From contig JAJTYH010000002.1 in assembly GCA_021463465.1 (NCBI GenBank), forward strand, positions 201,799-265,798: a stretch of DNA of 64,000 bases, read 5' to 3'. How positions within the stretch are numbered: position 1 is the stretch's first letter; every line of letters begins with the position of its first letter. The position numbers were made by a program, and so were the translations under genes. Origin of the DNA: a bacterium (GTDB lineage Bacteria; Patescibacteriota; Dojkabacteria; SC72). Below the pieces are notes generated by a model. The model had not been told where the DNA came from and made no database searches. It worked only from the letters and a program-made list of their open reading frames with translations. This document shows, piece by piece, positions 1 to 64,000 of this stretch.

Positions 1-1
1 A

Positions 2-2512
2 AACCTTATCCCTTCAGCTCACTATCGAAAATCAGCAAAGATTGCTGGAGATACCTCAGGAAACTACCATCCACACGGTGAGGCTGTTATCTACCCTACA
101 ATGGTTAAGTTGGCACAAGAGTTTGCAACTCGATACCCTCTAATTGATGGACAAGGAAACTTCGGCTCAATTGACGGTGACCCACCCGCAGCTATGCGAT
201 ACACAGAGTCAAAGATGACCAAGATTACTGTAGAGATGCTTAAGGATCTTGAAAAAGGTACAGTGACATACTTACCTAACTATGACGGAACAAGATTAGA
301 ACCGACAATTTTGCCTGCAGCTTTTCCGCAATTACTTGCCAATGGTAGTGATGGTATCGCAGTAGGAATGGCAACCAAAATTCCTCCTCATAACCTAGGA
401 GAACTTATTACGGCACTACGAGCAATGATTAAGGCGGGAAATTCTTCTAAAGACGCTCCTATTTATAACGAGCTCCGTCTTTTAAGAGAGAAAACTGAGA
501 CTATTCCAATGACTTTGGATCGTAAACCAGAGAATTACTTAGACAATTATCTCCATAAAGAGGATACAGATTATACTCAGCAATTTGAAGCTCTTAAACA
601 AAGGCTCGAAAGTGGCGAAGTTTTGTACCCTGAGTTTAAATCTGAGCTCACCCCTGAAGACCTAATCGCTATCATTCCTGGTCCGGACTTTCCAACTGGA
701 AGTACTATTTACAACCGACAAGAGATTCTAAATGTGTATTCAACAGGGCGTGGAAAAATTCTCCAGCGAGCCAAAGCCAGTATTGAGGAAAATAGCAAGG
801 GACGTTTCGAAATCGTAGTAACTGAAATTCCTTACCAGGTGAACAAAGCCTACCTGATTGAAAAGATTGCTGATTTAGTTAAAGAGAAGAAGGTTGAAGG
901 AATTGCTGACATCAGAGATGAGTCCAATATCGAAGGTATGAGAGTTGTGATTGTACTCAAAAAGGACGGACAACCTAAAGCTGTACTGAACAAGCTCTAC
1001 AAGTACACCGAAATGCAAAAGGTATTCAGCGCGAATATGATCGCTTTAGTTGAGCAGGAACCCAAAACCCTGACCTTAAAGCACATGCTTGAGCTTTTCT
1101 TAAGCTTTAGAATTTCGGTAGTTGTAAGGCGATTTGAGTTTGATTTAGCACAAGATAGATACAGGGCACATATTCTTGAAGGTCTGCTAAAAGCTTTAGA
1201 CATTATTGATGAGATTATTACCACTATTCGTAAATCTAAGACTCAAGAAGAATCTAAGGAAAACTTGATGACCAAGTTCGAATTCACCTCTGTCCAAGCC
1301 CAAGCTATCTTAGATATGCAACTTAGAAAACTCGCTGCACTTGAGCGTGAAAAATTGCAAGATGAGTTCAAAGAGGTTTCTAACAACATCGATTACTACA
1401 CCAAGACTTTAGCCGACCAAACCAAAATTCTGGAGGTTATTGATAATGAGTTGGAAGAGATAAACAAAGCACATGCTGATGAACGGAGAACAAAGGTAAT
1501 CAAGGGAAAGATAGACGAAATCTCAGAGGAAGACATGGTAGCAGCGGAAGATACCTTGGTAACCATCAGCCATGAGGGTTACATCAAACGAGTTAACCCA
1601 AGCGTATACAAGCTCCAAAATCGTGGTGGAAAAGGCGTAGTTGGAGCTACAACCAAGCAGGACGATTGGGTAGAACATGCACTACTTTGTAATACTCATG
1701 ATGACTTGATGCTCTTTAGTAATCAAGGTAGAGTCTTTAAAATCAGAGTCTTCGAAGTACCAGAATACGGTCGAACTGCTAAAGGTTTACCGCTTGTAAA
1801 CCTTATTCAATTACAACAGGGAGAGTTAGTTACCAGCCTACTAACAATGTCTAAGGAAGGCAAAATCGGAGACAAAGGTATGGAATCAGAAGGAGACCAA
1901 AGAGAGTATAAGTATCTATTTATGGCAACCCGTAAGGGAACTGTAAAGAAAACCGATATCTCAGAGTTTGAAAAGATACGTAGCAACGGCCTTATTGCTG
2001 CTAAATTGGAAGATGGGGATCAACTCCTATGGGTAAAACCTACAACTGGAAATGATGACATACTGTTAGCTTCTATGTTTGGTAAATGTATTCGCTTTGC
2101 TGAAAAGGGTGTACGACCAACCGGTAGAGCTACAATGGGAGTTCGAGGTATTAAGATGAGTAAAGCTGAGGATAATTTAATATCAATGGATGTAGTAACA
2201 GATAACAATGGTCTTGTATTCTCACTCTCACAGAAGGGTTACGGTAAGATGACCAAACTCGACCAATACGCTCAACAGGGCAGGGGAGGGCAAGGTGTAT
2301 TTACATTCAAGGTAAACCCTAAAACGGGCAATTTAATTGTAAACAGGGTAGTTGCTAATATTGATGTTGAGATGGTAGTAATTTCGGAAGGTGGGCAGGT
2401 AATTAAGACACCGTTGAAAGCAATTCCCGTGCTGCTTCAAAGACAAACTTCAGGAGTCAAGGTAATGACTCTGTACGAAGGAGATAGCGTTGCCGCACTC
2501 GCACTACTTTAA
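2..2512 (+). CDS. gyrA: DNA gyrase subunit A, 5'-truncated by window start
   Basis: In-frame upstream translation gives ...NYHPHGEAVIYPTMVKLAQEF (catalytic-Tyr region/KYHPHG motif). GPDFPTG motif and C-terminal beta-pinwheel repeats follow. ~60-aa insertion relative to E. coli between the ALRAMIK and GPDFPT regions. Confidence 0.95.
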   Translation, partial: NLIPSAHYRKSAKIAGDTSGNYHPHGEAVIYPTMVKLAQEFATRYPLIDGQGNFGSIDGDPPAAMRYTESKMTKITVEMLKDLEKGTVTYLPNYDGTRLEPTILPAAFPQLLANGSDGIAVGMATKIPPHNLGELITALRAMIKAGNSSKDAPIYNELRLLREKTETIPMTLDRKPENYLDNYLHKEDTDYTQQFEALKQRLESGEVLYPEFKSELTPEDLIAIIPGPDFPTGSTIYNRQEILNVYSTGRGKILQRAKASIEENSKGRFEIVVTEIPYQVNKAYLIEKIADLVKEKKVEGIADIRDESNIEGMRVVIVLKKDGQPKAVLNKLYKYTEMQKVFSANMIALVEQEPKTLTLKHMLELFLSFRISVVVRRFEFDLAQDRYRAHILEGLLKALDIIDEIITTIRKSKTQEESKENLMTKFEFTSVQAQAILDMQLRKLAALEREKLQDEFKEVSNNIDYYTKTLADQTKILEVIDNELEEINKAHADERRTKVIKGKIDEISEEDMVAAEDTLVTISHEGYIKRVNPSVYKLQNRGGKGVVGATTKQDDWVEHALLCNTHDDLMLFSNQGRVFKIRVFEVPEYGRTAKGLPLVNLIQLQQGELVTSLLTMSKEGKIGDKGMESEGDQREYKYLFMATRKGTVKKTDISEFEKIRSNGLIAAKLEDGDQLLWVKPTTGNDDILLASMFGKCIRFAEKGVRPTGRATMGVRGIKMSKAEDNLISMDVVTDNNGLVFSLSQKGYGKMTKLDQYAQQGRGGQGVFTFKVNPKTGNLIVNRVVANIDVEMVVISEGGQVIKTPLKAIPVLLQRQTSGVKVMTLYEGDSVAALALL

Positions 2513-2528
2513 TTTATATAAATGACAA

Positions 2529-3137
2529 ATGAGAGGTGTATATGCTAGTAGATTGCTGAAAAACAACCATGCAATAAGGTCACTAACATTATCTGACTTT
2601 GGAGTCTGGTCTGGTTCAAACCTGATTGGAGTTGTATTCCCACTATTCGTAATTGGTCAGATTCAAGGCGCAACTGTAACTGACGCGGGAATTTCAACTA
2701 TGATTTATCTTGGTATTGCAGCACTTTGCAATATACCACTAGGAAGATTTATGGATAAGCACGTTGGGTTAAAAGACGAACTCACATTGCTAGCCATTAG
2801 TAATCTTGTTCGTGGAATTTCATTAATTGCTTTAGCTCTAACAACTTCATTGTACTGGCTATTTATTTTGCAAGCTGTACTTGGCATTGCAAAATCAATG
2901 AATACAACATCCTGGAGGATACTATTTAGTAGGTTCTTGGATAAAAACAATATTGGTAGATCCTGGGGAGCTTATGACACTGTAATGTCGATTGGATTTG
3001 GAATTGCTGCATTTCTTGGAGGGTATTTAGGTGAAAACCTGGGCTATAACATTGTAATCTTTATTGGAGGTATTATGTCTTTGATTTCAACTTTTTTCCC
3101 TCTTATGTCATTTAAAGACATAGAGGGGGTACAATAA
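2529..3137 (+). CDS. 6-TM MFS-like half transporter (C-terminal half only; possible truncated remnant)
   Basis: Six hydrophobic helices and a PLGRFMDK loop resembling the MFS motif. Architecture parallels the C-terminal half of the MFS protein at 37046-38314. No N-terminal half is present because gyrA ends 17 bp upstream. Confidence 0.4.
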   Translation: MRGVYASRLLKNNHAIRSLTLSDFGVWSGSNLIGVVFPLFVIGQIQGATVTDAGISTMIYLGIAALCNIPLGRFMDKHVGLKDELTLLAISNLVRGISLIALALTTSLYWLFILQAVLGIAKSMNTTSWRILFSRFLDKNNIGRSWGAYDTVMSIGFGIAAFLGGYLGENLGYNIVIFIGGIMSLISTFFPLMSFKDIEGVQ

Positions 3138-3140
3138 GGG

Positions 3141-4028
3141 ATGTTGAACAAATCCAAACGGATTCGACTCATTCTTACAGGTTTAGTATTGCCGCTGTTT
3201 TTTGCTTTAATTGTATTAGCCTTTTTATTAAATAAATACAGCTATGTATTTTTAACAACTAAACAAGGGCAAACTAGCTATTTAGAGCCAGCACAACAGG
3301 AGCAACCTACTCTAGATATTCCTAAAGTTGAAGCTCCAAAAGTACCCAAAATAAAGACCACGAATTCAGTAGAGGAGAAGCCTAAACCTACCACTAATAG
3401 TACAAACTCCAATTGGTGGGAATATCCACGAAGAATTTACACCACAACTAAATCGGGTAACAATTTGCTAGTACTTGTAAATAAAAAGTATAAATTACCT
3501 AGTAGCTACAAACCAACAGACCTTGTAAGTGTTAAACAGAGCGGTATTCGCACTAAAGGTAACGCTGAATATTCTGTGCGTCAGGTCTTGATAGCCGATC
3601 TTAAAGCAATGAATAAGGCTGCTAAGGCAGATGGCGTTGATATTTCAGTAATATCAGCGTATCGATCGTATTCTACCCAGGTTTCTACTTACGACTACTG
3701 GGTAAAATATAATGGAAGTGCAGCTGCCGCTGACAAAATATCCGCACGTCCTGGCCACAGCCAGCACCAGCTAGGCACTGCAATTGATTTTAGTAGTAAC
3801 CAAATAGGCGATAGATTAGGAGCAGAGTTTAATAATACTAAAGCTAGCAAATGGCTTGTTCAAAACGCTTGGAAGTACGGGTTTGTAATTAGCTATCCTC
3901 AAGGGTACGAAAGTATCACAGGTTATGCATATGAGAGTTGGCATTACAGATATATTGGGGTTGGAAACGCTTTAAAAATGAATACTCAAAATCAAATTCT
4001 TGAAATCTTTCTACAAAAACACCCGTGA
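3141..4028 (+). CDS. D-Ala-D-Ala carboxypeptidase, peptidase M15B (VanY-like), membrane anchored
   Basis: N-terminal TM. SARPGHSQHQLGTAIDF motif (the SxHxxGxAxD zinc-binding signature of VanY/M15) and a later ESWHYRY motif. Confidence 0.75.
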   Translation: MLNKSKRIRLILTGLVLPLFFALIVLAFLLNKYSYVFLTTKQGQTSYLEPAQQEQPTLDIPKVEAPKVPKIKTTNSVEEKPKPTTNSTNSNWWEYPRRIYTTTKSGNNLLVLVNKKYKLPSSYKPTDLVSVKQSGIRTKGNAEYSVRQVLIADLKAMNKAAKADGVDISVISAYRSYSTQVSTYDYWVKYNGSAAAADKISARPGHSQHQLGTAIDFSSNQIGDRLGAEFNNTKASKWLVQNAWKYGFVISYPQGYESITGYAYESWHYRYIGVGNALKMNTQNQILEIFLQKHP

Positions 4029-4251
4029 ATCAGAAATTCGATTTAGATTCTTGGCCATTGTTTTATTAGTGATATTTCACTCAAACCATAGGCTAATCGT
4101 CAAACTTCCTGGATTTCTTGGAACAATCCTGCTGTTTTACAGTTAACTTTTCGTCACGATTACGACTGTAACTGCTTTGCTCTATCATGTGCGTTATGTT
4201 TATACACTGACGCACCTGCGGTTACTTTTACATTAATGAGATATTTTAACC

Positions 4252-5358
4252 CTACTTGAAATTCCCAACAGAAACCTCATATTTAAAGGATTCAAGGGTC
4301 CTCAAACTTGTGTCGACTCCCCAGTTAGCGCCAGGATAGTGAGTATCACTCTCAACTTCCAAAAGAATTAAACCTACAACTTTCTCTCTGGCTTGAATCT
4401 TCCTTAAACAATCACTAAGCCATTCAGCTTTATTGCCTCCTCTTTCAGCTGAACCAAACTCAGCTACCATAACCTTTTTAGGATACTTTGAGATCTGGTC
4501 AAATTGGGCAACGAATAGCTCATCGCAAGACTTCCAACGATTTGCAGGTTCACCCACACCAATTCCATGATTTAAAATAGAAAGCCCTATTACATCAACA
4601 AATCCGTCGCCAGGATAGTACAAACTAACTACGTCTGGCCAATAGGCGAGGGGGCTCCACATAAATTCAACATTGAAGGCCTCTTCCTCTCTAAACAATC
4701 TCACGACGTGTTGATAGGCCTCTTTAAACCCTTCAGGATCACCTTGCCAAGGATAAGCATAAACATCCCCAACCGGAGTTGACTGCTCATGAGCAAACCT
4801 GAGGATTAAGCGGATGTTGGTAGATTTGGAATCTTTAGCCCACTGCCTGATGTAATCATCATGTTTACCTTCAATTATGGTCTTAAAGCTATATTTTTCC
4901 TGTTTTTTCCCTCTAGTTACTTTATTTAAATCTCTTGCCCAAGGTTCCCAGGTAATTACTGGGGTAATGCCGGTTTTCTGCCATCCTTCCACATACTCAA
5001 AGGGGAAAATAGATTCATATTTATCTCCCCAGGCCCTAAAAACCAAATTGTAATTGAGTTTATGGCCAATCATATCTTCAAAAGCCAAGACTGACGCAAA
5101 TGACTTAGGGTTGTTTGATGGATCATAAATTCCTAGTCCGACCCGATTATCGTTCACAAATTCATACTGAGAAACAAAATTGCCAGATTTAGGTTGAATC
5201 TGTAGTAAATCGTAGACAAGTAGCTTAACCCTCGACATCCTAGTTTCAACCTGAAACATAACCTCTTTGACCCCAACTGATCTAACGTAAAAAAGCGCTC
5301 CGACAAAGAGTAAAATAACAATCGTTGCCAACACTAACTTGAATACACGTATAAACAC
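4252..5358 (-). CDS. Glycoside hydrolase, clan GH-A (GH26-like endo-beta-glycanase), membrane anchored
   Basis: N-terminal TM. FAHEQ (candidate acid/base Glu) and VAEFGS (candidate nucleophile Glu) in GH26/GH5-like spacing. Trp/aromatic-rich substrate-binding stretches. Confidence 0.5.
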   Translation of the reverse strand: MFIRVFKLVLATIVILLFVGALFYVRSVGVKEVMFQVETRMSRVKLLVYDLLQIQPKSGNFVSQYEFVNDNRVGLGIYDPSNNPKSFASVLAFEDMIGHKLNYNLVFRAWGDKYESIFPFEYVEGWQKTGITPVITWEPWARDLNKVTRGKKQEKYSFKTIIEGKHDDYIRQWAKDSKSTNIRLILRFAHEQSTPVGDVYAYPWQGDPEGFKEAYQHVVRLFREEEAFNVEFMWSPLAYWPDVVSLYYPGDGFVDVIGLSILNHGIGVGEPANRWKSCDELFVAQFDQISKYPKKVMVAEFGSAERGGNKAEWLSDCLRKIQAREKVVGLILLEVESDTHYPGANWGVDTSLRTLESFKYEVSVGNFK

Positions 5359-5401
5359 TATAGGTTGTTACTTAAAGCTAAATAAGGTATAATTCTTCAT
5401 T

Positions 5402-6958
5402 ATGTTATACAACATATTAACAAAAGCAATAGGAGTTTTGGCCATCGTAGGTGGATTCCTTTATCTGGACTGGACTTTACAGTCACTTAACTGGAGTCAC
5501 CCATTCTTAGCCTTAGCTACTTACTTTTTTAGTGTGTTCAGTTTCCTTCTAACATTAATCCTTGTTATCAATAACTGGTATTCGCATAAAAAGGAAGTTA
5601 AGCCTAATGCTCTTTCTGAAGAAGATTTGCCAAGTGTTGCTATTATTATCCCTACATGGAGAGAGCCTCTTCATGTGCTTGAAAAGACTATATACTCAAT
5701 TCTTAATGGAAGCTATCCTTTAGATAAGCTTCTAATTGTAGTTTCAGATGATGCTGCGGATATTGAGCTGAAAACTCTAGTTCACTACTTAAGAAATAAG
5801 TACAAAGTAAACTTGGTTTACCACAAAGCTCCTGCCAAGGGTTCTACTCAAAGAATAGGTGAAGGTAAAGCCGGAAATCTTAATTCAGCTTATGAACTAA
5901 TCAAAGGATTTGATTTCATTAAATATATAGAGACTCGTGATGCTGACGATTTGGTAGGCGATAGGAACTTCTTAATCAAAGCTGTTACCGAACTTGAAAG
6001 TAACGAAAAACTTGCTTATGTGCAGACTATCAAAGAAGCATATGGGTCAAGAAACGATCCATTTTCAAACAGAGAACGTTTCTTCTATCACAATGTAATG
6101 CTTAACAAACAGGCAGCTAACGCCGTATTTCCATGCGGTTCGGGCTTAGTTTGGCGAAAAATCGCCCTTGAAGATATCAATGGGTTTTCAGCGTGGAATT
6201 TAGTTGAAGACGTACAATCAGGTATCGATGCCCTTAAAAAGGGTTGGGAAGGTAAGTATCTACCTATTATCGGAGCCGTAGTGCAGGTAGCACCTGAAGA
6301 CCTGCAGAATGTAGTAAAGCAGAGAACAACCTGGGCAATGGATTCACTCAGAATGTTTTTCTGGGAGGATATGAAAGGGTTGTCATTTAAACAGAAGTTA
6401 CAGTTTTTAGACGCACCTTTAACCTACCTATTTAGTATTTTCATGTTCTTACAAATGATTGTTGTGTCCTCGACTTTAATAACCGGTGATATCCCTATTA
6501 AAGGCGATATCTTTATCTATGCTTTTCACGTAATGACTTCAATCCTTGCTAATTTCATCTTTATTTCAGCACTACGCAGAAATACTAACGTTAAGATGAT
6601 TGAGGTTATTAAAAGTGTGCTTTTCTTCCTAGGATTAGGTCCACAATTCCTTATTAGTCTGGTAAAGGTACTAGTATACGGTAAGAATAGAAAACCTAAG
6701 TATGTCGTCACTAGAAGGGAAAATATCAACAAAATCTACCTTTCACACGTATTACCTCAAATCGTAATCATTGATCTAATATTGTTTAGTGTCTTGAGGA
6801 ATATCCAAATTTCAGGAGTAGAGAGTGATTGGATCAACATTATTTGGGCAATTGGATATATTGTGATGTATTTCAGGATTATAAAGCTATCCTGGTTTAA
6901 CTACGGATTCTTTAAGAGTCCTTTGGTGATAGCAAATACGCAGCTTAAAGAAGCTTAA
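5402..6958 (+). CDS. Processive family-2 glycosyltransferase (cellulose/chitin-synthase-like), polytopic membrane protein
   Basis: SDDAADIE (D,D) and RDADD (DxD) motifs, VED (TED-like), and KQRTTWAMD (variant of the Q(R/Q)xRW motif). N- and C-terminal TM bundles. Confidence 0.65.
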   Translation: MLYNILTKAIGVLAIVGGFLYLDWTLQSLNWSHPFLALATYFFSVFSFLLTLILVINNWYSHKKEVKPNALSEEDLPSVAIIIPTWREPLHVLEKTIYSILNGSYPLDKLLIVVSDDAADIELKTLVHYLRNKYKVNLVYHKAPAKGSTQRIGEGKAGNLNSAYELIKGFDFIKYIETRDADDLVGDRNFLIKAVTELESNEKLAYVQTIKEAYGSRNDPFSNRERFFYHNVMLNKQAANAVFPCGSGLVWRKIALEDINGFSAWNLVEDVQSGIDALKKGWEGKYLPIIGAVVQVAPEDLQNVVKQRTTWAMDSLRMFFWEDMKGLSFKQKLQFLDAPLTYLFSIFMFLQMIVVSSTLITGDIPIKGDIFIYAFHVMTSILANFIFISALRRNTNVKMIEVIKSVLFFLGLGPQFLISLVKVLVYGKNRKPKYVVTRRENINKIYLSHVLPQIVIIDLILFSVLRNIQISGVESDWINIIWAIGYIVMYFRIIKLSWFNYGFFKSPLVIANTQLKEA

Positions 6959-7069
6959 AACTTTCCCTACGTTTGAAATTTCTGTTGAAATAAAGAGTTA
7001 ATCCTTCTACTAAATACACCTTGCGTATATTCATTAGAAGAATCAGTGAAGATGCTGAAGAGTAGTGTT

Positions 7070-7096
7070 GCCCTGCGGCATTCGCAGCCGCAGGGC
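7070..7096. terminator. GC-rich perfect hairpin (10-bp stem, 7-nt loop) between convergent genes
   Basis: gccctgcggc-attcgca-gccgcagggc. Weak T-run (cacttttac) follows on the + strand. Sits at the left edge of the GC-rich segment. Confidence 0.45.
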
Positions 7097-7106
7097 CAGA
7101 ACACTT

Positions 7107-7739
7107 TTACTCAACCGAACAACCATCCAATTCTTCGCGGACCTCAGCCCATGCATCGACAAACGCCGTCACAAAAGCCTGAGGATCGCCTCCGTCAAAC
7201 TGAATAATTGTTGACATGGGGACATCCCAAGATGACATGAGACTCGTGTAGTGTGGAACGTAGGTTCCGACACACATGTAATGAGTCACCGACCTGGATT
7301 GAACCCATTGATGGTAGTCACGCATCGCAATAAATATCGATCTGTTTTCGGTGACACCGTCAACTGCACCCAGCTTCAGTTCCTCTTCGGCGAATTCACC
7401 CCACGAGACAACGAGTTGTCCGTTTCCCCACGGGATATACGCCTGGAACCAGGATCCGTGATCAATGGAATCAACGCCGTACGTGTCTGAGATGAAATCT
7501 TCAGTCCACGTATAAAATCTCGGCGTCGATGTATCTCCAACGACCGCATGTCCGTCTTCGTCAGTCCACTCAAGAACTTCTCCTGCCTTTTCGTGGCTGA
7601 CAACGTCAACCGCTGAACCTGACTCAGGCCCGGCGGCTTGGATTGAACCGTTAGGACGGAACGCCGTGAATACCAGAGCAATCGCTCCCACGAGTCCAAG
7701 TCCGAACAGAAATCCGAGTAACGTACTGTTTCGCTTCAT
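7107..7739 (-). CDS. Secreted/membrane-anchored hypothetical protein encoded by an anomalously GC-rich segment
   Basis: N-terminal hydrophobic signal/anchor (LLGFLFGLGLVGAIALVFTAF). Trp- and Asp-rich, no recognisable family. Local GC ~50% vs ~38% in flanks. Confidence 0.55.
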   Translation of the reverse strand: MKRNSTLLGFLFGLGLVGAIALVFTAFRPNGSIQAAGPESGSAVDVVSHEKAGEVLEWTDEDGHAVVGDTSTPRFYTWTEDFISDTYGVDSIDHGSWFQAYIPWGNGQLVVSWGEFAEEELKLGAVDGVTENRSIFIAMRDYHQWVQSRSVTHYMCVGTYVPHYTSLMSSWDVPMSTIIQFDGGDPQAFVTAFVDAWAEVREELDGCSVE

Positions 7740-7794
7740 ATGATCATCTCCTTGTTTGTAAGCGAATCTAACTTGATTTGTTTTTACCTATTTA

Positions 7795-7834
7795 CACCCA
7801 CTCAACTCTCTATAATTAAAGAGTTCAGTGGGTG
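7795..7834. promoter_or_regulatory. 15-bp inverted repeat with a TATAAT-like loop in a divergent intergenic region
   Basis: cacccactcaactct-ctataattaa-agagttcagtgggtg (one mismatch), between the start of the GC-rich gene (7739) and the next + strand gene. Confidence 0.4.
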
Positions 7835-8043
7835 AAACAGTTTTTCAAACCAATAAGTTCGCAAGGTGTAAAAATCATCTTCACTGATATATACCCGATA
7901 GTAGTAGATTAAAATCTTACTACCAAGTATTTTAAAAGATCAATCTAAATAAGAAATTCAGATCTGCACAATTATATAATAGGTGAGAAGGGGAAGTCAA
8001 TACTATAGGTTGTATGGCAGATGACAAATTGATATAATTGACG

Positions 8044-9201
8044 ATGGTTAATAATGCTAACACACAAGAAATTAATAGATTAAATGCGTTAAGGGAGCAA
8101 ATTACCTTTCCTATCGGAATGGATTCAGGAGAAATTTTGGATCAAGTACCTCAAGCAGAACAAATTTTAGCAGAGTTAGATGCTGGATTTGTTGAACTAC
8201 CTTCGCTTGATGAAGCCTTAAAGGCAAAACTTGGCGACAATGCGGAAAACCTTTTGAAAGCAGAAGGTTTTAGAGTGTTAGATATCAGAAACAATCAGTG
8301 CACATATCTATCTACCAAGAACCTCCCAAATGGCCGCAAAGAACTAAGGTCGCACTGGAAAAAACTCCTCAAAGAACTCCCAGAGGAAGCCTCTGTTAAG
8401 TCTATTGGTGATATTCTCCTAGTAACTCAGAGCGTTAAAGATGGAGTACTGACAAACAAACTTCATGTACTTGTAGATTTAAGAGAAAATGAATCAAGCA
8501 AAAAGGATGGGATAAGTCTATCAATACTTCAAGAGAAAGAAGACGGACATGTTTGGGATGTTAATAATTTGTACGGAATAAAGAGTAAAGTTTACTTGAA
8601 AAATAACGAACTGGTTTGGTTATTTATCAATCCATTTAAGTACTTTGGACGTATCGCCACAATTGATGGGAAAAATGTAATCCTAAACCGTTTATCACTT
8701 AATCCGGGGAGTCAAAGCTTCATTCCTGACATAGTCAAACATGAAAAGGTGCATATTAAACAGAGCTCAGAAGGAGTCCTTAAAATGGATGATGAGTTAA
8801 AGTTTGTTGCTTTTTCAATCCTTTTTCAAGATTTAGCCTCATTATCCTCACTTGCTGTTTTGATTCAACAAGGCTCACCTTGGCTATTTATGGCAAGTCT
8901 CACTGCAGCTTTAGCACTGTATATTCGTTCTAGACAAAAAGGAACTCCTTTGAACAAAGGACTGAGTAAACTACTAGCTGTTGAGGCAGAAGCATACTTT
9001 TCTTCTATTGCACACGAAAGAATTCTTAGAGATAAAGGGTATGTTGCAAGTAAACCTATACTACAACCCAAAGAGTATGCTAAACAACTTTCTTTATACC
9101 AACCTCTCACTTGGCTTTTGATCCAGAAAATTCATGAGCTTTTTACTAGGCGGAAGATAACAGCTGCTCCCTTACCGGCTACAGGATATTCTTTGAGTTA
9201 A
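8044..9201 (+). CDS. Hypothetical protein with an HExxH motif and C-terminal hydrophobic helices
   Basis: The ORF track starts on TTG at 8038; the first ATG is at 8044. VKHEKVHIKQ (HExxH) is followed by two predicted TM helices. No confident family. Confidence 0.4.
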   Translation: MVNNANTQEINRLNALREQITFPIGMDSGEILDQVPQAEQILAELDAGFVELPSLDEALKAKLGDNAENLLKAEGFRVLDIRNNQCTYLSTKNLPNGRKELRSHWKKLLKELPEEASVKSIGDILLVTQSVKDGVLTNKLHVLVDLRENESSKKDGISLSILQEKEDGHVWDVNNLYGIKSKVYLKNNELVWLFINPFKYFGRIATIDGKNVILNRLSLNPGSQSFIPDIVKHEKVHIKQSSEGVLKMDDELKFVAFSILFQDLASLSSLAVLIQQGSPWLFMASLTAALALYIRSRQKGTPLNKGLSKLLAVEAEAYFSSIAHERILRDKGYVASKPILQPKEYAKQLSLYQPLTWLLIQKIHELFTRRKITAAPLPATGYSLS

Positions 9202-9266
9202 AAGTCATTGACTCCCTACTAAAGAAATGCTTAAGTATATGAGTAAATAAATTTTGTCTCTGCCCA

Positions 9267-9614
9267 ATGGATATAGCGCAAATCAACGCTTTACTCGATT
9301 CACTAGAGGATTTGTTTAATAAAGCCGATGAAACTATTGTAAAACCTGAGAATAAGGTTTTTGTATTGGCCGGAATCTCAAACCTGAGAGATAATCCAAC
9401 TTCTGAAGAATTAGAAGGTTTCTTAGATGTGATAAAAGCTTACGCAACGCTCCCAAGCGAACAGCTTAACGCTATATCTGCCCAAGAATCACATGCAACT
9501 CAGCCACAAGTACCTTCACAAACAGCTGACGACAGTTTAGCGCAGGATCAAGCCAGACTTAAAGAATTACTTGAAAAGTTAAATAAATTAAATCAAAGCG
9601 CAGTTCAGGAGTAG
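9267..9614 (+). CDS. Small acidic hypothetical protein
   Basis: 115 aa, D/E/Q-rich, coiled-coil-like C-terminus. Immediately upstream of the giant ORF. Confidence 0.4.
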   Translation: MDIAQINALLDSLEDLFNKADETIVKPENKVFVLAGISNLRDNPTSEELEGFLDVIKAYATLPSEQLNAISAQESHATQPQVPSQTADDSLAQDQARLKELLEKLNKLNQSAVQE

Positions 9615-9691
9615 GCGAGAATACTCTTGTGCAATTTAGCAGAAAAACTTATATTAGTTGGTAATAACGAGTAAATTAAAAGTATTTTGTT

Positions 9692-10153
9692 ATGTTAAAA
9701 ATGCCAGATGTGTCAGTATTATCCCAAGATATTTTCCAGCTTTTAGGTATGGAAGCATTGGATGAAGTTGAGAAAGAGAAGTTTATGAACGATTTTTTGA
9801 ATTCAGTTTCAAAACAATTTTTCATTTCAAAGATTTTACCTTTCCTCAGTAATGAAGAAAAAGATAACTTATCTGACAAATACGAGAATTTGGATCAAAC
9901 AACTCTTCCAACTTTATTTGGTGAACTTTCAGAAAAGATTCCTAATATCGCTGATCTATATGTTGAATCCTTGAGAGAAGTCAAAGCGAAGCTTGTTACA
10001 GACACATACATCAACAAATCAGATATGCTTGAAGACTTAATTGCAAAAGAGAGTGACTCAGGTAAGGCTTCAGATTTGCGTGAGCAGTATGATTTATGTC
10101 AAAAAAACCTATCTTACGCACAAAACGGAAGATTCGATTTGATAACTAATTAA
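9692..10153 (+). CDS. Small acidic hypothetical protein
   Basis: 153 aa, acidic, helical. Stop lies 18 bp before the giant ORF's ATG. Confidence 0.4.
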   Translation: MLKMPDVSVLSQDIFQLLGMEALDEVEKEKFMNDFLNSVSKQFFISKILPFLSNEEKDNLSDKYENLDQTTLPTLFGELSEKIPNIADLYVESLREVKAKLVTDTYINKSDMLEDLIAKESDSGKASDLREQYDLCQKNLSYAQNGRFDLITN

Positions 10154-10171
10154 TATTTTTTATTGGAAAAC

Positions 10172-13100
10172 ATGTTAGCAGCACCTGGACGAGGAGAACT
10201 ACCAAGCTTTGAAAATCTAAATATTTCTCCAGAGAGCGCTGAAGAGTTAGGGAGAGATTTACGTAAAACTTTAGAGGCACTTGTAACTGGTTTCACTGGT
10301 GACTCTGGAGCAGCAAAAAAACTTCTCGAGAGTATGCTTGACCCGCAAAAAGAGCAAGCAGAGGGAAAAGTTCCAGAACGAACTAATGCTACACCTCTTT
10401 TGTCTGAGCAAAAGGGTGTGAAAAAGGTAGATAATGGACTTGAAATTGAAATTACTTCACCTGCGGTCAAGGAAGCTTTCATTGGCCCAAATGGGCGATC
10501 ATTGACAGAAGATATGTTCCAAGTCATCGCAGGAAGAGAAACGCAGGTAAGTGCCGCAGGTAAACCAGGAAATCTAAACTCGGGTCTTAGTGAAGTTAAA
10601 TCTGTCACTTTAGGCGGTGCCAATGTGAAGACAGGCTTTGATAGGTTAGAGCTTTCTAAAGGTGGTGATAAAGGATCTCCAAATGGTAACGAAGTTCTTA
10701 CTTTTGTAAAATTAGATCCAGAGGGGAAACCTGACCCAAAGAAGTCTGTCTCGATAAGAATTGAGAGAACTCAAAACGATACTAGTGGCATCCCTGATTC
10801 CAAAGTAATACTTTCCTTGGGCCTCCAAGAGACAAGTAACGCTATTACAGATAGTATTGGTAATATTCCAACGCGTTTATCACAAGTTGAATATTTACTG
10901 AAATTCAAACCGGATTTATCACTACAAGAAAAGGATGATTTGTCGGCCGAAGCCGCTTTGTTACGCGAACAGACAGTAACGGGTTTAAATGCAGAATCAA
11001 GACAAGCAAACCAGGCCTTGCTTTTTAAGGATTTGGCCTCAATTATTGCAATCGCTCGAGAAAGAGGACATTCAGTAACGTCTAGAGCTTCAATGGCTGA
11101 TTCAAATGAATCTGTTAGCTCAAGACAGTTTCAGGCTTTAGAAGTTTTCAATAGAATTATTGAGACACCTGGCTCTTTGATTAATCGATCAAAAAAAGCG
11201 GAGAAAAGAAGTGGAGACGTATCTGAAGATCAGAAGCTTTCCGACCTGAAGAGTTTTATAAATAAAGTTAGAGCCGATAGTAATGGAGAAGTTCCTGACC
11301 AAACGCCCAGGCAGGAAGTTCCAACTCCGTTAGGCGGTGAGTTGCAAACTAGCAATACTAAAAAGGAAGCTCCAAAGTCTATTGATGAGCTGAAGAAAGA
11401 TTTTGAAGGTGAACTCTCAGCAATTAAGGACTTGAGAAAGCGAAAAGAAGACTTAGAAGCAGAAATAAAAGCACTTAGTTCTGCTGATGCAGGAACCCTC
11501 TCCGTTGAAGAGAAAAAGAAACTTGAGTCTCTACAGAAGGACCTAGACGAGACAAAGCGCGGGTTAGAAATCTTAAAATCGCTTGGTGACATACAACTAT
11601 TTGACAGGAAAAAAAGTCTCAGAGATAAACTCAAAAACAGATTTCAGGATGAAATTGATTCTAGTACTGTCCTTACCCCTGAACAAATATCAAAACTCTC
11701 AGTTTCAGACTTACTTAGAATTCTTACCTTAAATGCCCAATACGCTAGCAAGAAAGATTCTACACCTGAAACAGCTGAAAAGGACAAACAGAATCTAGAC
11801 AAAATCAACGCTCTTATTGGTTTAGTCAATAGCTTCTCTGAAGCAAACCCTAATGCAGTAAAAGAGAGTAAAGGAAAAGATAAAAAGAAAGCAATCGACT
11901 TACTCACTGAGTGGTTAACTGCAAGAGAAACATCCCTAAGTACTGAAATTGACAAGCTCAACACAGCAGGAGCAACACTTGAAACAACTAACAAAGAGAG
12001 GGAAGAGAAGCTTGCAGCTTTGAAGAAGGAACTCGAGAAATTAGATGTTGATTTTGCAGCTACGCAATTAAAGGCAGCAAGTAGCTTAAGATCTCTTGGC
12101 GATCAAATCCCAACTGATGAATGGATCAAGTTAAGCAGCGCGCTGCATGAAGCTTCATTTGGTGATTTGCCAGAGAACCCCGAAGACACAAAAACAAAGA
12201 CTGAAGCCGCCGCCAATGCTTCTATCGCTTCAAATTGCCTTAGACATATTGATTTAGAGCTTGAGCAACGAATTGAGCCTGAAACTTCTAAGGTTAAGAA
12301 GTTCTTTAAACGAGCAGCTGAGGTACTTACATCTGTATTCGGTGGTATAGCCGCTCGAACAGCAGTTAAAGCTATAATAACTGGAACCCTAGGTTTAGCA
12401 CTTGGCGGTCCAGCAGGCTTATTGCTTGGTGGTGTTGCAGGGGCCTTGGCTGGAGGTGCTTCGAGTGCAATATTTAGTACTTGGATGCATTACAAGGTTT
12501 TCCACAACGACAAACTGCATGCGTTATATGCAGAGAATGCGAATCCTGGCAAATATGATTTCTTCAGATCTAGAATATTTGATAAGGCTAATGAGACTTA
12601 TGGTGTTAAAGCTCGAATCCAAAACATTGCAACCGTATACAATCAATTACTTTCGGGTCAACTAAAAGCCGATCAGTTAACACCTGATTTAGCTAAGACA
12701 GTACTGTCGGTTGTCAAAGACGCCAAGATGCTTAAAAACACCACCAATTTCATTGGTGTAAATAATCTAGGACTCGATGCGAATCTTTTCAAAAATGCTG
12801 CGGGTGAAACGGTTTTACCAGAAGATGCTTTACGAGATTTTGCTTTGAAATTTGATAATTTTGTCAACAACTCTATAAATGCAGGAAAATTAAACACTGA
12901 CGAAGTTTCAAAAGCACTTAGTGAAGCTGACAGTGAATCTAAGACAATGGTTAATGCAATGATAGCTTCAGCTTCTTGGACCAAATTCTTTAAAGGTGCT
13001 CTAATCGGAGGTGCTTCAGGCTTAATCGCACAAGGAATAGGAAATGCCCTCGAAGGAAAGGGCTTCTTAGGAACAGAAACTGGTGGGGTGACAAACTCAG

Positions 13101-15400
13101 CTGTAGGTTCAGTCACAGAATCACAAATGTCTGATGCAGATGTTTTGAAATTTAATGAAGAAGCTATGAAACGATTGGCTCCATACGGACAACAACAAGT
13201 AGCTCTCTTGCATCAAAACTACAGTAATGTTCCCGAAGCAGACTTACAAAAGATGTTTACCCAATTTGATGTAAATGGTAATGGAATACTTGAAGGCACT
13301 GAAGCAAATGCTCTAGTAGATTCACTTAATCAGTCAGGCTCAACTGGAGGTGTACCTACGTTAGTTGGTGCATGGGACGCACCTTATGATGGAAATATTT
13401 CAAAAGATGTACCACCTGAGTGGGTAGATACTTGGACCAAAGCAATCTACAATGTGGGTCGAGGACATGATTTCCATGGAGCTCAGTTTAGTATGCAGGG
13501 TGCTCCTGGAGGCGACTATTACGCTCTAGGACGGGCTTTAGATTACATGTCAAAGCATGTGCCAGCAGAGAGTATGAATACTCCCGAGGCTGGAATTTCG
13601 GTCTCCCATCTTTACGGCCACTTATTACTTGGAGGCCAACCAACCGATGCTCAATTAGCTGAATTCTTGACCAGGGTTGATGCCAAATATGAAGGTACAG
13701 ATTATGATATAAGCAAGATATTTACAGGTTCAGGTGAAGCAGTAACATCTTCTACAACCAATTCATCTGCATTGATTGCAGGAATGAACCAAATCACAAC
13801 GGCGGCCCAAAATGATGTAATGACTCTTTGGTCATCAATGGCTGAGAGCCCAACTATAACTGAGACAGTAAGCAACTCAGTGGCTAATTTTGTTGTTGAT
13901 ACCACAAAAGGTATAAATGAACTTGGCACTTCAGGTGCATTGGCAGGAATGGGTGTTTCTATGTGGCTAGCAAATATGTACACACCTGAGAATAGAGAGT
14001 ATGCCAAGGTGAAAGAGGCTGGCAAAGAAGGAGATAAGTCCGGTACACCTCCAGCAAATCAACCGGGAAATAGTTCAACTTCTGCAGGCTCAACAACACA
14101 AAAGGCAAATAACACACCTGGTAGTAACTCTGCAGACCAAACAGTTGAGACAGCAAACCGAAACAGTGGTCTTACAGATATCTCAGCCGCAAGTGCAAAA
14201 CAAGGAAGTGAATTGAAACCTTTTGGTAAAATTGAGTCTGCAGGAGTAGGCCTTTCTGCTGATAGTGAGAATACTAATCCAAATGTGGTAAATATTAATG
14301 CAGCAAACGGAAGATTTGTGGCATCAACCCCAGTATGGGTTAAGTCGCAAACAGGAAATGTCTCACAATTTGCCTACAGGCATCCAAGATTGGCTGAACT
14401 CTACAAAGAAGTTCTTTATATCGGCAATTTCATCAAACAATACGCCAAAACAACTGTTGGAATGAATAATGATCCTTTTGAGGCCCAAGTACTTGCAGAT
14501 ATTACAAAGTCAGTAGCTGCAAATGATAAGTATGCAGTAAGGAGACACGATGGAGGGGCCGTAAGCGTTGCGAGTTCACAGGTATATAACCTTGATCCCT
14601 ACAGAGCAAGAAAAAATGAACTCACGGCTGGACAAAACTTAAGAGAATTAAATGAAAGTGTTCGCCAGCCATTGGCCAAATTCGTCAAGAAAATGCTTGA
14701 GGTTGAATTTGGTGCAGGTGGATTAGGTCAGCAACACTTAGGTGATATTGATAGGGGAGTTCTTGATCTTTACATGAAGGATGGCGGCGAGAAATATATT
14801 AATAATGAGCAAGTACACGCATTCTTAGCTCTGCTTATGGTGTTGAATGATCCTGAAAATATGGAACCTAAATCCAAGTTCCTAAATCAAAAAGGTACAC
14901 AAGAATTCAATGGAATTGTAAATGTAATGATCTCTAGAGAGAGCGCATGGATGTCAATGTTATCACCAAAACTAAACGGCCAAAATTACCTAGGCTCAGC
15001 ATTCTTAGTGTCTGACGGAATTATTAGATCTGCACTTGAAATGAGCGGATATAATGTAAAGCCAGACCAAAGAGAAGCCCGACAGTACTTTACAAACGTG
15101 GATCAAATTGCGAGATCAGTAGCGTTGGTTAAAGGAGGCTCACCGTATAGTAATGCTCTGCAGTTAGTAAATCTTGCTAATCAAAACGGGGTAGAGTACT
15201 TCGCTCTAATGCGCGAAGCCACAGCAAAGGCACGAGCAGAAAAGAAAGGAAAGAAGAAAAAGCAACAGCAACAGCTAAATGATGCCGTAAGTGCAGTCCC
15301 AACAGTTACACCACAACCTGGCGAGGCCTTGCAAGATGAACCAGCACGTGAAGCAGTAGTAGTTGGAACGAACGAGCCAGCAGGTACAGATGAGATCTAA
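10172..15400 (+). CDS. Giant (1742-aa) multidomain protein with a coiled-coil region, a glycine-zipper membrane segment and a canonical EF-hand
   Basis: The track ORF begins on TTG at 10163; the first ATG is at 10172. Long heptad/KE-rich stretch (~aa 380-640). GxxxG-rich hydrophobic segment TGTLGLALGGPAGLLLGGVAGALAGGASSAIF. EF-hand loop DVNGNGILEGTE flanked by helices. Lys/Gln-rich C-terminal tail. Confidence 0.7.
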   Translation: MLAAPGRGELPSFENLNISPESAEELGRDLRKTLEALVTGFTGDSGAAKKLLESMLDPQKEQAEGKVPERTNATPLLSEQKGVKKVDNGLEIEITSPAVKEAFIGPNGRSLTEDMFQVIAGRETQVSAAGKPGNLNSGLSEVKSVTLGGANVKTGFDRLELSKGGDKGSPNGNEVLTFVKLDPEGKPDPKKSVSIRIERTQNDTSGIPDSKVILSLGLQETSNAITDSIGNIPTRLSQVEYLLKFKPDLSLQEKDDLSAEAALLREQTVTGLNAESRQANQALLFKDLASIIAIARERGHSVTSRASMADSNESVSSRQFQALEVFNRIIETPGSLINRSKKAEKRSGDVSEDQKLSDLKSFINKVRADSNGEVPDQTPRQEVPTPLGGELQTSNTKKEAPKSIDELKKDFEGELSAIKDLRKRKEDLEAEIKALSSADAGTLSVEEKKKLESLQKDLDETKRGLEILKSLGDIQLFDRKKSLRDKLKNRFQDEIDSSTVLTPEQISKLSVSDLLRILTLNAQYASKKDSTPETAEKDKQNLDKINALIGLVNSFSEANPNAVKESKGKDKKKAIDLLTEWLTARETSLSTEIDKLNTAGATLETTNKEREEKLAALKKELEKLDVDFAATQLKAASSLRSLGDQIPTDEWIKLSSALHEASFGDLPENPEDTKTKTEAAANASIASNCLRHIDLELEQRIEPETSKVKKFFKRAAEVLTSVFGGIAARTAVKAIITGTLGLALGGPAGLLLGGVAGALAGGASSAIFSTWMHYKVFHNDKLHALYAENANPGKYDFFRSRIFDKANETYGVKARIQNIATVYNQLLSGQLKADQLTPDLAKTVLSVVKDAKMLKNTTNFIGVNNLGLDANLFKNAAGETVLPEDALRDFALKFDNFVNNSINAGKLNTDEVSKALSEADSESKTMVNAMIASASWTKFFKGALIGGASGLIAQGIGNALEGKGFLGTETGGVTNSAVGSVTESQMSDADVLKFNEEAMKRLAPYGQQQVALLHQNYSNVPEADLQKMFTQFDVNGNGILEGTEANALVDSLNQSGSTGGVPTLVGAWDAPYDGNISKDVPPEWVDTWTKAIYNVGRGHDFHGAQFSMQGAPGGDYYALGRALDYMSKHVPAESMNTPEAGISVSHLYGHLLLGGQPTDAQLAEFLTRVDAKYEGTDYDISKIFTGSGEAVTSSTTNSSALIAGMNQITTAAQNDVMTLWSSMAESPTITETVSNSVANFVVDTTKGINELGTSGALAGMGVSMWLANMYTPENREYAKVKEAGKEGDKSGTPPANQPGNSSTSAGSTTQKANNTPGSNSADQTVETANRNSGLTDISAASAKQGSELKPFGKIESAGVGLSADSENTNPNVVNINAANGRFVASTPVWVKSQTGNVSQFAYRHPRLAELYKEVLYIGNFIKQYAKTTVGMNNDPFEAQVLADITKSVAANDKYAVRRHDGGAVSVASSQVYNLDPYRARKNELTAGQNLRELNESVRQPLAKFVKKMLEVEFGAGGLGQQHLGDIDRGVLDLYMKDGGEKYINNEQVHAFLALLMVLNDPENMEPKSKFLNQKGTQEFNGIVNVMISRESAWMSMLSPKLNGQNYLGSAFLVSDGIIRSALEMSGYNVKPDQREARQYFTNVDQIARSVALVKGGSPYSNALQLVNLANQNGVEYFALMREATAKARAEKKGKKKKQQQQLNDAVSAVPTVTPQPGEALQDEPAREAVVVGTNEPAGTDEI

Positions 15401-15431
15401 CTTTGGCTTTTTAAAAGTTTTAGGATCGAAA

Positions 15432-15457
15432 GGGGGCTAGCACATAGCTCCCTTTTT
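15432..15457 (+). terminator. Rho-independent terminator after the giant ORF
   Basis: gggggcta-gcaca-tagctccc (8-bp stem with one G-U pair) followed by TTTTT. Confidence 0.7.
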
Positions 15458-15461
15458 GATA

Positions 15462-15491
15462 TTGACAAAGTCTCCAGACCTATAGTATAAT
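15462..15491 (+). promoter_or_regulatory. Consensus sigma70-type promoter (TTGACA-18 bp-TATAAT)
   Basis: ttgaca at 15462-15467 and tataat at 15486-15491, with an 18-bp spacer. Drives a ~170-nt leader ahead of the GC-rich ORF at 15666. Confidence 0.6.
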
Positions 15492-15565
15492 ACACTCGTA
15501 ATATCTTAGAATATTACAATCTGCTCTTTTAAAATGCAGTACGATAATAAGATTTCTGTGAGAGC

Positions 15566-15618
15566 CAACTAACCAATATTGTTATTAATCACCTATTGAT
15601 ACCACTATTGGTTAGTTG
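15566..15618 (+). promoter_or_regulatory. 13-bp perfect inverted repeat in the 5' leader (operator or RNA stem)
   Basis: caactaaccaata ...27 nt... tattggttagttg, between the promoter and the SD (aaaggagg, 15651-15658). Confidence 0.45.
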
Positions 15619-15665
15619 TAATATCCAAAATCTTCAAGTGCCAAACACCACAAAGGAGGTCGTCA

Positions 15666-16084
15666 TGGCAGGTTTCTTTAGTTCGGTTTGGAATACGCTC
15701 ACGGGACGCGGTAAGGAGTCGCAATCAATGCAATTCATGCGTGAAACCGGAGCGGGTCAAGGGGACATTCGGGTGGCACGAGCAGCTCTCATTGACGCGG
15801 TCAACGCGGCGTGCATTGAGCTTGATATCGTTCTCAAACCCGGTGGAACCCAGGTAATCGAGAAGGCAATCCTTGAAGCTGTCGACCCAGGGTCGATCCA
15901 AAATCTTCAGCTTCTCCAGAGGATGCGCTCCATGGGAGTCTTAAACACTGGCATGATGATGCAATCGCCAACTCCAGCGATGGACCCAACAATGATTGCG
16001 CAAATCGTCAACCAGGTGATGGACGCTCGTGAAGCCGCCAAGCTCACCCAAACAGACCGGCCCCAAAAATCAGACGAGGTGTAA
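15666..16084 (+). CDS. Small hypothetical protein in a GC-rich (~55%) self-contained cassette
   Basis: Strong SD AAAGGAGG 7 nt upstream of the ATG at 15666; the track ORF start at 15596 lies inside the leader. Own promoter and terminator. No recognisable domain. Confidence 0.6.
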
Positions 16085-16112
16085 CAACCGAGTCAGCGTA
16101 CTGCATTCCCGT

Positions 16113-16141
16113 GGGGAAGCTCTCTTTTAGAAAGCTTCCCC
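16113..16141 (+). terminator. Rho-independent terminator
   Basis: ggggaagct-ctcttttagaa-agcttcccc, a perfect 9-bp stem, followed by a gttttgtgttt T-rich run. Confidence 0.65.
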
Positions 16142-16198
16142 CGGGTGTACGTTTTGTGTTTACATATATCAATATGTTTAGTATTTTTATATGTAAGT

Positions 16199-17425
16199 AT
16201 GAAATCACCTACTCACGAGAGTACAAACAAAAACCCTCGCCATATTGAGAAAATAGGGTTAAAAGCTGAAGCAACAGAAAGTTCACCAAACATCGAGACG
16301 GGACTAAGACTTTTAGGATCTGGTTTTGAAGGCGATACTTATGAATACAGGGCGAGAGATGGAAGTATTAAAGCCATAAAGGTTTTCAGACCTCGTGGGA
16401 AGGTATGGGATGACAACTATCATCAAGAGTTTGATGCTGCAGACCCAAACGACCCGAGAGAATTATCCAAAACAATATTTCGTGCAGCACATACAGCGAG
16501 ATGGGCAGATCGAATACAACATCCAGCACATCTGATTGAGGAGATTAACAAGCTCGATGACGAACTAATGGCGACAGGATCGAGTGCGTATAATATTCGA
16601 ACTCTACAAGAATCCTTTGCTAGGGTAGGTGATTTGAACACTAATGGCTTTAGAAATTATTTAACCCAAAGAGCATTAGCCCTGGGACAAAGGATTTTTG
16701 TTCCTGAAATAAATATTGACCCAAATTTCAAAGGTGGATTAGGCTCAGCGATTAATCGTTTAGTCGAATGGACAAGTACTAATTATCCTCAATTACAGCT
16801 GCCTAAAAGAATATTTCCCAGATTCATACAATTTGGAAAGTTTCCTGAAGACTATCCAAATCTTAAAGTCGCTGGAAGAGAGTATTTAGTTATGGAGAAA
16901 GTGCACTTGATTCTTGGTGACTATATAGAAAAGACTCAATCCAAAATACTTTCAATGGGCAGTATTTTATCTGATAGCCCTGAAATAGCTCAAGTTCAAC
17001 CCCTCCCAATCTCGATTCAACAGATTGCCGGAACTAGAACGAATCTAGAAATTTTAGCTTCTCTAGGATTAACCTTTGGTGATTTAAAATTGGGTAACAT
17101 AGCCTTTGACGCAGACAACACTCCAATTCTCATTGACCCCACTGCGGTGCTCAAAACTGGAAGTATCCAAGATATTGCTACTATGGACTACCTCCCTCCA
17201 CATGTTCAAGCACAAGTAAGAATGATGCAACCAATCAAGGGAGATCCTCAAAACGATATTTATGCTTTAAATCGAATACTTTCTATTATACAGCAGGAAT
17301 GGATGCAGGCTGTAATGCAAGGACTAAGAAAGAATACGCGTAATATAATGCATGATGAGAGGGTTGGGACAGAAACAGCCTCAACAATGCTTCAAAACTC
17401 AAGAAGAAATCAAAATACATTATAA
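16199..17425 (+). CDS. Protein-kinase-like (PKL) superfamily protein, atypical
   Basis: Track start is GTG at 16145; the first ATG is at 16199. LGSGFEGDTYEY (GxGxxG loop) with AIK lysine 14 aa later. FGDLKLGNIAF resembles the HRDLKxxN/HGDxxxGN catalytic loop; IDP may be the DFG-equivalent. The spacing between the Lys and the catalytic loop is unusually long. Confidence 0.45.
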   Translation: MKSPTHESTNKNPRHIEKIGLKAEATESSPNIETGLRLLGSGFEGDTYEYRARDGSIKAIKVFRPRGKVWDDNYHQEFDAADPNDPRELSKTIFRAAHTARWADRIQHPAHLIEEINKLDDELMATGSSAYNIRTLQESFARVGDLNTNGFRNYLTQRALALGQRIFVPEINIDPNFKGGLGSAINRLVEWTSTNYPQLQLPKRIFPRFIQFGKFPEDYPNLKVAGREYLVMEKVHLILGDYIEKTQSKILSMGSILSDSPEIAQVQPLPISIQQIAGTRTNLEILASLGLTFGDLKLGNIAFDADNTPILIDPTAVLKTGSIQDIATMDYLPPHVQAQVRMMQPIKGDPQNDIYALNRILSIIQQEWMQAVMQGLRKNTRNIMHDERVGTETASTMLQNSRRNQNTL

Positions 17426-17429
17426 AAAG

Positions 17430-19346
17430 ATGAGAAACTTTATCAAACCAACAATCCAAAGTTTATTGGAAAATATCTTCGAGAAATCTCAGCTTAAACA
17501 AATCCGTGAATTTGCTGAAAAAGAGCCTCTACTCAATCTAAAAACTCAAAAAACCGTATTTCCGGGTTCAAAGGAGACAGGAAAAGAAAATGTTGTACTG
17601 CCAGAAGTTGAGGTAACAACAAATCTTCCATTAAGTCATGACAAATTGCTACTAAACTCCACAGGGCAAAATGAGTGGCGAAGAGCTATTGGCTTTAGTC
17701 CATTGAATACACCTCAAACCAGAGAACGCATTGATAAGGGAGCAATGGTTATGGTTGTGAAATCAAAGGATGTCACAGCAATTGGAGTTAACCGACCCTC
17801 CACGCTAACATATCATCTTCCGCAAGATGCAAGTGCTATTTCTATTATGGAAGTTGACGGTGAATCAGTAATTGGTCTCCAGGTGGCAGATGGTACGACA
17901 TTCTTGGAGCTTGGAGATACAGAAATTCAAGCATGTAAGAGGCCGATTACAGGTGGAGATAAAATTACAAATCGCACTTCAAAAGTTCATTGCGATAGTG
18001 ATAGATGGGCGCACTTTGTTGCAAGAACTTCTGCGACAATAGGCTTACAAGGAGCTCAAAAGGGTTCAGGAACAATCAAAGGGATCTCGGAGAGTGACAG
18101 AGATAAGCTCGTGGAAGAAAATGGGGTTGGATCTTCAACCGCGCAATCATTATCAATTAAACGTACTGAAAAAGGTTATCATGCTCAAATAGTTGGGACA
18201 GGGGCAGAAAGAGATTTTGGCCAAATCTTCGTTGGGACTGACAAAAGAGCTGACCAGCTTGCACTTCTACCAAATATGGAAAATATTAGCCCCATGAATT
18301 CTAGCTCAAGGGTGCTTGGACTGGTTGGGAGGGAGCGGCTAATCCAACCAACTTTGGATGCCGATTTCGAAGCGGGCACTGCTTTTATTCTGACCTCTGA
18401 CGGTTTTTCACTAAAAAGTCCTCAAATAGGAGAGCTTTTAATCGATTATGCAAAAAACAAAACATCGGAACAGATTATACAAATTCTTCAAGACGCAAAA
18501 ATGCTTGATCTATTATTTGCGCACCCAGATGGAAAGAGACCCGCAAAAGACGATGGAACTCTTTGGTTAGTACTCCTTAACGACCAGGAAAAAGCTCAGT
18601 CTGAAGTTAATCAAAACTTACTCTTAGATGATTTACTTCATAAGGCCAAAGCTCTGTCAAACCTTTTTCCCAAAGCAGCAGAACAGATAAATAGAAGATT
18701 AGAAGAAATAAGGGCTCTTACTGATGAGATACTTCAATGGGTGGAATCAAGAACAAGTGACAGTGTAAGTGTAAATGATTTAAAAGATATTCAAAAAGCA
18801 ACTGAACAGGCCTTAGCAGCTGAAGCAGAACAAAAGGAACTAGAAAAAGAACTGGAATTAGTAAATGAAAGCAAAGTTCTTTTACAACATCATACCCTTA
18901 GTAATCAATATTACTCTGCGGCAATGCTAGATACAGTCGTATCGTTACGCAATGTTATAGGAACTGGAGAAGTTACGAGTAAAATTCTAGCGGAGTGCAT
19001 AGCTACTATTTCATCCGCCTTAAATGGTAACAAGAATATTAAAATTACCAATCAAAAACTCGTAAAGGTTGTTTTCGACGAGTTACTCGAAAAGAGACTA
19101 GCAATAACTAAAGAAGAGAAGTTTTTTGAAACTTTGACCAAATGGATTCAAGATCCTTCACAAGAAAATACTAAGGCTCTGAAATCGCAAATAAGTATTT
19201 CTCTTCCTCATTTAAATTCACTCACTCGCATAATACATAGCGAAGAAGATCAATTTAAAACTAAAGAGTACTTGTATTACTTAGAATATTCAAAAAAATT
19301 AGTACCTACTTGGAAAAACTTAGTAAATACCAAAATTAACGACTAA
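17430..19346 (+). CDS. PP2C-like phosphatase-domain protein with a C-terminal coiled-coil
   Basis: Track ORF begins at 17352, overlapping the upstream gene; an in-frame ATG at 17430 follows that gene's stop. AFILTSDGFS (LASDG-like motif) and DDGTLWLVLL (DD.TVIVV-like terminal motif). A long helical/KE-rich tail follows. Confidence 0.4.
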   Translation: MRNFIKPTIQSLLENIFEKSQLKQIREFAEKEPLLNLKTQKTVFPGSKETGKENVVLPEVEVTTNLPLSHDKLLLNSTGQNEWRRAIGFSPLNTPQTRERIDKGAMVMVVKSKDVTAIGVNRPSTLTYHLPQDASAISIMEVDGESVIGLQVADGTTFLELGDTEIQACKRPITGGDKITNRTSKVHCDSDRWAHFVARTSATIGLQGAQKGSGTIKGISESDRDKLVEENGVGSSTAQSLSIKRTEKGYHAQIVGTGAERDFGQIFVGTDKRADQLALLPNMENISPMNSSSRVLGLVGRERLIQPTLDADFEAGTAFILTSDGFSLKSPQIGELLIDYAKNKTSEQIIQILQDAKMLDLLFAHPDGKRPAKDDGTLWLVLLNDQEKAQSEVNQNLLLDDLLHKAKALSNLFPKAAEQINRRLEEIRALTDEILQWVESRTSDSVSVNDLKDIQKATEQALAAEAEQKELEKELELVNESKVLLQHHTLSNQYYSAAMLDTVVSLRNVIGTGEVTSKILAECIATISSALNGNKNIKITNQKLVKVVFDELLEKRLAITKEEKFFETLTKWIQDPSQENTKALKSQISISLPHLNSLTRIIHSEEDQFKTKEYLYYLEYSKKLVPTWKNLVNTKIND

Positions 19347-19406
19347 TTTACTTGTCCATACCACAAGAGTATAATCCCTCAATAATTACAAAAAACAATT
19401 AAAGTT

Positions 19407-21011
19407 ATGGCACCAAGACCCATAACTGCCCCACTAGAATTAGTTTCCCAGTTAGAGCAATTCAAAGAACACACACGTAATGGTGAAGATTTAACTGCAG
19501 AAGGTTTGACTACAACAATAAAAGCTTTTTCAAAAGCTATAAAGGTTGGATTTGAGGGTGCATCTGAATTCCTTTCAGAAGAAGCTGAACTTTCAAGAGA
19601 TGAGTTTTTCGCGGAGTATGTGCACTGGAGCGACAATGTTTTAGCCCTGGCCTTAAAACAAAAAGGAATAGACAGAGTTCTGGTTTCCACTCCAACGGGA
19701 ATTCAGGGCGCCGGTAAAGGAACATACGGTGACACTCTTCAAGTACTTGCACAGGAACTTGTCGAAGAAATGGCGTCTGGACAACCTAAAAAATACAAAC
19801 AACTGGTTACTCAACCTGACGCAATCACAGAGAAATGTGTTGCCCGAGCGAGATCACAAGAAGTAAAAACGGGTACAGGAGGAATTTTTAACCATAAAAA
19901 CACAAGATCTGAGATAACTACAGACGAAGAACGCGAATATTTCGATCTCTTCAATGATATGAAAAATGCAATGGGTGCTGCAAAGGGCGTTTTTGTAGAG
20001 AACAATATTGTAGCCATTGCATTAAACCTTTATATGGCATTAAAAGTAATGCAGAATGAGGAAGGTATAAGTTCATTCAATATCGACCTCTATCCAAGAT
20101 CTCAGCGTCAGATTGAACTTTTAGAACAGACAACTGGAACACTCCAAGACAACGGGATAGTCCTTGAACATAGCACTATTGATTTTAAACTCCTCAATGA
20201 AGAACAGGTCCAACAGTTACTAAGATACAAAAACAGCGCTCTTGCAATTCTCCCAAAGGTACAAGAAGGTTTTACAACTGTAATTAAAAGGGTCGAAGAA
20301 GTATTTAGAAGCCACTCAGATGATTACACCTTTGATGAACTACGAAAAGATCTGACCGGTATTATAATGAGTGCTTCAGAAGGCGAAACTGATGCAATGA
20401 GAGCAGCTGAGTTGATGCTAAATGAGTGTTTAAGTGCAGCAAATAGAACAGAAAAACGTGGCAAAGAGTCCAAACGACCAGACGATCGTCCAATACCACT
20501 CCTAAAACGATTAAAAGATTACTTTGCCAAGTCATTTGCCATACCATTCCTATTCGAAAACCCTATGATGTTTGCCACAGACTACAAACCCGAAGAGGTT
20601 GCAAGAAAAGTCTTTTGTAAGTATTTCAGTATTGAACATTCTGCACCAGAACTTCAAAATGGCGGTAAGTACTATGATCTTTACAGAAGATACCAATACT
20701 TAGCCGCATGCAAAGTGTATGGAGAGTTTAAAGGTGACTTAGAGCTCAGACAAATAAAAAGGGAAAAGCCTGATTCAACTGAGTTGATTTACTGGGGAGA
20801 AGCTGGGAATGTAATATTTTATTCGTTCATTCAAAAACCTGGTGGTAACTCAGTTATGTACACAATAGGACATAAAGGAACTACTTTTACAGAAGATATC
20901 CCAGGATTAGCTAATACACTTAAGCTAGAAATTCCACAAACCCAAACAATTGCTGAGTTTATTGAGAATAATCCTCCACTTTGGTATCAACTAGAAGGTA
21001 TCTTCATTTAA
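19407..21011 (+). CDS. P-loop kinase-like protein (GxxGxGKGT Walker A, adenylate/nucleotide-kinase-like)
   Basis: STPTGIQGAGKGTYGDTL P-loop; the rest is unrecognised. Convergent 8-bp overlap with the integrase. Confidence 0.45.
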   Translation: MAPRPITAPLELVSQLEQFKEHTRNGEDLTAEGLTTTIKAFSKAIKVGFEGASEFLSEEAELSRDEFFAEYVHWSDNVLALALKQKGIDRVLVSTPTGIQGAGKGTYGDTLQVLAQELVEEMASGQPKKYKQLVTQPDAITEKCVARARSQEVKTGTGGIFNHKNTRSEITTDEEREYFDLFNDMKNAMGAAKGVFVENNIVAIALNLYMALKVMQNEEGISSFNIDLYPRSQRQIELLEQTTGTLQDNGIVLEHSTIDFKLLNEEQVQQLLRYKNSALAILPKVQEGFTTVIKRVEEVFRSHSDDYTFDELRKDLTGIIMSASEGETDAMRAAELMLNECLSAANRTEKRGKESKRPDDRPIPLLKRLKDYFAKSFAIPFLFENPMMFATDYKPEEVARKVFCKYFSIEHSAPELQNGGKYYDLYRRYQYLAACKVYGEFKGDLELRQIKREKPDSTELIYWGEAGNVIFYSFIQKPGGNSVMYTIGHKGTTFTEDIPGLANTLKLEIPQTQTIAEFIENNPPLWYQLEGIFI

Positions 21012-22281
21012 GCGGATGCTTATCTTTGTGAGTATCTGAAGCAAATTTGTCAGATGCATGCACATACCTTGTTGTTGTATTAAGGCTTTCATGACCTAAC
21101 AGGACTTGAATTGCAGCTGGATTAGCACCATTTTCAGCCAAATATGTAGCAAAGCCATGCCTCAGACTGTGAGCTGAAGTGGGAACTAAAATACCCAGTC
21201 TACGCCTATACTGCGCGATTTTCTCTTGAAAGTAGTTTGAAGATATTCGCATATTTTCTTTCTTTTTTCCTCTTCCAGAGAATGGAATAAACAGAGCAGG
21301 GGAGTCAAACTTCGTAAGGAAGTTATTTTTCCTAAAGTCTTCTACTAGAGCTATAAAACGGTAGGAGTGATTTCCATCAGAAACAGCGGCCATCAGCTCA
21401 GAGCCTTTCAATGTTTCACGCTCCGTGTCATGAATATGCTTTAAGCGCACTTCTAAATACTTATCTAACCAACTCATGGCCCTTGGTGTCATGTATACGA
21501 AACGTTGCTTTTTCCCTTTACCTAAAATAAAAAGCTTACCATCCAAATTTACTTGATCCAAGTTAAGGCCAATCAGTTCTGAAATACGCATACCTGTTGA
21601 AAAAAGTAGCTCTAGCATTGCACGATTGCGCACACTTACTTCATAATCCTTTTCAAATTCGCTCGGTGCTTCAATTAAGCTAATCAATTCATCCAGCTCA
21701 GCAACCTGAGACTTTTTCTTCTCAGCCTTAATTAGTTTAATTGCATCCGGCGCAATTGGAATTTCTAAATCTCTATCAATTCTAAATTTTAAATACGAAC
21801 GAATCGCAGATAACATTCGATTCACACTTCGAGCATCCAAACCCGTAGTCGACCTCGCGGAAGCGTTTTGGGGTTTGTTTGACATTCCCAGACTGCCAAA
21901 GACTTTTTTATATACATTATCGAGAAAACCAGGCTGATCCATAGGTGTTGTTAGAGCACCTGATACCTCTTCATCGCTTTTAGGGCCATCGTAGCCCGTC
22001 GCTGGACTTTGTACCGTACTATCAAGCTTTCTAAGACTTTCAGCTCTGAATTTATCCAAATCTTTCAAATGTTCGCCACTTCGAAGATAACCTTTATAAA
22101 TAGTAATCTCTTCTTTGGAGAGTTTAAGGAATTGGACATCTTTGAAATGTAAAAAGACTGCAAAGATAGATAGGTCCCTGGCATAGTTGAAGACTGTCTG
22201 CATACTGTAGTTATTATTCTGAAGATCTAAAAGGAATTTGTCCTGTTCTGGTAGCTTAGGGATTGTTATGTTTTTGGACAT
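21004..22281 (-). CDS. Tyrosine site-specific recombinase / phage-type integrase
   Basis: ARSVNRMLSAIRSYL (Arg I box) and HSLRHGFATYLAENGANPAAIQVLLGHESLNTTTRYVH (box II, HxxR...Y catalytic tyrosine). N-terminal SAM-like core-binding region. Confidence 0.9.
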   Translation of the reverse strand: MSKNITIPKLPEQDKFLLDLQNNNYSMQTVFNYARDLSIFAVFLHFKDVQFLKLSKEEITIYKGYLRSGEHLKDLDKFRAESLRKLDSTVQSPATGYDGPKSDEEVSGALTTPMDQPGFLDNVYKKVFGSLGMSNKPQNASARSTTGLDARSVNRMLSAIRSYLKFRIDRDLEIPIAPDAIKLIKAEKKKSQVAELDELISLIEAPSEFEKDYEVSVRNRAMLELLFSTGMRISELIGLNLDQVNLDGKLFILGKGKKQRFVYMTPRAMSWLDKYLEVRLKHIHDTERETLKGSELMAAVSDGNHSYRFIALVEDFRKNNFLTKFDSPALFIPFSGRGKKKENMRISSNYFQEKIAQYRRRLGILVPTSAHSLRHGFATYLAENGANPAAIQVLLGHESLNTTTRYVHASDKFASDTHKDKHPLK

Positions 22282-22717
22282 AGAGTAGGGGTCTAAAATT
22301 ATATTTTTACTAGGCTAGAAATACAGTGAATAAACCGATAACTTAGATATTCATAGCACGCAAAAGAGAAAAGTTTAATCAAAAACGCTAAAGGTAAGAA
22401 TGTTAGAAATCTGTTGTAAGAAAGCATATTTTATGCAGTACTATATATTTCCCGTACTTAAACCGCATATAAGGGCGATTATACTCGGTAATATTAACTC
22501 GATTTATTTGCCCAGTCAAGCGGGAGAGGCTACTTCACTCTTACTAATCACACATAAAAATCCATGAAAGTATTTTTCGATTATTGGTTACCATTTATAA
22601 CCCATTTAGCATTTGGAAGTAAGCAGAAACTTATCCACACCGCTAAGAAACTATAGGCCGTACAGGGGGTGACGTACTACAGGTCCTTTGTTTCACTACC
22701 CCTACTCCCCACTGAAC

Positions 22718-23518
22718 CTACCTGATAAAAAATCCCAAACCAAATGCCACAACCGTCATTGCAAAAAACTCAAACTTTTGAAGTGATGAAAGGTTTTCTA
22801 CTGTAAGAATGCTGATAATTGAATATGCCACTACTGCAGGAATAAGAGAGAGTACCAAGGAGTTACCACCTACTATCATTAACAGTAATGCACTAATCAG
22901 AACCGAGATCAAAATAAGACGAAGACTCTTCCAAAGCTGATTTCTAGGTATACCTAAGTGCCTAATGTGTGTCAGGATTAACGCTGAAAACATAACAGCA
23001 AAAAGGATAATCGTAACATAAGGATTTAGCTGACTTTCTAATATGAAATATGTAGAGAAATATATACTCAGTAAGGTCAACAGAAACGAAGTTGTCTTCC
23101 CTACTTGCATTAATGGAATCTCCTTAAAATGTCCTACATTAAATATATTAGCCATCAAAAAAGAAGCATAGGTTGAAAAGAACATTAAGCCTGATATCCC
23201 GACTAGAATTGCTATTTCATAAACCCTCCCTACTCTCCTGAAAATAAACATCTCCACAAGCATTGAAAGTACAAAAACAATCAATGAAGCCTGAGAAAGT
23301 ACATAGACCATACTCCTAAGTGTTACTTGGAACTTAAAGGCCCACAGAAGCCCAATATATGATGCTACACCAATAAAAAGACTATTAAGATATACATGAA
23401 AGATACTCAAAGTATCTGACTGTTGGCTTACCTTAAAGAAAAATACAAGAAGAGTCGTTAAGGCTGCAACTATAATTATCCTACCCCGTTTGTCATTATC
23501 ACCAATACCTGTTTGCAT
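22718..23518 (-). CDS. Polytopic membrane protein, hypothetical
   Basis: About 8 predicted TM helices. No motif recognised. Confidence 0.5.
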   Translation of the reverse strand: MQTGIGDNDKRGRIIIVAALTTLLVFFFKVSQQSDTLSIFHVYLNSLFIGVASYIGLLWAFKFQVTLRSMVYVLSQASLIVFVLSMLVEMFIFRRVGRVYEIAILVGISGLMFFSTYASFLMANIFNVGHFKEIPLMQVGKTTSFLLTLLSIYFSTYFILESQLNPYVTIILFAVMFSALILTHIRHLGIPRNQLWKSLRLILISVLISALLLMIVGGNSLVLSLIPAVVAYSIISILTVENLSSLQKFEFFAMTVVAFGLGFFIR

Positions 23519-23520
23519 AA

Positions 23521-24549
23521 CTAGATAATAGAACTTATACCCAAAATCTCAACTGCCCGTTTGATACCGCTCTCTGTCAACACTCTTCCGCGGGATGTTC
23601 GCTTGATAAAGCCACATTTCATTAAGAAAGGCTCATAAACCTCGCTAATAGTATCGACATCCTCTGAAAGTGAAGCTGCAAGAGTAGAAAGTCCCACTGG
23701 ACCACCGTTAAAATGTTGATACATCATGCTTATAATCTTTCGATCAATTGCCTCAAGCCCTTGATCGTCAACATTCAAGAGTTCAAGAGCTTTCCGACTC
23801 TCTGACAAGTCAATTCGCTTGCCCTGAGTAAAGTCTCTGACACGTTTTAACAACCGAAGAGCAATTCTTGCAGTTCCTCTAGCCCTTTTGGCTATCTCAT
23901 CCAATCCAATTTCATCGTACTCAATCCCCCACACATCCGCAGCTCGAACCAAAATCAGCTTTAAGTCTTGATCATCGAAGTAGTCCAGCCTTTGAATCAA
24001 ACCGAATCTATCTCTCATCGGAGAGCTAATTTTACCAATCTGCGTAGTCGCACCAATAAGAGTAAAAGGCTCAAGAGAGAGTCGGATAGTTTTTGCTGAC
24101 GGTCCTTTACCCATAACGATATCAATAACTCTGTCTTCCATAGCAGGATAAAGAACTTCTTCTACAGCTCGAGATAGACGATGAATTTCGTCAACAAAAA
24201 GAATATCATTAGCTTTTAAATTCGTTAAAATAGCAGCCAAATCCCCTTGCCTTTCAATTGCAGGACCAGATGTTACACGAAGAGAAGATCCTAACTCACT
24301 TGCAATTGCCATCGCAAAAGTAGTTTTACCCAGGCCAGGAGGGCCATAAAAGAGTATATGATCCAGCGAATCTCCTCTACTCTTCGCGCCTTTAATCATC
24401 ATCTGCACAGCCTGTTTCTCCTTTTTTCTACCGATTATTTCATCAAACTTATCAGGACGAATACCTCTATCAATGGATATATCTCCAGGTTGGCTTTGAA
24501 TCGGGGATGGCTTGATTTTACTTTTTGGTTTTAAACTGGATTCAATCAA
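23521..24549 (-). CDS. ruvB: Holliday junction branch-migration ATPase RuvB
   Basis: LFYGPPGLGKTT Walker A, DEIHRL Walker B, RuvB winged-helix C-terminus. Confidence 0.95.
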   Translation of the reverse strand: MIESSLKPKSKIKPSPIQSQPGDISIDRGIRPDKFDEIIGRKKEKQAVQMMIKGAKSRGDSLDHILFYGPPGLGKTTFAMAIASELGSSLRVTSGPAIERQGDLAAILTNLKANDILFVDEIHRLSRAVEEVLYPAMEDRVIDIVMGKGPSAKTIRLSLEPFTLIGATTQIGKISSPMRDRFGLIQRLDYFDDQDLKLILVRAADVWGIEYDEIGLDEIAKRARGTARIALRLLKRVRDFTQGKRIDLSESRKALELLNVDDQGLEAIDRKIISMMYQHFNGGPVGLSTLAASLSEDVDTISEVYEPFLMKCGFIKRTSRGRVLTESGIKRAVEILGISSII

Positions 24550-24589
24550 CTCTCTTTGAGAACAATTTTAATTAACTCATCAATGCTTC

Positions 24590-25138
24590 CTACTTTATCA
24601 ACAAGTTTTCCGCCTTTTCAAGGTATCCTTTCAAAGCTTCACCTGAAAAACCTAGGGATTTCAAAGCTTCTGAAAGCTCTCTGTGCATCAGATTCCCTCC
24701 TACTCCACTTTTGCTCAATTTGAGGTCCAATCCCGTTAATCTGTTCTCCAAATCGACAACGATCTTTTGAGCTCCCTTACTACCTAAACCTGAAACTTTA
24801 GACAGACTCTGATGATCTTTATTAACAACAAAAGATGCCACGTCATCAACCGAATATGCCGACAGCACTGCTATCGCAATCTTGGGACCGATACCCGATA
24901 CTGTTAACAACAGTTCAAAGAAATCTCGCACCGATTCTGTAGCAAAGCCATAAAGGGTCTGACTGTCTTCCCTTACTTGAAAGCTTGTGAACAATTTGAC
25001 CAGATTACCTTGTACATAAGAGTCTTTTGCCAATACGATAACCCGATATCCTACCCCTGAATCGGTTAACACATCCACCATATTATATTTATCTCCAACC
25101 ACAATCTTCTCTACCTGACCTTTAAGAATACTAATCAT
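24590..25138 (-). CDS. ruvA: Holliday junction DNA helicase subunit RuvA
   Basis: OB-fold N-terminus, paired HhH motifs (GIGPKIA / VSGLGSKGAQKIV). Operonic with ruvB. Confidence 0.9.
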   Translation of the reverse strand: MISILKGQVEKIVVGDKYNMVDVLTDSGVGYRVIVLAKDSYVQGNLVKLFTSFQVREDSQTLYGFATESVRDFFELLLTVSGIGPKIAIAVLSAYSVDDVASFVVNKDHQSLSKVSGLGSKGAQKIVVDLENRLTGLDLKLSKSGVGGNLMHRELSEALKSLGFSGEALKGYLEKAENLLIK

Positions 25139-25150
25139 TTGAGTTAATAT

Positions 25151-25648
25151 TTAATTTACACCTTTGGCCATTTTATCCATTTTATGGTTATCAAAACAAC
25201 ATAGAGAAATCGCAATTGCATCTGCAGCATCATCCGGTTTAGGAATTTCATCTAAACCAAGCAGCATCTTTATGCTTGCTTGAACTTGTTTTTTATCTGC
25301 TCGACCATTCCCAGTCACACTACTTTTAACCTGAGGCGGGGTAAACTGCAAAACAGGAATATTTGCTTTTTGTAATCCTAACAGCACTACTCCTCTAGCC
25401 TCACCAACACTCATAGCAGTTTTTACATTATTATTAAAAAGTAGCAACTCCACACCTGCTTTTTCTGGCCGAAATTTCTGTAAAATCTGATCCAGATCCT
25501 CGCTTATCTCTACCAACCTTTCAGATTGACTCCGCTCCTTTTGTGTTGATATTACACCAAAGTCTATCAAGTTTGGTTTGCCGTTAATAAAATCAACAAT
25601 TGCCCAACCCGTAGTGGCTACACCTGGATCAATTCCTAGTATTCTCAT
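25151..25648 (-). CDS. ruvC: Crossover junction endodeoxyribonuclease RuvC
   Basis: MRILGIDPGVATTGWAIVD RNase-H-like N-terminus. 165 aa. Confidence 0.9.
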   Translation of the reverse strand: MRILGIDPGVATTGWAIVDFINGKPNLIDFGVISTQKERSQSERLVEISEDLDQILQKFRPEKAGVELLLFNNNVKTAMSVGEARGVVLLGLQKANIPVLQFTPPQVKSSVTGNGRADKKQVQASIKMLLGLDEIPKPDDAADAIAISLCCFDNHKMDKMAKGVN

Positions 25649-25678
25649 GAAATGATTAACAATTTTAATCTCCGAAAT

Positions 25679-26449
25679 TTAGGCAACTAAATCGGTCCAA
25701 ACATTTTGAACGTCCTCGTAATCCTCTAACCCTTCTAGTGCTGCGACAGCCTTTTCAAGCTCTTCACCCACCAACTGCTTACTGGTCTTAGCAATTTTGG
25801 CTATTTGGGCTTTAGTAATGACATATCCCAAGCCTAAGATAGTATCTCTGACCTTACCTAAATCTTGAAAGTTAGTGTAGATATCCAAAGTTCCTTCTTC
25901 CCCTTCTGAAATATCATTAACACCCGAAATATCCATTAAGGCTAATGTGACAACATCTTTACCTTCCTCTTTATATTCATCTTCTTGTCCAAACTTAGCG
26001 GCCTTAACCATTTTGCCTGGCTTAACATTAATCCATCCAACCGTATCAAAATTCCAAGATACAGCACCAGTATCAGCCATATGACCGCCTAAATCCGAGA
26101 AAAGTTTACGCAAATCAGCTACGACCCTATTAGTGTTGGATGTAAGTACATCGACTATGATTGTAATACCACTAGGACCAAAACCTTCATACGAAGCCTC
26201 TTCCAACTGCTCACCACCACCAGCTCCAGTTCCTTTATCTATCGCCTTTTTGACATTGTCAGCAGAAAAACCCTCTCTTTTAGCTTCATCCAAAACCAAC
26301 CGAAGCGCTGGGTTCATTGATGGATCACCACCACCTTGCCGTGCAGCTAAGGTTATTTGTACTGAAAGGCGTGAGAAAACTTTACCCTTCTTAGCATCGT
26401 TAATAGCCTTCTTATGCTTTATTGTCGACCATTTACTGTGACCAGACAT
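25679..26449 (-). CDS. yebC: YebC/PmpR family DNA-binding transcriptional regulator
   Basis: MSGHSKWSTIKHKKA N-terminus, typical ~250 aa length. Conserved ruvC-adjacent context. Confidence 0.9.
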   Translation of the reverse strand: MSGHSKWSTIKHKKAINDAKKGKVFSRLSVQITLAARQGGGDPSMNPALRLVLDEAKREGFSADNVKKAIDKGTGAGGGEQLEEASYEGFGPSGITIIVDVLTSNTNRVVADLRKLFSDLGGHMADTGAVSWNFDTVGWINVKPGKMVKAAKFGQEDEYKEEGKDVVTLALMDISGVNDISEGEEGTLDIYTNFQDLGKVRDTILGLGYVITKAQIAKIAKTSKQLVGEELEKAVAALEGLEDYEDVQNVWTDLVA

Positions 26450-26502
26450 CCGAAGAAAATCAAAAGTATATAGGTCAATTCTAGCAGAAAATACTCATAA
26501 AT

Positions 26503-27336
26503 TCACTTCCAAAGCTCTCTATCGTAAAGAGCTAGAAACTCCCGATGTCTAGAACCTTTTGGCTGGTCACTATGAATCAATTGAACCCCGCTAGCGAGAT
26601 AAAGATAAGGAAGCATCTGTGAGTATTCCAAGTCAAAACGGGAAATATAAAGCCTATCCAGCCTTACTAACCTCTTACCCACTTCATACAAATTTCTGTA
26701 GAAAGTTGGTACATGACCCGGAGCATCCGAGACCACAGCCGTAACAGCCGTCATAGCTATATCTAAAAGATGATTACCCGAAAAGGCATCACTCCAATCT
26801 AAAATATAGATTCCGTTATCTTGATTAACAATTAAGTTTCCGTGATGGAAGTCCCCATGACACAAACAAACCTTATGAGGACGGCTTAGAGTCTCTAACA
26901 TTCTATCTTTCTCAACATCACTTAACTCCTTTGAAGCTTTAATCTCCGGACTGATTTTATCCCACTGTGAAAGAATATCTACTTCAATATTTGCAAGTGT
27001 TGAATGTGCCTCTGAGACTTTACGAACCACGTCAAAGTATGTCCAGGGTTTTCTCATCAATCCATTCATCAAAGACTCTCCAGTAACGAATTCAAAGATA
27101 ATGCCACGCTTACCTTCTGTCTGAATAAGTTCTAATGGTGTCGCGACGTTCAAGTCCCCTACCTTCGAGATTTTCAGAGTTTTCTCAAACTCTTCTGTTA
27201 TATAACTTTCGGGAACATCTGCGTTATACAGTTTGACTGACTCATTCTTACTGAAACGAAAAACAGTGGACCTACGACCGTGATCAATAATTGGAAGTTT
27301 ATCCAGTAGCTCCTTCGAATCTAAATACTTACTCAC
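26503..27336 (-). CDS. Phosphotransferase (APH/choline-kinase-like) family protein
   Basis: LCHGDFHHGNLIV (HGDxxxxN brace/catalytic loop) and ILDWSDA (metal-binding Asp). Confidence 0.7.
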   Translation of the reverse strand: MSKYLDSKELLDKLPIIDHGRRSTVFRFSKNESVKLYNADVPESYITEEFEKTLKISKVGDLNVATPLELIQTEGKRGIIFEFVTGESLMNGLMRKPWTYFDVVRKVSEAHSTLANIEVDILSQWDKISPEIKASKELSDVEKDRMLETLSRPHKVCLCHGDFHHGNLIVNQDNGIYILDWSDAFSGNHLLDIAMTAVTAVVSDAPGHVPTFYRNLYEVGKRLVRLDRLYISRFDLEYSQMLPYLYLASGVQLIHSDQPKGSRHREFLALYDRELWK

Positions 27337-29893
27337 CTCTATCCTTTCCCTCCTCTACTACTGGAACTATATCGTTGGACTGTTCTTCTACAACCATCAG
27401 TGGATTTACAGGATTATCAACAACCATAAGATTATCCTTGAGCTTGTCATGTCTTTCCCTGCGTCCCTCTTTTGGGCCAGATTTTACTTCCAAAGACCTA
27501 TTACCTTTTTCACTATATTTCTGCTCACTCCATCTCTTAATCTTATCTTCTATTGTCTCCTGATCAACCGAATACTGCTGCCTGCTCGAAGCTACAATTT
27601 CATTCTTTAGCCCAAATTTCTGGTATCGGAGATCCAAAGATTTAGCACTAAAAGGCTTTGACGTCATTCCGTTAATACATAATTTCACATAGATTGAATG
27701 TGCCTCGAGCGAAACTAAATCTTCTGCCTGGAATATTGGTGCGAATTCATTAGCTAAAATGGAAGCGTCAGATTGCGAAACAACAAAAGATGCCAACGTT
27801 CCAACGTTACCAAAAATAGCTTGTCTGACGGTCAAAGGTAACTGGTCAATATACTGGTTAGTCATTGTAAGGTTTAAGCGGAATTTGCGCGCTTCAGACA
27901 GAATCTTTGCAAATGAATCTGTAGCAAAGTTCTGGAACTCATCAACATATAGGAAGAAGTCTCTTCGTTGATCTATAGGTAAATCTACCCTCTCCATTGC
28001 AGTTGATTGGAGTCGAGTAATTATCATTCCTCCCAAGAGTGCGGAACTTTCCTCTCCCAACTTACCTTGAGCCAGATTAACCAAGAGAATTTTCCCTTCG
28101 TCCATAATCTTACGCAAATCAATAGTAGATTTAACTTGACCGACAATATTTCTTATAACCGCCGAAGAAAGAAATCTTCCAACCTTGTTTTGAATAGGTG
28201 CGATAGCTTCTGTAACTAGCTTAGGGTTTTGTGACATCTGAGCATACTCTTCCTCCCAGAATTTCGTAAGGATTGGATCTTTGACCTGTTTAAGAACGAA
28301 CTTGCGGTAGTTACGATCCATCAACAGTCTGATAACAGATAAGAGGGTCGTTCCTTGCGCCTCCAGAGCTGTTGCTACAGTGTTTGTAAGCAGATATTGC
28401 AATCTAGGACCCCATGAGAAGTCAAACTGCTTCTTGAACACTTCAACCACGCCATCAGCCACCAAATCTCGTTGAGCTGGATCGTTAAGTTGTAACAAGT
28501 TGAAACCTACTGGATATTTTGAATCTCCTGGATTAAAGTACACTACATCCTTCAGTCGATCCTGGGGAATGTAGTCCAAAAGTTCGTCAACAGTATCTCC
28601 ATGCGGATCAATAAAGCAAGCTCCATCCCCTGCAAGAATGTCAGATATAAACATATTTTTAAAGACTGTGGACTTACCTACACCAGTTTTACCCAATATA
28701 TAGAAGTGTCTACGTCTGTCTTCTCGTCTAATACCAAATTGTATCTTCTGGCCACGATAATCCGTTTGCCCAAAGACATTCACATCATCCATTCCCGAAA
28801 CTGGCAAGTCCATAGGGGGTTCAGCCTTACGTGCCCTACTCCAGATAATATTTGGTGTCTCTACTGAGATGTTTGGAAGATGGTAAACCGAAGCTAACTC
28901 CTCAATGTTTAGAATATCTGGAGTATCCTTTTCTAGGAACCTACTAATGTATTCATCATACATCTGCTCTCCACCCTTACCCTGATCACTATGAATAAAG
29001 CTATTAAGATGAGCAGTTGTAAACTGTTTAAATGATGCAACTACATCCCGCAAAATCTGTTCGGACCTTAACTGGTCTCCTGCCTTCGTCACCACCCTAA
29101 TTCCTACATCGAAACCTAACTTGAGCATCTTTGTTTCAACCTGTGTAAGTTCTTCCTGTTGACCTGGAGCCAACTTAACCACGTCTTTTTTAACTGCAGC
29201 ACCGTCAGTACTAGTCTGCAAGCTTTTAGCCATTGCTCCAACAAACCCTGAAATCATATCCAAAAGACTTTTACCACCTAATGATTCACCTTCCTTTATA
29301 GCTGTGATGTACTTCTTGGAGGCTTCCTGCCAATAATTGGACACTGGACGCACAATAAGCTGCACCCAAGCCTCTTCACCTACTTTAAGTCCTGAAATAG
29401 CAGAAGTAATTGCAGAAAGTGGATCTACTTCAAAATTCCTAAAAGTCTTTATCGGGAAAATGTAATCTTTGTCATACTCTATTACACCTGTGGAAACATA
29501 TACCTGCCCTTCTGAGCGCACCTGCGTGTAATCTGATACCAAACGAATCTCTGCATTAGGATACTGTGCATAAATCTGCCCTTCAACAAATTTCACTAGA
29601 TGGTCAGGAGCAACAGCAAAGAATCGGATCCCTCCCTCACCTGTTGAGACAATTTCAAATGAAATCATATCCATAGATTTCTTGCTATCACGCATAATTC
29701 CGTGAAGTGAGGAAAACATCTGTTCGGCAGCTAGCGGCGTCTTATCATTCTCTCTTGGAACCAGAATCTGTAGCACTTGAAGGTTACGAATACTTTCAAA
29801 AACATTCACTGGTTCTGGCTTTTTGCCCACCGTAAAGACAAACACCAGAAAAAGTGCTGAAAGGACGAGTAGTAGGAATATCAACCCAACCAT
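27329..29893 (-). CDS. Membrane-anchored FtsK/HerA-superfamily ATPase, VirD4/TraG/TrwB coupling-protein-like
   Basis: N-terminal TM plus ~380-aa unknown domain. Walker A ILGKTGVGKST, DPHGD motif, Walker B FFLYVDEFQNF. ARKFRL...TNQYIDQL matches the TraG-D_C/arginine-finger region. Confidence 0.6.
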   Translation of the reverse strand: MVGLIFLLLVLSALFLVFVFTVGKKPEPVNVFESIRNLQVLQILVPRENDKTPLAAEQMFSSLHGIMRDSKKSMDMISFEIVSTGEGGIRFFAVAPDHLVKFVEGQIYAQYPNAEIRLVSDYTQVRSEGQVYVSTGVIEYDKDYIFPIKTFRNFEVDPLSAITSAISGLKVGEEAWVQLIVRPVSNYWQEASKKYITAIKEGESLGGKSLLDMISGFVGAMAKSLQTSTDGAAVKKDVVKLAPGQQEELTQVETKMLKLGFDVGIRVVTKAGDQLRSEQILRDVVASFKQFTTAHLNSFIHSDQGKGGEQMYDEYISRFLEKDTPDILNIEELASVYHLPNISVETPNIIWSRARKAEPPMDLPVSGMDDVNVFGQTDYRGQKIQFGIRREDRRRHFYILGKTGVGKSTVFKNMFISDILAGDGACFIDPHGDTVDELLDYIPQDRLKDVVYFNPGDSKYPVGFNLLQLNDPAQRDLVADGVVEVFKKQFDFSWGPRLQYLLTNTVATALEAQGTTLLSVIRLLMDRNYRKFVLKQVKDPILTKFWEEEYAQMSQNPKLVTEAIAPIQNKVGRFLSSAVIRNIVGQVKSTIDLRKIMDEGKILLVNLAQGKLGEESSALLGGMIITRLQSTAMERVDLPIDQRRDFFLYVDEFQNFATDSFAKILSEARKFRLNLTMTNQYIDQLPLTVRQAIFGNVGTLASFVVSQSDASILANEFAPIFQAEDLVSLEAHSIYVKLCINGMTSKPFSAKSLDLRYQKFGLKNEIVASSRQQYSVDQETIEDKIKRWSEQKYSEKGNRSLEVKSGPKEGRRERHDKLKDNLMVVDNPVNPLMVVEEQSNDIVPVVEEGKDRGE

Positions 29894-29935
29894 AGTAGTA
29901 GATAATAGCGAATATCGGTATTTTGTACAATCAAA

Positions 29936-31159
29936 TTACTTCCAGACTGCCTCTACTTCCATATCCTTACCCAACACTACAACAATGTCTGCGGTAGTCA
30001 TAAAATCAGGTCGGGAATGAACGGTAGTAGACGGTACTACAATAAGTTTTTTAACCACTTCAAGCGATTTAGGGAAAGTTTCAGGTTTAGGGACATACAC
30101 GACAGTATGATCTTGTGGCGAAGGTGCATTCTCATACCTAACAACATCAACCCCTGAGTTTTGGAATTTTCGGAAATATCTGCTGGCTAACCCTTCAATC
30201 TCACTAGCATTGTATACCTCTATCTTAACCTGCTCGCGCTCAATATCCCTGCCCTTAAGATTTTTTACTATTTCTGAAAGTTTTTGATCCACCTGACTGT
30301 AATTAACTAGGTTAATATCAAGACCTGAGGATGTTTTAGATGCGGTTGTAGCCCACAGTTGTCCCAAATCAACCATATGTAGTTGAGAAGAATTCAACGT
30401 AGTTTTAAGCTCATCAATCTTAATCAAAAGATCAGCAAGTGAAAGATTTGTACTTATTCCCTGAATTAAATGCTTGTATTCATTCTGATTCATGACCAGC
30501 TTTAGAAATGAGAACTTATCAAAAACCGAATTAATGGTAAATGATGGCTCAGTCATAAGATCTCCTTCTATATATAAGGAGGAATAGTTAGACTTTTCAA
30601 ATTCTGATACATCGCCAAACATATGTGAAAATGCTGTCAAAGAATTTGAATCAAACCAGATATATGAATCAGGCGTCATACCTGTAAGGTTGCCTAACTG
30701 CCAAACCGCATACTCTATCTTCCTGGGCTGAGAAATCGTATCACCAACAAACTTCAAATCCCCGACTGACACATACTCAGAAATCCTGTTAAGATATTCT
30801 CTCATGTATACCCTCGGAGGTATTGAGTAAACCACAACAAAACCACTTCTTAAATTCTTAACTATATACCAAGCACCCAAAATCTTGGACTGACCATTGT
30901 CGTCCAAGACAACTAATGTGCTAGTTAGATCATCTCGAGTTATCATCAGCTTTGATTTTGCCTCATCAGAAAGGCTTTTTTGCGGTTTTGCTTGCAAAAA
31001 ACCATATGACCAATAGCCAGCGATAGCTAAAAGTATCGCGAAGAAGGTTGATAACACAAAAGTAATAATCACTCCCCACTTTTTTTGTTTTTTGACAGAC
31101 CCCACTCCCACTCGACTTAACACTCGGCTATGACTTCGTGCAGTAATTTTTTTAGACAT
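29936..31159 (-). CDS. Membrane-anchored extracellular protein, LytR-CpsA-Psr (LCP)-like
   Basis: N-terminal TM. ITRDDLTSTLVVLD...VVYSIPPRVYM resembles the LCP RxDT...SIPRDTYV core. Same strand as, and upstream of, the ATPase. Confidence 0.4.
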   Translation of the reverse strand: MSKKITARSHSRVLSRVGVGSVKKQKKWGVIITFVLSTFFAILLAIAGYWSYGFLQAKPQKSLSDEAKSKLMITRDDLTSTLVVLDDNGQSKILGAWYIVKNLRSGFVVVYSIPPRVYMREYLNRISEYVSVGDLKFVGDTISQPRKIEYAVWQLGNLTGMTPDSYIWFDSNSLTAFSHMFGDVSEFEKSNYSSLYIEGDLMTEPSFTINSVFDKFSFLKLVMNQNEYKHLIQGISTNLSLADLLIKIDELKTTLNSSQLHMVDLGQLWATTASKTSSGLDINLVNYSQVDQKLSEIVKNLKGRDIEREQVKIEVYNASEIEGLASRYFRKFQNSGVDVVRYENAPSPQDHTVVYVPKPETFPKSLEVVKKLIVVPSTTVHSRPDFMTTADIVVVLGKDMEVEAVWK

Positions 31160-31522
31160 GACTAACTACATAATAGGCCATATATTTGGGCAAAACAACA
31201 CACCCTATAACCTAAGTGCCACCGTTTCACCCCCCCCGACACCACATACTCTCCACCCTTCGGTACCGTTACCGTAAAGTTACGAGACAGGGTCGCTGTA
31301 CTGAAACTTACCAACTACGTAAATACTTATCACCCCTACCCTCTCCAGGTTGATTCGTCAGTAGAAACAATATCTAAACTAGAATATCCAAGAACAATCC
31401 GCAGTTCAAATAATGTACTCTCCAAAAGTATCCTTTTGTAACGGCGTTTAGGGATTTAGCACTATTATCAACGTATCCCCTTCTAAACTATCTTCTCACC
31501 GAAGAGTTTACCTATAGGAAAA

Positions 31523-32470
31523 CTATATAAGACTAAAGGTGTGGGTAACATCAGGCGCTGTCTCAATACTCAACAGAATCTGTTCAAGCTCAATTCCACT
31601 TCTTAACTTACCCTTAGTGTCACCGTACAGTACATCGCCCTGAATACACCACCCTAATTTCTTCAATGTAGCTCTAATCTGATGATTCCGCCCCGTTTTA
31701 ATACATATAAGCACGAAATCTCCATCAAGTGGCAATATATAACTCAATGCTGATCTACCATGATCATCCGAAAGTACCATGCGCATTCTATTAGCCTTAT
31801 CTCTCATTATTTTCCCCTCAACCTGTATCCATCTTTCATTGGGCTTCAAGCCATTTTGAACAAACTTAGCTACTTCGTCCTTTGCTTTGTACTTTGACTT
31901 CATTAACGGCTTATTTAGAGCCACGACTCGACCCAGATAAAGCTTTGCTACCTTTCTTTGCTCGAACTGATTTTGTAAAAAGATTTGAGTTTCACGGGTC
32001 TTTGCGCATAGTAAGATACCAGAAACCACTTTATCTAATCGATGGACTATCCCTCCCCGTTTAATATTAGGGTCATATTCTCCTTTATCTGTCAGGTACG
32101 CTTTCAAATAATTGGCTATAGTATTGTTCTCATTCCCTATTCCAGGGTGCACGGCGACTCCCTTTGGTTTGTTTAGCACAATATACTCGCTCGTCTCCTC
32201 AAGGATTTTTAGATCACCTTTTACAGCTTCAAGCTTATCCTGTCCAGGTTGTCCTAACACACTACTCAGTAAAGCATCATCAACCTCTACTAAATCACCT
32301 TCAGATAATTTCAAACCCTTTTTCCCAGCCTTTTTATTAACCTTTACTGCCTCAGAAATTACAGAAGCTAGAGCTGAGCGGGTAACAGGAAAAGGGATTA
32401 AAAGGCTCTGCAATAAGAAACTATCCAGCCTCAGACCTGCCTGAGCAGTTCTCACTTCATACCTGGTCAT
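31523..32470 (-). CDS. rluD: RluA-family 23S rRNA pseudouridine synthase (RluD-like)
   Basis: S4-like N-terminus; HRLDKVVSGILLCAKT catalytic motif. Confidence 0.8.
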   Translation of the reverse strand: MTRYEVRTAQAGLRLDSFLLQSLLIPFPVTRSALASVISEAVKVNKKAGKKGLKLSEGDLVEVDDALLSSVLGQPGQDKLEAVKGDLKILEETSEYIVLNKPKGVAVHPGIGNENNTIANYLKAYLTDKGEYDPNIKRGGIVHRLDKVVSGILLCAKTRETQIFLQNQFEQRKVAKLYLGRVVALNKPLMKSKYKAKDEVAKFVQNGLKPNERWIQVEGKIMRDKANRMRMVLSDDHGRSALSYILPLDGDFVLICIKTGRNHQIRATLKKLGWCIQGDVLYGDTKGKLRSGIELEQILLSIETAPDVTHTFSLI

Positions 32471-33300
32471 ATTTTTACCGGTTGATTAGCTGAAATGCTC
32501 ACAGAACGAGTTCGATACTCAGTTTTAATCTTTACCTCTTTTCTAAACACATCCACAATAAATATGAGGTGAGCCAATACAGCAAAAATCACAAATGCGT
32601 ACATATTGTACCTGTCCCAATCGGTAATCTCACTGCTTAAAAGTGCCGAAGGCACATATAAACAGATAATTGAGGTGAAAAAGAATATGAGAAGGTAGTT
32701 AAGTCTCTCCCACAACCTTGTAAGTGAATCGTGAAGTGCCTTACCCAAAGTCCTTGCAAGGATGAAATATACCAAACAAACACCTAGGATTACCCCTCCC
32801 TGGGTAAGAACTACACTACTTCCAATAAGGAAACCGAAAATCGAAAGTAACACACCTAGATATACAGCTCCTCCTGAGATTACTGCAGGAAAAACTTCTC
32901 GCCATCTCCAGCGCTTATATGCTAAACAGAATAGTGTTGCAGCAAAAATAAAACCGACAAAGAGTCCTGTGAAAAGAAACTCTCCATCCCATACCCTGAA
33001 ATACCTCCATGGGAGTAATCTAAAAAGATAAAATCCGTCTGGATAACGTTCATAGGGAATCAGCGACCAGATCAAACCATCATAATCAATTGGTTTGGTA
33101 AGAATGTAGCTTACGCGCCCCCAAATCACTGCAATTATTAACGAGAAAAGATATCCATCAAATATAGAGTTCTTGTTTTTGTGAGTAAATCTGGCTTCTC
33201 TCCAGTAAACATAAACTGAAACTAGTGTTGCAAAAAGAATAATAGGCAAAAAACCTAGTTGGAAAAGAAGTTCTCTTGTTTGACTCAAAACAACATCCAT
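32467..33300 (-). CDS. lgt: Prolipoprotein diacylglyceryl transferase-like membrane protein
   Basis: 7-TM topology and IWGRVSYIL (Lgt GxRxxY-like signature); length typical. Assignment is tentative. Confidence 0.4.
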   Translation of the reverse strand: MDVVLSQTRELLFQLGFLPIILFATLVSVYVYWREARFTHKNKNSIFDGYLFSLIIAVIWGRVSYILTKPIDYDGLIWSLIPYERYPDGFYLFRLLPWRYFRVWDGEFLFTGLFVGFIFAATLFCLAYKRWRWREVFPAVISGGAVYLGVLLSIFGFLIGSSVVLTQGGVILGVCLVYFILARTLGKALHDSLTRLWERLNYLLIFFFTSIICLYVPSALLSSEITDWDRYNMYAFVIFAVLAHLIFIVDVFRKEVKIKTEYRTRSVSISANQPVKI

Positions 33301-34010
33301 TAATTCTTCTTTTTGTTGCCCTTCTTCTTGTTAGGTTTAGGGGTAGATTTAACTTTCTTCTTTCCTAAAACTCTGTCCCCGATATCTTTAACGAAAGCGG
33401 CAAAATCTTTACGAACCTTGCTGACAACCCCATGCCTATCAACGTATTTGGTCTGATCACCTTCAACTACTTTAATTGCCTCTTCCTTGGCTTTATTTAC
33501 CTCGGTAGCCATTTGCTCAACACTCTCAACCTTTTCTGTAACTTTAACTACATCCTCAAAAGGAGCCCTACAAAAGGGACAAAATCTGTAGCTCTTATCA
33601 ACCCATATATTGCAACCCTTGCACTGCTTCTTGATATCGTAACCACATCTTGGACAGATATTAAAACCCGGTTGGAAACTAAGTTTACAGTTAGGACAAT
33701 CTCCTAATTCAGATGTCTCGTACTTCAGATATCTTCTTTCCAAATCAGCCCAGTACAAGTCCTGGATAGTCTGTTTAGGCCTAACAATCAAGTAAACAAT
33801 AAGACCAACGACATTAAAGACAGCAACCAAAACCGTACTCGTAACTCGCACCAGGAGATTAGTAGTTCTTTCACCAGAATCAACCCAAATCCAACCCACG
33901 ACGATAATCCAGAATCCTATGAAAAGGAACTGTATGAGCATTATCATCAAAGAAAAATCAGTATTGCTGATATTTTCAACAAAAGCTAGGAGAGCTTGTT
34001 CGAGATTCAT
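33300..34010 (-). CDS. Membrane protein with a double zinc-ribbon and a Lys-rich C-terminal tail
   Basis: Two TMs, then CPNCK...CPRCG...CKGCN...CPFCR (four CxxC pairs). KKKVKSTPKPNKKKGNKKKN tail. Confidence 0.5.
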   Translation of the reverse strand: MNLEQALLAFVENISNTDFSLMIMLIQFLFIGFWIIVVGWIWVDSGERTTNLLVRVTSTVLVAVFNVVGLIVYLIVRPKQTIQDLYWADLERRYLKYETSELGDCPNCKLSFQPGFNICPRCGYDIKKQCKGCNIWVDKSYRFCPFCRAPFEDVVKVTEKVESVEQMATEVNKAKEEAIKVVEGDQTKYVDRHGVVSKVRKDFAAFVKDIGDRVLGKKKVKSTPKPNKKKGNKKKN

Positions 34011-34038
34011 GGTTTTTAAATTACAATTAAGTTTTAAC

Positions 34039-34122
34039 TGGTCGGAGAGGGAGTTGAACCCTCACACTATTGCTAGTACGGGATTTTGAGTCCCGCGTGT
34101 CTGCCAATTCCACCATCCGACC
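34039..34122 (-). tRNA. tRNA-Leu (anticodon CAA)
   Basis: Minus-strand sequence GGTCGGATGGTGGAATTGGCAGACACGCGGGACTCAAAATCCCGT...GGGTTCAACTCCCTCTCCGACCA. 7-bp acceptor, anticodon loop CTCAAAA, long variable arm, discriminator A. Confidence 0.85.
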
Positions 34123-34143
34123 ACGCAGTGGATTATATCTGAA

Positions 34144-35481
34144 TTACTTTGATTTGTCCTCTTTTGGAGCCTTCTCTTTATACAGGTTGCGGTAGCTTGC
34201 CAGCTCTTTTACGAAGGCAATGTCTACGTTACCAGTCGGACCGTTTCTGTGTTTGGCTAAAATCAGTTCAGCAATACCTTTACGTTCGGTATCTGGGTTG
34301 TAAGTTTCTTCTCTATCAATAAAAATTACCACATCAGCATCCTGTTCAATCGACCCTGAATCGCGTAAATCCGATAGTTGTGGTCTTCTGGAGGTTCGAC
34401 TTTCCACTGCACGAGAAAGCTGAGAGAGAGCAATTACAGGTACTTCTAACTCTCTAGCTATATTTTTGAGTCCCTGAGAAATTTCAGAAACCTCCTGAGT
34501 TCTCCCCTCACGACTGCTTCCATGTAGTAGCTGAAGATAGTCCACAATGATTAGGTCAATTCCCCGTTCTAAGGCCAATCTTCTGGCTTTGGTTCTTATC
34601 TCATTAATATGCTGTCCAGGAGTATCATCGACCATTACAACTCCTTCTGCTAACTCACCCATCGCATCCGCATACTTAGCAAACATTTCATCGGTCATTT
34701 TTCCTGTTCTCGTATCCCAGAAAGGGATTCCGGACTGCATACTAATTAATCGATCAATAATCTGTACACGCGACATTTCCAGCGAGAAGATAACAACCTT
34801 CTTCTTTTCAGAAAGTGAGGCATGCCTGACTACGTCCAATGCCAATGAGGTCTTACCTACCGAAGGTCTAGCTGCAAGAATTATCAAGTCGGATTTTTGC
34901 ATACCACCTAGCAGTGCATCCAAATCTCTAAATCCTGTAGAGATGCCTAAATAGCTTTCTTCATGTTCTGCCCTCTCTGCACGCTCATAAGCTTCCTTGA
35001 GTAGGTCTTTGATATGTACAAAATTGGTCTTTACACCCACTTGAGCTACATCGAAAAGAAGCTTCTCTGAATTATCAACTACATCTTTTAACTCCTGACT
35101 TTCATCAAATGCCAGTTCAGTTATCTCCGCAGCAGATTGAATAAGTCCCCTTCGAACTGCATTAGCTTTAACAATCTCTCCGTACTCACTAGCATGAGCA
35201 CTTGTAGGCACCATAGCTACCAGATCGGCTAAGTATGCTTTACCCCCTACTTTCGTGAGTACACCTTTCCCTTTAAGCTTATCTGATAGTGTGACCAGGT
35301 CTATTGGTAAACCTTGTTCAAAAAGTTCAATGATATTCTCAAAGATTAAACTATGACGCTGTTCATAAAAATGAGGTGGCAATAACCAACCAGCCACATT
35401 AATCACTGCTTCCTTATCCAACAACATCGCGCCAAGCACCGACTGCTCGGCTTCGACATTTTGTGGCGGCAATTTAGACAT
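34144..35481 (-). CDS. dnaB: Replicative DNA helicase DnaB
   Basis: N-terminal QNVEAEQSVLGAML, Walker A ARPSVGKTSLAL, RecA-like C-terminal domain. Confidence 0.95.
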   Translation of the reverse strand: MSKLPPQNVEAEQSVLGAMLLDKEAVINVAGWLLPPHFYEQRHSLIFENIIELFEQGLPIDLVTLSDKLKGKGVLTKVGGKAYLADLVAMVPTSAHASEYGEIVKANAVRRGLIQSAAEITELAFDESQELKDVVDNSEKLLFDVAQVGVKTNFVHIKDLLKEAYERAERAEHEESYLGISTGFRDLDALLGGMQKSDLIILAARPSVGKTSLALDVVRHASLSEKKKVVIFSLEMSRVQIIDRLISMQSGIPFWDTRTGKMTDEMFAKYADAMGELAEGVVMVDDTPGQHINEIRTKARRLALERGIDLIIVDYLQLLHGSSREGRTQEVSEISQGLKNIARELEVPVIALSQLSRAVESRTSRRPQLSDLRDSGSIEQDADVVIFIDREETYNPDTERKGIAELILAKHRNGPTGNVDIAFVKELASYRNLYKEKAPKEDKSK

Positions 35482-35490
35482 AGCTCCAAA

Positions 35491-36186
35491 CTAGTTTAAA
35501 AATACAATTTCCATTGCACTTTCATCTTCCTCAATCCTCGCAGTAACCTTAAGAGTTTTCTCTTCTCTTGGGTTGGAATAACCGAAATGATGCATGAATT
35601 CTTCCTTGCTCTTTAAACCTTCGACTCCTTTAAGTTCATCAGATTTGAAGCCGTAAGGTACTAAAACCCCTGGTTCAATCTCCGAAATGATTTCACCAAG
35701 TAAATCATAGTCTAAGAAAATCTCTCCATTTCCAACAGGGGCAATTAATACATCAACATTTCCTAAGTCTTTGAATACCTTCAAATCAGATCCTTTAGAA
35801 TCCAATCCTACATAAACAATACGGGAGTATCCTGAATCAAAAATATAGTAAGGAGTTCCAATGGGTCGTTGTATCAAAAGTTGACTAATTTCAAACTCAC
35901 CAGCTCCGTTCACCTCAAAGATTTCAGATTTTTTCTTAGGAACCAGTTTTTCAAACCCTTTGAGCAAATTAGCCTTCCCTCCAAGTTTCTTTTGTGAGAA
36001 AACAGCCAAATCGACCTCAGTTTTAGGGAATTTTGTACCGAAATCTACTGAAGCAAGTGGGTCAGTAGCTACAGTTACATCGTCAGTAGAAATTTCAAAA
36101 GAGATGGCGTTAATTCTTCTTACTTTCATTTCAGTTTCAGGAGTACAAAATAATGTTAGTAATGAGTATACCAAAGAGTCACTCAA
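35491..36186 (-). CDS. Hypothetical protein (possibly a degenerate MBL-fold); start uncertain
   Basis: No HxHxDH motif. An alternative ATG at 36129 would remove the overlap with the sortase gene. Confidence 0.35.
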   Translation of the reverse strand: MSDSLVYSLLTLFCTPETEMKVRRINAISFEISTDDVTVATDPLASVDFGTKFPKTEVDLAVFSQKKLGGKANLLKGFEKLVPKKKSEIFEVNGAGEFEISQLLIQRPIGTPYYIFDSGYSRIVYVGLDSKGSDLKVFKDLGNVDVLIAPVGNGEIFLDYDLLGEIISEIEPGVLVPYGFKSDELKGVEGLKSKEEFMHHFGYSNPREEKTLKVTARIEEDESAMEIVFLN

Positions 36187-36655
36187 TACTCACTAGTTTA
36201 GCCACTACAACTAGCCGCTTAATTGGATTAAATATCGGAGTACAGGTAATTAAGGTCAATAAACTTTCCTGACTCCCATGTGTTACCCATAAATCTTCCG
36301 GTGTAACTACAAGTATGCTTTCTACTACATATCGCCTTCTTCCACTTTCTAAAGTGAGGTACACACTATCCCCTTTCATAACATGCTCAAGTTTAGCAAA
36401 AGCCGAATCCAATGGATTGTTATGCGTAAAACTGTGACCGTAGACCACCAGATTATTTCCTTTTCGAGAAACAGGATCCAATAGAACTCGATTGCCTTTA
36501 CTTAATATTGACATCGAATATCCTTCAACTACATCAGCAGTTATCCCTAAAGAAGGAATCTCCAACACATGCGAGGCTAGTCTAGGCAAGGGAAATTCAA
36601 AAATAGCTAGACTTAGTAACGAGATGGCGCATACGAAAAGTTTAGAGCTAAACAC
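36179..36655 (-). CDS. Sortase-family transpeptidase
   Basis: N-terminal signal/anchor. VVYGH (catalytic His) and LTLITCTP (TLxTC catalytic Cys). ~158 aa. Confidence 0.7.
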   Translation of the reverse strand: MFSSKLFVCAISLLSLAIFEFPLPRLASHVLEIPSLGITADVVEGYSMSILSKGNRVLLDPVSRKGNNLVVYGHSFTHNNPLDSAFAKLEHVMKGDSVYLTLESGRRRYVVESILVVTPEDLWVTHGSQESLLTLITCTPIFNPIKRLVVVAKLVSIE

Positions 36656-36694
36656 TTAGTAAAGAGTAGCTTACGGTAATTATCCTAGGGTGAA

Positions 36695-36922
36695 CTATTT
36701 AAGGAGTGTAACGACACTGTCCAATTGAGCTAAAAGGCTCTCTTTCATCTGTTTTTTTACTAACTCTAACTTTAGACTATTCAATGACGAAATAACAGCC
36801 TCAATCTGAATCAGAACTTTATGAATATCCTGCTCATTATTAATGAGTTTTTCAATCCCACGAATCTGACCTTCAATCCTATGAAGTCGATCTTGGAATG
36901 TAGACGGTCCTTTTTTAGCCAT
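36695..36922 (-). CDS. CsoR/RcnR/FrmR-family (DUF156) small regulator lacking the canonical metal-ligand Cys
   Basis: RLHRIEGQIRGIEKLI matches the family signature (R-x-x-RIEGQ-x-RG). 75 aa, all-helical, no Cys. Confidence 0.55.
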   Translation of the reverse strand: MAKKGPSTFQDRLHRIEGQIRGIEKLINNEQDIHKVLIQIEAVISSLNSLKLELVKKQMKESLLAQLDSVVTLLK

Positions 36923-37045
36923 TTAAAAAGAAAAGCACATTTAAGTACCGAGAGTATATTATACCCGGGAGGGTATCGTCAAAGGAAACCAGCTATAAGA
37001 CTCTGATGACAAAGGTAAACCTTAGACTGTATACTGATTAAACAT

Positions 37046-38314
37046 ATGTTAGCTCTACTTTCAGAGAAAATCGAAGATTTCCGTCTTCAGTACTACACTC
37101 AACTTCGTAACGTGATTTACATCCTAATAACACTCTTTTTTATATCTCTTTTCGATAGCGTGATGACTTTCTTAACCCCTGTTGTAATGACGGATTCTGG
37201 GCTTACTGAATTCCAAATGAGCCTTGTCTACGCCTCCTCATCAGTTTTTGGATTGGTCTTCGACTTTATCTTAGCCAGGTATCTACATACAACCCACTAC
37301 AAGAGACTTCTGACCTATACTCTCCTAATTACCCTTCTCTTTCCCGTTACAATGCTACTCAAACAAACCCTATTTTTTTTCCTAATAGGTATGCTCGTTT
37401 GGGGGTTATACTGCAATCTATGGGGTTTCGCACGCGATGATTTTGTCGCAAGAGAAAGCAAAATGGCTTTCCATGCCGCCAGTATGTCACTACTTTTCAT
37501 TTTTTCAGATGTCGGCAGTATTGTTGGGACACTAATTGCTGAACCTATATCTCTACTTAGTTCAAATAATCAACAACTGTTAACCCTACTGGCCATTCCA
37601 TTCCTAGGATTGATTACATTAAACCTTTCTTCTGTGAAAATACGTAAAGAATCTATGACGAAACCAGAATCCGAGAAGGTAATACATCAAGAAAAACCTA
37701 ATCAAAGAGAATTATGGTACTTGCTGAAAGTCACACAAAAACTTTGGCCCTTAATGCTTTTAGGGATTCTTGCGATAACGGTTGAGGCGATAATATGGAC
37801 TGTCACGCCAATAATAGGCAATATCTCAAGTGAGTTAGAAGGTTTAGGAGGAGTTATTTTAGCTACCAGCCTAACCGCTTCCCTTATCTCTTTTCCCATA
37901 AGTATTACTCTATCTCAGAAATTTGGTAAAAAGCGCACAGCAACTTACGCTCTCGTTGCAGGCTCATTAATGCTTATAGTACAAGGTTTTGTATCTGACC
38001 CTACCACTTATCTACTCATCACATTCATTAACTCAGCAATGTTTTCCGTCCTTTATCCAGCTATTGGGGCCGCATATGCAGACTACCTACGAGAATCAAA
38101 ATCTTTAGACAATAAAATTTTAAGCGTAAAAGACATGGGAACTAACTTCGCATACATAACAGGACCATTAATTGCAGGTATATTACTCACTACCATCGAT
38201 TCTACCAAGCTATTTTCAGTACTTGGCGCGTTTACACTAATAATAGGGCTTTTTGTCTTAGCAGTTATGCCCAAAAAGATTGATTTCCACGATAAGCGCG
38301 TTCTAGCAGATTAA
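37046..38314 (+). CDS. MFS transporter
   Basis: 12 predicted TMs in 6+6 arrangement with basic loops. Divergent from the CsoR-like gene. Confidence 0.7.
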   Translation: MLALLSEKIEDFRLQYYTQLRNVIYILITLFFISLFDSVMTFLTPVVMTDSGLTEFQMSLVYASSSVFGLVFDFILARYLHTTHYKRLLTYTLLITLLFPVTMLLKQTLFFFLIGMLVWGLYCNLWGFARDDFVARESKMAFHAASMSLLFIFSDVGSIVGTLIAEPISLLSSNNQQLLTLLAIPFLGLITLNLSSVKIRKESMTKPESEKVIHQEKPNQRELWYLLKVTQKLWPLMLLGILAITVEAIIWTVTPIIGNISSELEGLGGVILATSLTASLISFPISITLSQKFGKKRTATYALVAGSLMLIVQGFVSDPTTYLLITFINSAMFSVLYPAIGAAYADYLRESKSLDNKILSVKDMGTNFAYITGPLIAGILLTTIDSTKLFSVLGAFTLIIGLFVLAVMPKKIDFHDKRVLAD

Positions 38315-38355
38315 TTTTGCAACACGCGAGGTCATCTGATATAATCGAATCCGTT

Positions 38356-38682
38356 ATGAAGAAAGAGATTCATCCAAAATATAGCCACAACGTCAAGGTT
38401 ACCTGCTCATGCGGGAATACTTTCATAACTGGATCTATACTCGAATCAATCAACACGGAACTCTGCTCAAACTGTCACCCTTTCTATACCGGTGAACAGA
38501 AAATCGTTGATACCGATAACTTGGTTTCCAAATTCCAGGCCAGACAAGAGCGATCAGGTGCTATGTCTTTCCGAACTAAGAAAGCCAAAATGGAAGCTAG
38601 AAAGCAGCGATTTGCCAAGGCTGAGAAGTCTTCATCCAAAGGCCTTACTCTTAAAGATATGCTTGCACAAATCAGCAAGTAG
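38356..38682 (+). CDS. rpmE: 50S ribosomal protein L31 with a ~40-aa basic C-terminal extension
   Basis: MKKEIHPKY...CSCGN...CSNCHPFYTG zinc-ribbon signature. The track ORF starts 13 codons earlier; MKKEIHPKY matches the canonical L31 N-terminus. Confidence 0.85.
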   Translation: MKKEIHPKYSHNVKVTCSCGNTFITGSILESINTELCSNCHPFYTGEQKIVDTDNLVSKFQARQERSGAMSFRTKKAKMEARKQRFAKAEKSSSKGLTLKDMLAQISK

Positions 38683-38717
38683 CTATTTCCCTCTAAATTT
38701 TCTATCCTTTTCCTGTA

Positions 38718-39821
38718 ATGGATACGTTAACAGTAAAGAGTAAGTACAATTTAGATGCTGTAAAGGCTAAAAAGGAAGAGATCGAGTCCGAGATGTCCAC
38801 CGGTCACCTGACAGGGTCCAATATGTCGGCACTTTCAATTGAATTAACTCACTACTCTACTCTCTTTAGCTATATCACCCAGCTGTATAAGCAGTTAGAT
38901 ATCTTAGAACAGGCACAAAGCCTAATCGCTTCCGAAACAGACCAAGAGCTTATTGCACTAGCACAAAAAGATATCGCTAGCTCTACACAAGAGATTGGAA
39001 GAATAGAAGCGCAAATACTAGATATTGAGATTGAGCGACAATTCAAAGATCCAGACGACGAAAAACCAGCAATCATGGAGATCCGGGCTGGCGCAGGAGG
39101 CGAAGAAGCAGCTCTATTTGCTGCAGAACTTTACCGCATGTACACTCTATTTTCCAAAAATAAAGGATGGGCCGTAGAGGTTATTGATATGAGTCTGAGT
39201 GAAAATGGCGGATACAAAGAAATCATCGCTCATATTCAAGGCAAAAATGTATTTAAGTCACTAAAATATGAAAGTGGAGTACACCGAGTTCAAAGAGTCC
39301 CAGTAACTGAATCCTCAGGCAGAATCCACACCTCTACAGCATCTGTGGCCATCCTTCCTGAAGCCAAGGATGTAGATGTTCAGATTAACCCTGAAGACTT
39401 AAGAATTGATGTTATGAGGGCATCAGGCGCTGGAGGTCAAAATGTAAATCGTACAGACTCAGCAGTCAGAATTACCCATCTACCCAGTGGTATCGTAGTA
39501 TCGTGCCAAGAGACCAAACATCAAGACCAAAATAAGGTTAAAGCTATGAACATTCTACGTGCAAGGCTTTATGAAAAGCAGAAAATGGAAGCGGACCAAG
39601 CACGTGCAGATATGAGATCTTCACAAATTGGGTCAGCCAACCGTTCTGAGAAGATTAGAACCTTCAACTTTCCTCAAAATCGAATCACCGATCACCGAGT
39701 TAAGAAATCATGGTTCAATCTCGAAGAAGTCTTAAACGGTAATTTGGATGAAATTCTCAGCACCGTAAAGGATATGATTCAAAAGGGTCAAGTCGCGATT
39801 GGAGATGATTACGATGAATAA
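38718..39821 (+). CDS. prfA: Peptide chain release factor 1
   Basis: RVPVTES (PxT-type tripeptide) and [25 protein letters not shown] (GGQ motif). Confidence 0.95.
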
Positions 39822-40599
39822 CTCCCAACTCGTCGTATTGGCAGAAATAATCCGCGAACTGGATAGTTTTAACCACCCTGATTCAACACGGATCGGCAAA
39901 GAGATTGCAGAATTCACTTCATATAAAAAATCTAATTACCAGGAAGTCATTTCAAAATTAAAAACAGCGGAGCCATGGGAATACATCTGCGGTCATACTG
40001 AATTCGACGGGAATGTACTGAAAGTAAACTCAAATGTTTTAATCCCTAGGTTGGAAACTTTAGAGTTACTTGATTTAGCCGATAAATACGCAACAGAAGT
40101 GAAAGAGATACTGGACGTAGGTACAGGCTCTGGAGCTATTACTATCTCCATAGCTAAACGTTATCCCTCAATTAAAGTCACAGGTATAGATATATCTGTA
40201 AAAGCAATAGATTTAGCCAAACATAATGCAGTACAAAATCAGGTACAGGCGAAATTTATACAATCCGACCTACTCTCAAAATTCTCCTTCAAACAAACAA
40301 CCCTTGTAATGGCAAACTTACCTTACATTCCAACTAATGAGTACACCAATCTTGATAAAAGTGTAAAAGATTTTGAGCCTAAACTTGCATTACACGGAGG
40401 TAAAGACGGGTTAGATATAATAAAAAGATTAATCAATCAGGTATCAAAACAATCCAAAATCAGAGCGGTGATCCTTGAAATTGATCCTTCACAAAGGGAT
40501 TTACTTCAAACTTACGTAAAAGAAGTCATACCAGAATTCAAACAGGTCTTTCATCAAGATTTCAGAGGATTACTTCGCTTCCTCGAGCTTTACCGTTAA
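39799..40599 (+). CDS. prmC: Release-factor glutamine N5-methyltransferase PrmC (HemK)
   Basis: [11 protein letters not shown]-binding motif and NLPYIP (NPPY motif). Overlaps the prfA 3' end, the usual arrangement. Confidence 0.9.
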
Positions 40600-41709
40600 T
40601 TCCAAAGTCTTTCCTAATCTCCACACCTCTACTTTAACCTCTTCACCTACTTTATGTTCTTGAATAAGGGTTGAAAGTGAACCCTCGACCTTCTTACCAC
40701 CGAAAGTAGTTATAATATCATCTTTCTTGATTCCAGCTCGGCTGGCTGGGCTATTAGCTACAACACGCATGATAAGGGCACCAGCCTGGATATTATCGTA
40801 ATAATCAGCCTCATACTGGCTAATCATCTGATATTCAACCCCCATATAAGGATGAATAAATTTGCCGTACTTACGGTATTCATCCAATCTCTGAGTCACC
40901 CTGTTCACAGGAAGAGCAAAAGATATGTTATCTGCACCTGAAGTAGTTGCAAAATTTACTCCAATCACCTGACCACTTGAGTTTAGTAATGGTCCACCAG
41001 AATTTCCTGGATTAATAGCGGCATCGGTCTGAATTACATCCTCATATACCTTAGATGTCTGACTCCAGAAGCTACCAGAGCTGGTTGTAACGGATCTATT
41101 AAGTCCGCTTACAACTCCTGTAGTAACACTTCCTGCGTACTCACCTAAAGGTGTCCCAATAGCAATAACTAGTTGCCCTACTTTCAACTTTGAAGCATCT
41201 CCTAATTCGATTGTAGGTAAGTTATCGGCCTTGATTTTGAGCAGTGCCAAATCGCTGGAATTATCGATTATTATATCTTCAACGTCGTAAGCTTCTCCCG
41301 CAGCAGTTAGAACTCTGTATTTCTGATTGGCTAGAGAAACCACATGCTGATTAGTAATTATCAATCCGGCTTTATCAACTATAAAACCTGTACCGATCTT
41401 ATCATCACGGCTAACAATTCGATTACCACTTGCTTCTTCTTTGGTAAGAGCAATTGATACAACGGCGTCTTTTGATTTTTCAACCACTTCAATCACCGCA
41501 CTCTCTTCGCTGGTAACTTTGACCTGTTCATCAAGTACCGCCACTGGACTCATAAGTCTCTCTCTAAGACTTTGCACCCACTCTTTGCCTTTTGGAACAC
41601 CAAACCATACAGCAATTAATGCAAATATCAGTAGTAATAAAACTCCTAACCATTTAAGAACTGGTCCAAGGATACTCGGGTTCTTTTCTATTTTTGTTTC
41701 ATTTTCCAT
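40570..41709 (-). CDS. htrA: HtrA/DegP-family serine protease with PDZ domain, membrane anchored
   Basis: N-terminal TM. TNQHVV (His), DLALLKI (Asp), GNSGGPLLN (Ser) triad. C-terminal PDZ. Confidence 0.9.
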   Translation of the reverse strand: MENETKIEKNPSILGPVLKWLGVLLLLIFALIAVWFGVPKGKEWVQSLRERLMSPVAVLDEQVKVTSEESAVIEVVEKSKDAVVSIALTKEEASGNRIVSRDDKIGTGFIVDKAGLIITNQHVVSLANQKYRVLTAAGEAYDVEDIIIDNSSDLALLKIKADNLPTIELGDASKLKVGQLVIAIGTPLGEYAGSVTTGVVSGLNRSVTTSSGSFWSQTSKVYEDVIQTDAAINPGNSGGPLLNSSGQVIGVNFATTSGADNISFALPVNRVTQRLDEYRKYGKFIHPYMGVEYQMISQYEADYYDNIQAGALIMRVVANSPASRAGIKKDDIITTFGGKKVEGSLSTLIQEHKVGEEVKVEVWRLGKTLELTVKLEEAK

Positions 41710-41726
41710 TCTTATACTTGATTAAG

Positions 41727-42968
41727 TTAAATTCGATCCTTTAAAAGTCCAAAAGCTTTGTTGAGCTGGACATCATTACCTTTTTTAAACTCCTCTTCAG
41801 GATACTCCTGTACGATATCAGGCTTAATCGGGTTATCTCTATTTAACCACTGCCCATCAGGAAGAAGCCATTTCAAAATAGTTAGATGAAGACTTGATCC
41901 ATCTGGATATGTCATCACGGTCTGTGCAGTACCCTTTCCATAAGTGTTAACGCCAACTACCTGCGCTCGTTTGTTTTGCTGTAAAGCTCCTGCTAGGATT
42001 TCTGATGCCGAAGCACTTCCTTCGTCAACTAAAATAACCAATGGAATATCTTTCAACTTACCCTCTCGAGTAACTCGAAAAACTTCTTCTTTACCATCTT
42101 TGTCTGATTGCTTAGAAAGAACTGTACCTTTAGGCAGAAATTCATTACCGGCATAAATAGCGCTATCAAAATACCCACCTGGATTACCTCTCAAATCAAG
42201 GATTAATCCTTTGGCTTTGGAGGCTACAACCTCTTTTACAACCCTATCCCAATTGTTCTCCCATACTTTGACGCTTTCATCTGTGAACCTGGACACCCTA
42301 AGTATTTTTACCTCAGAATTCTCGCTATGATTAACCAGTTCCATACTTGGGACATCAATCTCTCCACGAGTAATAGTAATATCCACTGGTTTTATCTCGC
42401 TTTTATGTAGGACTGTCAGGTTCACATCAGTACCTGCCTTACCACGGATTCTACCTACAACATCAAATATTGTGTCAGTGCTAGAAATTTCCTTACCATC
42501 GACTTTCAAAATCACATCTCCAGGTTTTAAACCAGCCTTACTCGCTGGTGAACCTTTAAGAGGGGAAACTATTACTATTCTTCCAGCTTCATAACTAAGC
42601 TCTGCACCTATACCCTCAAACGCCTTCCCTTCAATACTCTTGTTAAACTCACTTGTTTCTTCAGGGTCCAAATATGTAGTAGCAGGATCTCCTAACGACT
42701 GAACCAAACCTTTAATTGCACCATAATACAGTTCTTTTTCGTTAACTTTTGATCCATCTACATATTCTAATTGTAAAGTGTCCCATACATCCCAAAACAG
42801 TTCTAAATTTGTTCGTGTAGAGTTACCTCCAAAGAAGCTAGCAATCGACGGTGCCTGGCTCATTCGGCCCAACATAAATCCAATAGCGAAGAAGCACACT
42901 ACGGATATTAAAACACCTATAAGGGGCGATTTCATAATCTTTTCTGGAGTTTTTGATGATGATTTCAT
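41727..42968 (-). CDS. ctpA: C-terminal processing peptidase (S41, CtpA-like)
   Basis: N-terminal TM, PDZ domain, ILDLRGNPGGYFDSAI S41 core motif. Confidence 0.9.
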   Translation of the reverse strand: MKSSSKTPEKIMKSPLIGVLISVVCFFAIGFMLGRMSQAPSIASFFGGNSTRTNLELFWDVWDTLQLEYVDGSKVNEKELYYGAIKGLVQSLGDPATTYLDPEETSEFNKSIEGKAFEGIGAELSYEAGRIVIVSPLKGSPASKAGLKPGDVILKVDGKEISSTDTIFDVVGRIRGKAGTDVNLTVLHKSEIKPVDITITRGEIDVPSMELVNHSENSEVKILRVSRFTDESVKVWENNWDRVVKEVVASKAKGLILDLRGNPGGYFDSAIYAGNEFLPKGTVLSKQSDKDGKEEVFRVTREGKLKDIPLVILVDEGSASASEILAGALQQNKRAQVVGVNTYGKGTAQTVMTYPDGSSLHLTILKWLLPDGQWLNRDNPIKPDIVQEYPEEEFKKGNDVQLNKAFGLLKDRI

Positions 42969-43025
42969 GTCACTAAATTACAGATTAACTATAAAGTATA
43001 CACTCACACTGCCTTTTTCCCAAAA

Positions 43026-44042
43026 TCAACTGATTATTTCCAAACATTCATTCGCTAAGAGCTTTCGTTGTCCGTTAGAAAGTAGAACAGTGTAATATCC
43101 AGGCTCATTAGAGGTATCTACTACTTTCCCTATACCAGCATAACCCTCCACATCTATTACCCTTACAAGGTCATTTACTTTTAACTCATGCGTAATATGC
43201 TCAAAATCATCTTTAATCAGGTACTGCCCTACATCACTCCAGAAAAGTTTTCCCTCGCTAATATGAACCAAAGTTCCATTCATAGACGAAATCGCATGTG
43301 AAATAGCAAAATCATATGCAATCTGGCCAAAACCCCCAAGTACTACTAGCTTTCCATTGTAGAGTTCATAGTCAACATAATCAGTGGCCCATACAATTAC
43401 AGCAAGAGCATCTTTTTCCAAGATTTCAGACACAAGCTTCGAATAGACGAAGCGTCCTGCAAAAACAATTTTTCCGCTGTAATCTTCTTTAAGGTCTCGG
43501 GATGTATAAACAGAATCACCTTTATCAATAACTACAAATTCTCCGCTGGCATATGTTTGTTCAGATAAATGGCCAAATGCAATGTCAACATAAAAGGCTT
43601 CCGATTCAATAGTGATTCCCCTGTTTAAATCAATATCAACAACCTCTCCTCTTATTTGCGCGTATACTTCCTCATCTGAATGCTCGGCTAATAGATCGAT
43701 ATAACCCTGGTCAATTCTTTCAAAACTAACTATCCCATCTCCTGTTGCATAAATCTTTTTCACTACTAAGCCAGCTTTGGTTATTCTTTCTGCTAAAACT
43801 TCTCCTTTGACTACAAATTCCCCATTAAGTCGGACTACAAATTCTCGAGCATTCTTTCCTTCAACTCCTAACTCCTTCATGACACTGTAAGATTGAAGGA
43901 TTTTCTTATAGCTTTTCTCAAATAACAGGTCGTTTCTTCTGACCTTATCTCCTTTGCTTACCTTCACCTTACACTTTCCTTCAAAAGGCAAAAGAAATTG
44001 ATGCCCGGATACACGTTGTATGAAAGGTTTAATTATTTTCAT
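43026..44042 (-). CDS. Hypothetical protein
   Basis: 338 aa, no motif recognised. 14-bp overlap with the upstream gene, so cotranscribed. Confidence 0.4.
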   Translation of the reverse strand: MKIIKPFIQRVSGHQFLLPFEGKCKVKVSKGDKVRRNDLLFEKSYKKILQSYSVMKELGVEGKNAREFVVRLNGEFVVKGEVLAERITKAGLVVKKIYATGDGIVSFERIDQGYIDLLAEHSDEEVYAQIRGEVVDIDLNRGITIESEAFYVDIAFGHLSEQTYASGEFVVIDKGDSVYTSRDLKEDYSGKIVFAGRFVYSKLVSEILEKDALAVIVWATDYVDYELYNGKLVVLGGFGQIAYDFAISHAISSMNGTLVHISEGKLFWSDVGQYLIKDDFEHITHELKVNDLVRVIDVEGYAGIGKVVDTSNEPGYYTVLLSNGQRKLLANECLEIIS

Positions 44043-45384
44043 TTATCCAACTATTCATTTTAAACCTATTACTTCTAACATCAGGCCCATAAACCACAGG
44101 CTTATGTCGTCCATCAATAACAAACGAAGAATAACTTATATTTTTTGGATCTGAGTACACCTCAAATGCTTGATATTGGTTACCCCAAAAAGCTTTCTGG
44201 ACAAAGTTACCAGTAATAAAAGCCTTGCTATTCTCGAGTTGCACTGTAGTCATTTCAGGTGCCAAAGCATATACTTCTTTTTCTCCCAGCTCAGCTGATT
44301 CCAATTTCCCAGAGAAAATTACTTTTCTAGCTTGTGAAGCTTGGGTATCTGCAACCACAACTTTCACCATATCCTGAAATAAATCATGGACAGCAAAAAC
44401 GAAATTCTCGCTCTTTCCGCCCGTGACAAGCGTCTTACCAAAAGTCATTGTCTTGCCGTACTCGTCAAAAAGAAAATCTATCTCCCCACGCATCTCAAAA
44501 CCATCTAAGAGGGCTATAAGAAGTTTTTTTTGCTTCAAAGTTCGGGTTAAAGCACCTGTAATAATAACCAAGGTCGATTTACCTTTCAAACCTATCTCTT
44601 CAAATTTACTTCCATTGTCATTGAGAATTGAAAGCATTTGGACAGTAACATAACTTCGAATCAGGTCTTCAAGTACAACTGAGGTTGTGCGGGTAGTCGG
44701 ATTTATTACAAAATTAGCCCAAATATTATTAATTTTGCTCACCTCCGTCTCTATAGAAAGAAAAGCTTTAAGTTTCGAGTTATGAATATTTGCAACCAAA
44801 TTCGCTCTGTTATCCCAGTGAATATCTGCACTATACAAATCACCTCCAGAGCGTATATCACGATTCAATAATTGCTTGACACCAGCACTAGTATACCGAG
44901 TAACTGAAAAATCATACGGATCTAAATTTATTTGCAAAATGTCGTCATATTCAACTTTACGTGATAATCCGGCAAGCAGATTTCGAATATATTCACCGGT
45001 TACAACTACAACATTGATATTAAAAGAGACCTCACGAATATTGCCTAAAAGCTCTTCTTTGTTAATCTTTGAATCTAAGATATGAAAAACAATATTTGAA
45101 ACTCCTATCCCCTCTCCAATCACAGGTAAAATCTCCTTCTCTCTAAAGAACTGCCAATTAAATTTCTTAGACAAAGATTGAAAATACGCTTTCCAAAATT
45201 CAGTACTCAAAATCTTTTCTTCCGCTCCAAACAGATATGTAATATCCGAAAGAATATAATTTCTCCCCGAATCATAATCTGCGTAAGCTAAATTGGCATA
45301 AATACCCTGGTTATTAAGGTGAATTGCGAGATACGCGTTTTTGTCGAAATTTGGCAGTTTCAAAAAAGTGCTTACAAAAATCAA
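44029..45384 (-). CDS. Hypothetical protein (possible actin-like ATPase fold)
   Basis: 451 aa. Gly-rich stretches (VIITGALTRT, VTGGKS) vaguely FtsA/PilM-like. Assignment is weak. Confidence 0.35.
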   Translation of the reverse strand: MIFVSTFLKLPNFDKNAYLAIHLNNQGIYANLAYADYDSGRNYILSDITYLFGAEEKILSTEFWKAYFQSLSKKFNWQFFREKEILPVIGEGIGVSNIVFHILDSKINKEELLGNIREVSFNINVVVVTGEYIRNLLAGLSRKVEYDDILQINLDPYDFSVTRYTSAGVKQLLNRDIRSGGDLYSADIHWDNRANLVANIHNSKLKAFLSIETEVSKINNIWANFVINPTTRTTSVVLEDLIRSYVTVQMLSILNDNGSKFEEIGLKGKSTLVIITGALTRTLKQKKLLIALLDGFEMRGEIDFLFDEYGKTMTFGKTLVTGGKSENFVFAVHDLFQDMVKVVVADTQASQARKVIFSGKLESAELGEKEVYALAPEMTTVQLENSKAFITGNFVQKAFWGNQYQAFEVYSDPKNISYSSFVIDGRHKPVVYGPDVRSNRFKMNSWINENN

Positions 45385-45439
45385 GCTCTCAACAATTTAA
45401 CGCAAAATAAAGAGATTTTCAAACTTTCAACACTACCAG

Positions 45440-45766
45440 TTATTCGGAAGCAACGTAAGGAAGAAGGCCCATAATCCTAGCTCGCTTAATAGCAGTAGTT
45501 AATTGTCTTTGGTGCTTAGCACAAACTCCAGACTTTTCTGTAGAGATAATCTTTCCCCTGACCGAGGTAAACTTCTTTAATTGATACACATCTTTATAAG
45601 TAACTTCACCAACACCTGACTCGCAAAGAGGACATTTCAGATTCAAGATAATTTTTCGTTTTCTTCTCTTTTTATCTTTTCTTCCACCTCTTTCGTCGTC
45701 ATTCCCAGTGATGGTTTTCTCGTCAAATACACCTTCCATTTCTGAGTTCTTTTCAATCTCTACCAT
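45440..45766 (-). CDS. rpsR: 30S ribosomal protein S18 with a basic N-terminal extension
   Basis: YKDVYQLKKFTSVRGKII...RQLTTAIKRARIMGLLPY matches the S18 core. A ~35-aa Lys/Arg-rich N-terminal extension is present. Confidence 0.85.
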   Translation of the reverse strand: MVEIEKNSEMEGVFDEKTITGNDDERGGRKDKKRRKRKIILNLKCPLCESGVGEVTYKDVYQLKKFTSVRGKIISTEKSGVCAKHQRQLTTAIKRARIMGLLPYVASE

Positions 45767-45786
45767 ATATTTAAACTAATAATTAA

Positions 45787-46293
45787 TTAAAAGGGTAAGT
45801 CCTCTGCCCATGGATCCGAAACTTCCTCTTTGACATCTTCTTTAGATGTTTTTTTAGAAGATTTCTTCTTATTAGGAGCATCTTCGTCCATATTCATTCC
45901 GTCATTAACATGAGCATCAGATTGAACATTCTCATCCATACCTGCACCTTGTCGACCCTTGCTATCAAGCAAAATCATATCATCGACACGAACCTCTGTT
46001 CTGTATCTCATTACCCCGCTCTCATCCTGCCATGATCTTGTTGTAAGGGAGCCCTGAATATAAACTTTCATTCCCTTTGCTAGTAATTGCTGGCAAATCT
46101 CAGCGAGTTTCCCCCAAGCAACTACGTTATGAAATTCGGTTAATTCTTTCTGCTCCCCAGACTCGTCTTTCCATGACTTATTAGTAGCCAAACCAAATGT
46201 AACCACAGGTGCGCCACTAGTGGTATATCTCATCTCCGGATCTCTAGTTAGATTCCCAATCAATTGAACTAAATTGAGTGATCTTGCTGACAT
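45787..46293 (-). CDS. ssb: Single-stranded DNA-binding protein
   Basis: OB-fold N-terminus (LVQLIGNLTRDPEMRYTTSG...FHNVVAWGKLAE), Gly/Asp-rich linker, acidic C-terminal tail ending EDLPF. Confidence 0.9.
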   Translation of the reverse strand: MSARSLNLVQLIGNLTRDPEMRYTTSGAPVVTFGLATNKSWKDESGEQKELTEFHNVVAWGKLAEICQQLLAKGMKVYIQGSLTTRSWQDESGVMRYRTEVRVDDMILLDSKGRQGAGMDENVQSDAHVNDGMNMDEDAPNKKKSSKKTSKEDVKEEVSDPWAEDLPF

Positions 46294-46357
46294 TACTCTT
46301 AAAATACTTAAATTAATCTAACCCTATTCTAATACAGGAATATTAAACATTCCTTAA

Positions 46358-46699
46358 CTAAACCTCAACATCAATTTCCTTCTTTTTAATACTTTTACCA
46401 ATCAATTCTGGGTGCTCAACTTCAACGATTACGTATCTAAGAAATTCTTGTTTGAGTTCAAACTGCCTCTTTATTTCAGTAACCTGATCTGAAGGAAGTT
46501 TGAAATTATAAACAATATAATAAGCTTCGTTATGACCCCGAATGTTGTATGCTAAATATCTTTTCCCCCATACATCTACATCCACAACTTCACCACCCAA
46601 TCCTGATACCATATCAACGATTTCCTTATGTAAAGCCTTGCGCACATCATCTGGCAACAACGGCTTAAGGGCAATCATCATTTCGTAATTATTCAACAT
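46358..46699 (-). CDS. rpsF: 30S ribosomal protein S6
   Basis: YEMMIALKP...GKRYLAYNIRGH S6 signature. Conserved rpsF-ssb-rpsR order. Confidence 0.9.
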   Translation of the reverse strand: MLNNYEMMIALKPLLPDDVRKALHKEIVDMVSGLGGEVVDVDVWGKRYLAYNIRGHNEAYYIVYNFKLPSDQVTEIKRQFELKQEFLRYVIVEVEHPELIGKSIKKKEIDVEV

Positions 46700-46789
46700 G
46701 TTCCTTTTAATTCAATTTGATATTAAAGCCAACAAATCTTTTAAGGCAGGCAATTGTAACAAAAAACTGCCGTGCTGACAAATAACTGA

Positions 46790-47485
46790 CTACAAAAGCT
46801 CCATATAATCCTCTACCACATATTTTTCGCTTTCAACATACCTGTCATTCATACCTTTAGTAAGGACGCACACATAATCAATACCAGAGTTTTTGGCTGA
46901 CAGAACACCATTCTTGGAATCTTCAAAAATAACCGCTTCCTCTGGCTTCCCTTGAGCAAGCCTCAAACCTGTGTAAAAACATTCTGGATCTGGCTTGGTC
47001 CTTTTCATATCTTCAATAGTCACAAGATGATCAAAAAATCCAAGCATACCAACCTTTTCTAATATGAACTGGGCAAATACTCGAGCACTGGAAGTACACA
47101 GTACAATCATTTTACCTTTCTTTTTGCTGACTTTCAGAAACTCCACGGCACCATCTTTCACAGCCACAACCTTCTCGAAATCGTTCTTAAGAGCGTGCCA
47201 CTTCAACTTTCTGTAACTTCTCCTCCAACTCATAAACACAGAATCTAAAAAAGACGGCTCAATTCCTTTTGCTTCAAAGTATCTCTCAAAACCGCCTTTC
47301 GAACCACTTCCTGAAAAATATTCCAAGTACTCTTCATATGTTAATTCTTTTTCCCAAAATTCTCTTACTGTATTTCTAAAAGATGTGTAATTGAGCTGCT
47401 CTAAGTCAACTAGGGTACCATCCAAATCAAACAGTAAAACCCTTTTACTTTCTATTAAAGCTTTAACCTTCACCCTAGTTAGCAT
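46790..47485 (-). CDS. HAD-superfamily hydrolase (beta-phosphoglucomutase-like subfamily)
   Basis: LLFDLDGTLVD motif I, a Thr/Ser motif II and a K...EDS-type motif III/IV. Confidence 0.75.
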   Translation of the reverse strand: MLTRVKVKALIESKRVLLFDLDGTLVDLEQLNYTSFRNTVREFWEKELTYEEYLEYFSGSGSKGGFERYFEAKGIEPSFLDSVFMSWRRSYRKLKWHALKNDFEKVVAVKDGAVEFLKVSKKKGKMIVLCTSSARVFAQFILEKVGMLGFFDHLVTIEDMKRTKPDPECFYTGLRLAQGKPEEAVIFEDSKNGVLSAKNSGIDYVCVLTKGMNDRYVESEKYVVEDYMELL

Positions 47486-48593
47486 AAATGATTATGTAAT
47501 CTCCATCTTGAATGAGATAGTCCCTTCCATTGTTCTTTACCAAACCTTTCTCTTTAGCGCTAACCCATCCCCCTATTTCAATTAATTTCTCCACATTAAC
47601 AACATCCGCAGTAATGAATCCATTAGCTAAATCTGTGTGGATTACTCCTGACGCCTCCTTAATTGTAGCCCCTCTCGCAATAGTCCATGCATTTACCTCT
47701 TTTTCACTACCAGTATAAAAGGTCAGAAGATTCAAACGGTCATAAACTACCTTCAAAACCTCTTCCATCAAATTCGGCTTATCTTCAAGCATGGAGAGAT
47801 ACTCTATTTTTTCTTGGACATTCATCTCACTAAGCTCACCAATCATCTTCACATCAGCAGTTAACATATAGTTCTTAGAATCATTAGCAATCATACTCTG
47901 CAATTTCTCAACCCACTGCTCAACCTGCGACGATTCAATTCCCTCCCTGACATTAAGCACGTACATCATTCGCTTATTTGTTAGTAGCCACAACTCATTG
48001 AGCCATTCTCGCTCGTCATCTTTTACATCCATATCTATTGCAGGCTTACCCTCGCCAAGCCATCTCAACGTTCTCTCATAGAACTGTTGGGTTAAAACCC
48101 AATTCTTATCATTTAAATTTTTAGAGTTTTTCTTCGCTTCTCCCAATTTTTTCTCAACGGTTTCTACATCTCGTAAAATTAATTCGGAGAGAACGATTTC
48201 AAGATCATCAGCAGGATCAACGCGATCATATACATGCACGATATTCTCACTATTAAACGCACGAAGTACAAACATGATGACATCAACTTCTCGAATATGG
48301 GATAGGAACTGGTTACCCAAACCTTCACCTTGTGAAGCACCTTTGACTAATCCAGCAATATCAACAAACGTCATTGCAGAAGGAACTTTTTTTGTCGCCT
48401 TAAAAAATGCTTCCAATTTATCTAACCTACTATCAGGTATCCCAATTACCCCAACATTCTTGTCGATTGTAGTGAAAGGAAAGTTTTGAGCCGGAACTGA
48501 ATTTTTAGTAATCGAATTAAAGAGTGTAGACTTACCTGCGTTAGGTAGACCTACAATTCCAACTGATAATGAGTGCGAACGTGTAACAGCCAT
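47475..48593 (-). CDS. ychF: Ribosome-binding ATPase YchF (Obg-like)
   Basis: VGIVGLPNAGKSTLFN, NFPFTTI, DIAGLVKGASQGEGLGNQFL motifs. C-terminal TGS domain. Confidence 0.9.
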   Translation of the reverse strand: MAVTRSHSLSVGIVGLPNAGKSTLFNSITKNSVPAQNFPFTTIDKNVGVIGIPDSRLDKLEAFFKATKKVPSAMTFVDIAGLVKGASQGEGLGNQFLSHIREVDVIMFVLRAFNSENIVHVYDRVDPADDLEIVLSELILRDVETVEKKLGEAKKNSKNLNDKNWVLTQQFYERTLRWLGEGKPAIDMDVKDDEREWLNELWLLTNKRMMYVLNVREGIESSQVEQWVEKLQSMIANDSKNYMLTADVKMIGELSEMNVQEKIEYLSMLEDKPNLMEEVLKVVYDRLNLLTFYTGSEKEVNAWTIARGATIKEASGVIHTDLANGFITADVVNVEKLIEIGGWVSAKEKGLVKNNGRDYLIQDGDYIIIYAN

Positions 48594-48635
48594 TAAATTT
48601 CAATTTCGTAAAACAATAATGTAGAATTATACATC

Positions 48636-50468
48636 ATGCCAAGACAAATACTCCAAAGTATTCTTATTTTTTTAATTCTGATAGCCCCACTGCTTACTCC
48701 TTTTACCATTAAGGCAGCGTCAGATTTTGAAGTTATCTCTGATTACAACCTAAATTATGAAAAAGGCTCGGATTTGGTAACCGTGGAAGACTTCATCACC
48801 TATAAGGTAAACAACGATAAGTACTTCTATCAACCTGGATTAGTCCAGTATTTCTTTCTCAGTGATTATTCTGCAAATAAGTTATCGGCAGAGCGTAAGT
48901 TCAAGTTAAACTCCTTAAAGGTAATTAACAATATACAAATCCCCCTCAAATACACTGCAAACGAAGAGACAGACGGGATTAGCATAAAAGTTACAATCAA
49001 TGAAAGAATCTCCCCTTACGAAGATTACACCATTAAACTCACCTATAAAACCCATGATTTAGTCAATGTGAACGGCAACATTGTTAACATCTACGTCCCT
49101 GGACTTGCCAAAAATGCTCAGTTTGAAGAAATCGGACAATTCGGTCTCAAAACAACCTACACTTACAATGCAAAAGTAAACACGCCTATAGATCTTCCGT
49201 TACCCTCGTATACCCAGCCGAGTAAAGTAAGCTATAAAGAAAAGGATAATTTGCGAATATTCGATATTCCAGCTTCCAACCGTTTAGGACATGTTTCCTG
49301 GTTACAAATTGGATCAAGTCAGTACTATAAATTCAAACTAGTTCAACATTCACTGCAAACTGATAAGCTTACTCCCACACAACTCTCTGACCTTTCACCA
49401 ATTGTTTCTACCAACGTATATAAGATTGCCTTGCCCAGGGAGTATGACGAAACTTCACAGAAAGTTTTTATCCAGAGCATCAATCCTCAACCTAAAAACC
49501 TTGAACGTGACGAAGAAGGTAACCTGATTGCAGTATTTGATGTACCGGCAAACAAGGATTCAACAATTACCATTGAAGGGTTAATATCACTTTTCAAAAA
49601 GGACGTAAAGAGTAGCAAGCCAGTTACGGATATGAACCTTGCAGATTATAAAGAGCGACTGGCGGATCTTCCTGACTTAAATACTTATCTGCAGCCAGAT
49701 AAGTATTGGGAAGTAGATGATCCGCTTATCATCAGTACTGCAGAAACCTTAGCAAAAAAAGCCTCCTCCGTATTGGAACTAATCGAAGCTGATTACAAAT
49801 ATATCGTCGACACTTTCGAATATAGTCACGAGAAGTTAGGCAAAGGAAACATCCGATTAGGGGCAAAAGCTGCGCTTGGAGGTTCGCAGACGATATGCAT
49901 GGAATATTCCGACGCTCTGACCGCCCTACTCCGAGCTCAAGGAATCCCTGCCAGAATAGCTATTGGGTATGGTAATGACCCTAAGAGTGCCGAAAACAAA
50001 ATCTCTAACGACCAGTTACTTGAACAAACCATTGGCCATCAATGGACTCAGGTTTGGATACCTGATTACGGATGGCTTTCGGTCGACCCTACTTGGGGTG
50101 AGTCACAAAGAAAATATATAGGGAGTGACTTAGACCATATTCTCTGGTACACACTTGGCTCATCACAACAGAGTGTAACAGATGCGATTTTCTATTCTGC
50201 TGAGCAAGGCAGTATTGGCAATCACGGAGTTCATCTCCAAGCACTAACTCAATCTCAATTCGAAGACGAGAAAAAAGAGGCAATTCCACTTACAAACATG
50301 AATATCATAGAACAAAGAGATACAGAGAGTCTCGATTTCTATCTTAAAACTTCACTTGCAGGGAGAGTTATGGTTTACTTGATACCTATATTAGCAACAG
50401 TGTTAGTATCAATAGCTATTACAACAGTAATATACTATCTCAAAAGGAAAATCATGCGGAAAATTTAA
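48636..50468 (+). CDS. Transglutaminase-like cysteine protease superfamily protein, secreted with a C-terminal membrane anchor
   Basis: Signal peptide. CMEYSDALTALLRAQGIPARIAIGY (catalytic Cys), HQWTQVWIP (His) and SVDPTWG (Asp). C-terminal TM plus basic tail. Confidence 0.75.
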   Translation: MPRQILQSILIFLILIAPLLTPFTIKAASDFEVISDYNLNYEKGSDLVTVEDFITYKVNNDKYFYQPGLVQYFFLSDYSANKLSAERKFKLNSLKVINNIQIPLKYTANEETDGISIKVTINERISPYEDYTIKLTYKTHDLVNVNGNIVNIYVPGLAKNAQFEEIGQFGLKTTYTYNAKVNTPIDLPLPSYTQPSKVSYKEKDNLRIFDIPASNRLGHVSWLQIGSSQYYKFKLVQHSLQTDKLTPTQLSDLSPIVSTNVYKIALPREYDETSQKVFIQSINPQPKNLERDEEGNLIAVFDVPANKDSTITIEGLISLFKKDVKSSKPVTDMNLADYKERLADLPDLNTYLQPDKYWEVDDPLIISTAETLAKKASSVLELIEADYKYIVDTFEYSHEKLGKGNIRLGAKAALGGSQTICMEYSDALTALLRAQGIPARIAIGYGNDPKSAENKISNDQLLEQTIGHQWTQVWIPDYGWLSVDPTWGESQRKYIGSDLDHILWYTLGSSQQSVTDAIFYSAEQGSIGNHGVHLQALTQSQFEDEKKEAIPLTNMNIIEQRDTESLDFYLKTSLAGRVMVYLIPILATVLVSIAITTVIYYLKRKIMRKI

Positions 50469-50579
50469 CTTTTCTCTGTGTCAGAATAGATTTCATAAAT
50501 TGCAATTAACAAAATCGGAGCGAAAACATAGAATAAAACGAAATTGATAATTTTTGTATCTATATCACTACTTCAACCT

Positions 50580-52091
50580 TTAGATATATGTGTAAAGTGT
50601 ATCAATACTCACTGCTTTCTTGGCACTCTCAAGTCGCTCCAAACTAGTAGCATAAAGCGTCATGAGAATATCTCCTCTTTTAACCGAGTCACCTGCCATT
50701 TTATGCACATAAATACCAGCGGTTTTAAGTGCTGGGCAACCCAAAGCTCTCGTAATCTTTACAATGTCTCGATTGTTAATGATATCTATAATCCCGTCTT
50801 TTTCGGCAACAATATCCCACGTAATTTTACCCAATTCGATATCCTCCGATTTGAGAGTTGCTGAAGCACCCTGTGCCTTCGCTATCTCCGAAAATTTAGC
50901 CAAAGCCTCACCTGAGTTAAGCTTGGAAATTGCCAATGACTTACCTTCTCCTGTTGCAGCTTTACCGGACATCTCCAAGACAACCGCAGCCATGTCAGTA
51001 GCAATGTCTTCCAAATGCAGTGCCCTATCATCTTTCCGCTCAAGAATTTTGAGAGTCTCTCTCATCTCCATATTCGGTCCAATTCCATTGCCATCAGGTC
51101 CTTTTGCAACCCTTGAATACACTTCACAAATAATTCCAACCTTCTTAAAAAGCGAAATGAATTGCTCCTTAAGCATTTTTGCATCCTCAGGATTTTGAAT
51201 CTTAGTACCCTTCCCCTGTGGAATATCAATTACGATATGAGTAATACCCATCGCAATCTTTTTGGCAACAATACTCACTAACACTTTTTGGAATGACTCA
51301 AGGTGAATACCTCTTTCAGCATGAATAATTACGTCATCAGCAGGGGCCAAATCTAAAGCGCCACCCCAGACCATACAAGCACCAGTCTTCTTCACTACAT
51401 CCATAATCTGTTCTGAAGTCAGATGTACTGGCATAGCAACCTCTAGGATATCTGATGTCCCAGCAGGGGTTGTAATGGCACGTGTAGAGGTATTAGGTAC
51501 AACTAAATCACTAGCAGCCAAAATCGGTACAACTAAAGGAGTAACGGCTTTTCCAGCTACACCGCCAATTGAATGTTTGTCTACAACAATAGCTCCATTC
51601 CCCCTAACATCCTTGAAAGAAAGCACAACGCCTGAATTAGCCATACCCTTAGTCATCCAGAGTGTTTCGTCTTCATCAAATCCAGGGTTAAAGAATGTAC
51701 TCATAAAAAAGGCAACATCGACTTCAGTGAGCTTCCTTGCGCCAACCTCTTTCATAATTACGTTCAATTCCTCTTCAGTAAGTTTGTGGCCTAAAATCTT
51801 CTTCTTAATCGCCTCCATCGATTCAGGCCTCTGAATAAGGTCGATACTCACATACTCCCCATTTTGAATCTGATACTGCTGCCAAATCTCTTCGTAAATA
51901 CCAACCTCCCCTGGCAAAACATTACTGTCGGTGACATTCACCTCAACATACACTTCATTGTCCTTCCATCTAAACGCGACGACATCACCTTCGTTAACCC
52001 CAATTCGGTTAGAATCATTCTCATGAACCAAGATATTTATCTCGTCACCAGCTCCAATATCGACCTTTTTAGTTCTTAAGTATAGTGCCAT
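50580..52091 (-). CDS. deoA: AMP phosphorylase / thymidine phosphorylase-family (archaeal-type, with N-terminal extension)
   Basis: 503 aa, VDKHSIGGVAG (DKHSTGGVGD-like phosphate loop). The N-terminal ~90-aa extension is typical of AMP phosphorylases. Confidence 0.8.
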   Translation of the reverse strand: MALYLRTKKVDIGAGDEINILVHENDSNRIGVNEGDVVAFRWKDNEVYVEVNVTDSNVLPGEVGIYEEIWQQYQIQNGEYVSIDLIQRPESMEAIKKKILGHKLTEEELNVIMKEVGARKLTEVDVAFFMSTFFNPGFDEDETLWMTKGMANSGVVLSFKDVRGNGAIVVDKHSIGGVAGKAVTPLVVPILAASDLVVPNTSTRAITTPAGTSDILEVAMPVHLTSEQIMDVVKKTGACMVWGGALDLAPADDVIIHAERGIHLESFQKVLVSIVAKKIAMGITHIVIDIPQGKGTKIQNPEDAKMLKEQFISLFKKVGIICEVYSRVAKGPDGNGIGPNMEMRETLKILERKDDRALHLEDIATDMAAVVLEMSGKAATGEGKSLAISKLNSGEALAKFSEIAKAQGASATLKSEDIELGKITWDIVAEKDGIIDIINNRDIVKITRALGCPALKTAGIYVHKMAGDSVKRGDILMTLYATSLERLESAKKAVSIDTLYTYI

Positions 52092-52106
52092 TGTGGTACA
52101 AATTAT

Positions 52107-53051
52107 TTAATATGCCCAAGGATACGTTTCATGCAATTTCGATAAAACATCCTCTGGTTTAACTATTCCTGATTCAGTAATATACCCTGTTATCAGTTCT
52201 TTGTTAACTAGTTCAAATGCTGGGTTATAAATTTTAATATCTTTCGGGGCATCTTCCCAGACTTCTGAAGGTTCACGCATCTCAATTTGGACATTGTTAG
52301 AGGTCATTTCAGGATTTACCTTCAAAAGAGATGCTACAACATACACGGGCGTACCTGAAGACTTTGCAGCTACAGCAATACCATAGCTTCCGATTTTGTT
52401 AATTACACCCCCATCGGCGGTAATTTCGTCCGCTCCAATAAGTAGAACATCTATCGGGAAAAAGGACCTATCGGCAGCAAAGTTAGGAGCTCCACTATCT
52501 ACTACCAAAGTGGTATCAACTCCTTGGTTACTTAAATTAGCAGCAGTTATCCTACCTTGGAAAAGAGGGCGGGTCTCAGAGCACGCCACCTTAAACCCAG
52601 TGTTCTTTTCGGACAGGTTTTTAAGTATTCTCTCCACTGTACTGGAGTGACAATGAGTAAAAGCGTACTTAACAGGGCCTAATCCTTCACTACTTTTGAG
52701 TACCCCATCCTTCATACGCTCAACCAAGTTGAGATATTCGCTGTTAATTTGTGAAACCGCAATCGCATCGACCCTACCACCTGTGGAACTGAACTTTTCT
52801 TCAAGCTTTTTCTCCAAGAACCTCACAGCATTCCTTGCCATCGGTTCATTGTGTCTTGCATTAGCAAGCATCTTACCTACTTTCACTACTTCGCCAGCTA
52901 GTTGGGATGATTCACCCTTAAAACTCTCAATGAAAACCTCCATACCACGTACTACAGCCAATGCTACGTTAGTTGCTCCCTGAATTTTGACACTCTTAAT
53001 GTTATCCCTGAGCTGTTCAATACTTGTATACTTTGACCAGTTTATTTTCAT
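52107..53051 (-). CDS. Ribose-1,5-bisphosphate isomerase (eIF-2B alpha/beta/delta family)
   Basis: CSETRPLFQG...LVVDSGAP...IGADEITADGGVINKIGSY: eIF2B-like fold motifs. Adjacent to the AMP phosphorylase gene. Confidence 0.7.
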   Translation of the reverse strand: MKINWSKYTSIEQLRDNIKSVKIQGATNVALAVVRGMEVFIESFKGESSQLAGEVVKVGKMLANARHNEPMARNAVRFLEKKLEEKFSSTGGRVDAIAVSQINSEYLNLVERMKDGVLKSSEGLGPVKYAFTHCHSSTVERILKNLSEKNTGFKVACSETRPLFQGRITAANLSNQGVDTTLVVDSGAPNFAADRSFFPIDVLLIGADEITADGGVINKIGSYGIAVAAKSSGTPVYVVASLLKVNPEMTSNNVQIEMREPSEVWEDAPKDIKIYNPAFELVNKELITGYITESGIVKPEDVLSKLHETYPWAY

Positions 53052-54475
53052 TCTAAAGTGATCTCCTCGTAAAGTGATGGTATGTGGGTTTCTACACCCA
53101 ACTCTTTATTGACTTGTCCAGCAAATTCGGTTGCGACATCCTCTTCTCCATGAACAATAAAGACCTTTCTTGGGGTATGACCAAAACTTCGCAACCAGTA
53201 CATCAAATCTTCCTTATCAGCATGTGCAGAAAAACCGCCAAGTGTATGGACCTTAGCTCTCACTTCATACCTCTTACCTTTAATCATTACATCAGGCTCA
53301 CCATCTACTAACCTTCTACCTAAGGTTCCAGGTACCTGGAACCCAACAAAAATGATGCTTGTTTTGGCATTCTGAATATTATTTTCCAAATGGTGTACAA
53401 TCCTACCTCCTGTACACATACCACTACCCGCAATAATGACTACACCTCTTTTGGAAATAAGTCGCTTGGACTCCTCAACGGATTCAATTTCATGCAAACC
53501 AGGAAAAGAGAAAGGGTCATCGCCCTTCTCAAGCAACCTATGTGCATCTTCATCATAGAATCCAGGGTATCTTCTAAATACCTCAGTCGCTCTGGAAGCC
53601 ATCGGACTGTCGATATATACAGGTAAATCGCTAAGCAATCGATTTTCAAAGAAAAGATTAAGCTCATACATGATCTCCTGACAACGTTCAATGGCAAACG
53701 CCGGAATCAAAATATTCCCACCGTGGGTCTGAGCCTCCTTAAGAATGGAAAGGAATTCCAAAACTGTATCATCCTTATTCTTATGAACCCTATTCCCATA
53801 AGTACTCTCTACTAAGACATAATCACTCTCACGAACCAAATCCGCATCGCGCACTATTCGTTGCCCTTGCTGACCTAAATCCCCTGAAAAGACAATCTTG
53901 CGAACCCGTCCTGCTTCATTCTTGATCCAGAATTCAAACATAGCTGAACCCAAGATATGACCTGAATCACGAAGTCTGAACTCAATACCGTTGTGCAAAT
54001 CTACTGAGTCACCGTACGGATATAAGTCAAAGAATGGCATGAGATTCTCTACGTCTTCTTCTGTGTACATAGGTTCTCTATTTTCATAAAGTGCACCTTC
54101 AGAAGCAGCTCCTTCATTAAAACTCCTCTGTTCAGGACGGGCTCTCCACCTTTTAAACTCTTCTTCCTGAAGTCTAGCTGCATCTTTGAGGATGATATGC
54201 GCTAAGTCTCTACTAGGCTGGGTAGCAATAATTCGACCTTTAAAACCTTGCTTGATAAGTATTGGTAGACGGCCAGAGTGGTCGAAATGTGCATGAGTAA
54301 GGAAAACGTAATCAAGAGCCGCAGGATCAAAAGGAAAAGCATCTAAGTTATGTTTTTCAATCTCCCACCCACCCTGGAAAGCTCCACAGTCAACAAGGAA
54401 TTTCACATTACCAGTGTCAACAAAATAGCAAGATCCAGTAACAGTCTTAGTAGCACCACAGAATTGTATTTTCAT
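53048..54475 (-). CDS. MBL-fold beta-CASP ribonuclease (RNase J/CPSF-like, without N-terminal KH domains)
   Basis: LTHAHFDHSGRLP (HxHxDH), then beta-CASP motifs (D, H) and a C-terminal His motif. 475 aa. Confidence 0.75.
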   Translation of the reverse strand: MKIQFCGATKTVTGSCYFVDTGNVKFLVDCGAFQGGWEIEKHNLDAFPFDPAALDYVFLTHAHFDHSGRLPILIKQGFKGRIIATQPSRDLAHIILKDAARLQEEEFKRWRARPEQRSFNEGAASEGALYENREPMYTEEDVENLMPFFDLYPYGDSVDLHNGIEFRLRDSGHILGSAMFEFWIKNEAGRVRKIVFSGDLGQQGQRIVRDADLVRESDYVLVESTYGNRVHKNKDDTVLEFLSILKEAQTHGGNILIPAFAIERCQEIMYELNLFFENRLLSDLPVYIDSPMASRATEVFRRYPGFYDEDAHRLLEKGDDPFSFPGLHEIESVEESKRLISKRGVVIIAGSGMCTGGRIVHHLENNIQNAKTSIIFVGFQVPGTLGRRLVDGEPDVMIKGKRYEVRAKVHTLGGFSAHADKEDLMYWLRSFGHTPRKVFIVHGEEDVATEFAGQVNKELGVETHIPSLYEEITLE

Positions 54476-54554
54476 AGGGCAGTTTTATGATGTGATGGAC
54501 TTATATTATCAGGAAATTTGGAGTATAATCAAGCAAACTCCCCACGTTTAACTA

Positions 54555-55079
54555 ATGCTTTTACAAATGGCTCCAAAATTAAACCGTATTGGCAATGAAC
54601 TTGCAAAACTTCAACAAACAGAATTCAGACCTATTGAGTTTGCAACTTTGTTGGGATTAGCCCCAATTACTCCTAACAACAATGTTTGGGAGAAAATAAA
54701 GGTCGAGCCATTAAATGCAGAAGGGCATCATGTTATTAAGTTCCTACAAAAGGGTGGCGGCCCAGGTATATATGCACATCTTAAGGATGGAATTTTAATT
54801 GGCCTTGATGATCAAAGAGAATGTCCATTGGAACAAATCCCAGGTGATAATGAATATATAACGGTAGCAGATGGCAAACTTTCAATCCACGCTCAATCAA
54901 TACTAAGGCCGGGAGAACACCAACAAAATACTCGTATCTACACTATAACAACCGAAAATATATCTTCGAAAAGAGATGGAATAACTACCTTAGAAGTGCT
55001 TGATTTAATCCTAGGCGCTAATGATAATGGTAACTCTAGCTTTAACATTGTTTCTAATTTAGTAGGAGCTAACAGTTAA
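54555..55079 (+). CDS. Hypothetical protein
   Basis: 174 aa, no motif recognised. Confidence 0.35.
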   Translation: MLLQMAPKLNRIGNELAKLQQTEFRPIEFATLLGLAPITPNNNVWEKIKVEPLNAEGHHVIKFLQKGGGPGIYAHLKDGILIGLDDQRECPLEQIPGDNEYITVADGKLSIHAQSILRPGEHQQNTRIYTITTENISSKRDGITTLEVLDLILGANDNGNSSFNIVSNLVGANS

Positions 55080-55095
55080 TTTTTACAAAACGATA

Positions 55096-55596
55096 ATGAC
55101 CACAGAAACAGAGCAGCCGACAACATTATCAGTGGATGATTTTGCTAAATTCTACAGTTTAGAATTTAATGAAACGTACTCAGACCTATTGGTTTGGAAG
55201 AAAATTAAACTAGAGTCACCTTATACAAATCAATCAGTTGATCTAACATTCTACCCAAAATCAGAAGGTTCACCTCTACTTTTTATAACTCTGTATAAGG
55301 ATAAAATCCTCTCAGTAAGGGATCCAAGGGTCAAAAAAATTTATAACTCTAAGCACTTCACCGAACAAACACTCTTCGAAGATAAAACGTTTTATATTTT
55401 ACATTCAGCTCCCAGCGAAAATGGTTCAAACCTAACTAAAACAGTTTGCCAAAGTATGATTTTGACGGACCAGGAAGGTGACATGATTACCACCATTAGT
55501 ACCAAACAAATTCTAGCTCTGTTTTTAAACGCGAAAAAAGACGAGAACGGTCAATTCATAATTATTGAATATTCACTCCTTGACAATGGAGGCTAA
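55096..55596 (+). CDS. Hypothetical protein
   Basis: 166 aa, no motif recognised. 17 bp downstream of the previous ORF. Confidence 0.35.
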   Translation: MTTETEQPTTLSVDDFAKFYSLEFNETYSDLLVWKKIKLESPYTNQSVDLTFYPKSEGSPLLFITLYKDKILSVRDPRVKKIYNSKHFTEQTLFEDKTFYILHSAPSENGSNLTKTVCQSMILTDQEGDMITTISTKQILALFLNAKKDENGQFIIIEYSLLDNGG

Positions 55597-57014
55597 TCTG
55601 AAAACTTTTTAGCTTCAGCTAGCAAACTTTCTTTTGTATTAAGCATTGGATCTTCAATAACCATATCTAAAAGCTTATTCAAAGTTTGACCAACTTTTGG
55701 CCCTTTCATAATCCCAATACTCATTAAATCTTCACCGTCAACTTTTAAGTCAGTAAGCTTAATTGCCATATCCTTTGACCTAACTTCAGAGATTCTCATT
55801 TGAAGCTGAGATATCTCTTCAGGATTAAATGCACTCTTAGGATTTGCACTTGCATCTGCAATTCTCAGAGCAAACAAGTCATCTAAGTTTTCCTCCCCTA
55901 CCCTAGCAATAAATCTACGGACGGCTGCATCAGTCCATTCTTTTTCTCGAATCTTGGCTCGCTCCTGTTCACTCATCTGAGCTTGTTCATAAGGGAAATA
56001 GAACATATGATTTTTTACAAGCAAACTCACCTTACGAATCTCTGACTTAGAAAATCGCATCCTCGTCATTATCTCCTCTGACATCCTTGCCCCTTCAATA
56101 TCGTGACCATAAAAGTGGCCATTATGCATATCTTTCCTGGGTTTACCTATATCATGAAAGAGTGCAGCAAGCTTAATGCCGTCTGGAGCATGGTCGCACG
56201 TGTTTAAATTGTGAGTATAAACATCATCTGCATGAAAAAGTTTCTGTTCTACTCCATACCCCTCTAATAGTTCAGGCAGGAACAACTGTAAAAGGCCAGT
56301 TTGTCTCATCAAATCAATCCCCTTTGAAGGTTTCGATGAATGTAACAACATCTTCAGAAACTCATCTCTAACCCTCTCCATGGAAACTTGAGCGGCAACA
56401 GGCAAAGATTCTTTAATCGCATTAAAGGTATCGGGCTCTACCGAAAAATCAAGCTGGGAAGCCATCCTACATGCCTTAAATGCCCTCAATCCATCCTCCT
56501 TGAAGCGTTCCAGAGGTGTCCCAACCGCCCTCACCACCTTCAAATTCAAATCATTGACGCCTCCAAATGGATCGTAAATCTCCCATTCTTTTGTCTCATT
56601 AGCTCCATCTAGGGTCGCACTATTAAGATCCAACGCCATCGCATTAAAAGTGAAGTCCCGACGCCCTAAATCCTTATCAATTTCTTTAATGAATGTTACC
56701 TTGGAAGGCCACCTTCCATCCACATACTCCTCTTCACTTCTGAAGGTCGTAACCTGTACCTCATAGACCTCACCCTTTCCATCAGGTATCAAAGCAGAAA
56801 CCATACCAAACCTAGCTCCTGTGGAAACTGACTTAGGGAAAATACTCAACATCTCATCAGGAGTAGCGTCTGTTGCAATATCATAATCGTCAGGTTGTAT
56901 CCCCAAAACAACATCTCTTAAGGCACCACCAACCAAATAGCAAACATAACCTTCTTTCAAAAGCATCCTTGCTACCTTTTGAACGTAATCGGGAATAGTG
57001 AATTTAACTTTCAT
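55593..57014 (-). CDS. cca: CCA-adding enzyme / poly(A) polymerase-family nucleotidyltransferase with HD domain
   Basis: Start moved to the internal ATG (MKVKFTIPDYV) at 57014; the 110 codons upstream in the track ORF are low-complexity. LVGGALRD...DYDIATDA nucleotidyltransferase motif; HDIGKP HD motif. Confidence 0.8.
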   Translation of the reverse strand: MKVKFTIPDYVQKVARMLLKEGYVCYLVGGALRDVVLGIQPDDYDIATDATPDEMLSIFPKSVSTGARFGMVSALIPDGKGEVYEVQVTTFRSEEEYVDGRWPSKVTFIKEIDKDLGRRDFTFNAMALDLNSATLDGANETKEWEIYDPFGGVNDLNLKVVRAVGTPLERFKEDGLRAFKACRMASQLDFSVEPDTFNAIKESLPVAAQVSMERVRDEFLKMLLHSSKPSKGIDLMRQTGLLQLFLPELLEGYGVEQKLFHADDVYTHNLNTCDHAPDGIKLAALFHDIGKPRKDMHNGHFYGHDIEGARMSEEIMTRMRFSKSEIRKVSLLVKNHMFYFPYEQAQMSEQERAKIREKEWTDAAVRRFIARVGEENLDDLFALRIADASANPKSAFNPEEISQLQMRISEVRSKDMAIKLTDLKVDGEDLMSIGIMKGPKVGQTLNKLLDMVIEDPMLNTKESLLAEAKKFSD

Positions 57015-57039
57015 AGCCACATTGTATATACTGCTATTG

Positions 57040-58083
57040 ATGAAAGCAATTCTGGACATAATAAGGGGGCTGCTAGGTTTAATCATTCTAATACTATTTA
57101 TCTTCATCTTAACCGTAACCCCCACCCTTCTGTCTTTCTCTACCTTAATTACCAACCGCAATACACTAATTAACTGGCTCGAGCAGGGAGATATGCATGA
57201 CCAGATTTCAAAGGCAGCGATAAAAGATATTACAGATGATTTGGGTAAAGAAGGAGGTAGAAAGCCCGACGCCAACACTGAAGCTTTCAAGAAACAGGTC
57301 ACCAAAACACTTTCAGAAAACTTTTTTGAAGATAACATCAAAAGAGTGACAGATGGTACTTACGATTGGTTAGAAGGTAAAACGTCAAGTATCGAAATTA
57401 GTACTCTAGGATTAGATGTGGTAGGAATGGCTAAGGATTTTATCCCCAAAGAACAGCTCAAAAACTATGAGTTCATGAAATTTCTCAACTCAGTTAAACC
57501 TTGCACTGAAGCTCAAGCTTTTAACTATGAAGAACAGGGTGGTTTTAAAGATTTGAAAGATATATGTATTCCTCCGAAATTTGAGTTACTACCCGTTGCT
57601 GACGAAGCTTATGATGCAACTATTGGTAAACAGAACTTAAATCTAGCAAGTGCTTTTCAAATACCTCCGATACCACATGAGACAGCTCAACAAATTCTTA
57701 CCGTTTATAGAGTACTCGATTGGTTAGGCGCAATCTTATCCACCTCGTTGTTAATCTTATTACTCCTCTACTTGTTAATTGTACCTATGAAAGAAGCCAA
57801 GGTTTATATTGTTGCCAGTATTACTTTCCTTACAGGCTTAATCAATCTAATTCTTTGGAAAGGGCTATTGCTCAAAGATCTAATCGGAAACTTCGTAACC
57901 ACCAATCTTAATACCAAAGATCTACCATTTGAAATAAGCACAGTAACAAACCTCACTAACATCGTATTTGATGATTTAGCTAGAAACGGCTCACACTACT
58001 CAATTTTAATAATGCTTATTGGGGTTTTGATAGCTGCATCCCCTAAGGTTTACCAATATTTCGTCTCCTTGAAAAAGAAATAG
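57040..58083 (+). CDS. Membrane protein, hypothetical
   Basis: N- and C-terminal TM helices flank a soluble domain. An in-frame ATG at 57040 avoids head-on overlap with the cca start. Confidence 0.45.
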   Translation: MKAILDIIRGLLGLIILILFIFILTVTPTLLSFSTLITNRNTLINWLEQGDMHDQISKAAIKDITDDLGKEGGRKPDANTEAFKKQVTKTLSENFFEDNIKRVTDGTYDWLEGKTSSIEISTLGLDVVGMAKDFIPKEQLKNYEFMKFLNSVKPCTEAQAFNYEEQGGFKDLKDICIPPKFELLPVADEAYDATIGKQNLNLASAFQIPPIPHETAQQILTVYRVLDWLGAILSTSLLILLLLYLLIVPMKEAKVYIVASITFLTGLINLILWKGLLLKDLIGNFVTTNLNTKDLPFEISTVTNLTNIVFDDLARNGSHYSILIMLIGVLIAASPKVYQYFVSLKKK

Positions 58084-58111
58084 ATATAGGTACGGGGGTA
58101 TACACAAACTC

Positions 58112-58471
58112 TTACATCCAAACAGTGTCGTCACCTTCTCCTGGTTTATCTATTTTGAAGACCACAAGCTTAAACTCCTTATCAGTTCTATTCCACAAAT
58201 AATGCCTATCACCAGGTTCGCATACAAAAGCATCGCCTGGAACGGCAATATGTTCAGTATCATTTATGTAGATTGAGCATTCACCTTCAAGGATATAGAA
58301 AATCTCAGTTTGAGCGTTGTGATAATGGGCTCTCTGCTTAGTATTTGCTGGAATGGCAACAACTTGAAGCAGGTGACCTTCTCCAGGTAGCTCAGTATTT
58401 CCAAAGATAATAGCCTTGGAATAATCCTTTTTAATCTCTGGGGAAATTTCTGAAAGCTTTTTCTTTTTCAT
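58112..58471 (-). CDS. Cupin-domain protein
   Basis: HYHNAQTEIFYILEG...PGDRHYL, a two-His/Glu cupin motif pair. The start is placed at MKKKKLSEISP so that it does not overlap the tRNA. Confidence 0.6.
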   Translation of the reverse strand: MKKKKLSEISPEIKKDYSKAIIFGNTELPGEGHLLQVVAIPANTKQRAHYHNAQTEIFYILEGECSIYINDTEHIAVPGDAFVCEPGDRHYLWNRTDKEFKLVVFKIDKPGEGDDTVWM

Positions 58472-58491
58472 AAACCTAAAGATTCTAAACA

Positions 58492-58578
58492 CGGAGAGAC
58501 AGGGATTCGAACCCTGGATGGAGTTTCCCCCATAACGGTTTTCAAGACCGTCCCATTCAGCCTCTCTGGCATCTCTCC
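58492..58578 (-). tRNA. tRNA-Ser (anticodon UGA)
   Basis: Minus-strand GGAGAGATGCCAGAGAGGCTGAATGGGACGGTCTTGAAAACCGTTATGGGGGAAACTCCATCCAGGGTTCGAATCCCTGTCTCTCCG. Long variable arm, discriminator G. Near-identical in layout to E. coli tRNA-Ser. Confidence 0.85.
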
Positions 58579-58615
58579 AAACGTGTGATATTTTAGCAAA
58601 AACCTAATTATTAGG

Positions 58616-59407
58616 CTACAAAGCGATATCTGAAATATCCGGAGCGGCTCCCCCCCACCTTTCCGCTAATTCTTTTATCGCCCCAGCTTTCCATTCCCTA
58701 CGATTAAATAATTTCCTTCCTTGTGCCCTTAGGGCTAATTCTACCGAAGAAGCAAACTTAACATCTCTACCCAGATCTTTAGCACCAACGATACACCTTG
58801 TTCCTGTATCAGCGATGAACGCATGCTGCATTACTCTATTTTGAGAATTTGCGCCATCACCTTCTGCAAAAGTAATTTCTGTATTTGGAAACAGTATTGA
58901 ATCTGGTACTTTATTTGTAATTGGAAGTACTATACCTCCGTTATCTCCATTTGGATGGATTGATTGAATCAAATCTTTTAATGGTTTGACGTTGTTATGT
59001 CCATAGGGAAAAGTAAATACAGGGACTCCATTAAAAATAAAGCATCTAACAACTTCAGTATACATTAACAAACTTGGCTCTTTAACACCTCTTTTAGCTA
59101 AATCCTCAAGCAATTTAAAAACAGAAACATCCTTTTCTCTTTGAGAAACCGAGAACGGACTTACTGATAATCCCTCTACACGATTAATTTCTTCAAGTAA
59201 TGTTCGCTTATCATTAATTCGTATACCCATACTGGACTCAGGGGTGATTAATTCAACACTTACGGGAGCAACTAACCCTGTATCAACTGTAAATGTTAAC
59301 TCTGTCTGGAAGTGCTGCATTCCAGAATCTTTAGCAAACTTTGAGTCAATTCTCCTTAACTGACCATCTCCTGTACTTAAACGTTCAATAAAAGTTGAAT
59401 CAATCAT
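58616..59407 (-). CDS. Hypothetical protein
   Basis: 263 aa, no confident family. Confidence 0.35.
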   Translation of the reverse strand: MIDSTFIERLSTGDGQLRRIDSKFAKDSGMQHFQTELTFTVDTGLVAPVSVELITPESSMGIRINDKRTLLEEINRVEGLSVSPFSVSQREKDVSVFKLLEDLAKRGVKEPSLLMYTEVVRCFIFNGVPVFTFPYGHNNVKPLKDLIQSIHPNGDNGGIVLPITNKVPDSILFPNTEITFAEGDGANSQNRVMQHAFIADTGTRCIVGAKDLGRDVKFASSVELALRAQGRKLFNRREWKAGAIKELAERWGGAAPDISDIAL

Positions 59408-59433
59408 TTAAAGATATACACAGTTAAATTTAA

Positions 59434-60429
59434 CTATTCATTAGTAAAAATCTGCCTAATAACACCCTCCAAACTCATCTCTGCAATGTCCAAATCTTCC
59501 ACTGGAAACGCCTTTAAGAGCTTAGCTGATGCATTTGCAACATCATTTCTATCTACATGTATGACACCACCTGTATCATTAAGCGATACCACTTGCCCTA
59601 TCTTCTCCAAATCTGCCCTATCAATCTTTTTACTTACAACAAAACTTATCGTTTTATACTTCACATGTTCCCTAATCAAATCAGATATTTTTCCGTCATA
59701 CATGATATGACCTCCGTCAACAATAATCACTCTCTTACATAATTCCTTAACGTCATCCATATTGTGGCTAGTCAAAATGACAGTAGTACCGAACTTCTGA
59801 TTATATTCTTTGAAGAAGATTCTAAGTCTTCTTTGCATTACTACATCAAGTCCAATAGTAGGCTCATCTAAAAACACTACACTCGGTGCATGTAATAGCG
59901 CAGAAACCAACTCACATTTCATTCTTTGACCCAGAGAAAGTTTTCTAACAGGGATATTAACTACTCTCCCAAGAGAGAGAAGATCTATAAGTTCATCAAT
60001 CTTGTTTTTAAAATCCTGTTCATCAACTTCATAAATCTCTTTATTCAACAAAAAAGAATCATAAGCAGGTAAATCCCACCAGAGTTGATTCTTCTGCCCC
60101 ATTACTAGTGAAATTTTCTTCAAGAAGCTGCGCTCACGATGCCATGGCGTATGCCCTAAAACACCCACTTCACCAGATGTAGGATAAAGGAGACCTGAAA
60201 GACACTTCAAAGTGGTCGTCTTACCTGCCCCATTTGGACCGATAAAGCCAACAAACTCACCTTTTTGTATTTCAAAAGAGATATCATTTACAGCTTGAAT
60301 TTCTGAGTAATCTCGGGAAAAAAGACTTTTGACTGAGCCGAGTAACCCTGGCTCCTTTTTATATACTTTAAAGTACTTCCTCAACCTTTTTACTGAGACC
60401 ACTGGCGACATATGAATACATTTTAGCAT
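59434..60429 (-). CDS. ABC transporter ATP-binding protein (ABC-2 exporter type)
   Basis: GPNGAGKTTT Walker A, LSLGQRMK signature, VVFLDEPTIGLD Walker B, and an H-loop. Confidence 0.85.
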   Translation of the reverse strand: MLKCIHMSPVVSVKRLRKYFKVYKKEPGLLGSVKSLFSRDYSEIQAVNDISFEIQKGEFVGFIGPNGAGKTTTLKCLSGLLYPTSGEVGVLGHTPWHRERSFLKKISLVMGQKNQLWWDLPAYDSFLLNKEIYEVDEQDFKNKIDELIDLLSLGRVVNIPVRKLSLGQRMKCELVSALLHAPSVVFLDEPTIGLDVVMQRRLRIFFKEYNQKFGTTVILTSHNMDDVKELCKRVIIVDGGHIMYDGKISDLIREHVKYKTISFVVSKKIDRADLEKIGQVVSLNDTGGVIHVDRNDVANASAKLLKAFPVEDLDIAEMSLEGVIRQIFTNE

Positions 60430-60474
60430 ATCGCTGATTGACTGTACCCTTTTAAAACAATAATATTAAGACGT

Positions 60475-61689
60475 ATGAATAAACTGCTCTGTTTCTTTCT
60501 AACCTTAGTGATTTTCTCTCTGAACTTTTTGCCAGTATTTGCCGAGGATCTTAACTCTACAAACTTCAAAATTACTGGTGCGACTATGAATTCCGGAGGC
60601 GAAACTTCTCAAGCAGGTTCAGGCAACTTCAAGCTTTTAAATACAATGGGCGATTTCTCTGGCGACCCTAGAGTGCTTAGCACAAACTATCGCGCAGGAA
60701 TTGGGGAAGTAGAAATCTTTACTGCGAATGTCCCACAAATCTCATGTTTTGAAACTACAACTAGCGGATCATCATCTTGTACCACTGGTCCTGCCTATTT
60801 AAATACTAATGGTATGGTCAGAGTGTGCGGACCAACAGGTTGTTACGATCGGGCAAGGTTTGAAATTGATTCTCAAAGTAATCCGAGTGATACCCTTTAT
60901 GCAATCCAACTCTCAACTGATAATTTTGCTTCGGATATAAGATACATAGATGGGGTTACTCATAAACCCATCACTTCGTCCAACGTAACTATTGATGATT
61001 ACTTAACGAAATCTGCTTGGGAAACTGATGCAACAAATGTGTTAGGTCTTGATGCAAGTACAACCTACAAATTGCGAGCTAAAGCGTTACACGGAGACTT
61101 TACCGAAAGTGATCCAGGTCCCAGTGCAACTGCAACTACAGCATCCGCCACGATGAGCTTTGATATTGATATTGCTGATACTACAGGCGTCTCTACAGAA
61201 TCAAGTGCGCCGTATACAGTGAATTTCAATAACAGTGACAGATTGGTACAAACAGGTCCAGCTCAAACCTCTGATGATTTGATATGGCTTGATGGTCAAA
61301 CTAATGGTTCCGGAGGGTTATCAATACTTTTCAAAGGTCAAAACGGAGGACTTAATTCCACAACAGCTTCGTATACTATTACTTCAGCGAGTGCCGATTT
61401 AGACGGAGTTGTAGAGGGTTTTGGGATTCAGAGTTACTATAAGTCGCAGCTATACGAATTAGGAAGCGGTAACGGTAGTTTGGCTACTCTTTCTGTCATT
61501 TCACCCTATAACGGAGCTGGAAATAACGTTGGAATTATCGATGCAGTTTTTAGCAAAGTGTACGAGAGCAATGGCCCAACTCATACAGGTCGGGTCGGAC
61601 TACTTCTCAAAGCTCGAGCCTCCGGCTCAGCAACCCCCGCCACAGACTACACAGAAACAGTGACAATAGTAATAGTCCCAAAGTACTAG
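60475..61689 (+). CDS. Secreted protein with SCPU/Csu-pilin-like C-terminal motif
   Basis: Signal peptide (LPVFA/ED). Ser/Thr/Gly-rich beta-type composition. C-terminal ATDYTETVTIVIVPKY resembles the G-x-Y-x-D-T-V-T-V terminal strand of spore-coat-protein-U/CsuA-B domains. Confidence 0.45.
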   Translation: MNKLLCFFLTLVIFSLNFLPVFAEDLNSTNFKITGATMNSGGETSQAGSGNFKLLNTMGDFSGDPRVLSTNYRAGIGEVEIFTANVPQISCFETTTSGSSSCTTGPAYLNTNGMVRVCGPTGCYDRARFEIDSQSNPSDTLYAIQLSTDNFASDIRYIDGVTHKPITSSNVTIDDYLTKSAWETDATNVLGLDASTTYKLRAKALHGDFTESDPGPSATATTASATMSFDIDIADTTGVSTESSAPYTVNFNNSDRLVQTGPAQTSDDLIWLDGQTNGSGGLSILFKGQNGGLNSTTASYTITSASADLDGVVEGFGIQSYYKSQLYELGSGNGSLATLSVISPYNGAGNNVGIIDAVFSKVYESNGPTHTGRVGLLLKARASGSATPATDYTETVTIVIVPKY

Positions 61690-61738
61690 TGAAATTGACA
61701 CACTAGCGCAAAATATATATCCTAGTATGATTGGATAA

Positions 61739-62905
61739 TTGACTGCTTACTTTATGAGTTTACAAAAAATCAAACTGCCTAGTCAGTTCGCAAAAATTAT
61801 AATTGTCCTTGTATTTTCTGTGGGTATATTCTTGTTATCAACTCCACTCTTTTTCTCAAAAGCAAACGCGCTAACTGCTGCCTACTTCTATCTCAGCCGA
61901 ATGGCAACAAACATTAACGGCTCATCAGCTACAGTCACCTACACAATTGCAGTAGCGCCAACACAATCAATGTCTTCCAGCGGGACTGTTGCGATTATCT
62001 TTCCTGATGCGGACGATGGTAACTGGTGTAGAACAGCAGGAAGTTTAACTGTAACTGCAGTTTCATCTGCTCTTCCCGATTTGGCAAGCACTAACTGGGC
62101 TATAGACGCAAGCCTTCCTAACAACGGCTCTGCTCTTACGGCTAGCTGCGTACAAGGTTCAGGTTCAAGCTCTTTTGACACAATAACGGTATCCAATGTA
62201 GGTGCACTTACAGGTGGCACAACTTACGGCTTCAGAATTTCTAATGGAAGTTCTGCAGGTGTTGTGGGGACTGACGACACCTCTGGCACTCATACTACAA
62301 CGCTTCGAGTCCAAAGTGGAGCTACAATTGACGCCAGCACTTTTGATTTGTACCTTGTATCTACCGATTCTGTAACAGTCTCTGCTACAGTACAAGCTGT
62401 ACCAACTGTTAACTGCTCAATTAGTTCCAACTCAGTCAGTTTGGGAACTCTTTATCCCGGGGGTGCTTACTCAACAGCCACAAACACAATCACCACATCA
62501 ACTTCATCTAGTACCATTGGGTACTACTGGTCATCTTTTGGTACAGGCGATGGGAGTACAGATGCAGGTTTGTATAAATCATCTGCCACTACATATTTGA
62601 TAGCATCTACTGGTAGCTCAACTATAAACCTGTCAGGTCTGGGTACGGAAGGTTTCGGAATTACAGTCTCAGATCCTGACGCAGGTGGGGCAGCAGTCGT
62701 CCCAGCGGATTTCAGTGATGGCAGTGCCGGAACCTTTGGTGCCTTAGATCGTGATAGTACGAACGCACAATTAATTCTCTATCAAAACGGCGCACAGACA
62801 AGCCCTGACAACTCAACTGTAACTTATGGAGGTAAGGCAGGAGCATCTGCTGAAGCAGGTAGCTATTCAGAAACAGTCTACTTTGTTTGCGGTGCATACT
62901 ACTAA
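61739..62905 (+). CDS. Secreted Ser/Thr-rich protein with SCPU-like N- and C-terminal signature
   Basis: Signal peptide (FSKANA/LT). ATVQAVPTVNCSISSNSVSLGTL resembles the SCPU domain start (conserved Cys). C-terminal AGSYSETVYFVCGAYY resembles the SCPU terminal strand. Confidence 0.45.
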   Translation: MTAYFMSLQKIKLPSQFAKIIIVLVFSVGIFLLSTPLFFSKANALTAAYFYLSRMATNINGSSATVTYTIAVAPTQSMSSSGTVAIIFPDADDGNWCRTAGSLTVTAVSSALPDLASTNWAIDASLPNNGSALTASCVQGSGSSSFDTITVSNVGALTGGTTYGFRISNGSSAGVVGTDDTSGTHTTTLRVQSGATIDASTFDLYLVSTDSVTVSATVQAVPTVNCSISSNSVSLGTLYPGGAYSTATNTITTSTSSSTIGYYWSSFGTGDGSTDAGLYKSSATTYLIASTGSSTINLSGLGTEGFGITVSDPDAGGAAVVPADFSDGSAGTFGALDRDSTNAQLILYQNGAQTSPDNSTVTYGGKAGASAEAGSYSETVYFVCGAYY

Positions 62906-62930
62906 ATCGCGGATACTTTAAAAGGTTGAA

Positions 62931-63962
62931 ATGAAAAATCTCACGCAAAAGTTATCCCTCACACTAATTATTCTAGTTTCCCTATTTGCACTATTTGCAC
63001 TATTCCCCCACCCATCCTATGCACAACAATTAGGTAATAACAGTTTGTCTCTGGGTTTTGCTCCCACTTCACAATTCCTAACTCTCTCAGCAGGCTCTAG
63101 ACACACAGGAGAGGTTACAGTATGGAATCTTTCACCTGTACCCAGAGTCTATAATGTTATCATTCGAGGTTTTAAACAGATTGAAAACTATCCAGGCACA
63201 GCTCGAATTCATTCCGAAGCAGAAGAGGAAAGAGATGTATTTAGTGCTGCAAAATGGGTCCAGATTCCTTACACTCAAGTTAACCTTATGCCCAACCAGT
63301 ACACTAAAATCCCATATGAAATAACTGTACCCGCTAATTCTGCCTCCGGTGAATTTCATGCTATGATTTTCCTAGTATCCCAAGCCCCTCATGTAGATTT
63401 GGACATTAATTCTACCTCAACATCCAACTTAGGTTCTGGTCCTGTTATTTTTGTAAAAGTGGGTGACAAGATAGTAGAGCAAGCAGAAATTGAATACTTC
63501 AGAAGCGAAAAAAGCTTTTACGAACTACCTCCGATTAGCTTTCAAACCCGATACATAAATAAGGGGAACACTCACATCACACCTGCGGGAGACATAATCA
63601 TTGAGAATTTTTTAGGACAAGAAATAGACAAAGTAACCTTCAATAGTAACCGTCAAAGTTTGTTGCGAGGAAATGCCGGCAATTATACAGACGAGTGGCA
63701 CCATCAAGGGGTCTTTTTACGAAACGGTAAGCTCGCAATCGGGCCTCTAAAAGCCCGTCTCATAACTACTTATAGATCTGAAAACCCAGGTCACGCACCA
63801 CTTAGTGCTGTTACTACCTTCTGGGTACTACCTTGGAAACATATACTAGCAATTGTATTGATTGTAGGTATAATATACAGACTTATTTCATCCTTGCGTA
63901 AGAGAAATGAACAAAAGATCCGTTCTTACGACCCTATTGCTAGTTATCCTAAGTATAACTAG
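62931..63962 (+). CDS. Signal-peptide protein with a C-terminal TM anchor and basic tail (cell-surface anchoring/assembly component candidate)
   Basis: SP (FPHPSYA/QQ), a ~270-aa beta-rich ectodomain, TM ILAIVLIVGIIYRLI, and RKRNEQK tail. Architecture like the DUF916/DUF3324 anchors of Gram-positive surface-protein clusters. Confidence 0.4.
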   Translation: MKNLTQKLSLTLIILVSLFALFALFPHPSYAQQLGNNSLSLGFAPTSQFLTLSAGSRHTGEVTVWNLSPVPRVYNVIIRGFKQIENYPGTARIHSEAEEERDVFSAAKWVQIPYTQVNLMPNQYTKIPYEITVPANSASGEFHAMIFLVSQAPHVDLDINSTSTSNLGSGPVIFVKVGDKIVEQAEIEYFRSEKSFYELPPISFQTRYINKGNTHITPAGDIIIENFLGQEIDKVTFNSNRQSLLRGNAGNYTDEWHHQGVFLRNGKLAIGPLKARLITTYRSENPGHAPLSAVTTFWVLPWKHILAIVLIVGIIYRLISSLRKRNEQKIRSYDPIASYPKYN

Positions 63963-64000
63963 CTACCTACCAACCCCTGCAAACGCTACCAATATTACCC
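63907..64000 (+). CDS. Start of a further signal-peptide protein (3'-truncated by window end)
   Basis: ATG at 63907 gives MNKRSVLTTLLLVILSITSYLPTPANATNIT (classic signal peptide), overlapping the previous gene's end. Confidence 0.4.
   Translation, partial: MNKRSVLTTLLLVILSITSYLPTPANATNIT

Follow-up and report, generated by a model that had tools for sequence, protein, structure and literature searches.

A small protein (S), a divergent Hanks-type Ser/Thr protein kinase (K, the product of gene P1) and a predicted PP2C/PPM-type phosphatase (P, the product of gene P2) are encoded side by side at 15665-19346 on the + strand of the window, that is, the whole 64,000-nucleotide stretch analysed here. 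The best explanation of this arrangement, and one that we hold to be reasonably probable, is an S-K-P signalling cassette followed by a separate, independent gene, P3. The original prediction had described three consecutive genes at 16199-21011, and the ORF positions bear this out, with P1 (16199-17425), P2 (17430-19346) and P3 (19407-21011) in tandem on the + strand. K comprises 408 aa when counted from the ATG used by NCBI and by its homologues, the alternative GTG start at 16145 adding a hydrophobic leader that is absent from all homologues. P (638 aa) starts 4 nt past the P1 stop codon, and a 60-nt gap separates P2 from P3 (534 aa). The motifs quoted for these products were all found (LLGSGFEGDTY...IKAIKVF and FGDLKLGN in K, ILTSDGF and KDDGTLWLVLL in P, GIQGAGKGT in P3), and they go beyond chance because they are invariant columns of the family alignments. 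The high divergence claimed for the three proteins was equally borne out: none of them brings any Pfam or NCBIfam model to its cut-off, and a word-indexed search of 5.8 billion proteins with K and P returned self-matches only.

Comparison across loci revealed a P homologue directly after the kinase in 8 independent loci (the window, L005, L007, L008, L009, L011, L013 and L016), at intergenic distances that range from an overlap up to 56 nt (4 nt in the window). The P0015 contig has the same gene order, as judged from size alone. Bacteria usually encode a dedicated PPM phosphatase in the operon of its one kinase (PMC6213207). Next to the P3 homologues in L001-L004 there is neither a kinase nor a phosphatase, K or P homologues in 7 other loci come without P3, and the syntenic Dojkabacteria locus (L005) has S-K-P and no P3. 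Among the loci compared, only about 9 in number, P3 occurs together with the kinase and phosphatase in this window alone. P3 is thus independent of S-K-P and an unrelated neighbour, and the proposal that the three genes form one functional set is not supported, since P3 occurs separately in other loci. All S-K-P relatives found so far are on contigs from uncultivated bacteria or metagenomes, one of them labelled Candidatus Dojkabacteria.

Based on family alignment, PDB profile and Pfam matches, K is a member of a rare, very divergent family of Hanks-type Ser/Thr kinases, represented by about a dozen clusters only among 1.84 billion representative proteins. Its family profile matched 840 PDB kinases, with SGK1 as the best (E 2.8e-7) followed by PKA, RSK2 and PknA, in colinear matches that cover both lobes, and 4 of the 11 family members matched Pfam Pkinase, PF00069 (up to 2.4e-7), in agreement with the protein-kinase-like nature first predicted. 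Searched alone against Pfam, K stayed below the gathering threshold, with only APH/fructosamine-kinase matches (E 0.05-0.08); its kinase homology is therefore supported transitively, through the matches of the profile and of other family members. K would escape automatic kinase annotation.

Conservation of the catalytic residues was confirmed in the alignment of 11 K homologues. The Gly-rich loop (G40-S-G-F-E-G45) and the beta3 Lys in I-K-A-I-K61 lie in a region that aligns with the N-lobe of PKA and SGK1, with G42 and K61 (codon 16379-16381) invariant. The catalytic loop, F-G-D295-L-K297-L-G-N300, aligns to 'YRDLKPEN' of SGK1/PKA; D295 (17081-17083) and N300 are invariant, K297 almost invariant. 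Because the His-Arg pair is absent, FGD replacing HRD, the kinase is of the non-RD type. The Asp at the DFG position, D313 (17135-17137), is invariant as well ('LIDPT' in K, 'LLDPS' in relatives), and T328-x-[ED]-Y-L-P aligns with 'TPEYLAPE'. Neither the Phe-Gly of DFG nor the APE Glu is retained across the family. Further downstream, D353 is invariant within a D353-x-[YF]-A-L motif, which we take to correspond to the F-helix Asp motif of PKA ('DWWALG'), the PDB profile alignment stopping at profile position 351, before D353. The distance from K61 to the hinge ('VMEKV/VMEYVP') is about 170 residues in K vs about 48 in PKA, that is, about 120 extra residues, and within this insertion no invariant Glu could be assigned as the alphaC partner of the beta3 Lys in the alignment of 11 sequences.

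The N-terminal domain of P (residues ~53-385; 17430..18584, + strand) is predicted to be a PP2C/PPM-type phosphatase domain. An AF2 model of residues 1-405, built from 3 sequences and of low confidence (pTM 0.67, mean pLDDT 58.8), was compared with the PDB using Foldseek. All 50 top matches were PPM-fold proteins, as the PP2C-like assignment had anticipated, with SpoIIE as the best (1.3e-6, probability 1.0) and target-normalised TM-scores of up to 0.53. The structures matched included SpoIIE, PstP, PP2Calpha, tPphA, RsbU, PPM1B and HAB1, and the best among them are bona fide bacterial protein phosphatases. When compared with the metal ligands of PPM motifs 1, 2, 8 and 11 (D38, D60, D239 and D282 of PP2Calpha), the candidate ligands of P follow the PPM order with similar spacing: D133 ('QD', codon 17826-17828), D154-G155 ('ADG', D154 at 17889-17891), D324-G325 ('SDG', D324 at 18399-18401) and D374-D375 ('DDG', 18549-18554) are invariant in 8 homologues at 20-27% pairwise identity. 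A weak hhalign alignment with the PPM domain of SpoIIE (E 0.059) extends from motif 8 through motif 11 and places D324 and D375 in register with 'SDG' and 'EDD'. No PPM model in Pfam or NCBIfam matched P, the Pfam models of this family being PF00481, PF07228 and PF13672, and profiles of the P family found no PPM protein in the PDB. The C-terminal half (18585..19346, + strand) is helical and charged, poorly conserved, and variable in length and sequence among homologues, which span 450-827 aa as whole proteins. The long coiled-coil proposed for P is borne out in this half as far as helicity is concerned, but not in its heptads: a crude heptad test picked out residues 451-481 only, shuffled sequence performed equally well, and database matches of the coiled-coil type were weak. 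This half is possibly a regulatory or localisation region.

The gene for S (15665..16084, + strand; ATG after AAGGAGG), overlooked in the original prediction, is the real third member of the group. Its 139-aa product consists of a helical N-terminal part of ~90 aa followed by a Pro/Gln/Ala-rich tail with an acidic end. An S-like protein usually precedes the kinase and is found upstream in at least 6 loci, directly so in L005, L007, L008, L009 and L013, and as a partial copy in L011. Sequence conservation is weak (pairwise E 2e-5 at best, close pairs aside), and searches of Pfam and the PDB gave no relative. S, the partner conserved upstream of the kinase, is a candidate substrate or adaptor. 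Further upstream lies a sigma-70-like promoter candidate (TTGACA-18-TATAAT, 12/12; 15462..15491, + strand), a consensus match of a kind no more frequent across the region than in shuffled sequence. Between this candidate and the S start, a near-perfect palindrome (15566..15618) with 24-nt arms, 88% complementary, and a 5-nt spacer may serve as an operator or form a hairpin in the 5' UTR.

P3 (19407..21011, + strand) is best read as a divergent nucleotide-kinase-like enzyme of the adenylate/UMP-CMP-kinase superfamily, since all its matches in NCBIfam, Pfam and the PDB are NMP kinases, consistent with the adenylate-kinase-like assignment made at the outset. P3 itself scores 21 bits vs a cut-off of 187 for NF001381, and members of its family reach E 6.4e-8 against ADK models, still under curated cut-offs. 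In the alignment of 4 sequences, G98 and Q100 through G105, including G101-A-G-K-G105, are invariant within the P-loop V-L-V-S-T-P-T-G-I-Q-G-A-G-K104-G-T (K104 codon 19716-19718, + strand), as are D227, R231 and Q235 in I-D227-L-Y-P-R231-S-x-x-Q235 and the residues R347, R351, R357, D359-D360 and R368. These Asp/Arg motifs align with M. tuberculosis ADK and human UMP-CMP kinase and presumably also with R88, R123, R156, D158-D159 and R167 of E. coli Adk. At the NMP-site motif [ST]-T-G-D-x-x-R (T31 and R36 in E. coli), the P3 family has K-T-G-T-G-G-I-F-x-H; the equivalent Arg is absent and the acceptor site is therefore probably altered. Foldseek searches with a P3 model (pLDDT 67) returned nothing significant, with ADKs and AvrRxo1 at a probability of ~0.35. 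A promoter-like site in the 60-nt gap before P3 (19347..19375, + strand; a 10/12 consensus match) would fit separate transcription of P3.

The location of these genes inside an island, as initially suggested, is not supported. P3 is convergent with a gene for a tyrosine recombinase (21004..22281, - strand; Pfam Phage_integrase 2.3e-34), their 3' ends overlapping by 8 nt. Syntenic copies with 67-73% identity occur in L001, L004 and L005, and the gene adjoins a membrane protein, RuvB, RuvA, RuvC and YebC in a conserved position; by similarity and synteny it is a conserved Xer-like chromosomal gene, not an element-specific integrase. GC content is 0.37-0.41 inside the region and likewise outside, with no shift, no tRNA was found near the trio (the nearest is at 34038), and no meaningful direct repeats flank the region. 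Searches for PADLOC defence families gave nothing significant (none below E 1e-3), no relatives were found on viral contigs, and neither S, K, P nor P3 has a hydrophobic leader or transmembrane segment; the effector/immunity framing is thus not supported either. On the other side, S-K-P is preceded, here as in Dojkabacteria UBA2022, by a gene for a giant protein (1745 aa; 10163..15400, + strand) whose central block is hydrophobic, with a peak at ~737-771. This protein shares 37% identity over 1706 aa with its counterpart in L005/L012; L001 has an unrelated giant protein at the corresponding position.

In the explanation that we favour, S-K-P would probably be one operon, as gene spacing and consensus promoter matches suggest, and would act as a self-contained, lineage-specific cytoplasmic switch for Ser/Thr phosphorylation, that is, as ordinary signalling. 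K appears catalytically complete by its motifs, if non-RD, and has no sensor domain, so that it is probably constitutively active. P would be its cognate PP2C/PPM-type phosphatase, the variable helical C-terminal half probably supplying regulation or localisation, and S would most likely act as the dedicated substrate or adaptor, its phosphorylation state being the output. P3 would be a separately transcribed P-loop phosphotransferase that has kept the ATP-side catalytic residues but lacks the 'TGxxxR' Arg, and that merely sits in a variable stretch between the gene of the giant envelope protein and the chromosomal Xer recombinase.

Several other readings of the region were weighed. That P1, P2 and P3 form a phospho-signalling or nucleotide-modifying effector/immunity set on a genomic island would account for three tandem genes on one strand beside a tyrosine recombinase, for the differences among related genomes (L001 without K-P, L005 without P3) and for the fast evolution of all three proteins. 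It appears very improbable, however, in view of the conserved, syntenic, Xer-like recombinase, the absence of GC shift, tRNA and flanking repeats, the PADLOC and viral searches and P3 never standing beside K-P outside the window in the loci compared. An equally doubtful proposal makes S-K-P a module of the toxin-antitoxin or abortive-infection type, in which K would be the toxin, P the antidote and S a sensor or regulator. The compact three-gene format, the patchy distribution in varied contexts, the PIN-domain genes near the cassette in L013 and PADLOC matches to MkoA (0.011) and SspB (0.0013) point in that direction, but these matches are weak and cover generic kinase or helical regions only, viral contigs have no relatives, no other defence genes are adjacent, and the same chromosomal position in two Dojkabacteria genomes argues for vertical inheritance. 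Misassignment concerns the enzymes themselves: at least one of the three could be a pseudoenzyme or wrongly identified, for instance if P were not a PPM protein and its model an artefact, or if P3 were a non-catalytic ADK-like scaffold. The low pLDDT (58.8) of the P model, the failure of sequence profiles to find PPM proteins, and, for P3, a model with no significant structural match and an absent R36-equivalent Arg all leave room for this. It is nevertheless an improbable outcome, as the 50 top structural matches of P share one fold at a probability of ~1.0, its four Asp positions are invariant in PPM order and spacing at 20-27% pairwise identity, the P-loop Lys, the DxxPR Asp/Arg and the LID Arg/Asp of P3 are all invariant, and P3 family members match ADK models significantly.

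[quoted passage not shown] Lem3 (4.5e-4) and SidD (1.1e-3) are among the PPM-fold matches of P, giant proteins adjoin the cassette in the window, L005 and L016, and the strong divergence and variable C-terminal regions would also fit. Yet signal peptides and transmembrane segments are absent, as are adjacent secretion-system genes, the cassette is found in unrelated contexts too (glycosyltransferases, PIN toxins, RadA), the kinase has canonical phosphotransfer motifs rather than those of AMPylases or phosphocholine transferases, and the top structural matches of P are genuine bacterial protein phosphatases, all of which makes this account quite unlikely. Slightly better placed, if still improbable, is a broader proposal of an undescribed CPR-specific circuit resembling a partner switch, in which a Hanks-type kinase takes the place of the GHKL kinase and phosphorylation of S controls the giant envelope protein and hence host attachment, or in which the host receives K and P as an effector pair of modifier and demodifier.

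The S-K-P cassette thus remains the preferred reading. Signal transduction in CPR bacteria is almost unexplored, and 'hypothetical' is the annotation that most of their lineage-specific genes carry. Four such genes now have testable assignments, K and P as a kinase with its phosphatase, S as a probable substrate and P3 as a nucleotide-kinase-like enzyme, and they define a rare kinase family with an unusual N-lobe insertion whose partner has a predicted PP2C domain missed by sequence methods. They also illustrate the limits of reasoning from adjacency, as comparative context resolved an apparent trio into a bystander and a cassette that begins one gene further upstream. Should S prove to be the dedicated substrate, S-K-P would offer a compact model of Ser/Thr signalling in ultra-small bacteria.

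Compared with adenylate and UMP-CMP kinases (PF00406, TIGR01351, TIGR01359), P3 has GxxGxGKGT, D-x-[FY]-P-R-[ST]-x-x-Q and the short-LID R...R...R-x-D-D...R in the same order. In contrast to these enzymes, it has 534 aa instead of ~190-215 aa, with an N-terminal helical extension of ~85 aa, insertions after the P-loop and before the LID and a C-terminal beta domain of ~90 aa; it is without the NMP-site Arg (E. coli R36) and far below family cut-offs, and its gene adjoins Xer rather than standing in a ribosomal-protein operon. P has the PPM fold in common with the Legionella deAMPylase SidD and dephosphocholinase Lem3, both significant or near-significant structural matches that rank below genuine protein phosphatases. 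The SidD gene adjoins the gene of its opposing enzyme. The partner here is, unlike theirs, a canonical kinase and not a Fic/AMPylase enzyme, and signs of secretion are absent.

SpoIIE and an RsbU-type domain being among the best structural matches of P, the cassette invites comparison with SpoIIE-SpoIIAA-SpoIIAB and RsbU-RsbV-RsbW, which have the same three-gene logic of a PPM phosphatase, a kinase and a small protein with a possible phosphorylation output. In contrast to these partner-switching modules, the kinase is of the Hanks type and not a GHKL anti-sigma factor, no STAS domain is detectable in S (Pfam, PDB), and no sigma factor gene is adjacent. S-K-P was accordingly not assigned to the partner-switching modules, S having no Pfam or PDB relative and the kinase being Hanks-type rather than GHKL. 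Further parallels are PknB/PstP of M. tuberculosis, PrkC/PrpC of B. subtilis and Stk1/Stp1 of S. aureus, where, as here, the genes of a Hanks-type kinase and of a PP2C-fold phosphatase adjoin and are probably co-transcribed, with conserved catalytic motifs and one phosphatase per kinase (PMC6213207). Differences from these systems concern all three products: K has no transmembrane segment, PASTA or other sensor domain, is non-RD and carries the ~120 extra N-lobe residues; P escapes sequence profiles of Pfam and the PDB, and its helical C-terminal half is long and variable; the order is kinase followed by phosphatase, and the pair is usually preceded by the conserved small protein S.

The original prediction of three consecutive genes agrees with the open reading frames found on the forward strand, which encode a kinase-like protein, hereafter K (16199-17425, 408 aa), a PP2C-like protein, P (17430-19346, 638 aa), and an adenylate-kinase-like protein, P3 (19407-21011, 534 aa), and every motif quoted for them is present. 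P starts 4 nt past the stop codon of K, and P3 follows after a 60-nt gap. A promoter match at 10/12 positions (19347-19375; consensus match only) stands just ahead of P3. A longer version of K, starting at a GTG in position 16145, would add a hydrophobic leader; the K homologues and the NCBI annotation all begin near the ATG and not at this GTG. The three products were rightly described as highly divergent, since querying Pfam, NCBIfam, PADLOC and PDB with each protein singly returned sub-threshold matches only. Those of K fell on fructosamine, APH and LanL kinases around the catalytic loop, those of P3 on adenylate and UMP-CMP kinases, and P had no meaningful match.

A word-indexed search of 5.8 billion proteins retrieved three relatives of P3, and for K and P only self-matches, annotated at NCBI as 'hypothetical protein IT417_02865/70 [bacterium]'. 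An exhaustive HMMER search, using the concatenated K and P sequences against 1.84 billion cluster representatives, revealed ten relatives of K (E 3e-58 to 6e-4) and two of P (E 5e-17 and 9e-7). Judged by these sequence matches, both families are real though rare, and literature searches found no description of them. Scans with narrower kinase alignments yielded one locus in the genome collection, identical to locus L005, and one informative locus in metagenomes; the metagenome match L015, an ordinary Firmicute kinase adjoining SpoIIE, was set aside. One locus matches, with complete identity, a Candidatus Dojkabacteria bacterium UBA2022 contig that has the gene order of the window, which makes a related CPR bacterium the very probable source of the window. 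Between the database copy of P (P0002, 636 aa) and the translation from the window, the only difference lies in the final ~18 residues (window ~19290-19346), suggesting that two assemblies of a single organism differ by a frameshift.

Based on its conserved residues and family profile, K is almost certainly a Hanks-type Ser/Thr kinase with a kinase fold. Six columns are invariant in an alignment of 11 sequences, namely G42 of the Gly loop, the beta3 Lys K61, D295 and N300 of the D-L-K-x-x-N motif, D313 at the DFG position, and D353, which we take to be the F-helix Asp. The family profile matched 840 kinase sequences in PDB, led by SGK1 (2.8e-7) and followed by PKA, RSK2 and PknA, the N-lobe and the catalytic and activation segments being colinear, and Pfam Pkinase was matched by 4 of the 11 members (up to 2.4e-7). 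The family carries FGD at the HRD site, a replacement that makes K a predicted non-RD kinase. The distance from the Lys to the hinge ('VMEYVP') reaches about 170 residues, versus about 48 in PKA, and this N-lobe insertion has conserved motifs of its own (NARWAD, GGL..N and LP.R.FP..FG). In this family the alphaC Glu could not be identified, and K has neither a transmembrane segment nor a sensor domain.

The N-terminal domain of P probably adopts the PP2C/PPM fold, an assignment that comes from structure prediction and is beyond what sequence methods can establish by themselves. For residues 1-405, AlphaFold was run on an alignment of 3 sequences and gave a model with a pTM of 0.67 and a mean pLDDT of 58.8. 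In a Foldseek search of PDB, its top 50 matches were all PPM-fold proteins, with SpoIIE the best (1.3e-6) and PstP, PP2Calpha, tPphA, PPM1B, HAB1, an RsbU-type domain, Lem3 and SidD among the others; this uniformity argues that the model is not meaningless. In 8 homologues that share 20-27% identity, D133, D154-G155, D324-G325 and D374-D375 are among the invariant residues, arranged in the order of PPM motifs 1, 2, 8 and 11 and at about the same spacing. Profiles of 3, 6 and 8 sequences retrieved no PPM proteins from PDB. Alignment by hhalign reached only E ~0.05-0.06, with a PstP sequence entered by hand over motif 8 alone and with the real SpoIIE PPM domain (E 0.059) over motifs 8 to 11. The C-terminal half of P is helical and lacks conservation, family members ranging from 450 to 827 aa in full length, and the long coiled-coil originally attributed to P was not confirmed, its crude heptad score being no better than that of shuffled sequence.

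P3 is very probably a homologue of the NMP kinases. The predicted adenylate-kinase-type P-loop gained support from an alignment of 4 sequences, in which a beta-strand followed by T-G-I-Q-G-A-G-K-G-T is invariant, together with D227-x-x-P-R231-S-x-x-Q235, the counterpart of DGFPRTxxQ, and with R347, R351, R357-x-D-D and R368, which follow the short-LID pattern seen in UMP-CMP kinases. The 6 PDB matches of the profile were all adenylate or UMP-CMP kinases, colinear and each at E about 0.1-0.5, and NCBIfam matches, found for 3 of the 4 members, were exclusively to NMP kinases (best 6.4e-8); hhalign with an E. coli Adk sequence, again entered by hand, gave E 0.006 over the NMP-binding region. The structure model (pLDDT 67) had no significant Foldseek match in PDB. 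The NMP-site motif of the family lacks its Arg, which may mean a different acceptor. A search for a canonical adk gene, covering the 64 kb of the window, did not find one.

The proposal that the trio forms one set was not borne out by genomic context. In loci L001/L002 and L004, P3 homologues adjoin a Xer recombinase (73% identical to that of the window) and a RuvBAC/YebC block, are preceded by an unrelated giant protein or by other genes, and have no kinase or phosphatase alongside. L001, a relative with P3 and without K and P, also carries an extra 130-aa gene between P3 and Xer (L001 8149-8541, minus strand) that is missing from the window. Conversely, the UBA2022 locus (L005=L006=L012) contains no P3 and otherwise shares the gene order of the window, namely genes of 113 and 159 aa, one for a giant protein (1755 aa), one of 152 aa, and then the kinase, the P homologue and Xer. 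A P-family gene also lies immediately 3' of the kinase in L007, L008, L009, L011, L013 and L016, so that the order is sequence-verified in 8 independent loci including the window, and gene sizes alone give the same order in the P0015 contig. No P3 relatives occur in the flanks of the sequence-verified loci other than the window, and P3 is predicted to be an independent, divergent NMP-kinase-like enzyme.

A companion of K, absent from the original gene set, is the small gene S (15665-16084), directly before the kinase and preceded by an AAGGAGG Shine-Dalgarno sequence. S-like proteins occupy the same position in L005, L007, L008, L009 and L013, and L011 has a partial one. The N-terminal ~90 residues of S are helical and weakly conserved and carry an S-x-[ST]-x-R segment close to their start; the tail of S is Pro/Gln/Ala-rich with an acidic end, and no relative was found in Pfam or PDB. 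Upstream of S are a 12/12 sigma-70-like promoter match (15462-15491; consensus match only) and, in the leader of the gene, a palindrome with 24-nt arms, 88% complementary, and a 5-nt spacer (15566-15618), which may serve the S-K-P genes as an operator or as a hairpin with a regulatory role. The preceding gene (10163-15400, plus strand) encodes a giant 1745-aa protein with a Gly/Ala-rich hydrophobic central block (~residues 737-771) and weak EF-hand-like matches. Its 1755-aa counterpart in UBA2022 is 37% identical, and an unrelated 1738-aa giant of similar architecture takes its position in L001. The giant of the window seems to be a quickly evolving protein of the envelope or of host interaction. 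Ahead of it, three plus-strand genes of 387, 115 and 153 aa (8038-10153) have no known domains and have homologues in L005 (24-44% identity), that of the 387-aa gene lying there on the opposite strand. A local GC-rich patch (7001-8000; 0.455 vs ~0.39) includes a minus-strand ORF (7107-7739) of 210 aa that begins with a hydrophobic leader and has no match in Pfam.

Neither the location inside an island nor the effector/immunity role that had been suggested for these genes found support. No tRNA was found near the trio, no flanking repeats, no relatives in viral contigs and no compositional shift, GC being flat across the region at about 0.37-0.41. PADLOC returned nothing significant for a defence system, and S, K, P and P3 are devoid of leader or transmembrane segments. 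The remainder of the window is ordinary chromosome, with genes for GyrA, VanY, GH26, a cellulose-synthase-like GT2, Xer, RuvB, RuvA, RuvC, YebC and others. The recombinase (21004-22281, minus strand) is a positionally conserved Xer-like tyrosine recombinase, syntenic with RuvBAC/YebC in three genomes, whose 3' end overlaps the P3 stop codon by 8 nt. Its unusual length (425 aa) includes an insert of ~80 residues splitting the N-terminal SAM-like domain, which Pfam matches at residues 14-67 and 142-170; the catalytic domain follows at 198-411. Also on the minus strand are an APH-family phosphotransferase (26503-27336; Pfam APH 2.4e-13) and an 854-aa TrwB/HerA-like ATPase (27329-29893), whose start is overlapped by the APH-family gene and which is kept beside YebC in the Dojkabacteria locus too. 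From the small upstream genes to Xer, the DNA varies among related genomes and shows no mobile-element hallmarks.

We consider it fairly likely that the region comprises an S-K-P phosphorylation cassette and a separate P3 enzyme. S-K-P would act as a cytoplasmic cassette of reversible Ser/Thr phosphorylation, in which the sensor-less non-RD kinase K is countered by a dedicated PPM phosphatase, P, with regulation possibly supplied by its variable C-terminal half, and S is a probable substrate or adaptor; the enzymatic activities, co-transcription and this role of S are what we infer. It appears unlikely that the cassette works as a partner-switch that is based on a Hanks kinase and controls the giant envelope protein next to it, or as a modifier/demodifier pair directed at a host. 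The S-K-P cassette appears restricted to uncultivated CPR-type bacteria. What is new is its form, with a rare kinase family bearing a large N-lobe insertion, a predicted PPM domain that sequence profiles miss, and an apparently obligatory small partner. A kinase/PP2C pair is itself a system of known kind and would not greatly surprise a specialist. The logic of S-K-P resembles partner-switching, a family of which it is not a member, and its arrangement matches one common in bacteria, where a single kinase has its own dedicated PPM phosphatase encoded in the same operon (PMC6213207).

Follow-up and report, generated by a model that had tools for sequence, protein, structure and literature searches.

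The 854-aa membrane-anchored ATPase encoded in the window (the whole stretch of 64 kb analysed here, which belongs to a Candidatus Dojkabacteria genome of the Patescibacteria/CPR) was shown to be the Dojkabacteria orthologue of a chromosomal ATPase family distributed throughout the phylum Patescibacteria. In the protein, a membrane anchor is followed by an N-terminal domain of VirB4-like fold and by a motor of the VirD4/TraD type, and it is one copy of a motor found in almost all CPR bacteria, not a one-off orphan. Our best guess at its function, to which we give roughly even chances, is that of a membrane-tethered ring ATPase which supplies nucleic acid or nucleoprotein, probably to a T4SS encoded elsewhere. 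A sequence-only reading of this DNA preceded the analysis; its observation was confirmed, while its interpretation is partly supported.

The search with the 854-aa protein retrieved 3,479 homologues at E ≤ 0.001, and among the best 120 of these the identity ranged from 67 to 100% and the organism-named ones came from Dojkabacteria or WS6; within Dojkabacteria the ATPase is 67–82% identical. More than 600 GTDB species genomes carry a family member with 37–45% identity over the full length. The 80 GTDB loci that were fetched represent Dojkabacteria, Saccharibacteria, Gracilibacteria, Peregrinibacteria, Uhrbacteria, Magasanikbacteria, Falkowbacteria, Doudnabacteria, Shapirobacteria, Microgenomates, Nomurabacteria and Moranbacteria, and showed 35–69% identity over roughly residues 1–800. 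The similarity is far beyond what chance would produce. The catalytic residues are invariant in an alignment of 54 diverse members, and a split form of the family, encoded by two genes as two separate polypeptides, also exists.

According to a 2025 paper (PMC12102498), 2,918 of 3,035 Patescibacteria genomes (96%) carry VirD4-type (T4CP) homologues, only 148 of 5,713 such homologues are near virB4, and the phylum has hardly any relaxases. VirB4 was found in 2,417 of the 3,035 genomes (80%) and is marked 'Yes' for both Dojkabacteria genomes looked up in Table S1 of that paper; arithmetic on these counts leaves at least 501 genomes with a T4CP homologue and without a detected VirB4 (PMC12102498). 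The sequence-only reading had regarded the gene as an orphan that does not match described systems, which does not hold for a near-universal family: since VirD4-like homologues are almost never located beside virB4, the 'orphan' state in a 64-kb window is normal. Moreover, because VirB4 is widespread, including the two Dojkabacteria genomes, a T4SS is probably encoded elsewhere in the genome of the window. In the literature searched, the family was only counted as a 'T4CP homologue', possibly 'exapted'; the VirB4-like character of the N-terminal domain, the usual genomic partnership with a DNA-binding sigma-r4/HARE-HTH protein instead of T4SS genes, and the split two-gene form are added by the present analysis.

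Both open reading frames singled out by the sequence-only reading, of 854 and 407 aa, and all of the motifs quoted in it were recovered at their positions. The features are collected in Table 1.

Table 1. Features of the ATPase gene and of its upstream neighbour (positions within the window).
Feature	Position	Strand	Basis
854-aa membrane-anchored ATPase, DUF8128 + TrwB/VirD4-type family	27329..29893	-	ORF, translation, Pfam, >600 related GTDB loci
N-terminal transmembrane helix, aa 2-22	29828..29890	-	Kyte-Doolittle scan, AF2 helix 2-22
Cytoplasmic (predicted) N-terminal domain, aa ~30-365, DUF8128, VirB4-NTD-like fold (predicted)	28799..29806	-	AF2, Foldseek, phmmer
VirD4/TraD-type P-loop ATPase domain, aa ~385-790	27524..28741	-	Pfam, PDB TrwB sequence match, Foldseek, AF2
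Walker A GKTGVGKS, aa 401-408	28670..28693	-	G401, G406, K407 invariant in 54 diverse members
Walker B region FFLYVDEFQ, aa 646-654	27932..27958	-	D651 invariant; E652, F653, Q654 in ≥90%
C-terminal tail, aa 791-854, variable, charged, probably disordered	27332..27523	-	pLDDT <50 from aa 787
407-aa type II membrane protein, LytR_C at C-terminus	29936..31159	-	ORF, Pfam, hydropathy
LytR_C domain, aa 310-399	29963..30232	-	PF13399 E 1.5e-11; in 35/35 orthologues
Ectodomain segment, aa ~75-177, possible degenerate LCP remnant	30629..30937	-	Sub-threshold PF03816

Pfam and hydropathy bear out one N-terminal transmembrane helix, an uncharacterised domain of ~380 aa and an ATPase of the VirD4/TraG/HerA superfamily, as had been proposed. 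The helix is the sole segment above a Kyte-Doolittle value of 1.6 and is followed by GKK, and because of this, by the positive-inside rule, the bulk of the protein after aa 22 is probably cytoplasmic. A conserved EPPxNLP motif (aa 358–364) closes the N-terminal domain. Further motifs of the ATPase are DPHGD (aa 429–433), ARKFRL (aa 668–673) and QYIDQL (aa 680–685), and an insertion at aa ~472–586, all-helical in the AF2 model (pLDDT ~50), lies between Walker A and B. The C-terminal tail has no Pfam match and differs in length and sequence among Dojkabacteria orthologues.

By its sequence profiles, the motor of the family is a VirD4/TraD-type P-loop ATPase with intact Walker A and B motifs. In the 854-aa protein, TrwB_AAD_bind matches aa 391–686 (E 6.6e-8) and DUF87/HerA also matches (E 2.1e-6); across the 54 diverse members, TrwB_AAD_bind is found in 52, TraG-D_C in 50 and T4SS-DNA_transf in 28. 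The identical protein P0001 carries precomputed assignments to PF26449 (DUF8128), PF10412 and PF01935. The closest PDB sequence match is TrwB, and Foldseek likewise retrieves TrwB, HerA and VirB4. The NCBIfam models of TraD, CD1115-type VirD4 and CedD, an archaeal DNA-translocating ATPase, match partially, and the T4CP scores fall far under their cut-offs (SXT_TraD 35.6 vs 366 bits; CD1115 24.7 vs 250); VirB4_plasma scores 16.3 bits where 590 would be required. As for VirB4-type profiles, CagE_TrbE_VirB matches none of the 54 members, and P-loop_TraG (4 of 54) and AAA_10 are rare and weak. The ATPase is not FtsK: FtsK_SpoIIIE has no match in the window protein and matches weakly in 11 of 54 members (best E 2.8e-5), Ftsk_gamma is absent from the 54 members scanned (among the 25 of 27 matched families listed), and Pfam and the Kyte-Doolittle scan reveal no multi-pass membrane domain in the 854-aa protein. 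Contigs resembling MGEs contain close stand-alone relatives of the motor domain, in keeping with descent from a coupling protein.

The N-terminal domain was searched separately, as the sequence-only reading had suggested. With phmmer it retrieved 2,392 representatives, and an AF2 model of aa 1–372 (pLDDT 84.6, pTM 0.78) was compared with the PDB by Foldseek, where each of the 14 matches of the domain at E ≤ 1e-3 is to a TrwK/VirB4 chain (best 1.3e-7; TM (TMq) 0.40–0.45) and the next match has an E of 6e-3. The full-length model likewise matches TrwK/VirB4 over ~880 columns (E 2e-12), followed by HerA (5e-9) and TrwB (8e-8). Meanwhile, an hhalign comparison of the family with F-plasmid TraC was negative (probability ≤17%). 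The Foldseek comparison thus points, at the level of the fold, to a VirB4 N-terminal-domain fold for these about 340–350 residues.

Pfam, run directly or precomputed on the window ORFs of ≥120 aa, yielded no match to a VirB4, VirB6, relaxase or pilin family, and a Walker-A scan of all window ORFs returned only the 854-aa ATPase, an ABC ATPase, DnaB, RuvB, YchF and a chance phosphorylase match. The earlier statement that T4SS partners and a relaxase are missing from the window agrees with both scans, and the window has no competence genes either; some twelve of its ORFs lack a Pfam match, and divergent VirB6 or pilin proteins might be among them. In the 80 related loci, a T4SS gene was adjacent to the family gene in none, and VirB3, VirB6 and VirB8 genes were never beside it. 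Dojkabacteria loci have DnaB, YebC, RuvC, RuvA, RuvB and a 425-aa tyrosine recombinase as neighbours; those of Saccharibacteria have DprA and TopA together with an FtsQ-like gene, FtsW, MraY and FtsI, which were assigned by eye, and in Peregrinibacteria-type loci RuvX is found. Most other CPR classes have as the usual upstream partner a DNA-binding protein of the Sigma70_r4 + HARE-HTH type: in 40 of 75 loci, spread over many classes outside the Dojkabacteria lineage, its gene immediately precedes the ATPase gene in the same orientation (median gap 42.5 nt). This gene is absent from the entire 64-kb window and from the Dojkabacteria-lineage loci, where a LytR_C gene occupies the -1 position instead.

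Compared with the coupling proteins VirD4, TrwB, TraD and PcfC, the family shares the membrane-anchored motor of the FtsK-HerA superfamily, the T4CP domain profiles and a gene often situated away from virB4; the stretch between Walker A and B modelled as helical (pLDDT ~50) may correspond to their all-alpha insertion. Nevertheless, it has one transmembrane helix instead of two and an extra VirB4-like domain of ~340 aa before the motor, passes the Pfam domain-level cut-offs and not the NCBIfam ones, is without relaxase or T4SS neighbours in the window and the 80 related loci, and is a phylum-wide core chromosomal gene, not a mobile-element gene. VirB4, which too has a helical insertion between Walker A and B, resembles the family (as do TrwK and TraC) in its two-domain layout of ~800 aa, and R388 TrwK/VirB4 is the best structural match of both the full-length protein and the N-terminal domain. 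VirB3-VirB4 fusions carry an N-terminal membrane helix as well, and the occurrence of the family as two polypeptides recalls the pGO1 pair of VirB4 and TrsD, the latter being a separate VirB4-N-terminal-like protein. However, in addition to the profile and hhalign results against VirB4, a distinct bona fide VirB4, together with TrsD, is present in the Patescibacteria T4SS cluster. With FtsK/SpoIIIE the family has in common a membrane-tethered and presumably ring-forming motor from one superfamily and a neighbourhood of recombination and division genes, but it shows no gamma (KOPS-reading) domain among the families listed and has one transmembrane helix versus about four, a different N-terminal domain and the weak FtsK_SpoIIIE matches mentioned above.

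Genetic data come from the saccharibacterium Southlakia epibionticum, whose SEML1_0293 is presumed, by synteny and annotation, to be the counterpart of the ATPase; SEML1_0294-0293 shows the same arrangement of a Sigma70_r4 + HARE-HTH gene and an ATPase gene. In Tn-seq, SEML1_0293 is non-essential, with normalised reads dropping only ~4-fold over the time course, and it is flagged as 'core' and as belonging to a Patescibacteria-enriched family in Table S1 (PMC10633639). The Sigma70_r4 + HARE-HTH protein is essential in Southlakia, as is the T4SS according to the published Tn-seq, and the T4SS cluster of this organism contains no recognisable coupling protein. Because of the retention in ~96% of genomes and these flags, the gene is likely central to the lifestyle of Patescibacteria, epibionts with tiny genomes that account for much of the diversity of bacteria.

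If the ATPase serves a T4SS, it would assemble as a ring on the cytoplasmic face of the membrane, as in its VirB4, VirD4 and HerA relatives, and would use ATP hydrolysis to bring in a substrate, nucleic acid or nucleoprotein, or to drive it towards a channel in the membrane. The likeliest channel would be a VirB4-type T4SS at a distant locus with its own cluster lacking a coupling protein, and the VirB4-like N-terminal domain might supply the docking surface. Favouring this T4SS-coupling function are the TrwB/TraD profiles, the VirB4-like N-terminal domain, the widespread VirB4, the Southlakia cluster without a coupling protein, the DNA-binding upstream partner and the motor relatives in MGE-like contigs. 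Weighing against it are the 80 loci without an adjacent T4SS gene, the at least 501 genomes without a detected VirB4, the essential T4SS of Southlakia set against a non-essential SEML1_0293, the near absence of relaxases from the phylum, a sequence conservation unusually high for a T4SS component, a VirB4-like fold seen by Foldseek alone, and one transmembrane helix against the two typical of VirD4. As Southlakia is genetically tractable, T4SS docking, DNA movement and an action on the chromosome become testable.

A possible, albeit rather unlikely, alternative is a T4SS-independent DNA translocase, a membrane-tethered motor working on the chromosome alone or with the HTH protein. At the site of division it would help to segregate DNA, resolve dimers or carry out recombination, in functional analogy to FtsK, SftA or SpoIIIE. 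FtsK-motor or SftA mutants are non-essential with mild fitness loss, and the non-essential SEML1_0293 with its mild fitness loss resembles them. The housekeeping DNA and division neighbours in each class (Ruv and DnaB; DprA, TopA and Fts; RuvX), the prevalence of 96% of genomes versus 80% for VirB4, the high conservation and the DNA-binding partner would all suit such a translocase, but the motor is VirD4/TraD-like by profile, FtsK_SpoIIIE matches are few and weak, and neither Ftsk_gamma (among the families listed for the 54 members) nor a multi-pass membrane domain was found. Furthermore, because the contexts differ between classes, the neighbours may reflect core-genome location only, and at least one Saccharibacterium is reported, by name only, to have a gene called ftsK.

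More tentatively, and with lower probability, the DUF8128 ATPases might form a third, Patescibacteria-specific branch of VirB4/VirD4, a hybrid of a VirB4-type N-terminal domain and a VirD4-type motor, that is T4SS-independent and, with the Sigma70_r4 + HARE-HTH protein, constitutes a membrane-tethered DNA-handling machine, re-wired in Dojkabacteria next to a pseudo-LCP protein. Such a branch would serve to segregate or repair the chromosome, or to exchange DNA with the host.

The ATPase was also considered as a DNA-uptake motor that pulls incoming DNA through ComEC during transformation, in the role that ComFA has in Firmicutes, which we regard as improbable. Patescibacteria have been published to be naturally competent via type IV pili and ComEC, dprA is close to the family gene in Saccharibacteria, CedD matches partially, and the non-essentiality of SEML1_0293 parallels that of the comEC deletion. 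Nonetheless, neither Dojkabacteria nor the ABY1-type classes have a competence gene next to it, the CedD match is restricted to the Walker A region (24.7 bits vs a cut-off of 600), and the proximity of dprA may be incidental, because dprA-topA linkage is common in bacteria generally.

Finally, the sequence-only reading had paired the ATPase with an 'LCP-like' ectoprotein encoded by the neighbouring gene. The ATPase gene does lie directly downstream of this gene in the same orientation with a gap of 42 nt, and the 407-aa product comprises a very basic 28-aa N-terminal tail, a transmembrane helix (aa ~29–51), an ectodomain and LytR_C. Its short cytoplasmic tail, single transmembrane helix, ectodomain and C-terminal LytR_C are shared with actinobacterial CpsA-type LCP proteins, so the architecture behind the name stands; the LCP domain itself is doubtful. 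PF03816 has no match in the window protein, 2 of 35 orthologues match it below threshold (E 0.074), and no LCP structure appears among its PDB sequence or profile matches. In LCP enzymes, Arg and Asp bind the pyrophosphate-lipid substrate and the canonical motif is of the 'SIPRD' type; here, the corresponding segment reads SIPPRVY in the 407-aa protein and IPGW in the consensus, and no invariant or nearly invariant Arg/Lys is present in aa 55–300 of the 35 orthologues. In a deep branch of the Dojkabacteria lineage (L018), the orthologue matches PF03816 at aa 85–160 with an E of 0.0026 (18.4 bits, under the cut-off of 24.6) and aligns with the 407-aa family profile over aa 64–401 (hhalign probability 96%). 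At best, the ectodomain may be a degenerate, probably non-catalytic LCP-like domain.

Whether the two proteins form a functional pair was judged from relatives. The 407-aa protein has 36 homologues with 30–56% identity, the organism-named ones of which are Dojkabacteria/WS6 or 'Patescibacteria group', and its gene occupies the -1 position in every Dojkabacteria-lineage locus having an upstream flank (gaps 9–126 nt), including L018 (40% identity), although the pairing is absent from all other classes that carry the ATPase. An undescribed stand-alone export or uptake device made of both proteins, for giant-protein export or cell-cell transfer, for example, could draw on this same-strand adjacency, on the membrane anchors of both proteins and on the giant ORF (1,720–1,745 aa), which is likewise syntenic in Dojkabacteria, and yet is very improbable. 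Synteny extends over the entire block from DnaB through RuvB to the integrase and is thus not peculiar to the two genes; the bulk of the partner is outside the cell and that of the ATPase inside, with only the 28-aa tail cytoplasmic; the partner evolves much faster than the ATPase; its ectodomain has no conserved LCP catalytic residues; and no evidence ties the ATPase to the giant protein, whose ORF is some 12 kb distant and on the other strand. The ATPase-LytR_C adjacency is a lineage-specific synteny and not a defining partnership, and for the window itself the outcome is mostly deflationary, with an arrangement typical of the phylum. A decaying remnant of an integrated conjugative element, which the T4CP-type domains, the tyrosine recombinase 5 kb away and the mobile-element relatives of the motor might suggest, has a negligible probability and is effectively refuted by the intact ORF with invariant catalytic motifs, the 67–82% identity across Dojkabacteria within conserved housekeeping synteny, a GC content equal to that of the surroundings, and the 'core' flag of SEML1_0293 (PMC10633639).

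The sequence-only reading placed a membrane-anchored, coupling-protein-like ATPase of 854 aa and a 407-aa membrane protein at this locus, and ORF calling confirmed both genes, which are separated by 42 nt, together with every motif that had been quoted for the ATPase (see the table). In a hydropathy scan, the sole hydrophobic segment of the ATPase above threshold is aa 2-22, which is followed by GKK, and according to the positive-inside rule the remaining ~830 residues would be cytoplasmic. Pfam profiles assigned TrwB_AAD_bind to aa 391-686 (E 6.6e-8) and DUF87/HerA to aa 387-609, while the NCBIfam matches to TraD, CD1115-type VirD4, CedD and HerA were partial and far below threshold. Upstream of the 407-aa gene lies a gene for an RluA/RluD-type pseudouridine synthase, and the ATPase gene is followed on its own strand by an APH-type kinase gene and then by YebC, RuvC, RuvA and RuvB. 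The APH slot is variable, being occupied in other Dojkabacteria by an oppositely oriented PemK toxin gene or left empty. A promoter and terminator scan of window positions 25.5-32 kb gave counts at or below the shuffled expectation.

Features of the window and of related loci (L-numbers); window coordinates unless a locus is named, aa positions in the 854-aa protein
Feature	Location	Strand	Remark
854-aa ATPase gene	27329..29893	-	ORF
407-aa LytR_C protein gene	29936..31159	-	ORF
Motif GKTGVGKS	aa 401-408		854-aa protein
Motif DPHGD	aa 429-433		854-aa protein
Motif FFLYVDEFQ	aa 646-654		854-aa protein
Motif ARKFRL	aa 668-673		854-aa protein
Motif QYIDQL	aa 680-685		854-aa protein
APH/choline-kinase-type phosphotransferase gene	26503-27336	-	overlaps ATPase gene 3' end by 8 nt
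Tyrosine recombinase, unusually long (425-476 aa)	21004-22281; L001:17184-18464; L003:16762-18192	- (window)	end of ruvCAB block, conserved in Dojkabacteria
ORF run without any Pfam match	8038-21011	+	~385, 115, 153, 1745, 139-162, 408-426, 636-664, 534 aa
Giant 1,745-aa protein	10163..15400	+	within the Pfam-less ORF run
HTH gene examples	L017:6748-7782; L019:6886-7944; L078:6761-7846; L054:3062-4222		
RuvX (YqgF) genes	L045:7417-7842; L055:7298-7813		directly upstream of family gene
Split family genes	L053, L054, L056, L057, L062, L064, L066, L068, L070-L073, L075, L077-L079, L085		
IMG/VR relative, example	L089:7956-9254		

Judged by its sequence, the ATPase is no singleton but a member of a conserved, phylum-wide family that is predicted to be catalytically intact. 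A search detected 3,479 homologues at E<=0.001, and the best 120 of these are 67-100% identical to it, carry precomputed Pfam matches to PF26449 (DUF8128) and PF10412 and, where an organism is named, come from Candidatus Dojkabacteria or candidate division WS6. An identical protein is encoded on a 332-kb contig. The Pfam set used for our own scans was without PF26449, so the N-terminal 380 aa were left unassigned there. A profile search of this region had been proposed as a check, and the N-terminal 388 aa alone matched 2,392 representatives at 50%-identity clustering (1,220 at E<=1e-10); many of the matched proteins are 800-1,100 aa long and others about 410-490 aa. A GTDB scan in which each species was represented by a single genome yielded more than 600 family loci; the 80 examined in detail are 35-69% identical to the window protein over almost its full length. 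They include Dojkabacteria, Saccharibacteria, Nomurabacteria, Peregrinibacteria/Peribacteria, Gracilibacteria, Buchananbacteria, Uhrbacteria, Magasanikbacteria, Falkowbacteria, Doudnabacteria, Moranbacteria, Shapirobacteria and Microgenomates. A 54-member alignment shows no variation at G401, G406 and K407 of Walker A or at D651 of Walker B, and E652, R669, K670, Q680 and Q684 are kept in at least 90% of its members. We regard as secure which family the protein belongs to, how it is built, that its catalytic site is intact, that its gene is part of the core genome and that no T4SS genes lie next to it. In four loci a full-length DUF8128-ATPase gene is present twice, either as a tandem or at a short distance (L014:2894-5440 and 7983-11060; L016:1128-3587 and 3587-6163; also L065 and L072), the copies being about 35% identical to the window protein.

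Structural models and sequence profiles point to different relatives for the two halves of the protein. A full-length AlphaFold2 model, which was built from Dojkabacteria sequences only and is of mediocre quality (pLDDT 66), had full-length R388 TrwK/VirB4 chains as its best PDB matches (E 2e-12, ~880 aligned columns), followed by HerA (5e-9) and TrwB (8e-8), which matched over the motor only. A second model, of aa 1-372 and based on an alignment of 21 diverse family members, was better (pLDDT 84.6, pTM 0.78), and its matches at E<=1e-3 were 14 TrwK/VirB4 chains only (best E 1.3e-7 over ~410 aligned columns, TM 0.40-0.45), the next match (E 6e-3) being unrelated. The N-terminal domain thus modelled probably has a VirB4-like fold. 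When the N-terminal and full-family profiles were compared by hhalign with TraC and TraD of the F plasmid (NC_002483), which are single sequences of the F type, the N-terminal domain was unmatched and the motor gave a Walker-A-level match only (probability ~17%); likewise, PDB sequence and profile searches with the ATPase returned only Walker-A-region matches, to TrwB and DotL. By Pfam profiles, the motor groups with the coupling proteins, since TrwB_AAD_bind was found in 52 of the 54 aligned members, TraG-D_C in 50, T4SS-DNA_transf in 28 and P-loop_TraG in four, and CagE_TrbE_VirB in none. The description that best fits both the models and these profiles is a membrane anchor followed by a VirB4-N-terminal-like domain and then by a VirD4/TraD-type motor. 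Membership of the FtsK chromosome translocases, named in the sequence-only reading as a finding that would overturn it, was not borne out, FtsK_SpoIIIE being matched weakly and in 11 of the 54 members; in the literature searched, the one statement found that bears on the FtsK idea is that TM7x has a gene named ftsK.

The ATPase had also been presented as an orphan that resembles no described system. Its isolation within the window stands, as no T4SS component was detected there by Pfam and a Walker-A scan recovered only the ATPase itself, an ABC ATPase, DnaB, RuvB and YchF. However, a lone T4CP is standard in this phylum and has been published, and the impression of novelty arose from a 64-kb view. 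Quinonero-Coronel et al. (2025) found 5,713 VirD4-type T4CP homologues in 2,918 of 3,035 Patescibacteria genomes, 148 of them near virB4, as well as VirB4 in 2,417 genomes from 18 of 20 classes and a near absence of relaxases; they suggested that the T4CP may have been exapted, on the ground that the Southlakia homologue is not essential (PMC12102498). In the supplement, two Dojkabacteria genomes looked up in Table S1 are both VirB4-positive, and the typical pattern of Table S3 is one 't4cp1' per genome, flagged as not near VirB4 (PMC12102498). The finding is real but largely ordinary for the phylum. What remains of interest is the family itself, with its hybrid VirB4/VirD4 architecture, its conserved HTH partner and the split form of its gene, and the presence of an essential protein of similar layout in Southlakia epibionticum ML1, which is amenable to genetics.

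In ML1, the gene order DprA (0298), TopA (0296), a hypothetical gene, SEML1_0294 and SEML1_0293 (PMC10633639) is that of the Saccharibacteria loci examined here, and from this synteny and its annotation SEML1_0293 is taken to be the orthologue of the window ATPase. SEML1_0294, a 349-aa protein that is annotated 'RpoS' and combines a Sigma70_r4 with a HARE-HTH domain, is essential in Tn-seq, while SEML1_0293 is non-essential at all time points and flagged both 'core family' and 'Patescibacteria enriched' (PMC10633639). In our own reading of Table S1 of that study, the normalised reads of SEML1_0293 fell from 5,817 to 2,940 and 1,372, with neighbouring non-essential genes flat. SEML1_0142, the essential protein of similar layout, is 1,019 aa long, and its P-loop domain covers aa 381-800 (PMC10633639).

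Given its VirD4/TraD-type motor, the DNA-binding partner and the DNA-metabolism neighbourhoods, the ATPase would assemble as a ring at the membrane and act on a nucleic-acid or nucleoprotein substrate. We tentatively favour the reading that it serves a distant T4SS, because the VirB4-like N-terminal domain would be a natural docking module and because the Southlakia T4SS cluster, which is essential, has no recognisable coupling protein (or relaxase) of its own. That the ATPase acts independently of any T4SS appears rather unlikely, although the higher prevalence of T4CP homologues than of VirB4 (96% versus 80%) and the non-essentiality of the ATPase orthologue where the T4SS is essential speak for it. 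Export of the giant protein by a functional LCP-ATPase pair, as was also speculated, has nothing in its favour beyond lineage-specific synteny, and no link between the giant protein and the ATPase was found. Another Dojkabacteria genome (L003/L004) likewise has a giant ORF there, of 1,720-1,739 aa.

The neighbour of the ATPase begins with 28 strongly basic residues, crosses the membrane once and ends in a LytR_C domain (E 1.5e-11); no LCP catalytic domain was matched in it by Pfam. Just 36 homologues were detectable, at 30-56% identity, which indicates that it evolves far faster than the ATPase; those named by organism are all from Dojkabacteria/WS6 or 'Patescibacteria group'. Its pairing with the ATPase holds throughout one lineage, the LytR_C gene occupying position -1 in every Dojkabacteria-lineage locus with an upstream flank, but it is absent beside the ATPase from all other classes among the GTDB loci examined. 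In Dojkabacteria the LytR_C gene belongs to a much longer conserved block, which runs DnaB, zinc-ribbon protein, hypothetical, RluD, LytR_C protein, ATPase, YebC, RuvC, RuvA, RuvB, hypothetical and the long tyrosine recombinase, and L018, a deep Dojkabacteria-like branch whose ATPase is 40% identical, keeps the order MBL-DnaB...RluD-partner-ATPase. The L018 DnaB (L018:331-2967) has 878 aa versus ~440 aa elsewhere, which suggests an intein or other insertion. In the window, the pseudouridine synthase and LytR_C genes are separated by a 363-nt non-coding spacer (31160-31522), which is present in L001 and absent from L003 and L008; it had no Rfam match at E<=1, was unconserved in relatives and gave a folding z-score of -1.4.

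Taken to mean a remote resemblance, the label 'LCP-like' given to this protein is plausible, but that it belongs to the LCP family was not established. PF03816 never rose above threshold (E 0.074 in two of 35 orthologues; E 0.0026 at aa 85-160 of the L018 orthologue), and a profile search of PDB sequences with the 407-aa protein returned no LCP structure. In hhalign, the L018 partner matched the profile of the 407-aa protein's family across aa 64-401 (probability 96%), and the family ectodomain contains no invariant Arg or Lys. On these profile comparisons, the ectodomain is probably a degenerate, non-catalytic LCP-type fold followed by LytR_C.

Another partner is found in other classes. Clustering of the ORFs around the family gene in the 80 GTDB loci showed that, in 40 of the 75 loci with an upstream gene, the DUF8128 gene is immediately preceded by a co-oriented gene for a ~350-aa Sigma70_r4 and HARE-HTH protein (median gap 42.5 nt), whose Southlakia counterpart is the essential SEML1_0294. 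These loci come from Saccharibacteria, Buchananbacteria, Doudnabacteria, Falkowbacteria, Moranbacteria, Parcubacteria, Peribacteria and other groups, and in the Nomurabacteria locus L032 the HTH gene is one small ORF further upstream; no homologue was found anywhere in the 64-kb window. Apparent 'paralogues' at position -1 in Saccharibacteria were a single-linkage artefact of one read-through ORF in L034 and are really HTH proteins. The Saccharibacteria context, with names assigned by eye from representative sequences, has Der, Pth, DprA and TopA before the family gene and, after it and on the other strand, an FtsQ-like gene, FtsW, MraY and FtsI, while SecD/SecF lie upstream of the family gene in ABY1-type classes. 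In Peregrinibacteria/Peribacteria loci the upstream gene is RuvX, another Holliday-junction-resolvase-family gene, which echoes the RuvC/RuvA/RuvB linkage in Dojkabacteria.

Seventeen of the 80 loci, from Uhrbacteria, Magasanikbacteria, Falkowbacteria, Buchananbacteria, Doudnabacteria, Moranbacteria, Parcubacteria and other Patescibacteria, have the family gene divided between two ORFs, one for DUF8128 (415-488 aa) and one for the ATPase. The junction corresponds to aa ~365 of the window protein (about window 28799), mostly a few codons past a conserved EPPxNLP motif. In all 17, both ORFs share one reading frame, with 1-3 in-frame stops and 0-90 nt between them, and the usual ATGA or TAATG overlaps occur in none. 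The tandem stops argue against read-through, and the split form may be a relic of splitting through nonsense mutation.

Finally, 22 related loci (L089-L110) were found on putative viral or mobile-element contigs of IMG/VR, where no DUF8128, HTH or LytR_C gene was detected. Neighbours were annotated for two of them, L089 and L097, and include an M23 peptidase, a PLD-family nuclease, a PD-(D/E)XK nuclease, an integrase and a second FtsK-like ATPase. Most of these relatives are stand-alone proteins that consist of the motor only (385-460 aa) and share 37-51% identity with aa 371-788 of the window protein, which supports descent of the motor from coupling proteins and suggests that the chromosomal family gained its further domains by accretion.

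Follow-up and report, generated by a model that had tools for sequence, protein, structure and literature searches.

What kind of surface system is encoded by four adjacent genes for secreted proteins, two of which share a C-terminal motif, in a monoderm-type bacterium? The genes (P1 to P4) lie at the 3′ end of the 64 000-nucleotide stretch of DNA analysed here (the window), and the host belongs to Candidatus Dojkabacteria (CPR/Patescibacteria). An earlier note on this DNA had seen in P1 and P2 a strand resembling that of SCPU/CsuA-B pilins, and had likened their membrane-anchored neighbour to the anchors of WxL complexes. Archaic chaperone-usher (CU) Csu pili comprise the SCPU pilin CsuA/B, the chaperone CsuC and the usher CsuD. 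WxL (Csc) clusters of Lactobacillales and Bacillales comprise a small WxL protein, a large WxL protein, a WxLIP (DUF916-DUF3324-TM) and often an LPXTG protein; by definition, a cluster has a minimum of one WxLIP together with two WxL proteins (PMC10599100). In published work these clusters count as a speciality of gut bacteria of the two orders (PMC9772566, PMC10599100), and >91% of known WxL proteins are found in Firmicutes (PMC9772566).

A conserved four-gene operon of secreted proteins

P1 (60475..61689, + strand; 404 aa, ending ATDYTETVTIVIVPKY), P2 (61754..62905, +; 383 aa, containing VPTVNCSISSNSVSLGTL and ending AGSYSETVYFVCGAYY), P3 (62931..63962, +; 343 aa) and the 5′ end of P4 (63907..64000, +) follow one another, each with an ordinary Sec signal peptide. 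All four were placed by ORF calling; for P2 the mechanical ORF begins at a TTG at 61739, whilst the identical database protein (P0001) begins at 61754. P4, which the earlier note had noticed as a fourth signal-peptide gene at the window edge, begins in another frame within the last part of P3, with an overlap of 56 nt, and runs out of the window; the full protein of 309 aa was obtained from an identical contig (L001:12154-13083). Downstream of the window, where that note had suggested looking for further components, the rest of P4 is followed by a convergent RNase HII gene that sets the 3′ limit of the operon, and housekeeping genes bound the four genes.

The order P1-P2-P3-P4 is kept in 55/55 Dojkabacteria loci, with a median P2-P3 gap of 10 nt and a median P3-P4 overlap of 4 nt, and in all 55 its place on the chromosome, next to housekeeping genes, is the same. 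P1-P4 are a conserved four-gene operon. A promoter and terminator scan of it gave counts not above the shuffled expectation. The operon has no usher gene, as had been claimed, and no LPXTG protein; in line with the monoderm context, a sortase is encoded elsewhere in the window (36179-36655; PF04203, E = 1.3e-23).

The divergent ABC ATPase gene that had been pointed out upstream of P1 is indeed present (59434-60429, − strand; ORF call), and together with the secreted proteins it could be read as a dedicated export or assembly system, given its divergent position next to the operon, both in the window and at 15 related loci. The role in the system did not stand. Unrelated genes occupy the upstream position in 31/46 loci, and we rejected the ATPase as a component on this synteny (adjacent in only 15/46). 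Family scans identify it only as a generic DrrA/ABC-2 type, no permease gene adjoins it (the gene after it codes for a 263-aa protein that matches nothing in Pfam or NCBIfam and, judged by eye, lacks a long hydrophobic stretch), and P1-P4 all have signal peptides of the ordinary Sec type. We regard a dedicated export system as very improbable.

P3 and P4 as WxLIP-like membrane anchors

In its AF2 model, P3 has a signal peptide, two Ig-like domains, a TM helix (residues 302-331) and a basic tail (RKRNEQKIR), and the sequence of P4 is laid out alike, with a signal peptide, then an ectodomain, a TM stretch and a basic tail. Both show the architecture of a WxLIP, P3 by its model (343 aa) and P4 by its layout (309 aa), the published size range being 320-380 aa (PMC10599100). 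A low-confidence loop in the P3 model (residues 154-165, at the end of the first Ig domain) is in the general position of a hairpin that is unstructured in published WxLIP models and becomes ordered on binding WxL (PMC10599100).

When the P3 model was compared with the PDB using Foldseek, the top three matches (9i25_C, 9i1y_A and 9i1y_B) were all EfmWxLIP1 of E. faecium (E from 2e-12 to 7e-11, with 2.2e-12 for 9i25_C; TMt 0.51-0.54). The strongest well-superposed matches after these were the CU chaperones CfaA, CsuC, Caf1M and DraB (E from 7e-9 to 9e-7, CsuC at ~1e-8; TMt ~0.5), and a few other Ig-type folds scored E-values like those of the chaperones but superposed poorly. On this model, the fold of P3 is best likened to that of the E. 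faecium WxLIP. Because the fold is also likened to CU chaperones including CsuC, strand complementation becomes plausible as a mechanism, but not membership of the chaperone family.

Sequence profiles point the same way. EfmWxLIP1 was the only match of the P3 profile among all PDB sequences (E = 0.0065). By hhalign, P3 and P4 align with each other as paralogues (P = 1.2e-9) and with Firmicute WxLIP (P = 6.5e-5 for P3, 7e-5 for P4), reversed controls giving P of at least 0.27. Remote CPR proteins resembling P3 align with the ectodomains of Firmicute WxLIPs over 233 columns (probability 97.7%, P = 2e-12), and remote CPR WxLIP-like proteins align with Dojkabacteria P3 (P = 1e-53) and P4 (P = 1e-17).

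The profiles proposed in the earlier note gave a divided answer. Pfam and NCBIfam scans of P1-P4 found no SCPU, WxL, DUF916 or DUF3324 at E ≤ 1; window P3 had no Pfam match at E ≤ 1, and P4 no PF06030 match at E ≤ 10. Among relatives of P3, PF06030 was found: the family consensus scores 22.2 bits (below the gathering score of 27.3 bits), 22/26 homologues match weakly, and 65/103 family representatives match at E ≤ 0.01 (best 8.5e-12). Unlike in Firmicute WxLIPs, the second domain of P3 is not recognised by PF11797 (HBD/DUF3324), which is absent among the Pfam matches listed, including the best 25 of 33 families, and the NQIDKxxxYFDLK motif is absent from P3, which carries APTSQFLTLSAG at the site of ENQIDKxxTYFDLK. 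Judged by these comparisons, P3 and P4 are distant homologues of WxLIP (DUF916), which bears out the likening of the TM-anchored partner to WxL anchors.

P1 and P2 share an uncatalogued C-terminal domain

Both P1 and P2 end in a beta-rich domain of ~175 aa that closes with Y-x-E-T-V-x-[IF]-V...Y. This partner domain spans residues 227-404 of P1 (~178 aa; 61153..61686, +), ending DYTETVTIVIVPKY, and residues 207-383 of P2 (~177 aa; 62372..62902, +), starting VPTVNCSISS and ending GSYSETVYFVCGAYY. By hhalign the two align at P = 1.2e-4 (reversed controls at least 0.08), and each aligns with a wider CPR family of partner domains (P = 2.5e-9 and probability 96% for P1; P = 1.7e-10 and 97% for P2). 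BLASTP of P1 against P2 was not significant; the shared domain is visible by profile methods only. Profile comparison thus makes the domain homologous in the two proteins, and it is previously uncatalogued. The ends described as near-identical are therefore related, though with 7/16 residues identical that wording was too strong. Among the 43 window ORFs of at least 200 aa, only P1 and P2 have the C-terminal motif, and its conservation across homologues held up: the alignment of each family shows little or no variation at residues of the tail (Y392 and E394 in P1; Y371, E373, C379, G380 and Y382 in P2).

P1 runs from its signal peptide through an N-terminal S-x-N-[FY]-K segment, a four-Cys region and an FN3-like domain to the partner domain. 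The N-terminal segment is conserved and C91, C102, C118 and C123 are invariant in the family alignment; FN3 is matched by 15/33 family members, with a fibronectin match in the PDB, and window P1 itself had no match in Pfam or NCBIfam. P2 is modelled as two beta-sandwich domains (AF2, pLDDT 83.8) with four invariant Cys; C221 and C379 are invariant in the family alignment. Identity within the P2 family is 54-76% across 37 aligned homologues, and up to 81% by BLASTP. Such conservation is unusual for an adhesin, so that a structural role fits better; we counted it against a WxL-type model.

The SCPU/CsuA-B-like domain read into P1 and P2 was not recovered, and membership of that family is not supported. 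PF05229 did not match P2, its 38 homologues or their consensus, and among 29 remote CPR partners the best result (1/29, E = 0.068) was not significant. CsuA/B gave no PDB sequence match and was absent among the best 50 fold matches listed for the whole-P2 model. Because these matches were generic two-domain Ig proteins (integrins, MSCRAMMs and CU tip adhesins) at TM ~0.2, the whole-P2 search is uninformative on the C-terminal domain; the WxL chain 9i25_A was likewise absent among the best 50 listed.

Is the partner domain a WxL domain?

In WxL domains two Trp-x-Leu motifs are conserved, and Asp and Arg occupy positions W1-8 and W1-6, respectively (PMC9772566). Our reference set comprised 11 Firmicute domains that annotated plasmids encode and that were checked against both PF13731 and 9i25_A; serving as the positive control, every one of the 11 matches PF13731 (up to 1e-57). 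PF13731 had no match in P1, P2, their 38+33 homologues, the consensus sequences or the 29 remote CPR partners. In the alignments, both Trp-x-Leu motifs are absent from the partner domains of P1 and P2, as is the Asp/Arg pair: the first motif position has G-L-S-I in P1 (family consensus G-F-A-I) and G-Y-Y-W-S-S in P2, and the second has T-I-V-I and Y-F-V-C, respectively. The missing PF13731 match and Trp-x-Leu motifs, and the lack of a Pfam match for P3, were counted against a WxL-type model.

Against the verified set, hhalign gave P = 0.13-0.17 for the P1 domain and 0.15-0.25 for that of P2, no better than controls, and the Dojkabacteria families never reached significance in local, lenient or global mode. 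The wider CPR partner family gave P = 0.007-0.016 (controls 0.43-0.7), and in a lenient-threshold alignment all three landmark motifs occur in the same order as in WxL, with FG following strand one, G-[YF]-x-[VI] standing for G-W-x-L and Y-x-x-T-[LIV]-T-[YF]-[IV] standing for Y-x-T-T-L-T-W-x-L. At P~0.01 at best, homology to WxL is suggestive and not statistically established. The placement is that of a WxL domain: it closes the C-terminus of proteins secreted via Sec, with a WxLIP-like gene adjoining and two per cluster.

WxLIP-like genes and their partners across Patescibacteria

An exhaustive search for WxLIP relatives, clustered at 50% identity, gave 9,128 representatives. A collection in which each species is represented by a single genome yielded 256 confirmed relatives, and the best 80 of their loci are almost all labelled Patescibacteria. 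WxLIP-like genes of remote CPR loci adjoin secreted proteins bearing the same C-terminal motif in 15/17 cases, and 27/33 of the motif-bearing secreted proteins at these loci are encoded no more than 2.5 kb from WxLIP-like genes and on the same strand. In the literature searched we found no report linking WxL or DUF916 to Patescibacteria, nor of a WxL-type system outside Firmicutes; a Saccharibacteria Tn-seq paper mentions adhesins, none of them, in the text searched, identifiable with the P1-P4 system.

A surface complex, a fibre or a lattice?

We consider it probable, at roughly 60%, that P1-P4 form a non-covalent surface complex like those of WxL clusters, in which complementing beta-strands hold the proteins together. 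This reading starts from what was observed: the gene content, the kinship of P3/P4 with WxLIP, the domain common to P1/P2 and the strict gene linkage. The arrangement parallels the published cluster of a WxLIP and two WxL proteins (PMC10599100): the genes are co-directional and their products Sec-secreted, the anchors combine a signal peptide, two Ig-like domains, a TM helix and a basic tail with WxLIP homology, and P1/P2 share a domain at the extreme C-terminus. Unlike WxL clusters, the operon contains two WxLIP paralogues where those have one, it lacks an LPXTG protein, its partner domain is without Trp-x-Leu motifs, Asp/Arg pair or PF13731 match, and it is a fixed core locus of a CPR bacterium, not a variable multi-copy island.

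In such a complex, all four proteins would be exported via their Sec signal peptides, and P3/P4 would be held in the cytoplasmic membrane by the C-terminal TM helix, displaying two PapD-like Ig domains outside. P1 and P2, without an anchor of their own, would interact physically with P3/P4, being captured through the shared ~175-aa beta-sandwich domain; a loop or strand of P3/P4 would complete this sandwich in the manner of the WxLIP-WxL complex of E. faecium. The N-terminal modules (Cys-rich and FN3 in P1, beta-sandwich in P2) would face outward as a binding or structural surface, and the ligand may be a host cell or a polysaccharide.

The same parts could be assembled differently. P3/P4 might be membrane-tethered PapD/CsuC-like chaperones and P1/P2 pilin-like subunits, polymerised by donor strands into a fibre without an usher, with S-T-N-[FY]-K-I of P1 as the donor. 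The CU chaperones CfaA, CsuC, Caf1M and DraB are the strongest well-superposed folds for P3 after WxLIP, P1/P2 are secreted and subunit-like with a G...Y-x-x-T-V-x-V-type terminal strand, and beta-strand complementation is probably common to both systems. In P1/P2 the C-terminal strand, in which a Gly lies ~15 residues before the terminus, hydrophobic residues alternate and the last or penultimate residue is Tyr, resembles the F strands of CU pilins. An N-terminal S-x-N-Y-K motif is common to Dojkabacteria P1 and 249-aa Saccharibacteria proteins, and the whole-P2 model weakly matches the tip adhesins PapG, CfaE, FimH and CupB6 (E from 1e-4 to 2e-3), although at TM-scores of only ~0.2. Unlike in CU/Csu systems, however, the chaperone-like protein is membrane-anchored, the host has no outer membrane, neither an usher nor another polymerisation factor is present, P1/P2 match no SCPU or fimbrial Pfam profile, and the results show no sign of polymerisation. 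What is documented for the homologous system of Firmicutes is a stable complex of WxLIP with WxL rather than a fibre (PMC10599100), and a fibre seems to us unlikely.

About as doubtful is a surface lattice or S-layer-like coat, in which P2, and perhaps P1, would be an abundant envelope protein with P3/P4 as its membrane anchors. The P2 family, with its four invariant Cys, is conserved unusually well for a surface protein, and the fixed position in 55/55 loci resembles that of core genes more than that of an accessory adhesin island. In 2015 Luef et al. reportedly saw a surface layer of unknown composition by cryo-EM of CPR cells. Yet neither SLH nor a similar S-layer domain was detected, and homologous Firmicute clusters form adhesion complexes, not lattices. 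A more far-reaching conjecture, which we hold to be less likely still, would make WxLIP-like proteins the membrane-tethered counterparts of CU chaperones and the partner domain an incomplete pilin-like Ig fold, with usher-less donor-strand assembly of P1/P2 into a fibre or the CPR surface layer. If true, it would connect the WxL complexes of Gram-positive bacteria with the archaic CU pili of diderms in evolution, and give episymbiotic ultrasmall bacteria a main attachment structure.

Implications

The P1-P4 locus reveals a very large and divergent radiation of the WxLIP anchor component; in Patescibacteria, an uncatalogued C-terminal domain is consistently coupled to WxLIP-like genes in the place of WxL. 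Since the WxLIP fold is linked to that of CU chaperones, strand complementation is suggested as a principle that the surface systems of monoderms and diderms share. CPR bacteria presumably live attached to other cells, and to our knowledge their surface proteins, type IV pili aside, are poorly known. This conserved, syntenic operon is a candidate for a CPR attachment or envelope structure, and offers a handle for antibodies, proteomics and genetics.

Organization of the operon

The surface cluster occupies the end of the window, where four genes on the forward strand encode proteins that all carry a typical signal peptide at the N-terminus. The gene for the secreted protein P1 (404 aa, 60475-61689) is followed by that for a second secreted protein, P2 (383 aa; mechanical ORF from 61739, database protein start at 61754), and then by two genes for membrane-anchored paralogues, P3 (343 aa, 62931-63962) and P4, which starts at 63907 within the 3' end of P3, in a different frame, and continues past the window edge. 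The earlier note had proposed both a fourth signal-peptide gene at the edge and an inspection of the sequence beyond it; the identical contig L001 completes this gene as P4, with a full length of 309 aa, and continues with genes for RNase HII and CysRS. Because these two genes converge on the operon, it consists of exactly four genes. Close homologues are annotated as Candidatus Dojkabacteria or candidate division WS6, of the CPR/Patescibacteria lineage.

The ABC ATPase gene upstream (59434-60429, reverse strand) had also been linked to the cluster. We rejected it as an operon component: an ABC ATPase is directly upstream in only 15 of the 46 loci with enough flank, assorted unrelated genes taking this position in the others; it is of the generic DrrA/ABC-2 type; and no permease gene lies beside it in the window. 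The next gene (58616-59407, reverse strand), which has the ABC ATPase on one side and a cupin gene on the other, encodes a 263-aa protein that matches nothing in Pfam or NCBIfam at E ≤ 1 and occurs, among 80 related loci, only in contig L001. Two tRNA genes were found by Rfam (58492-58578 and 34039-34122, both on the reverse strand). The former lies directly against the GTG listed as the start of the cupin ORF (58492), so this start codon was probably misassigned; in the database, the gene is called as 119 aa, not 126 aa. Elsewhere, the window carries a sortase gene (36179-36655; PF04203, E = 1.3e-23) and a 1745-aa ORF for a giant protein (10163-15400, forward strand) with no Pfam match at E ≤ 0.01.

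P3 and P4 are divergent relatives of the WxL-interacting proteins

In both P3 and P4, the signal peptide is followed by an ectodomain, then a hydrophobic helix and finally a basic tail. AF2 folds P3 (pLDDT 82.7) into two Ig-like beta domains plus a helix at 302-331; a loop at residues 154-165 is modelled with low confidence. Among 350,542 PDB chains, its top three fold matches were all the Enterococcus faecium WxL-interacting protein (WxLIP; 9i25_C and 9i1y, E = 2e-12 to 7e-11), both as the free form and in complex with a long WxL protein (PDB 9i25). The best-superposed matches after WxLIP were the chaperone-usher (CU) chaperones CfaA, CsuC, Caf1M and DraB (E = 7e-9 to 9e-7, TMt ~0.5). The overall TM-score of the model against these chaperones, ~0.5, is about equal to that against the E. 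faecium WxLIP; the word 'chaperone' is absent from the 2023 WxLIP paper. A few other Ig-type folds, from CEP192 SPD-2 and ciliary central-apparatus proteins, gave comparable E-values with poor superposition; these are MSP/ASH/PapD-like domains.

A P3 family profile searched against all PDB sequences had EfmWxLIP1 of E. faecium as its sole match (E = 0.0065), and 22 of 26 P3 homologues matched PF06030 (WxLIP_PGBD, formerly DUF916) weakly. In an exhaustive profile search, P3 recovered 9,128 cluster representatives at E ≤ 1e-3, and 65 of 103 sampled top representatives matched PF06030 at E ≤ 0.01 (best 8.5e-12). For hhalign comparisons, we took genuine WxLIPs from annotated Enterococcus, Lactococcus, Lactiplantibacillus, Levilactobacillus and Listeria replicons. 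Remote CPR P3-like proteins aligned with these over both domains (P = 2e-12, probability 97.7%, 233 columns), and themselves aligned with Dojkabacteria P3 (P = 1e-53) and P4 (P = 1e-17). P3 and P4 matched each other (P = 1.2e-9) and the Firmicute WxLIPs directly (P = 6.5e-5 and 7e-5, respectively), with reversed controls at P of at least 0.27. The idea of a WxL-type membrane anchor was thus right, on the top folds, the sole PDB sequence match and the hhalign results. By strict standards, neither P3 nor P4 of the window has a Pfam match above threshold, the Pfam matches listed do not include PF11797, and the NQIDKxxxYFDLK motif is absent; P3 and P4 are therefore divergent, not textbook, members of the WxLIP superfamily.

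P1 and P2 share a new C-terminal domain

The C-terminal ends of P1 (...ATDYTETVTIVIVPKY) and P2 (...AGSYSETVYFVCGAYY) are identical at 7 of 16 residues, so that their earlier description as near-identical was overstated; their similarity is borne out by profile methods. Whole-protein BLASTP of P1 against P2 gave no match, and profile-to-profile alignment of the C-terminal ~175 residues of both families gave P = 1.2e-4 (probability 55%, 134 columns; reversed-sequence controls, P of at least 0.08). Landmarks common to the two domains, P1C and P2C, are GGLYS or AGLYKS, I-S...DL...EGFG and A[RK]A...Y-x-E-T-[IV]-x-F-V, and both family alignments show little or no variation in the tail residues. P1 has an FN3-like domain (Pfam, 15 of 33 homologues; also a fibronectin match) and four cysteines invariant in its family. 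P2 is predicted to be a two-domain beta protein (pLDDT 83.8), with C92, C132, C221 and C379 invariant in the alignment. P1 is longer in some Dojkabacteria, with 605-625 aa in the database proteins P0239, P0255 and P0260 and 616-647 aa in loci L028, L044, L050 and L058. Since Pfam finds Laminin_G_3 (PF13385) in those three database proteins, P1 may be modular in its outward-facing part.

Judged by sequence comparison, this partner domain is a new family, neither SCPU nor demonstrably WxL. P1C, P2C, 71 aligned homologues and the family consensus sequences matched no Pfam or NCBIfam model. The proposed SCPU/Csu membership did not hold: PF05229 matched one of 29 remote relatives, at E = 0.068, and no Csu pilin was found in the PDB sequence search or among the P2 fold matches listed. 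The Csu likeness survives only as a mechanistic analogy. PF10989 (DUF2808) was matched by 4 of 29 remote partner proteins (best E = 1.3e-5).

Our WxL reference set comprised 11 genuine WxL domains, all of which match PF13731 (up to 1e-57); its profile recovers 9i25_A, the WxL chain with a solved structure. P1C and P2C scored no better than controls when compared with this set (P = 0.13-0.25), and a broader profile of CPR partner domains gave P = 0.007-0.016 (controls, 0.43-0.7). At a lenient threshold, the alignment of the latter passes three WxL landmarks in order: FG after the first strand; partner TNA..GY.V opposite WxL D.RG..GW.L; and partner AG.Y..TLTYI opposite WxL A..Y.TTLTW.L. The Trp-x-Leu motifs and Asp/Arg pair that define WxL (PMC9772566) are absent from the partner domain. 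The scores and alignment of the broader profile are suggestive of a very remote homology and do not establish it.

Anchor and partner genes are linked across CPR lineages

When one genome per GTDB species was scanned with the P3 alignment, 256 relatives were confirmed, and the best 80 loci among them were kept. The order P1-P2-P3-P4 on one strand was found in 55 of 55 Dojkabacteria loci holding all four genes, with median gaps of 86, 10 and -4 nt, and RNase HII and CysRS genes are usually downstream. A further 17, more distant loci are labelled Saccharibacteria, Parcubacteria, Falkowbacteria, CPR3 and others, and some of these labels look unreliable. They contain one to three tandem WxLIP-like genes flanked by secreted proteins with the same type of terminal strand (e.g. 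AGTYSTTLTYICTPTF and AGDYENTLTYICTPTF). The motif occurs in 33 of their 107 non-anchor genes of at least 200 aa; 27 of these 33 are on the same strand as, and within 2.5 kb of, an anchor gene, and the two loci lacking it lie on contigs 2.3 and 3.8 kb long. Remote partners have C-terminal domains that matched P1C (P = 2.5e-9) and P2C (P = 1.7e-10) with probabilities of 96-97%. From this proximity and these domain matches, we conclude that the pairing of a WxLIP-like anchor with a secreted partner-domain protein is conserved across CPR lineages, which is strong contextual evidence that the two work together.

Record titles in third-party assemblies (L012-L091) look unreliable as to taxon: many MAG loci that are clearly Dojkabacteria-like, having RNase HII and CysRS beside the four genes, bear the title 'uncultured Candidatus Saccharibacteria', and some CPR-like loci bear that of Gammaproteobacteria or Pseudomonadales.

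Some CPR loci have neighbouring genes for proteins with dockerin, CBM and FGE-sulfatase domains, as well as for a WxLIP-like-LytR_C fusion. Loci L075, L077, L080, L081 and L088 (e.g. L077:12292-16465), labelled Falkowbacteria, Parcubacteria or, doubtfully, Gammaproteobacteria, have three tandem WxLIP-like genes and then four gene kinds: ~280-aa FGE-sulfatase-domain proteins (PF03781, 2e-15), a ~130-aa TM protein, a ~600-aa protein with a C-terminal dockerin type I repeat (PF00404, 2e-7) and a 560-aa WxLIP-like protein fused to LytR_C (PF13399, 6e-14). The domain matches are from L077, and the other four loci have the same lengths and C-terminal sequences. The trio and the genes after it look like a larger conserved surface module. 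A related cluster in Saccharibacteria (L079, L082 and L087, ~4600-10000), with three partners to a single WxLIP-like gene, encodes a ~250-aa protein starting AETLQS[TP]NY[KR], as in P1, two ~380-435-aa partners ending ...AGTYSTTLTYICTPTF, one WxLIP-like protein and a ~320-aa TM protein with Ig-like domains. Next in L079 and L082 is a protein of >1000 aa, with a weak CBM_4_9 match in L079; L087 has a 1363-aa protein in this position.

Proposed mechanism and significance

In AlphaFold models of the Firmicute system, a hairpin of WxLIP that is disordered in models of WxLIP by itself inserts as a strand and completes the WxL sandwich (PMC10599100), and work cited in PMC9772566 reports binding among DufA, SwpA and LwpA. 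By analogy, membrane-fixed P3 and P4 would capture the C-terminal domains of P1 and P2 via strand complementation. The outward modules, that is, the Cys-rich region and FN3 of P1 and the N-terminal sandwich of P2, would then form the functional surface. The presence of two anchors and two partners, all strictly conserved, suggests specific anchor-partner pairs.

Firmicute WxL clusters have been implicated in adhesion, both to host matrix and to plant polysaccharides. P2 is unusually conserved and the operon has a core-genome position, both of which suit a structural coat at least as well as an adhesin; we nonetheless regard a coat as unlikely. A fibre built by the operon proteins without an usher is similarly improbable. 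The case for it would be that P3 resembles CU chaperones, that the C-terminal strand of the partners looks CU-pilin-like and that P2 weakly matches two-domain CU adhesins.

Within the literature that could be searched, reports of WxL clusters come almost exclusively from Lactobacillales and Bacillales, and we found no paper there that ties WxL, DUF916 or WxLIP to Patescibacteria. At this locus, the partner domain is new and the WxLIP anchor, though divergent here, was already known. Saccharibacteria are genetically tractable, so the system could be tested in that lineage. The locus itself sits in a lineage whose surface biology is central and poorly understood.
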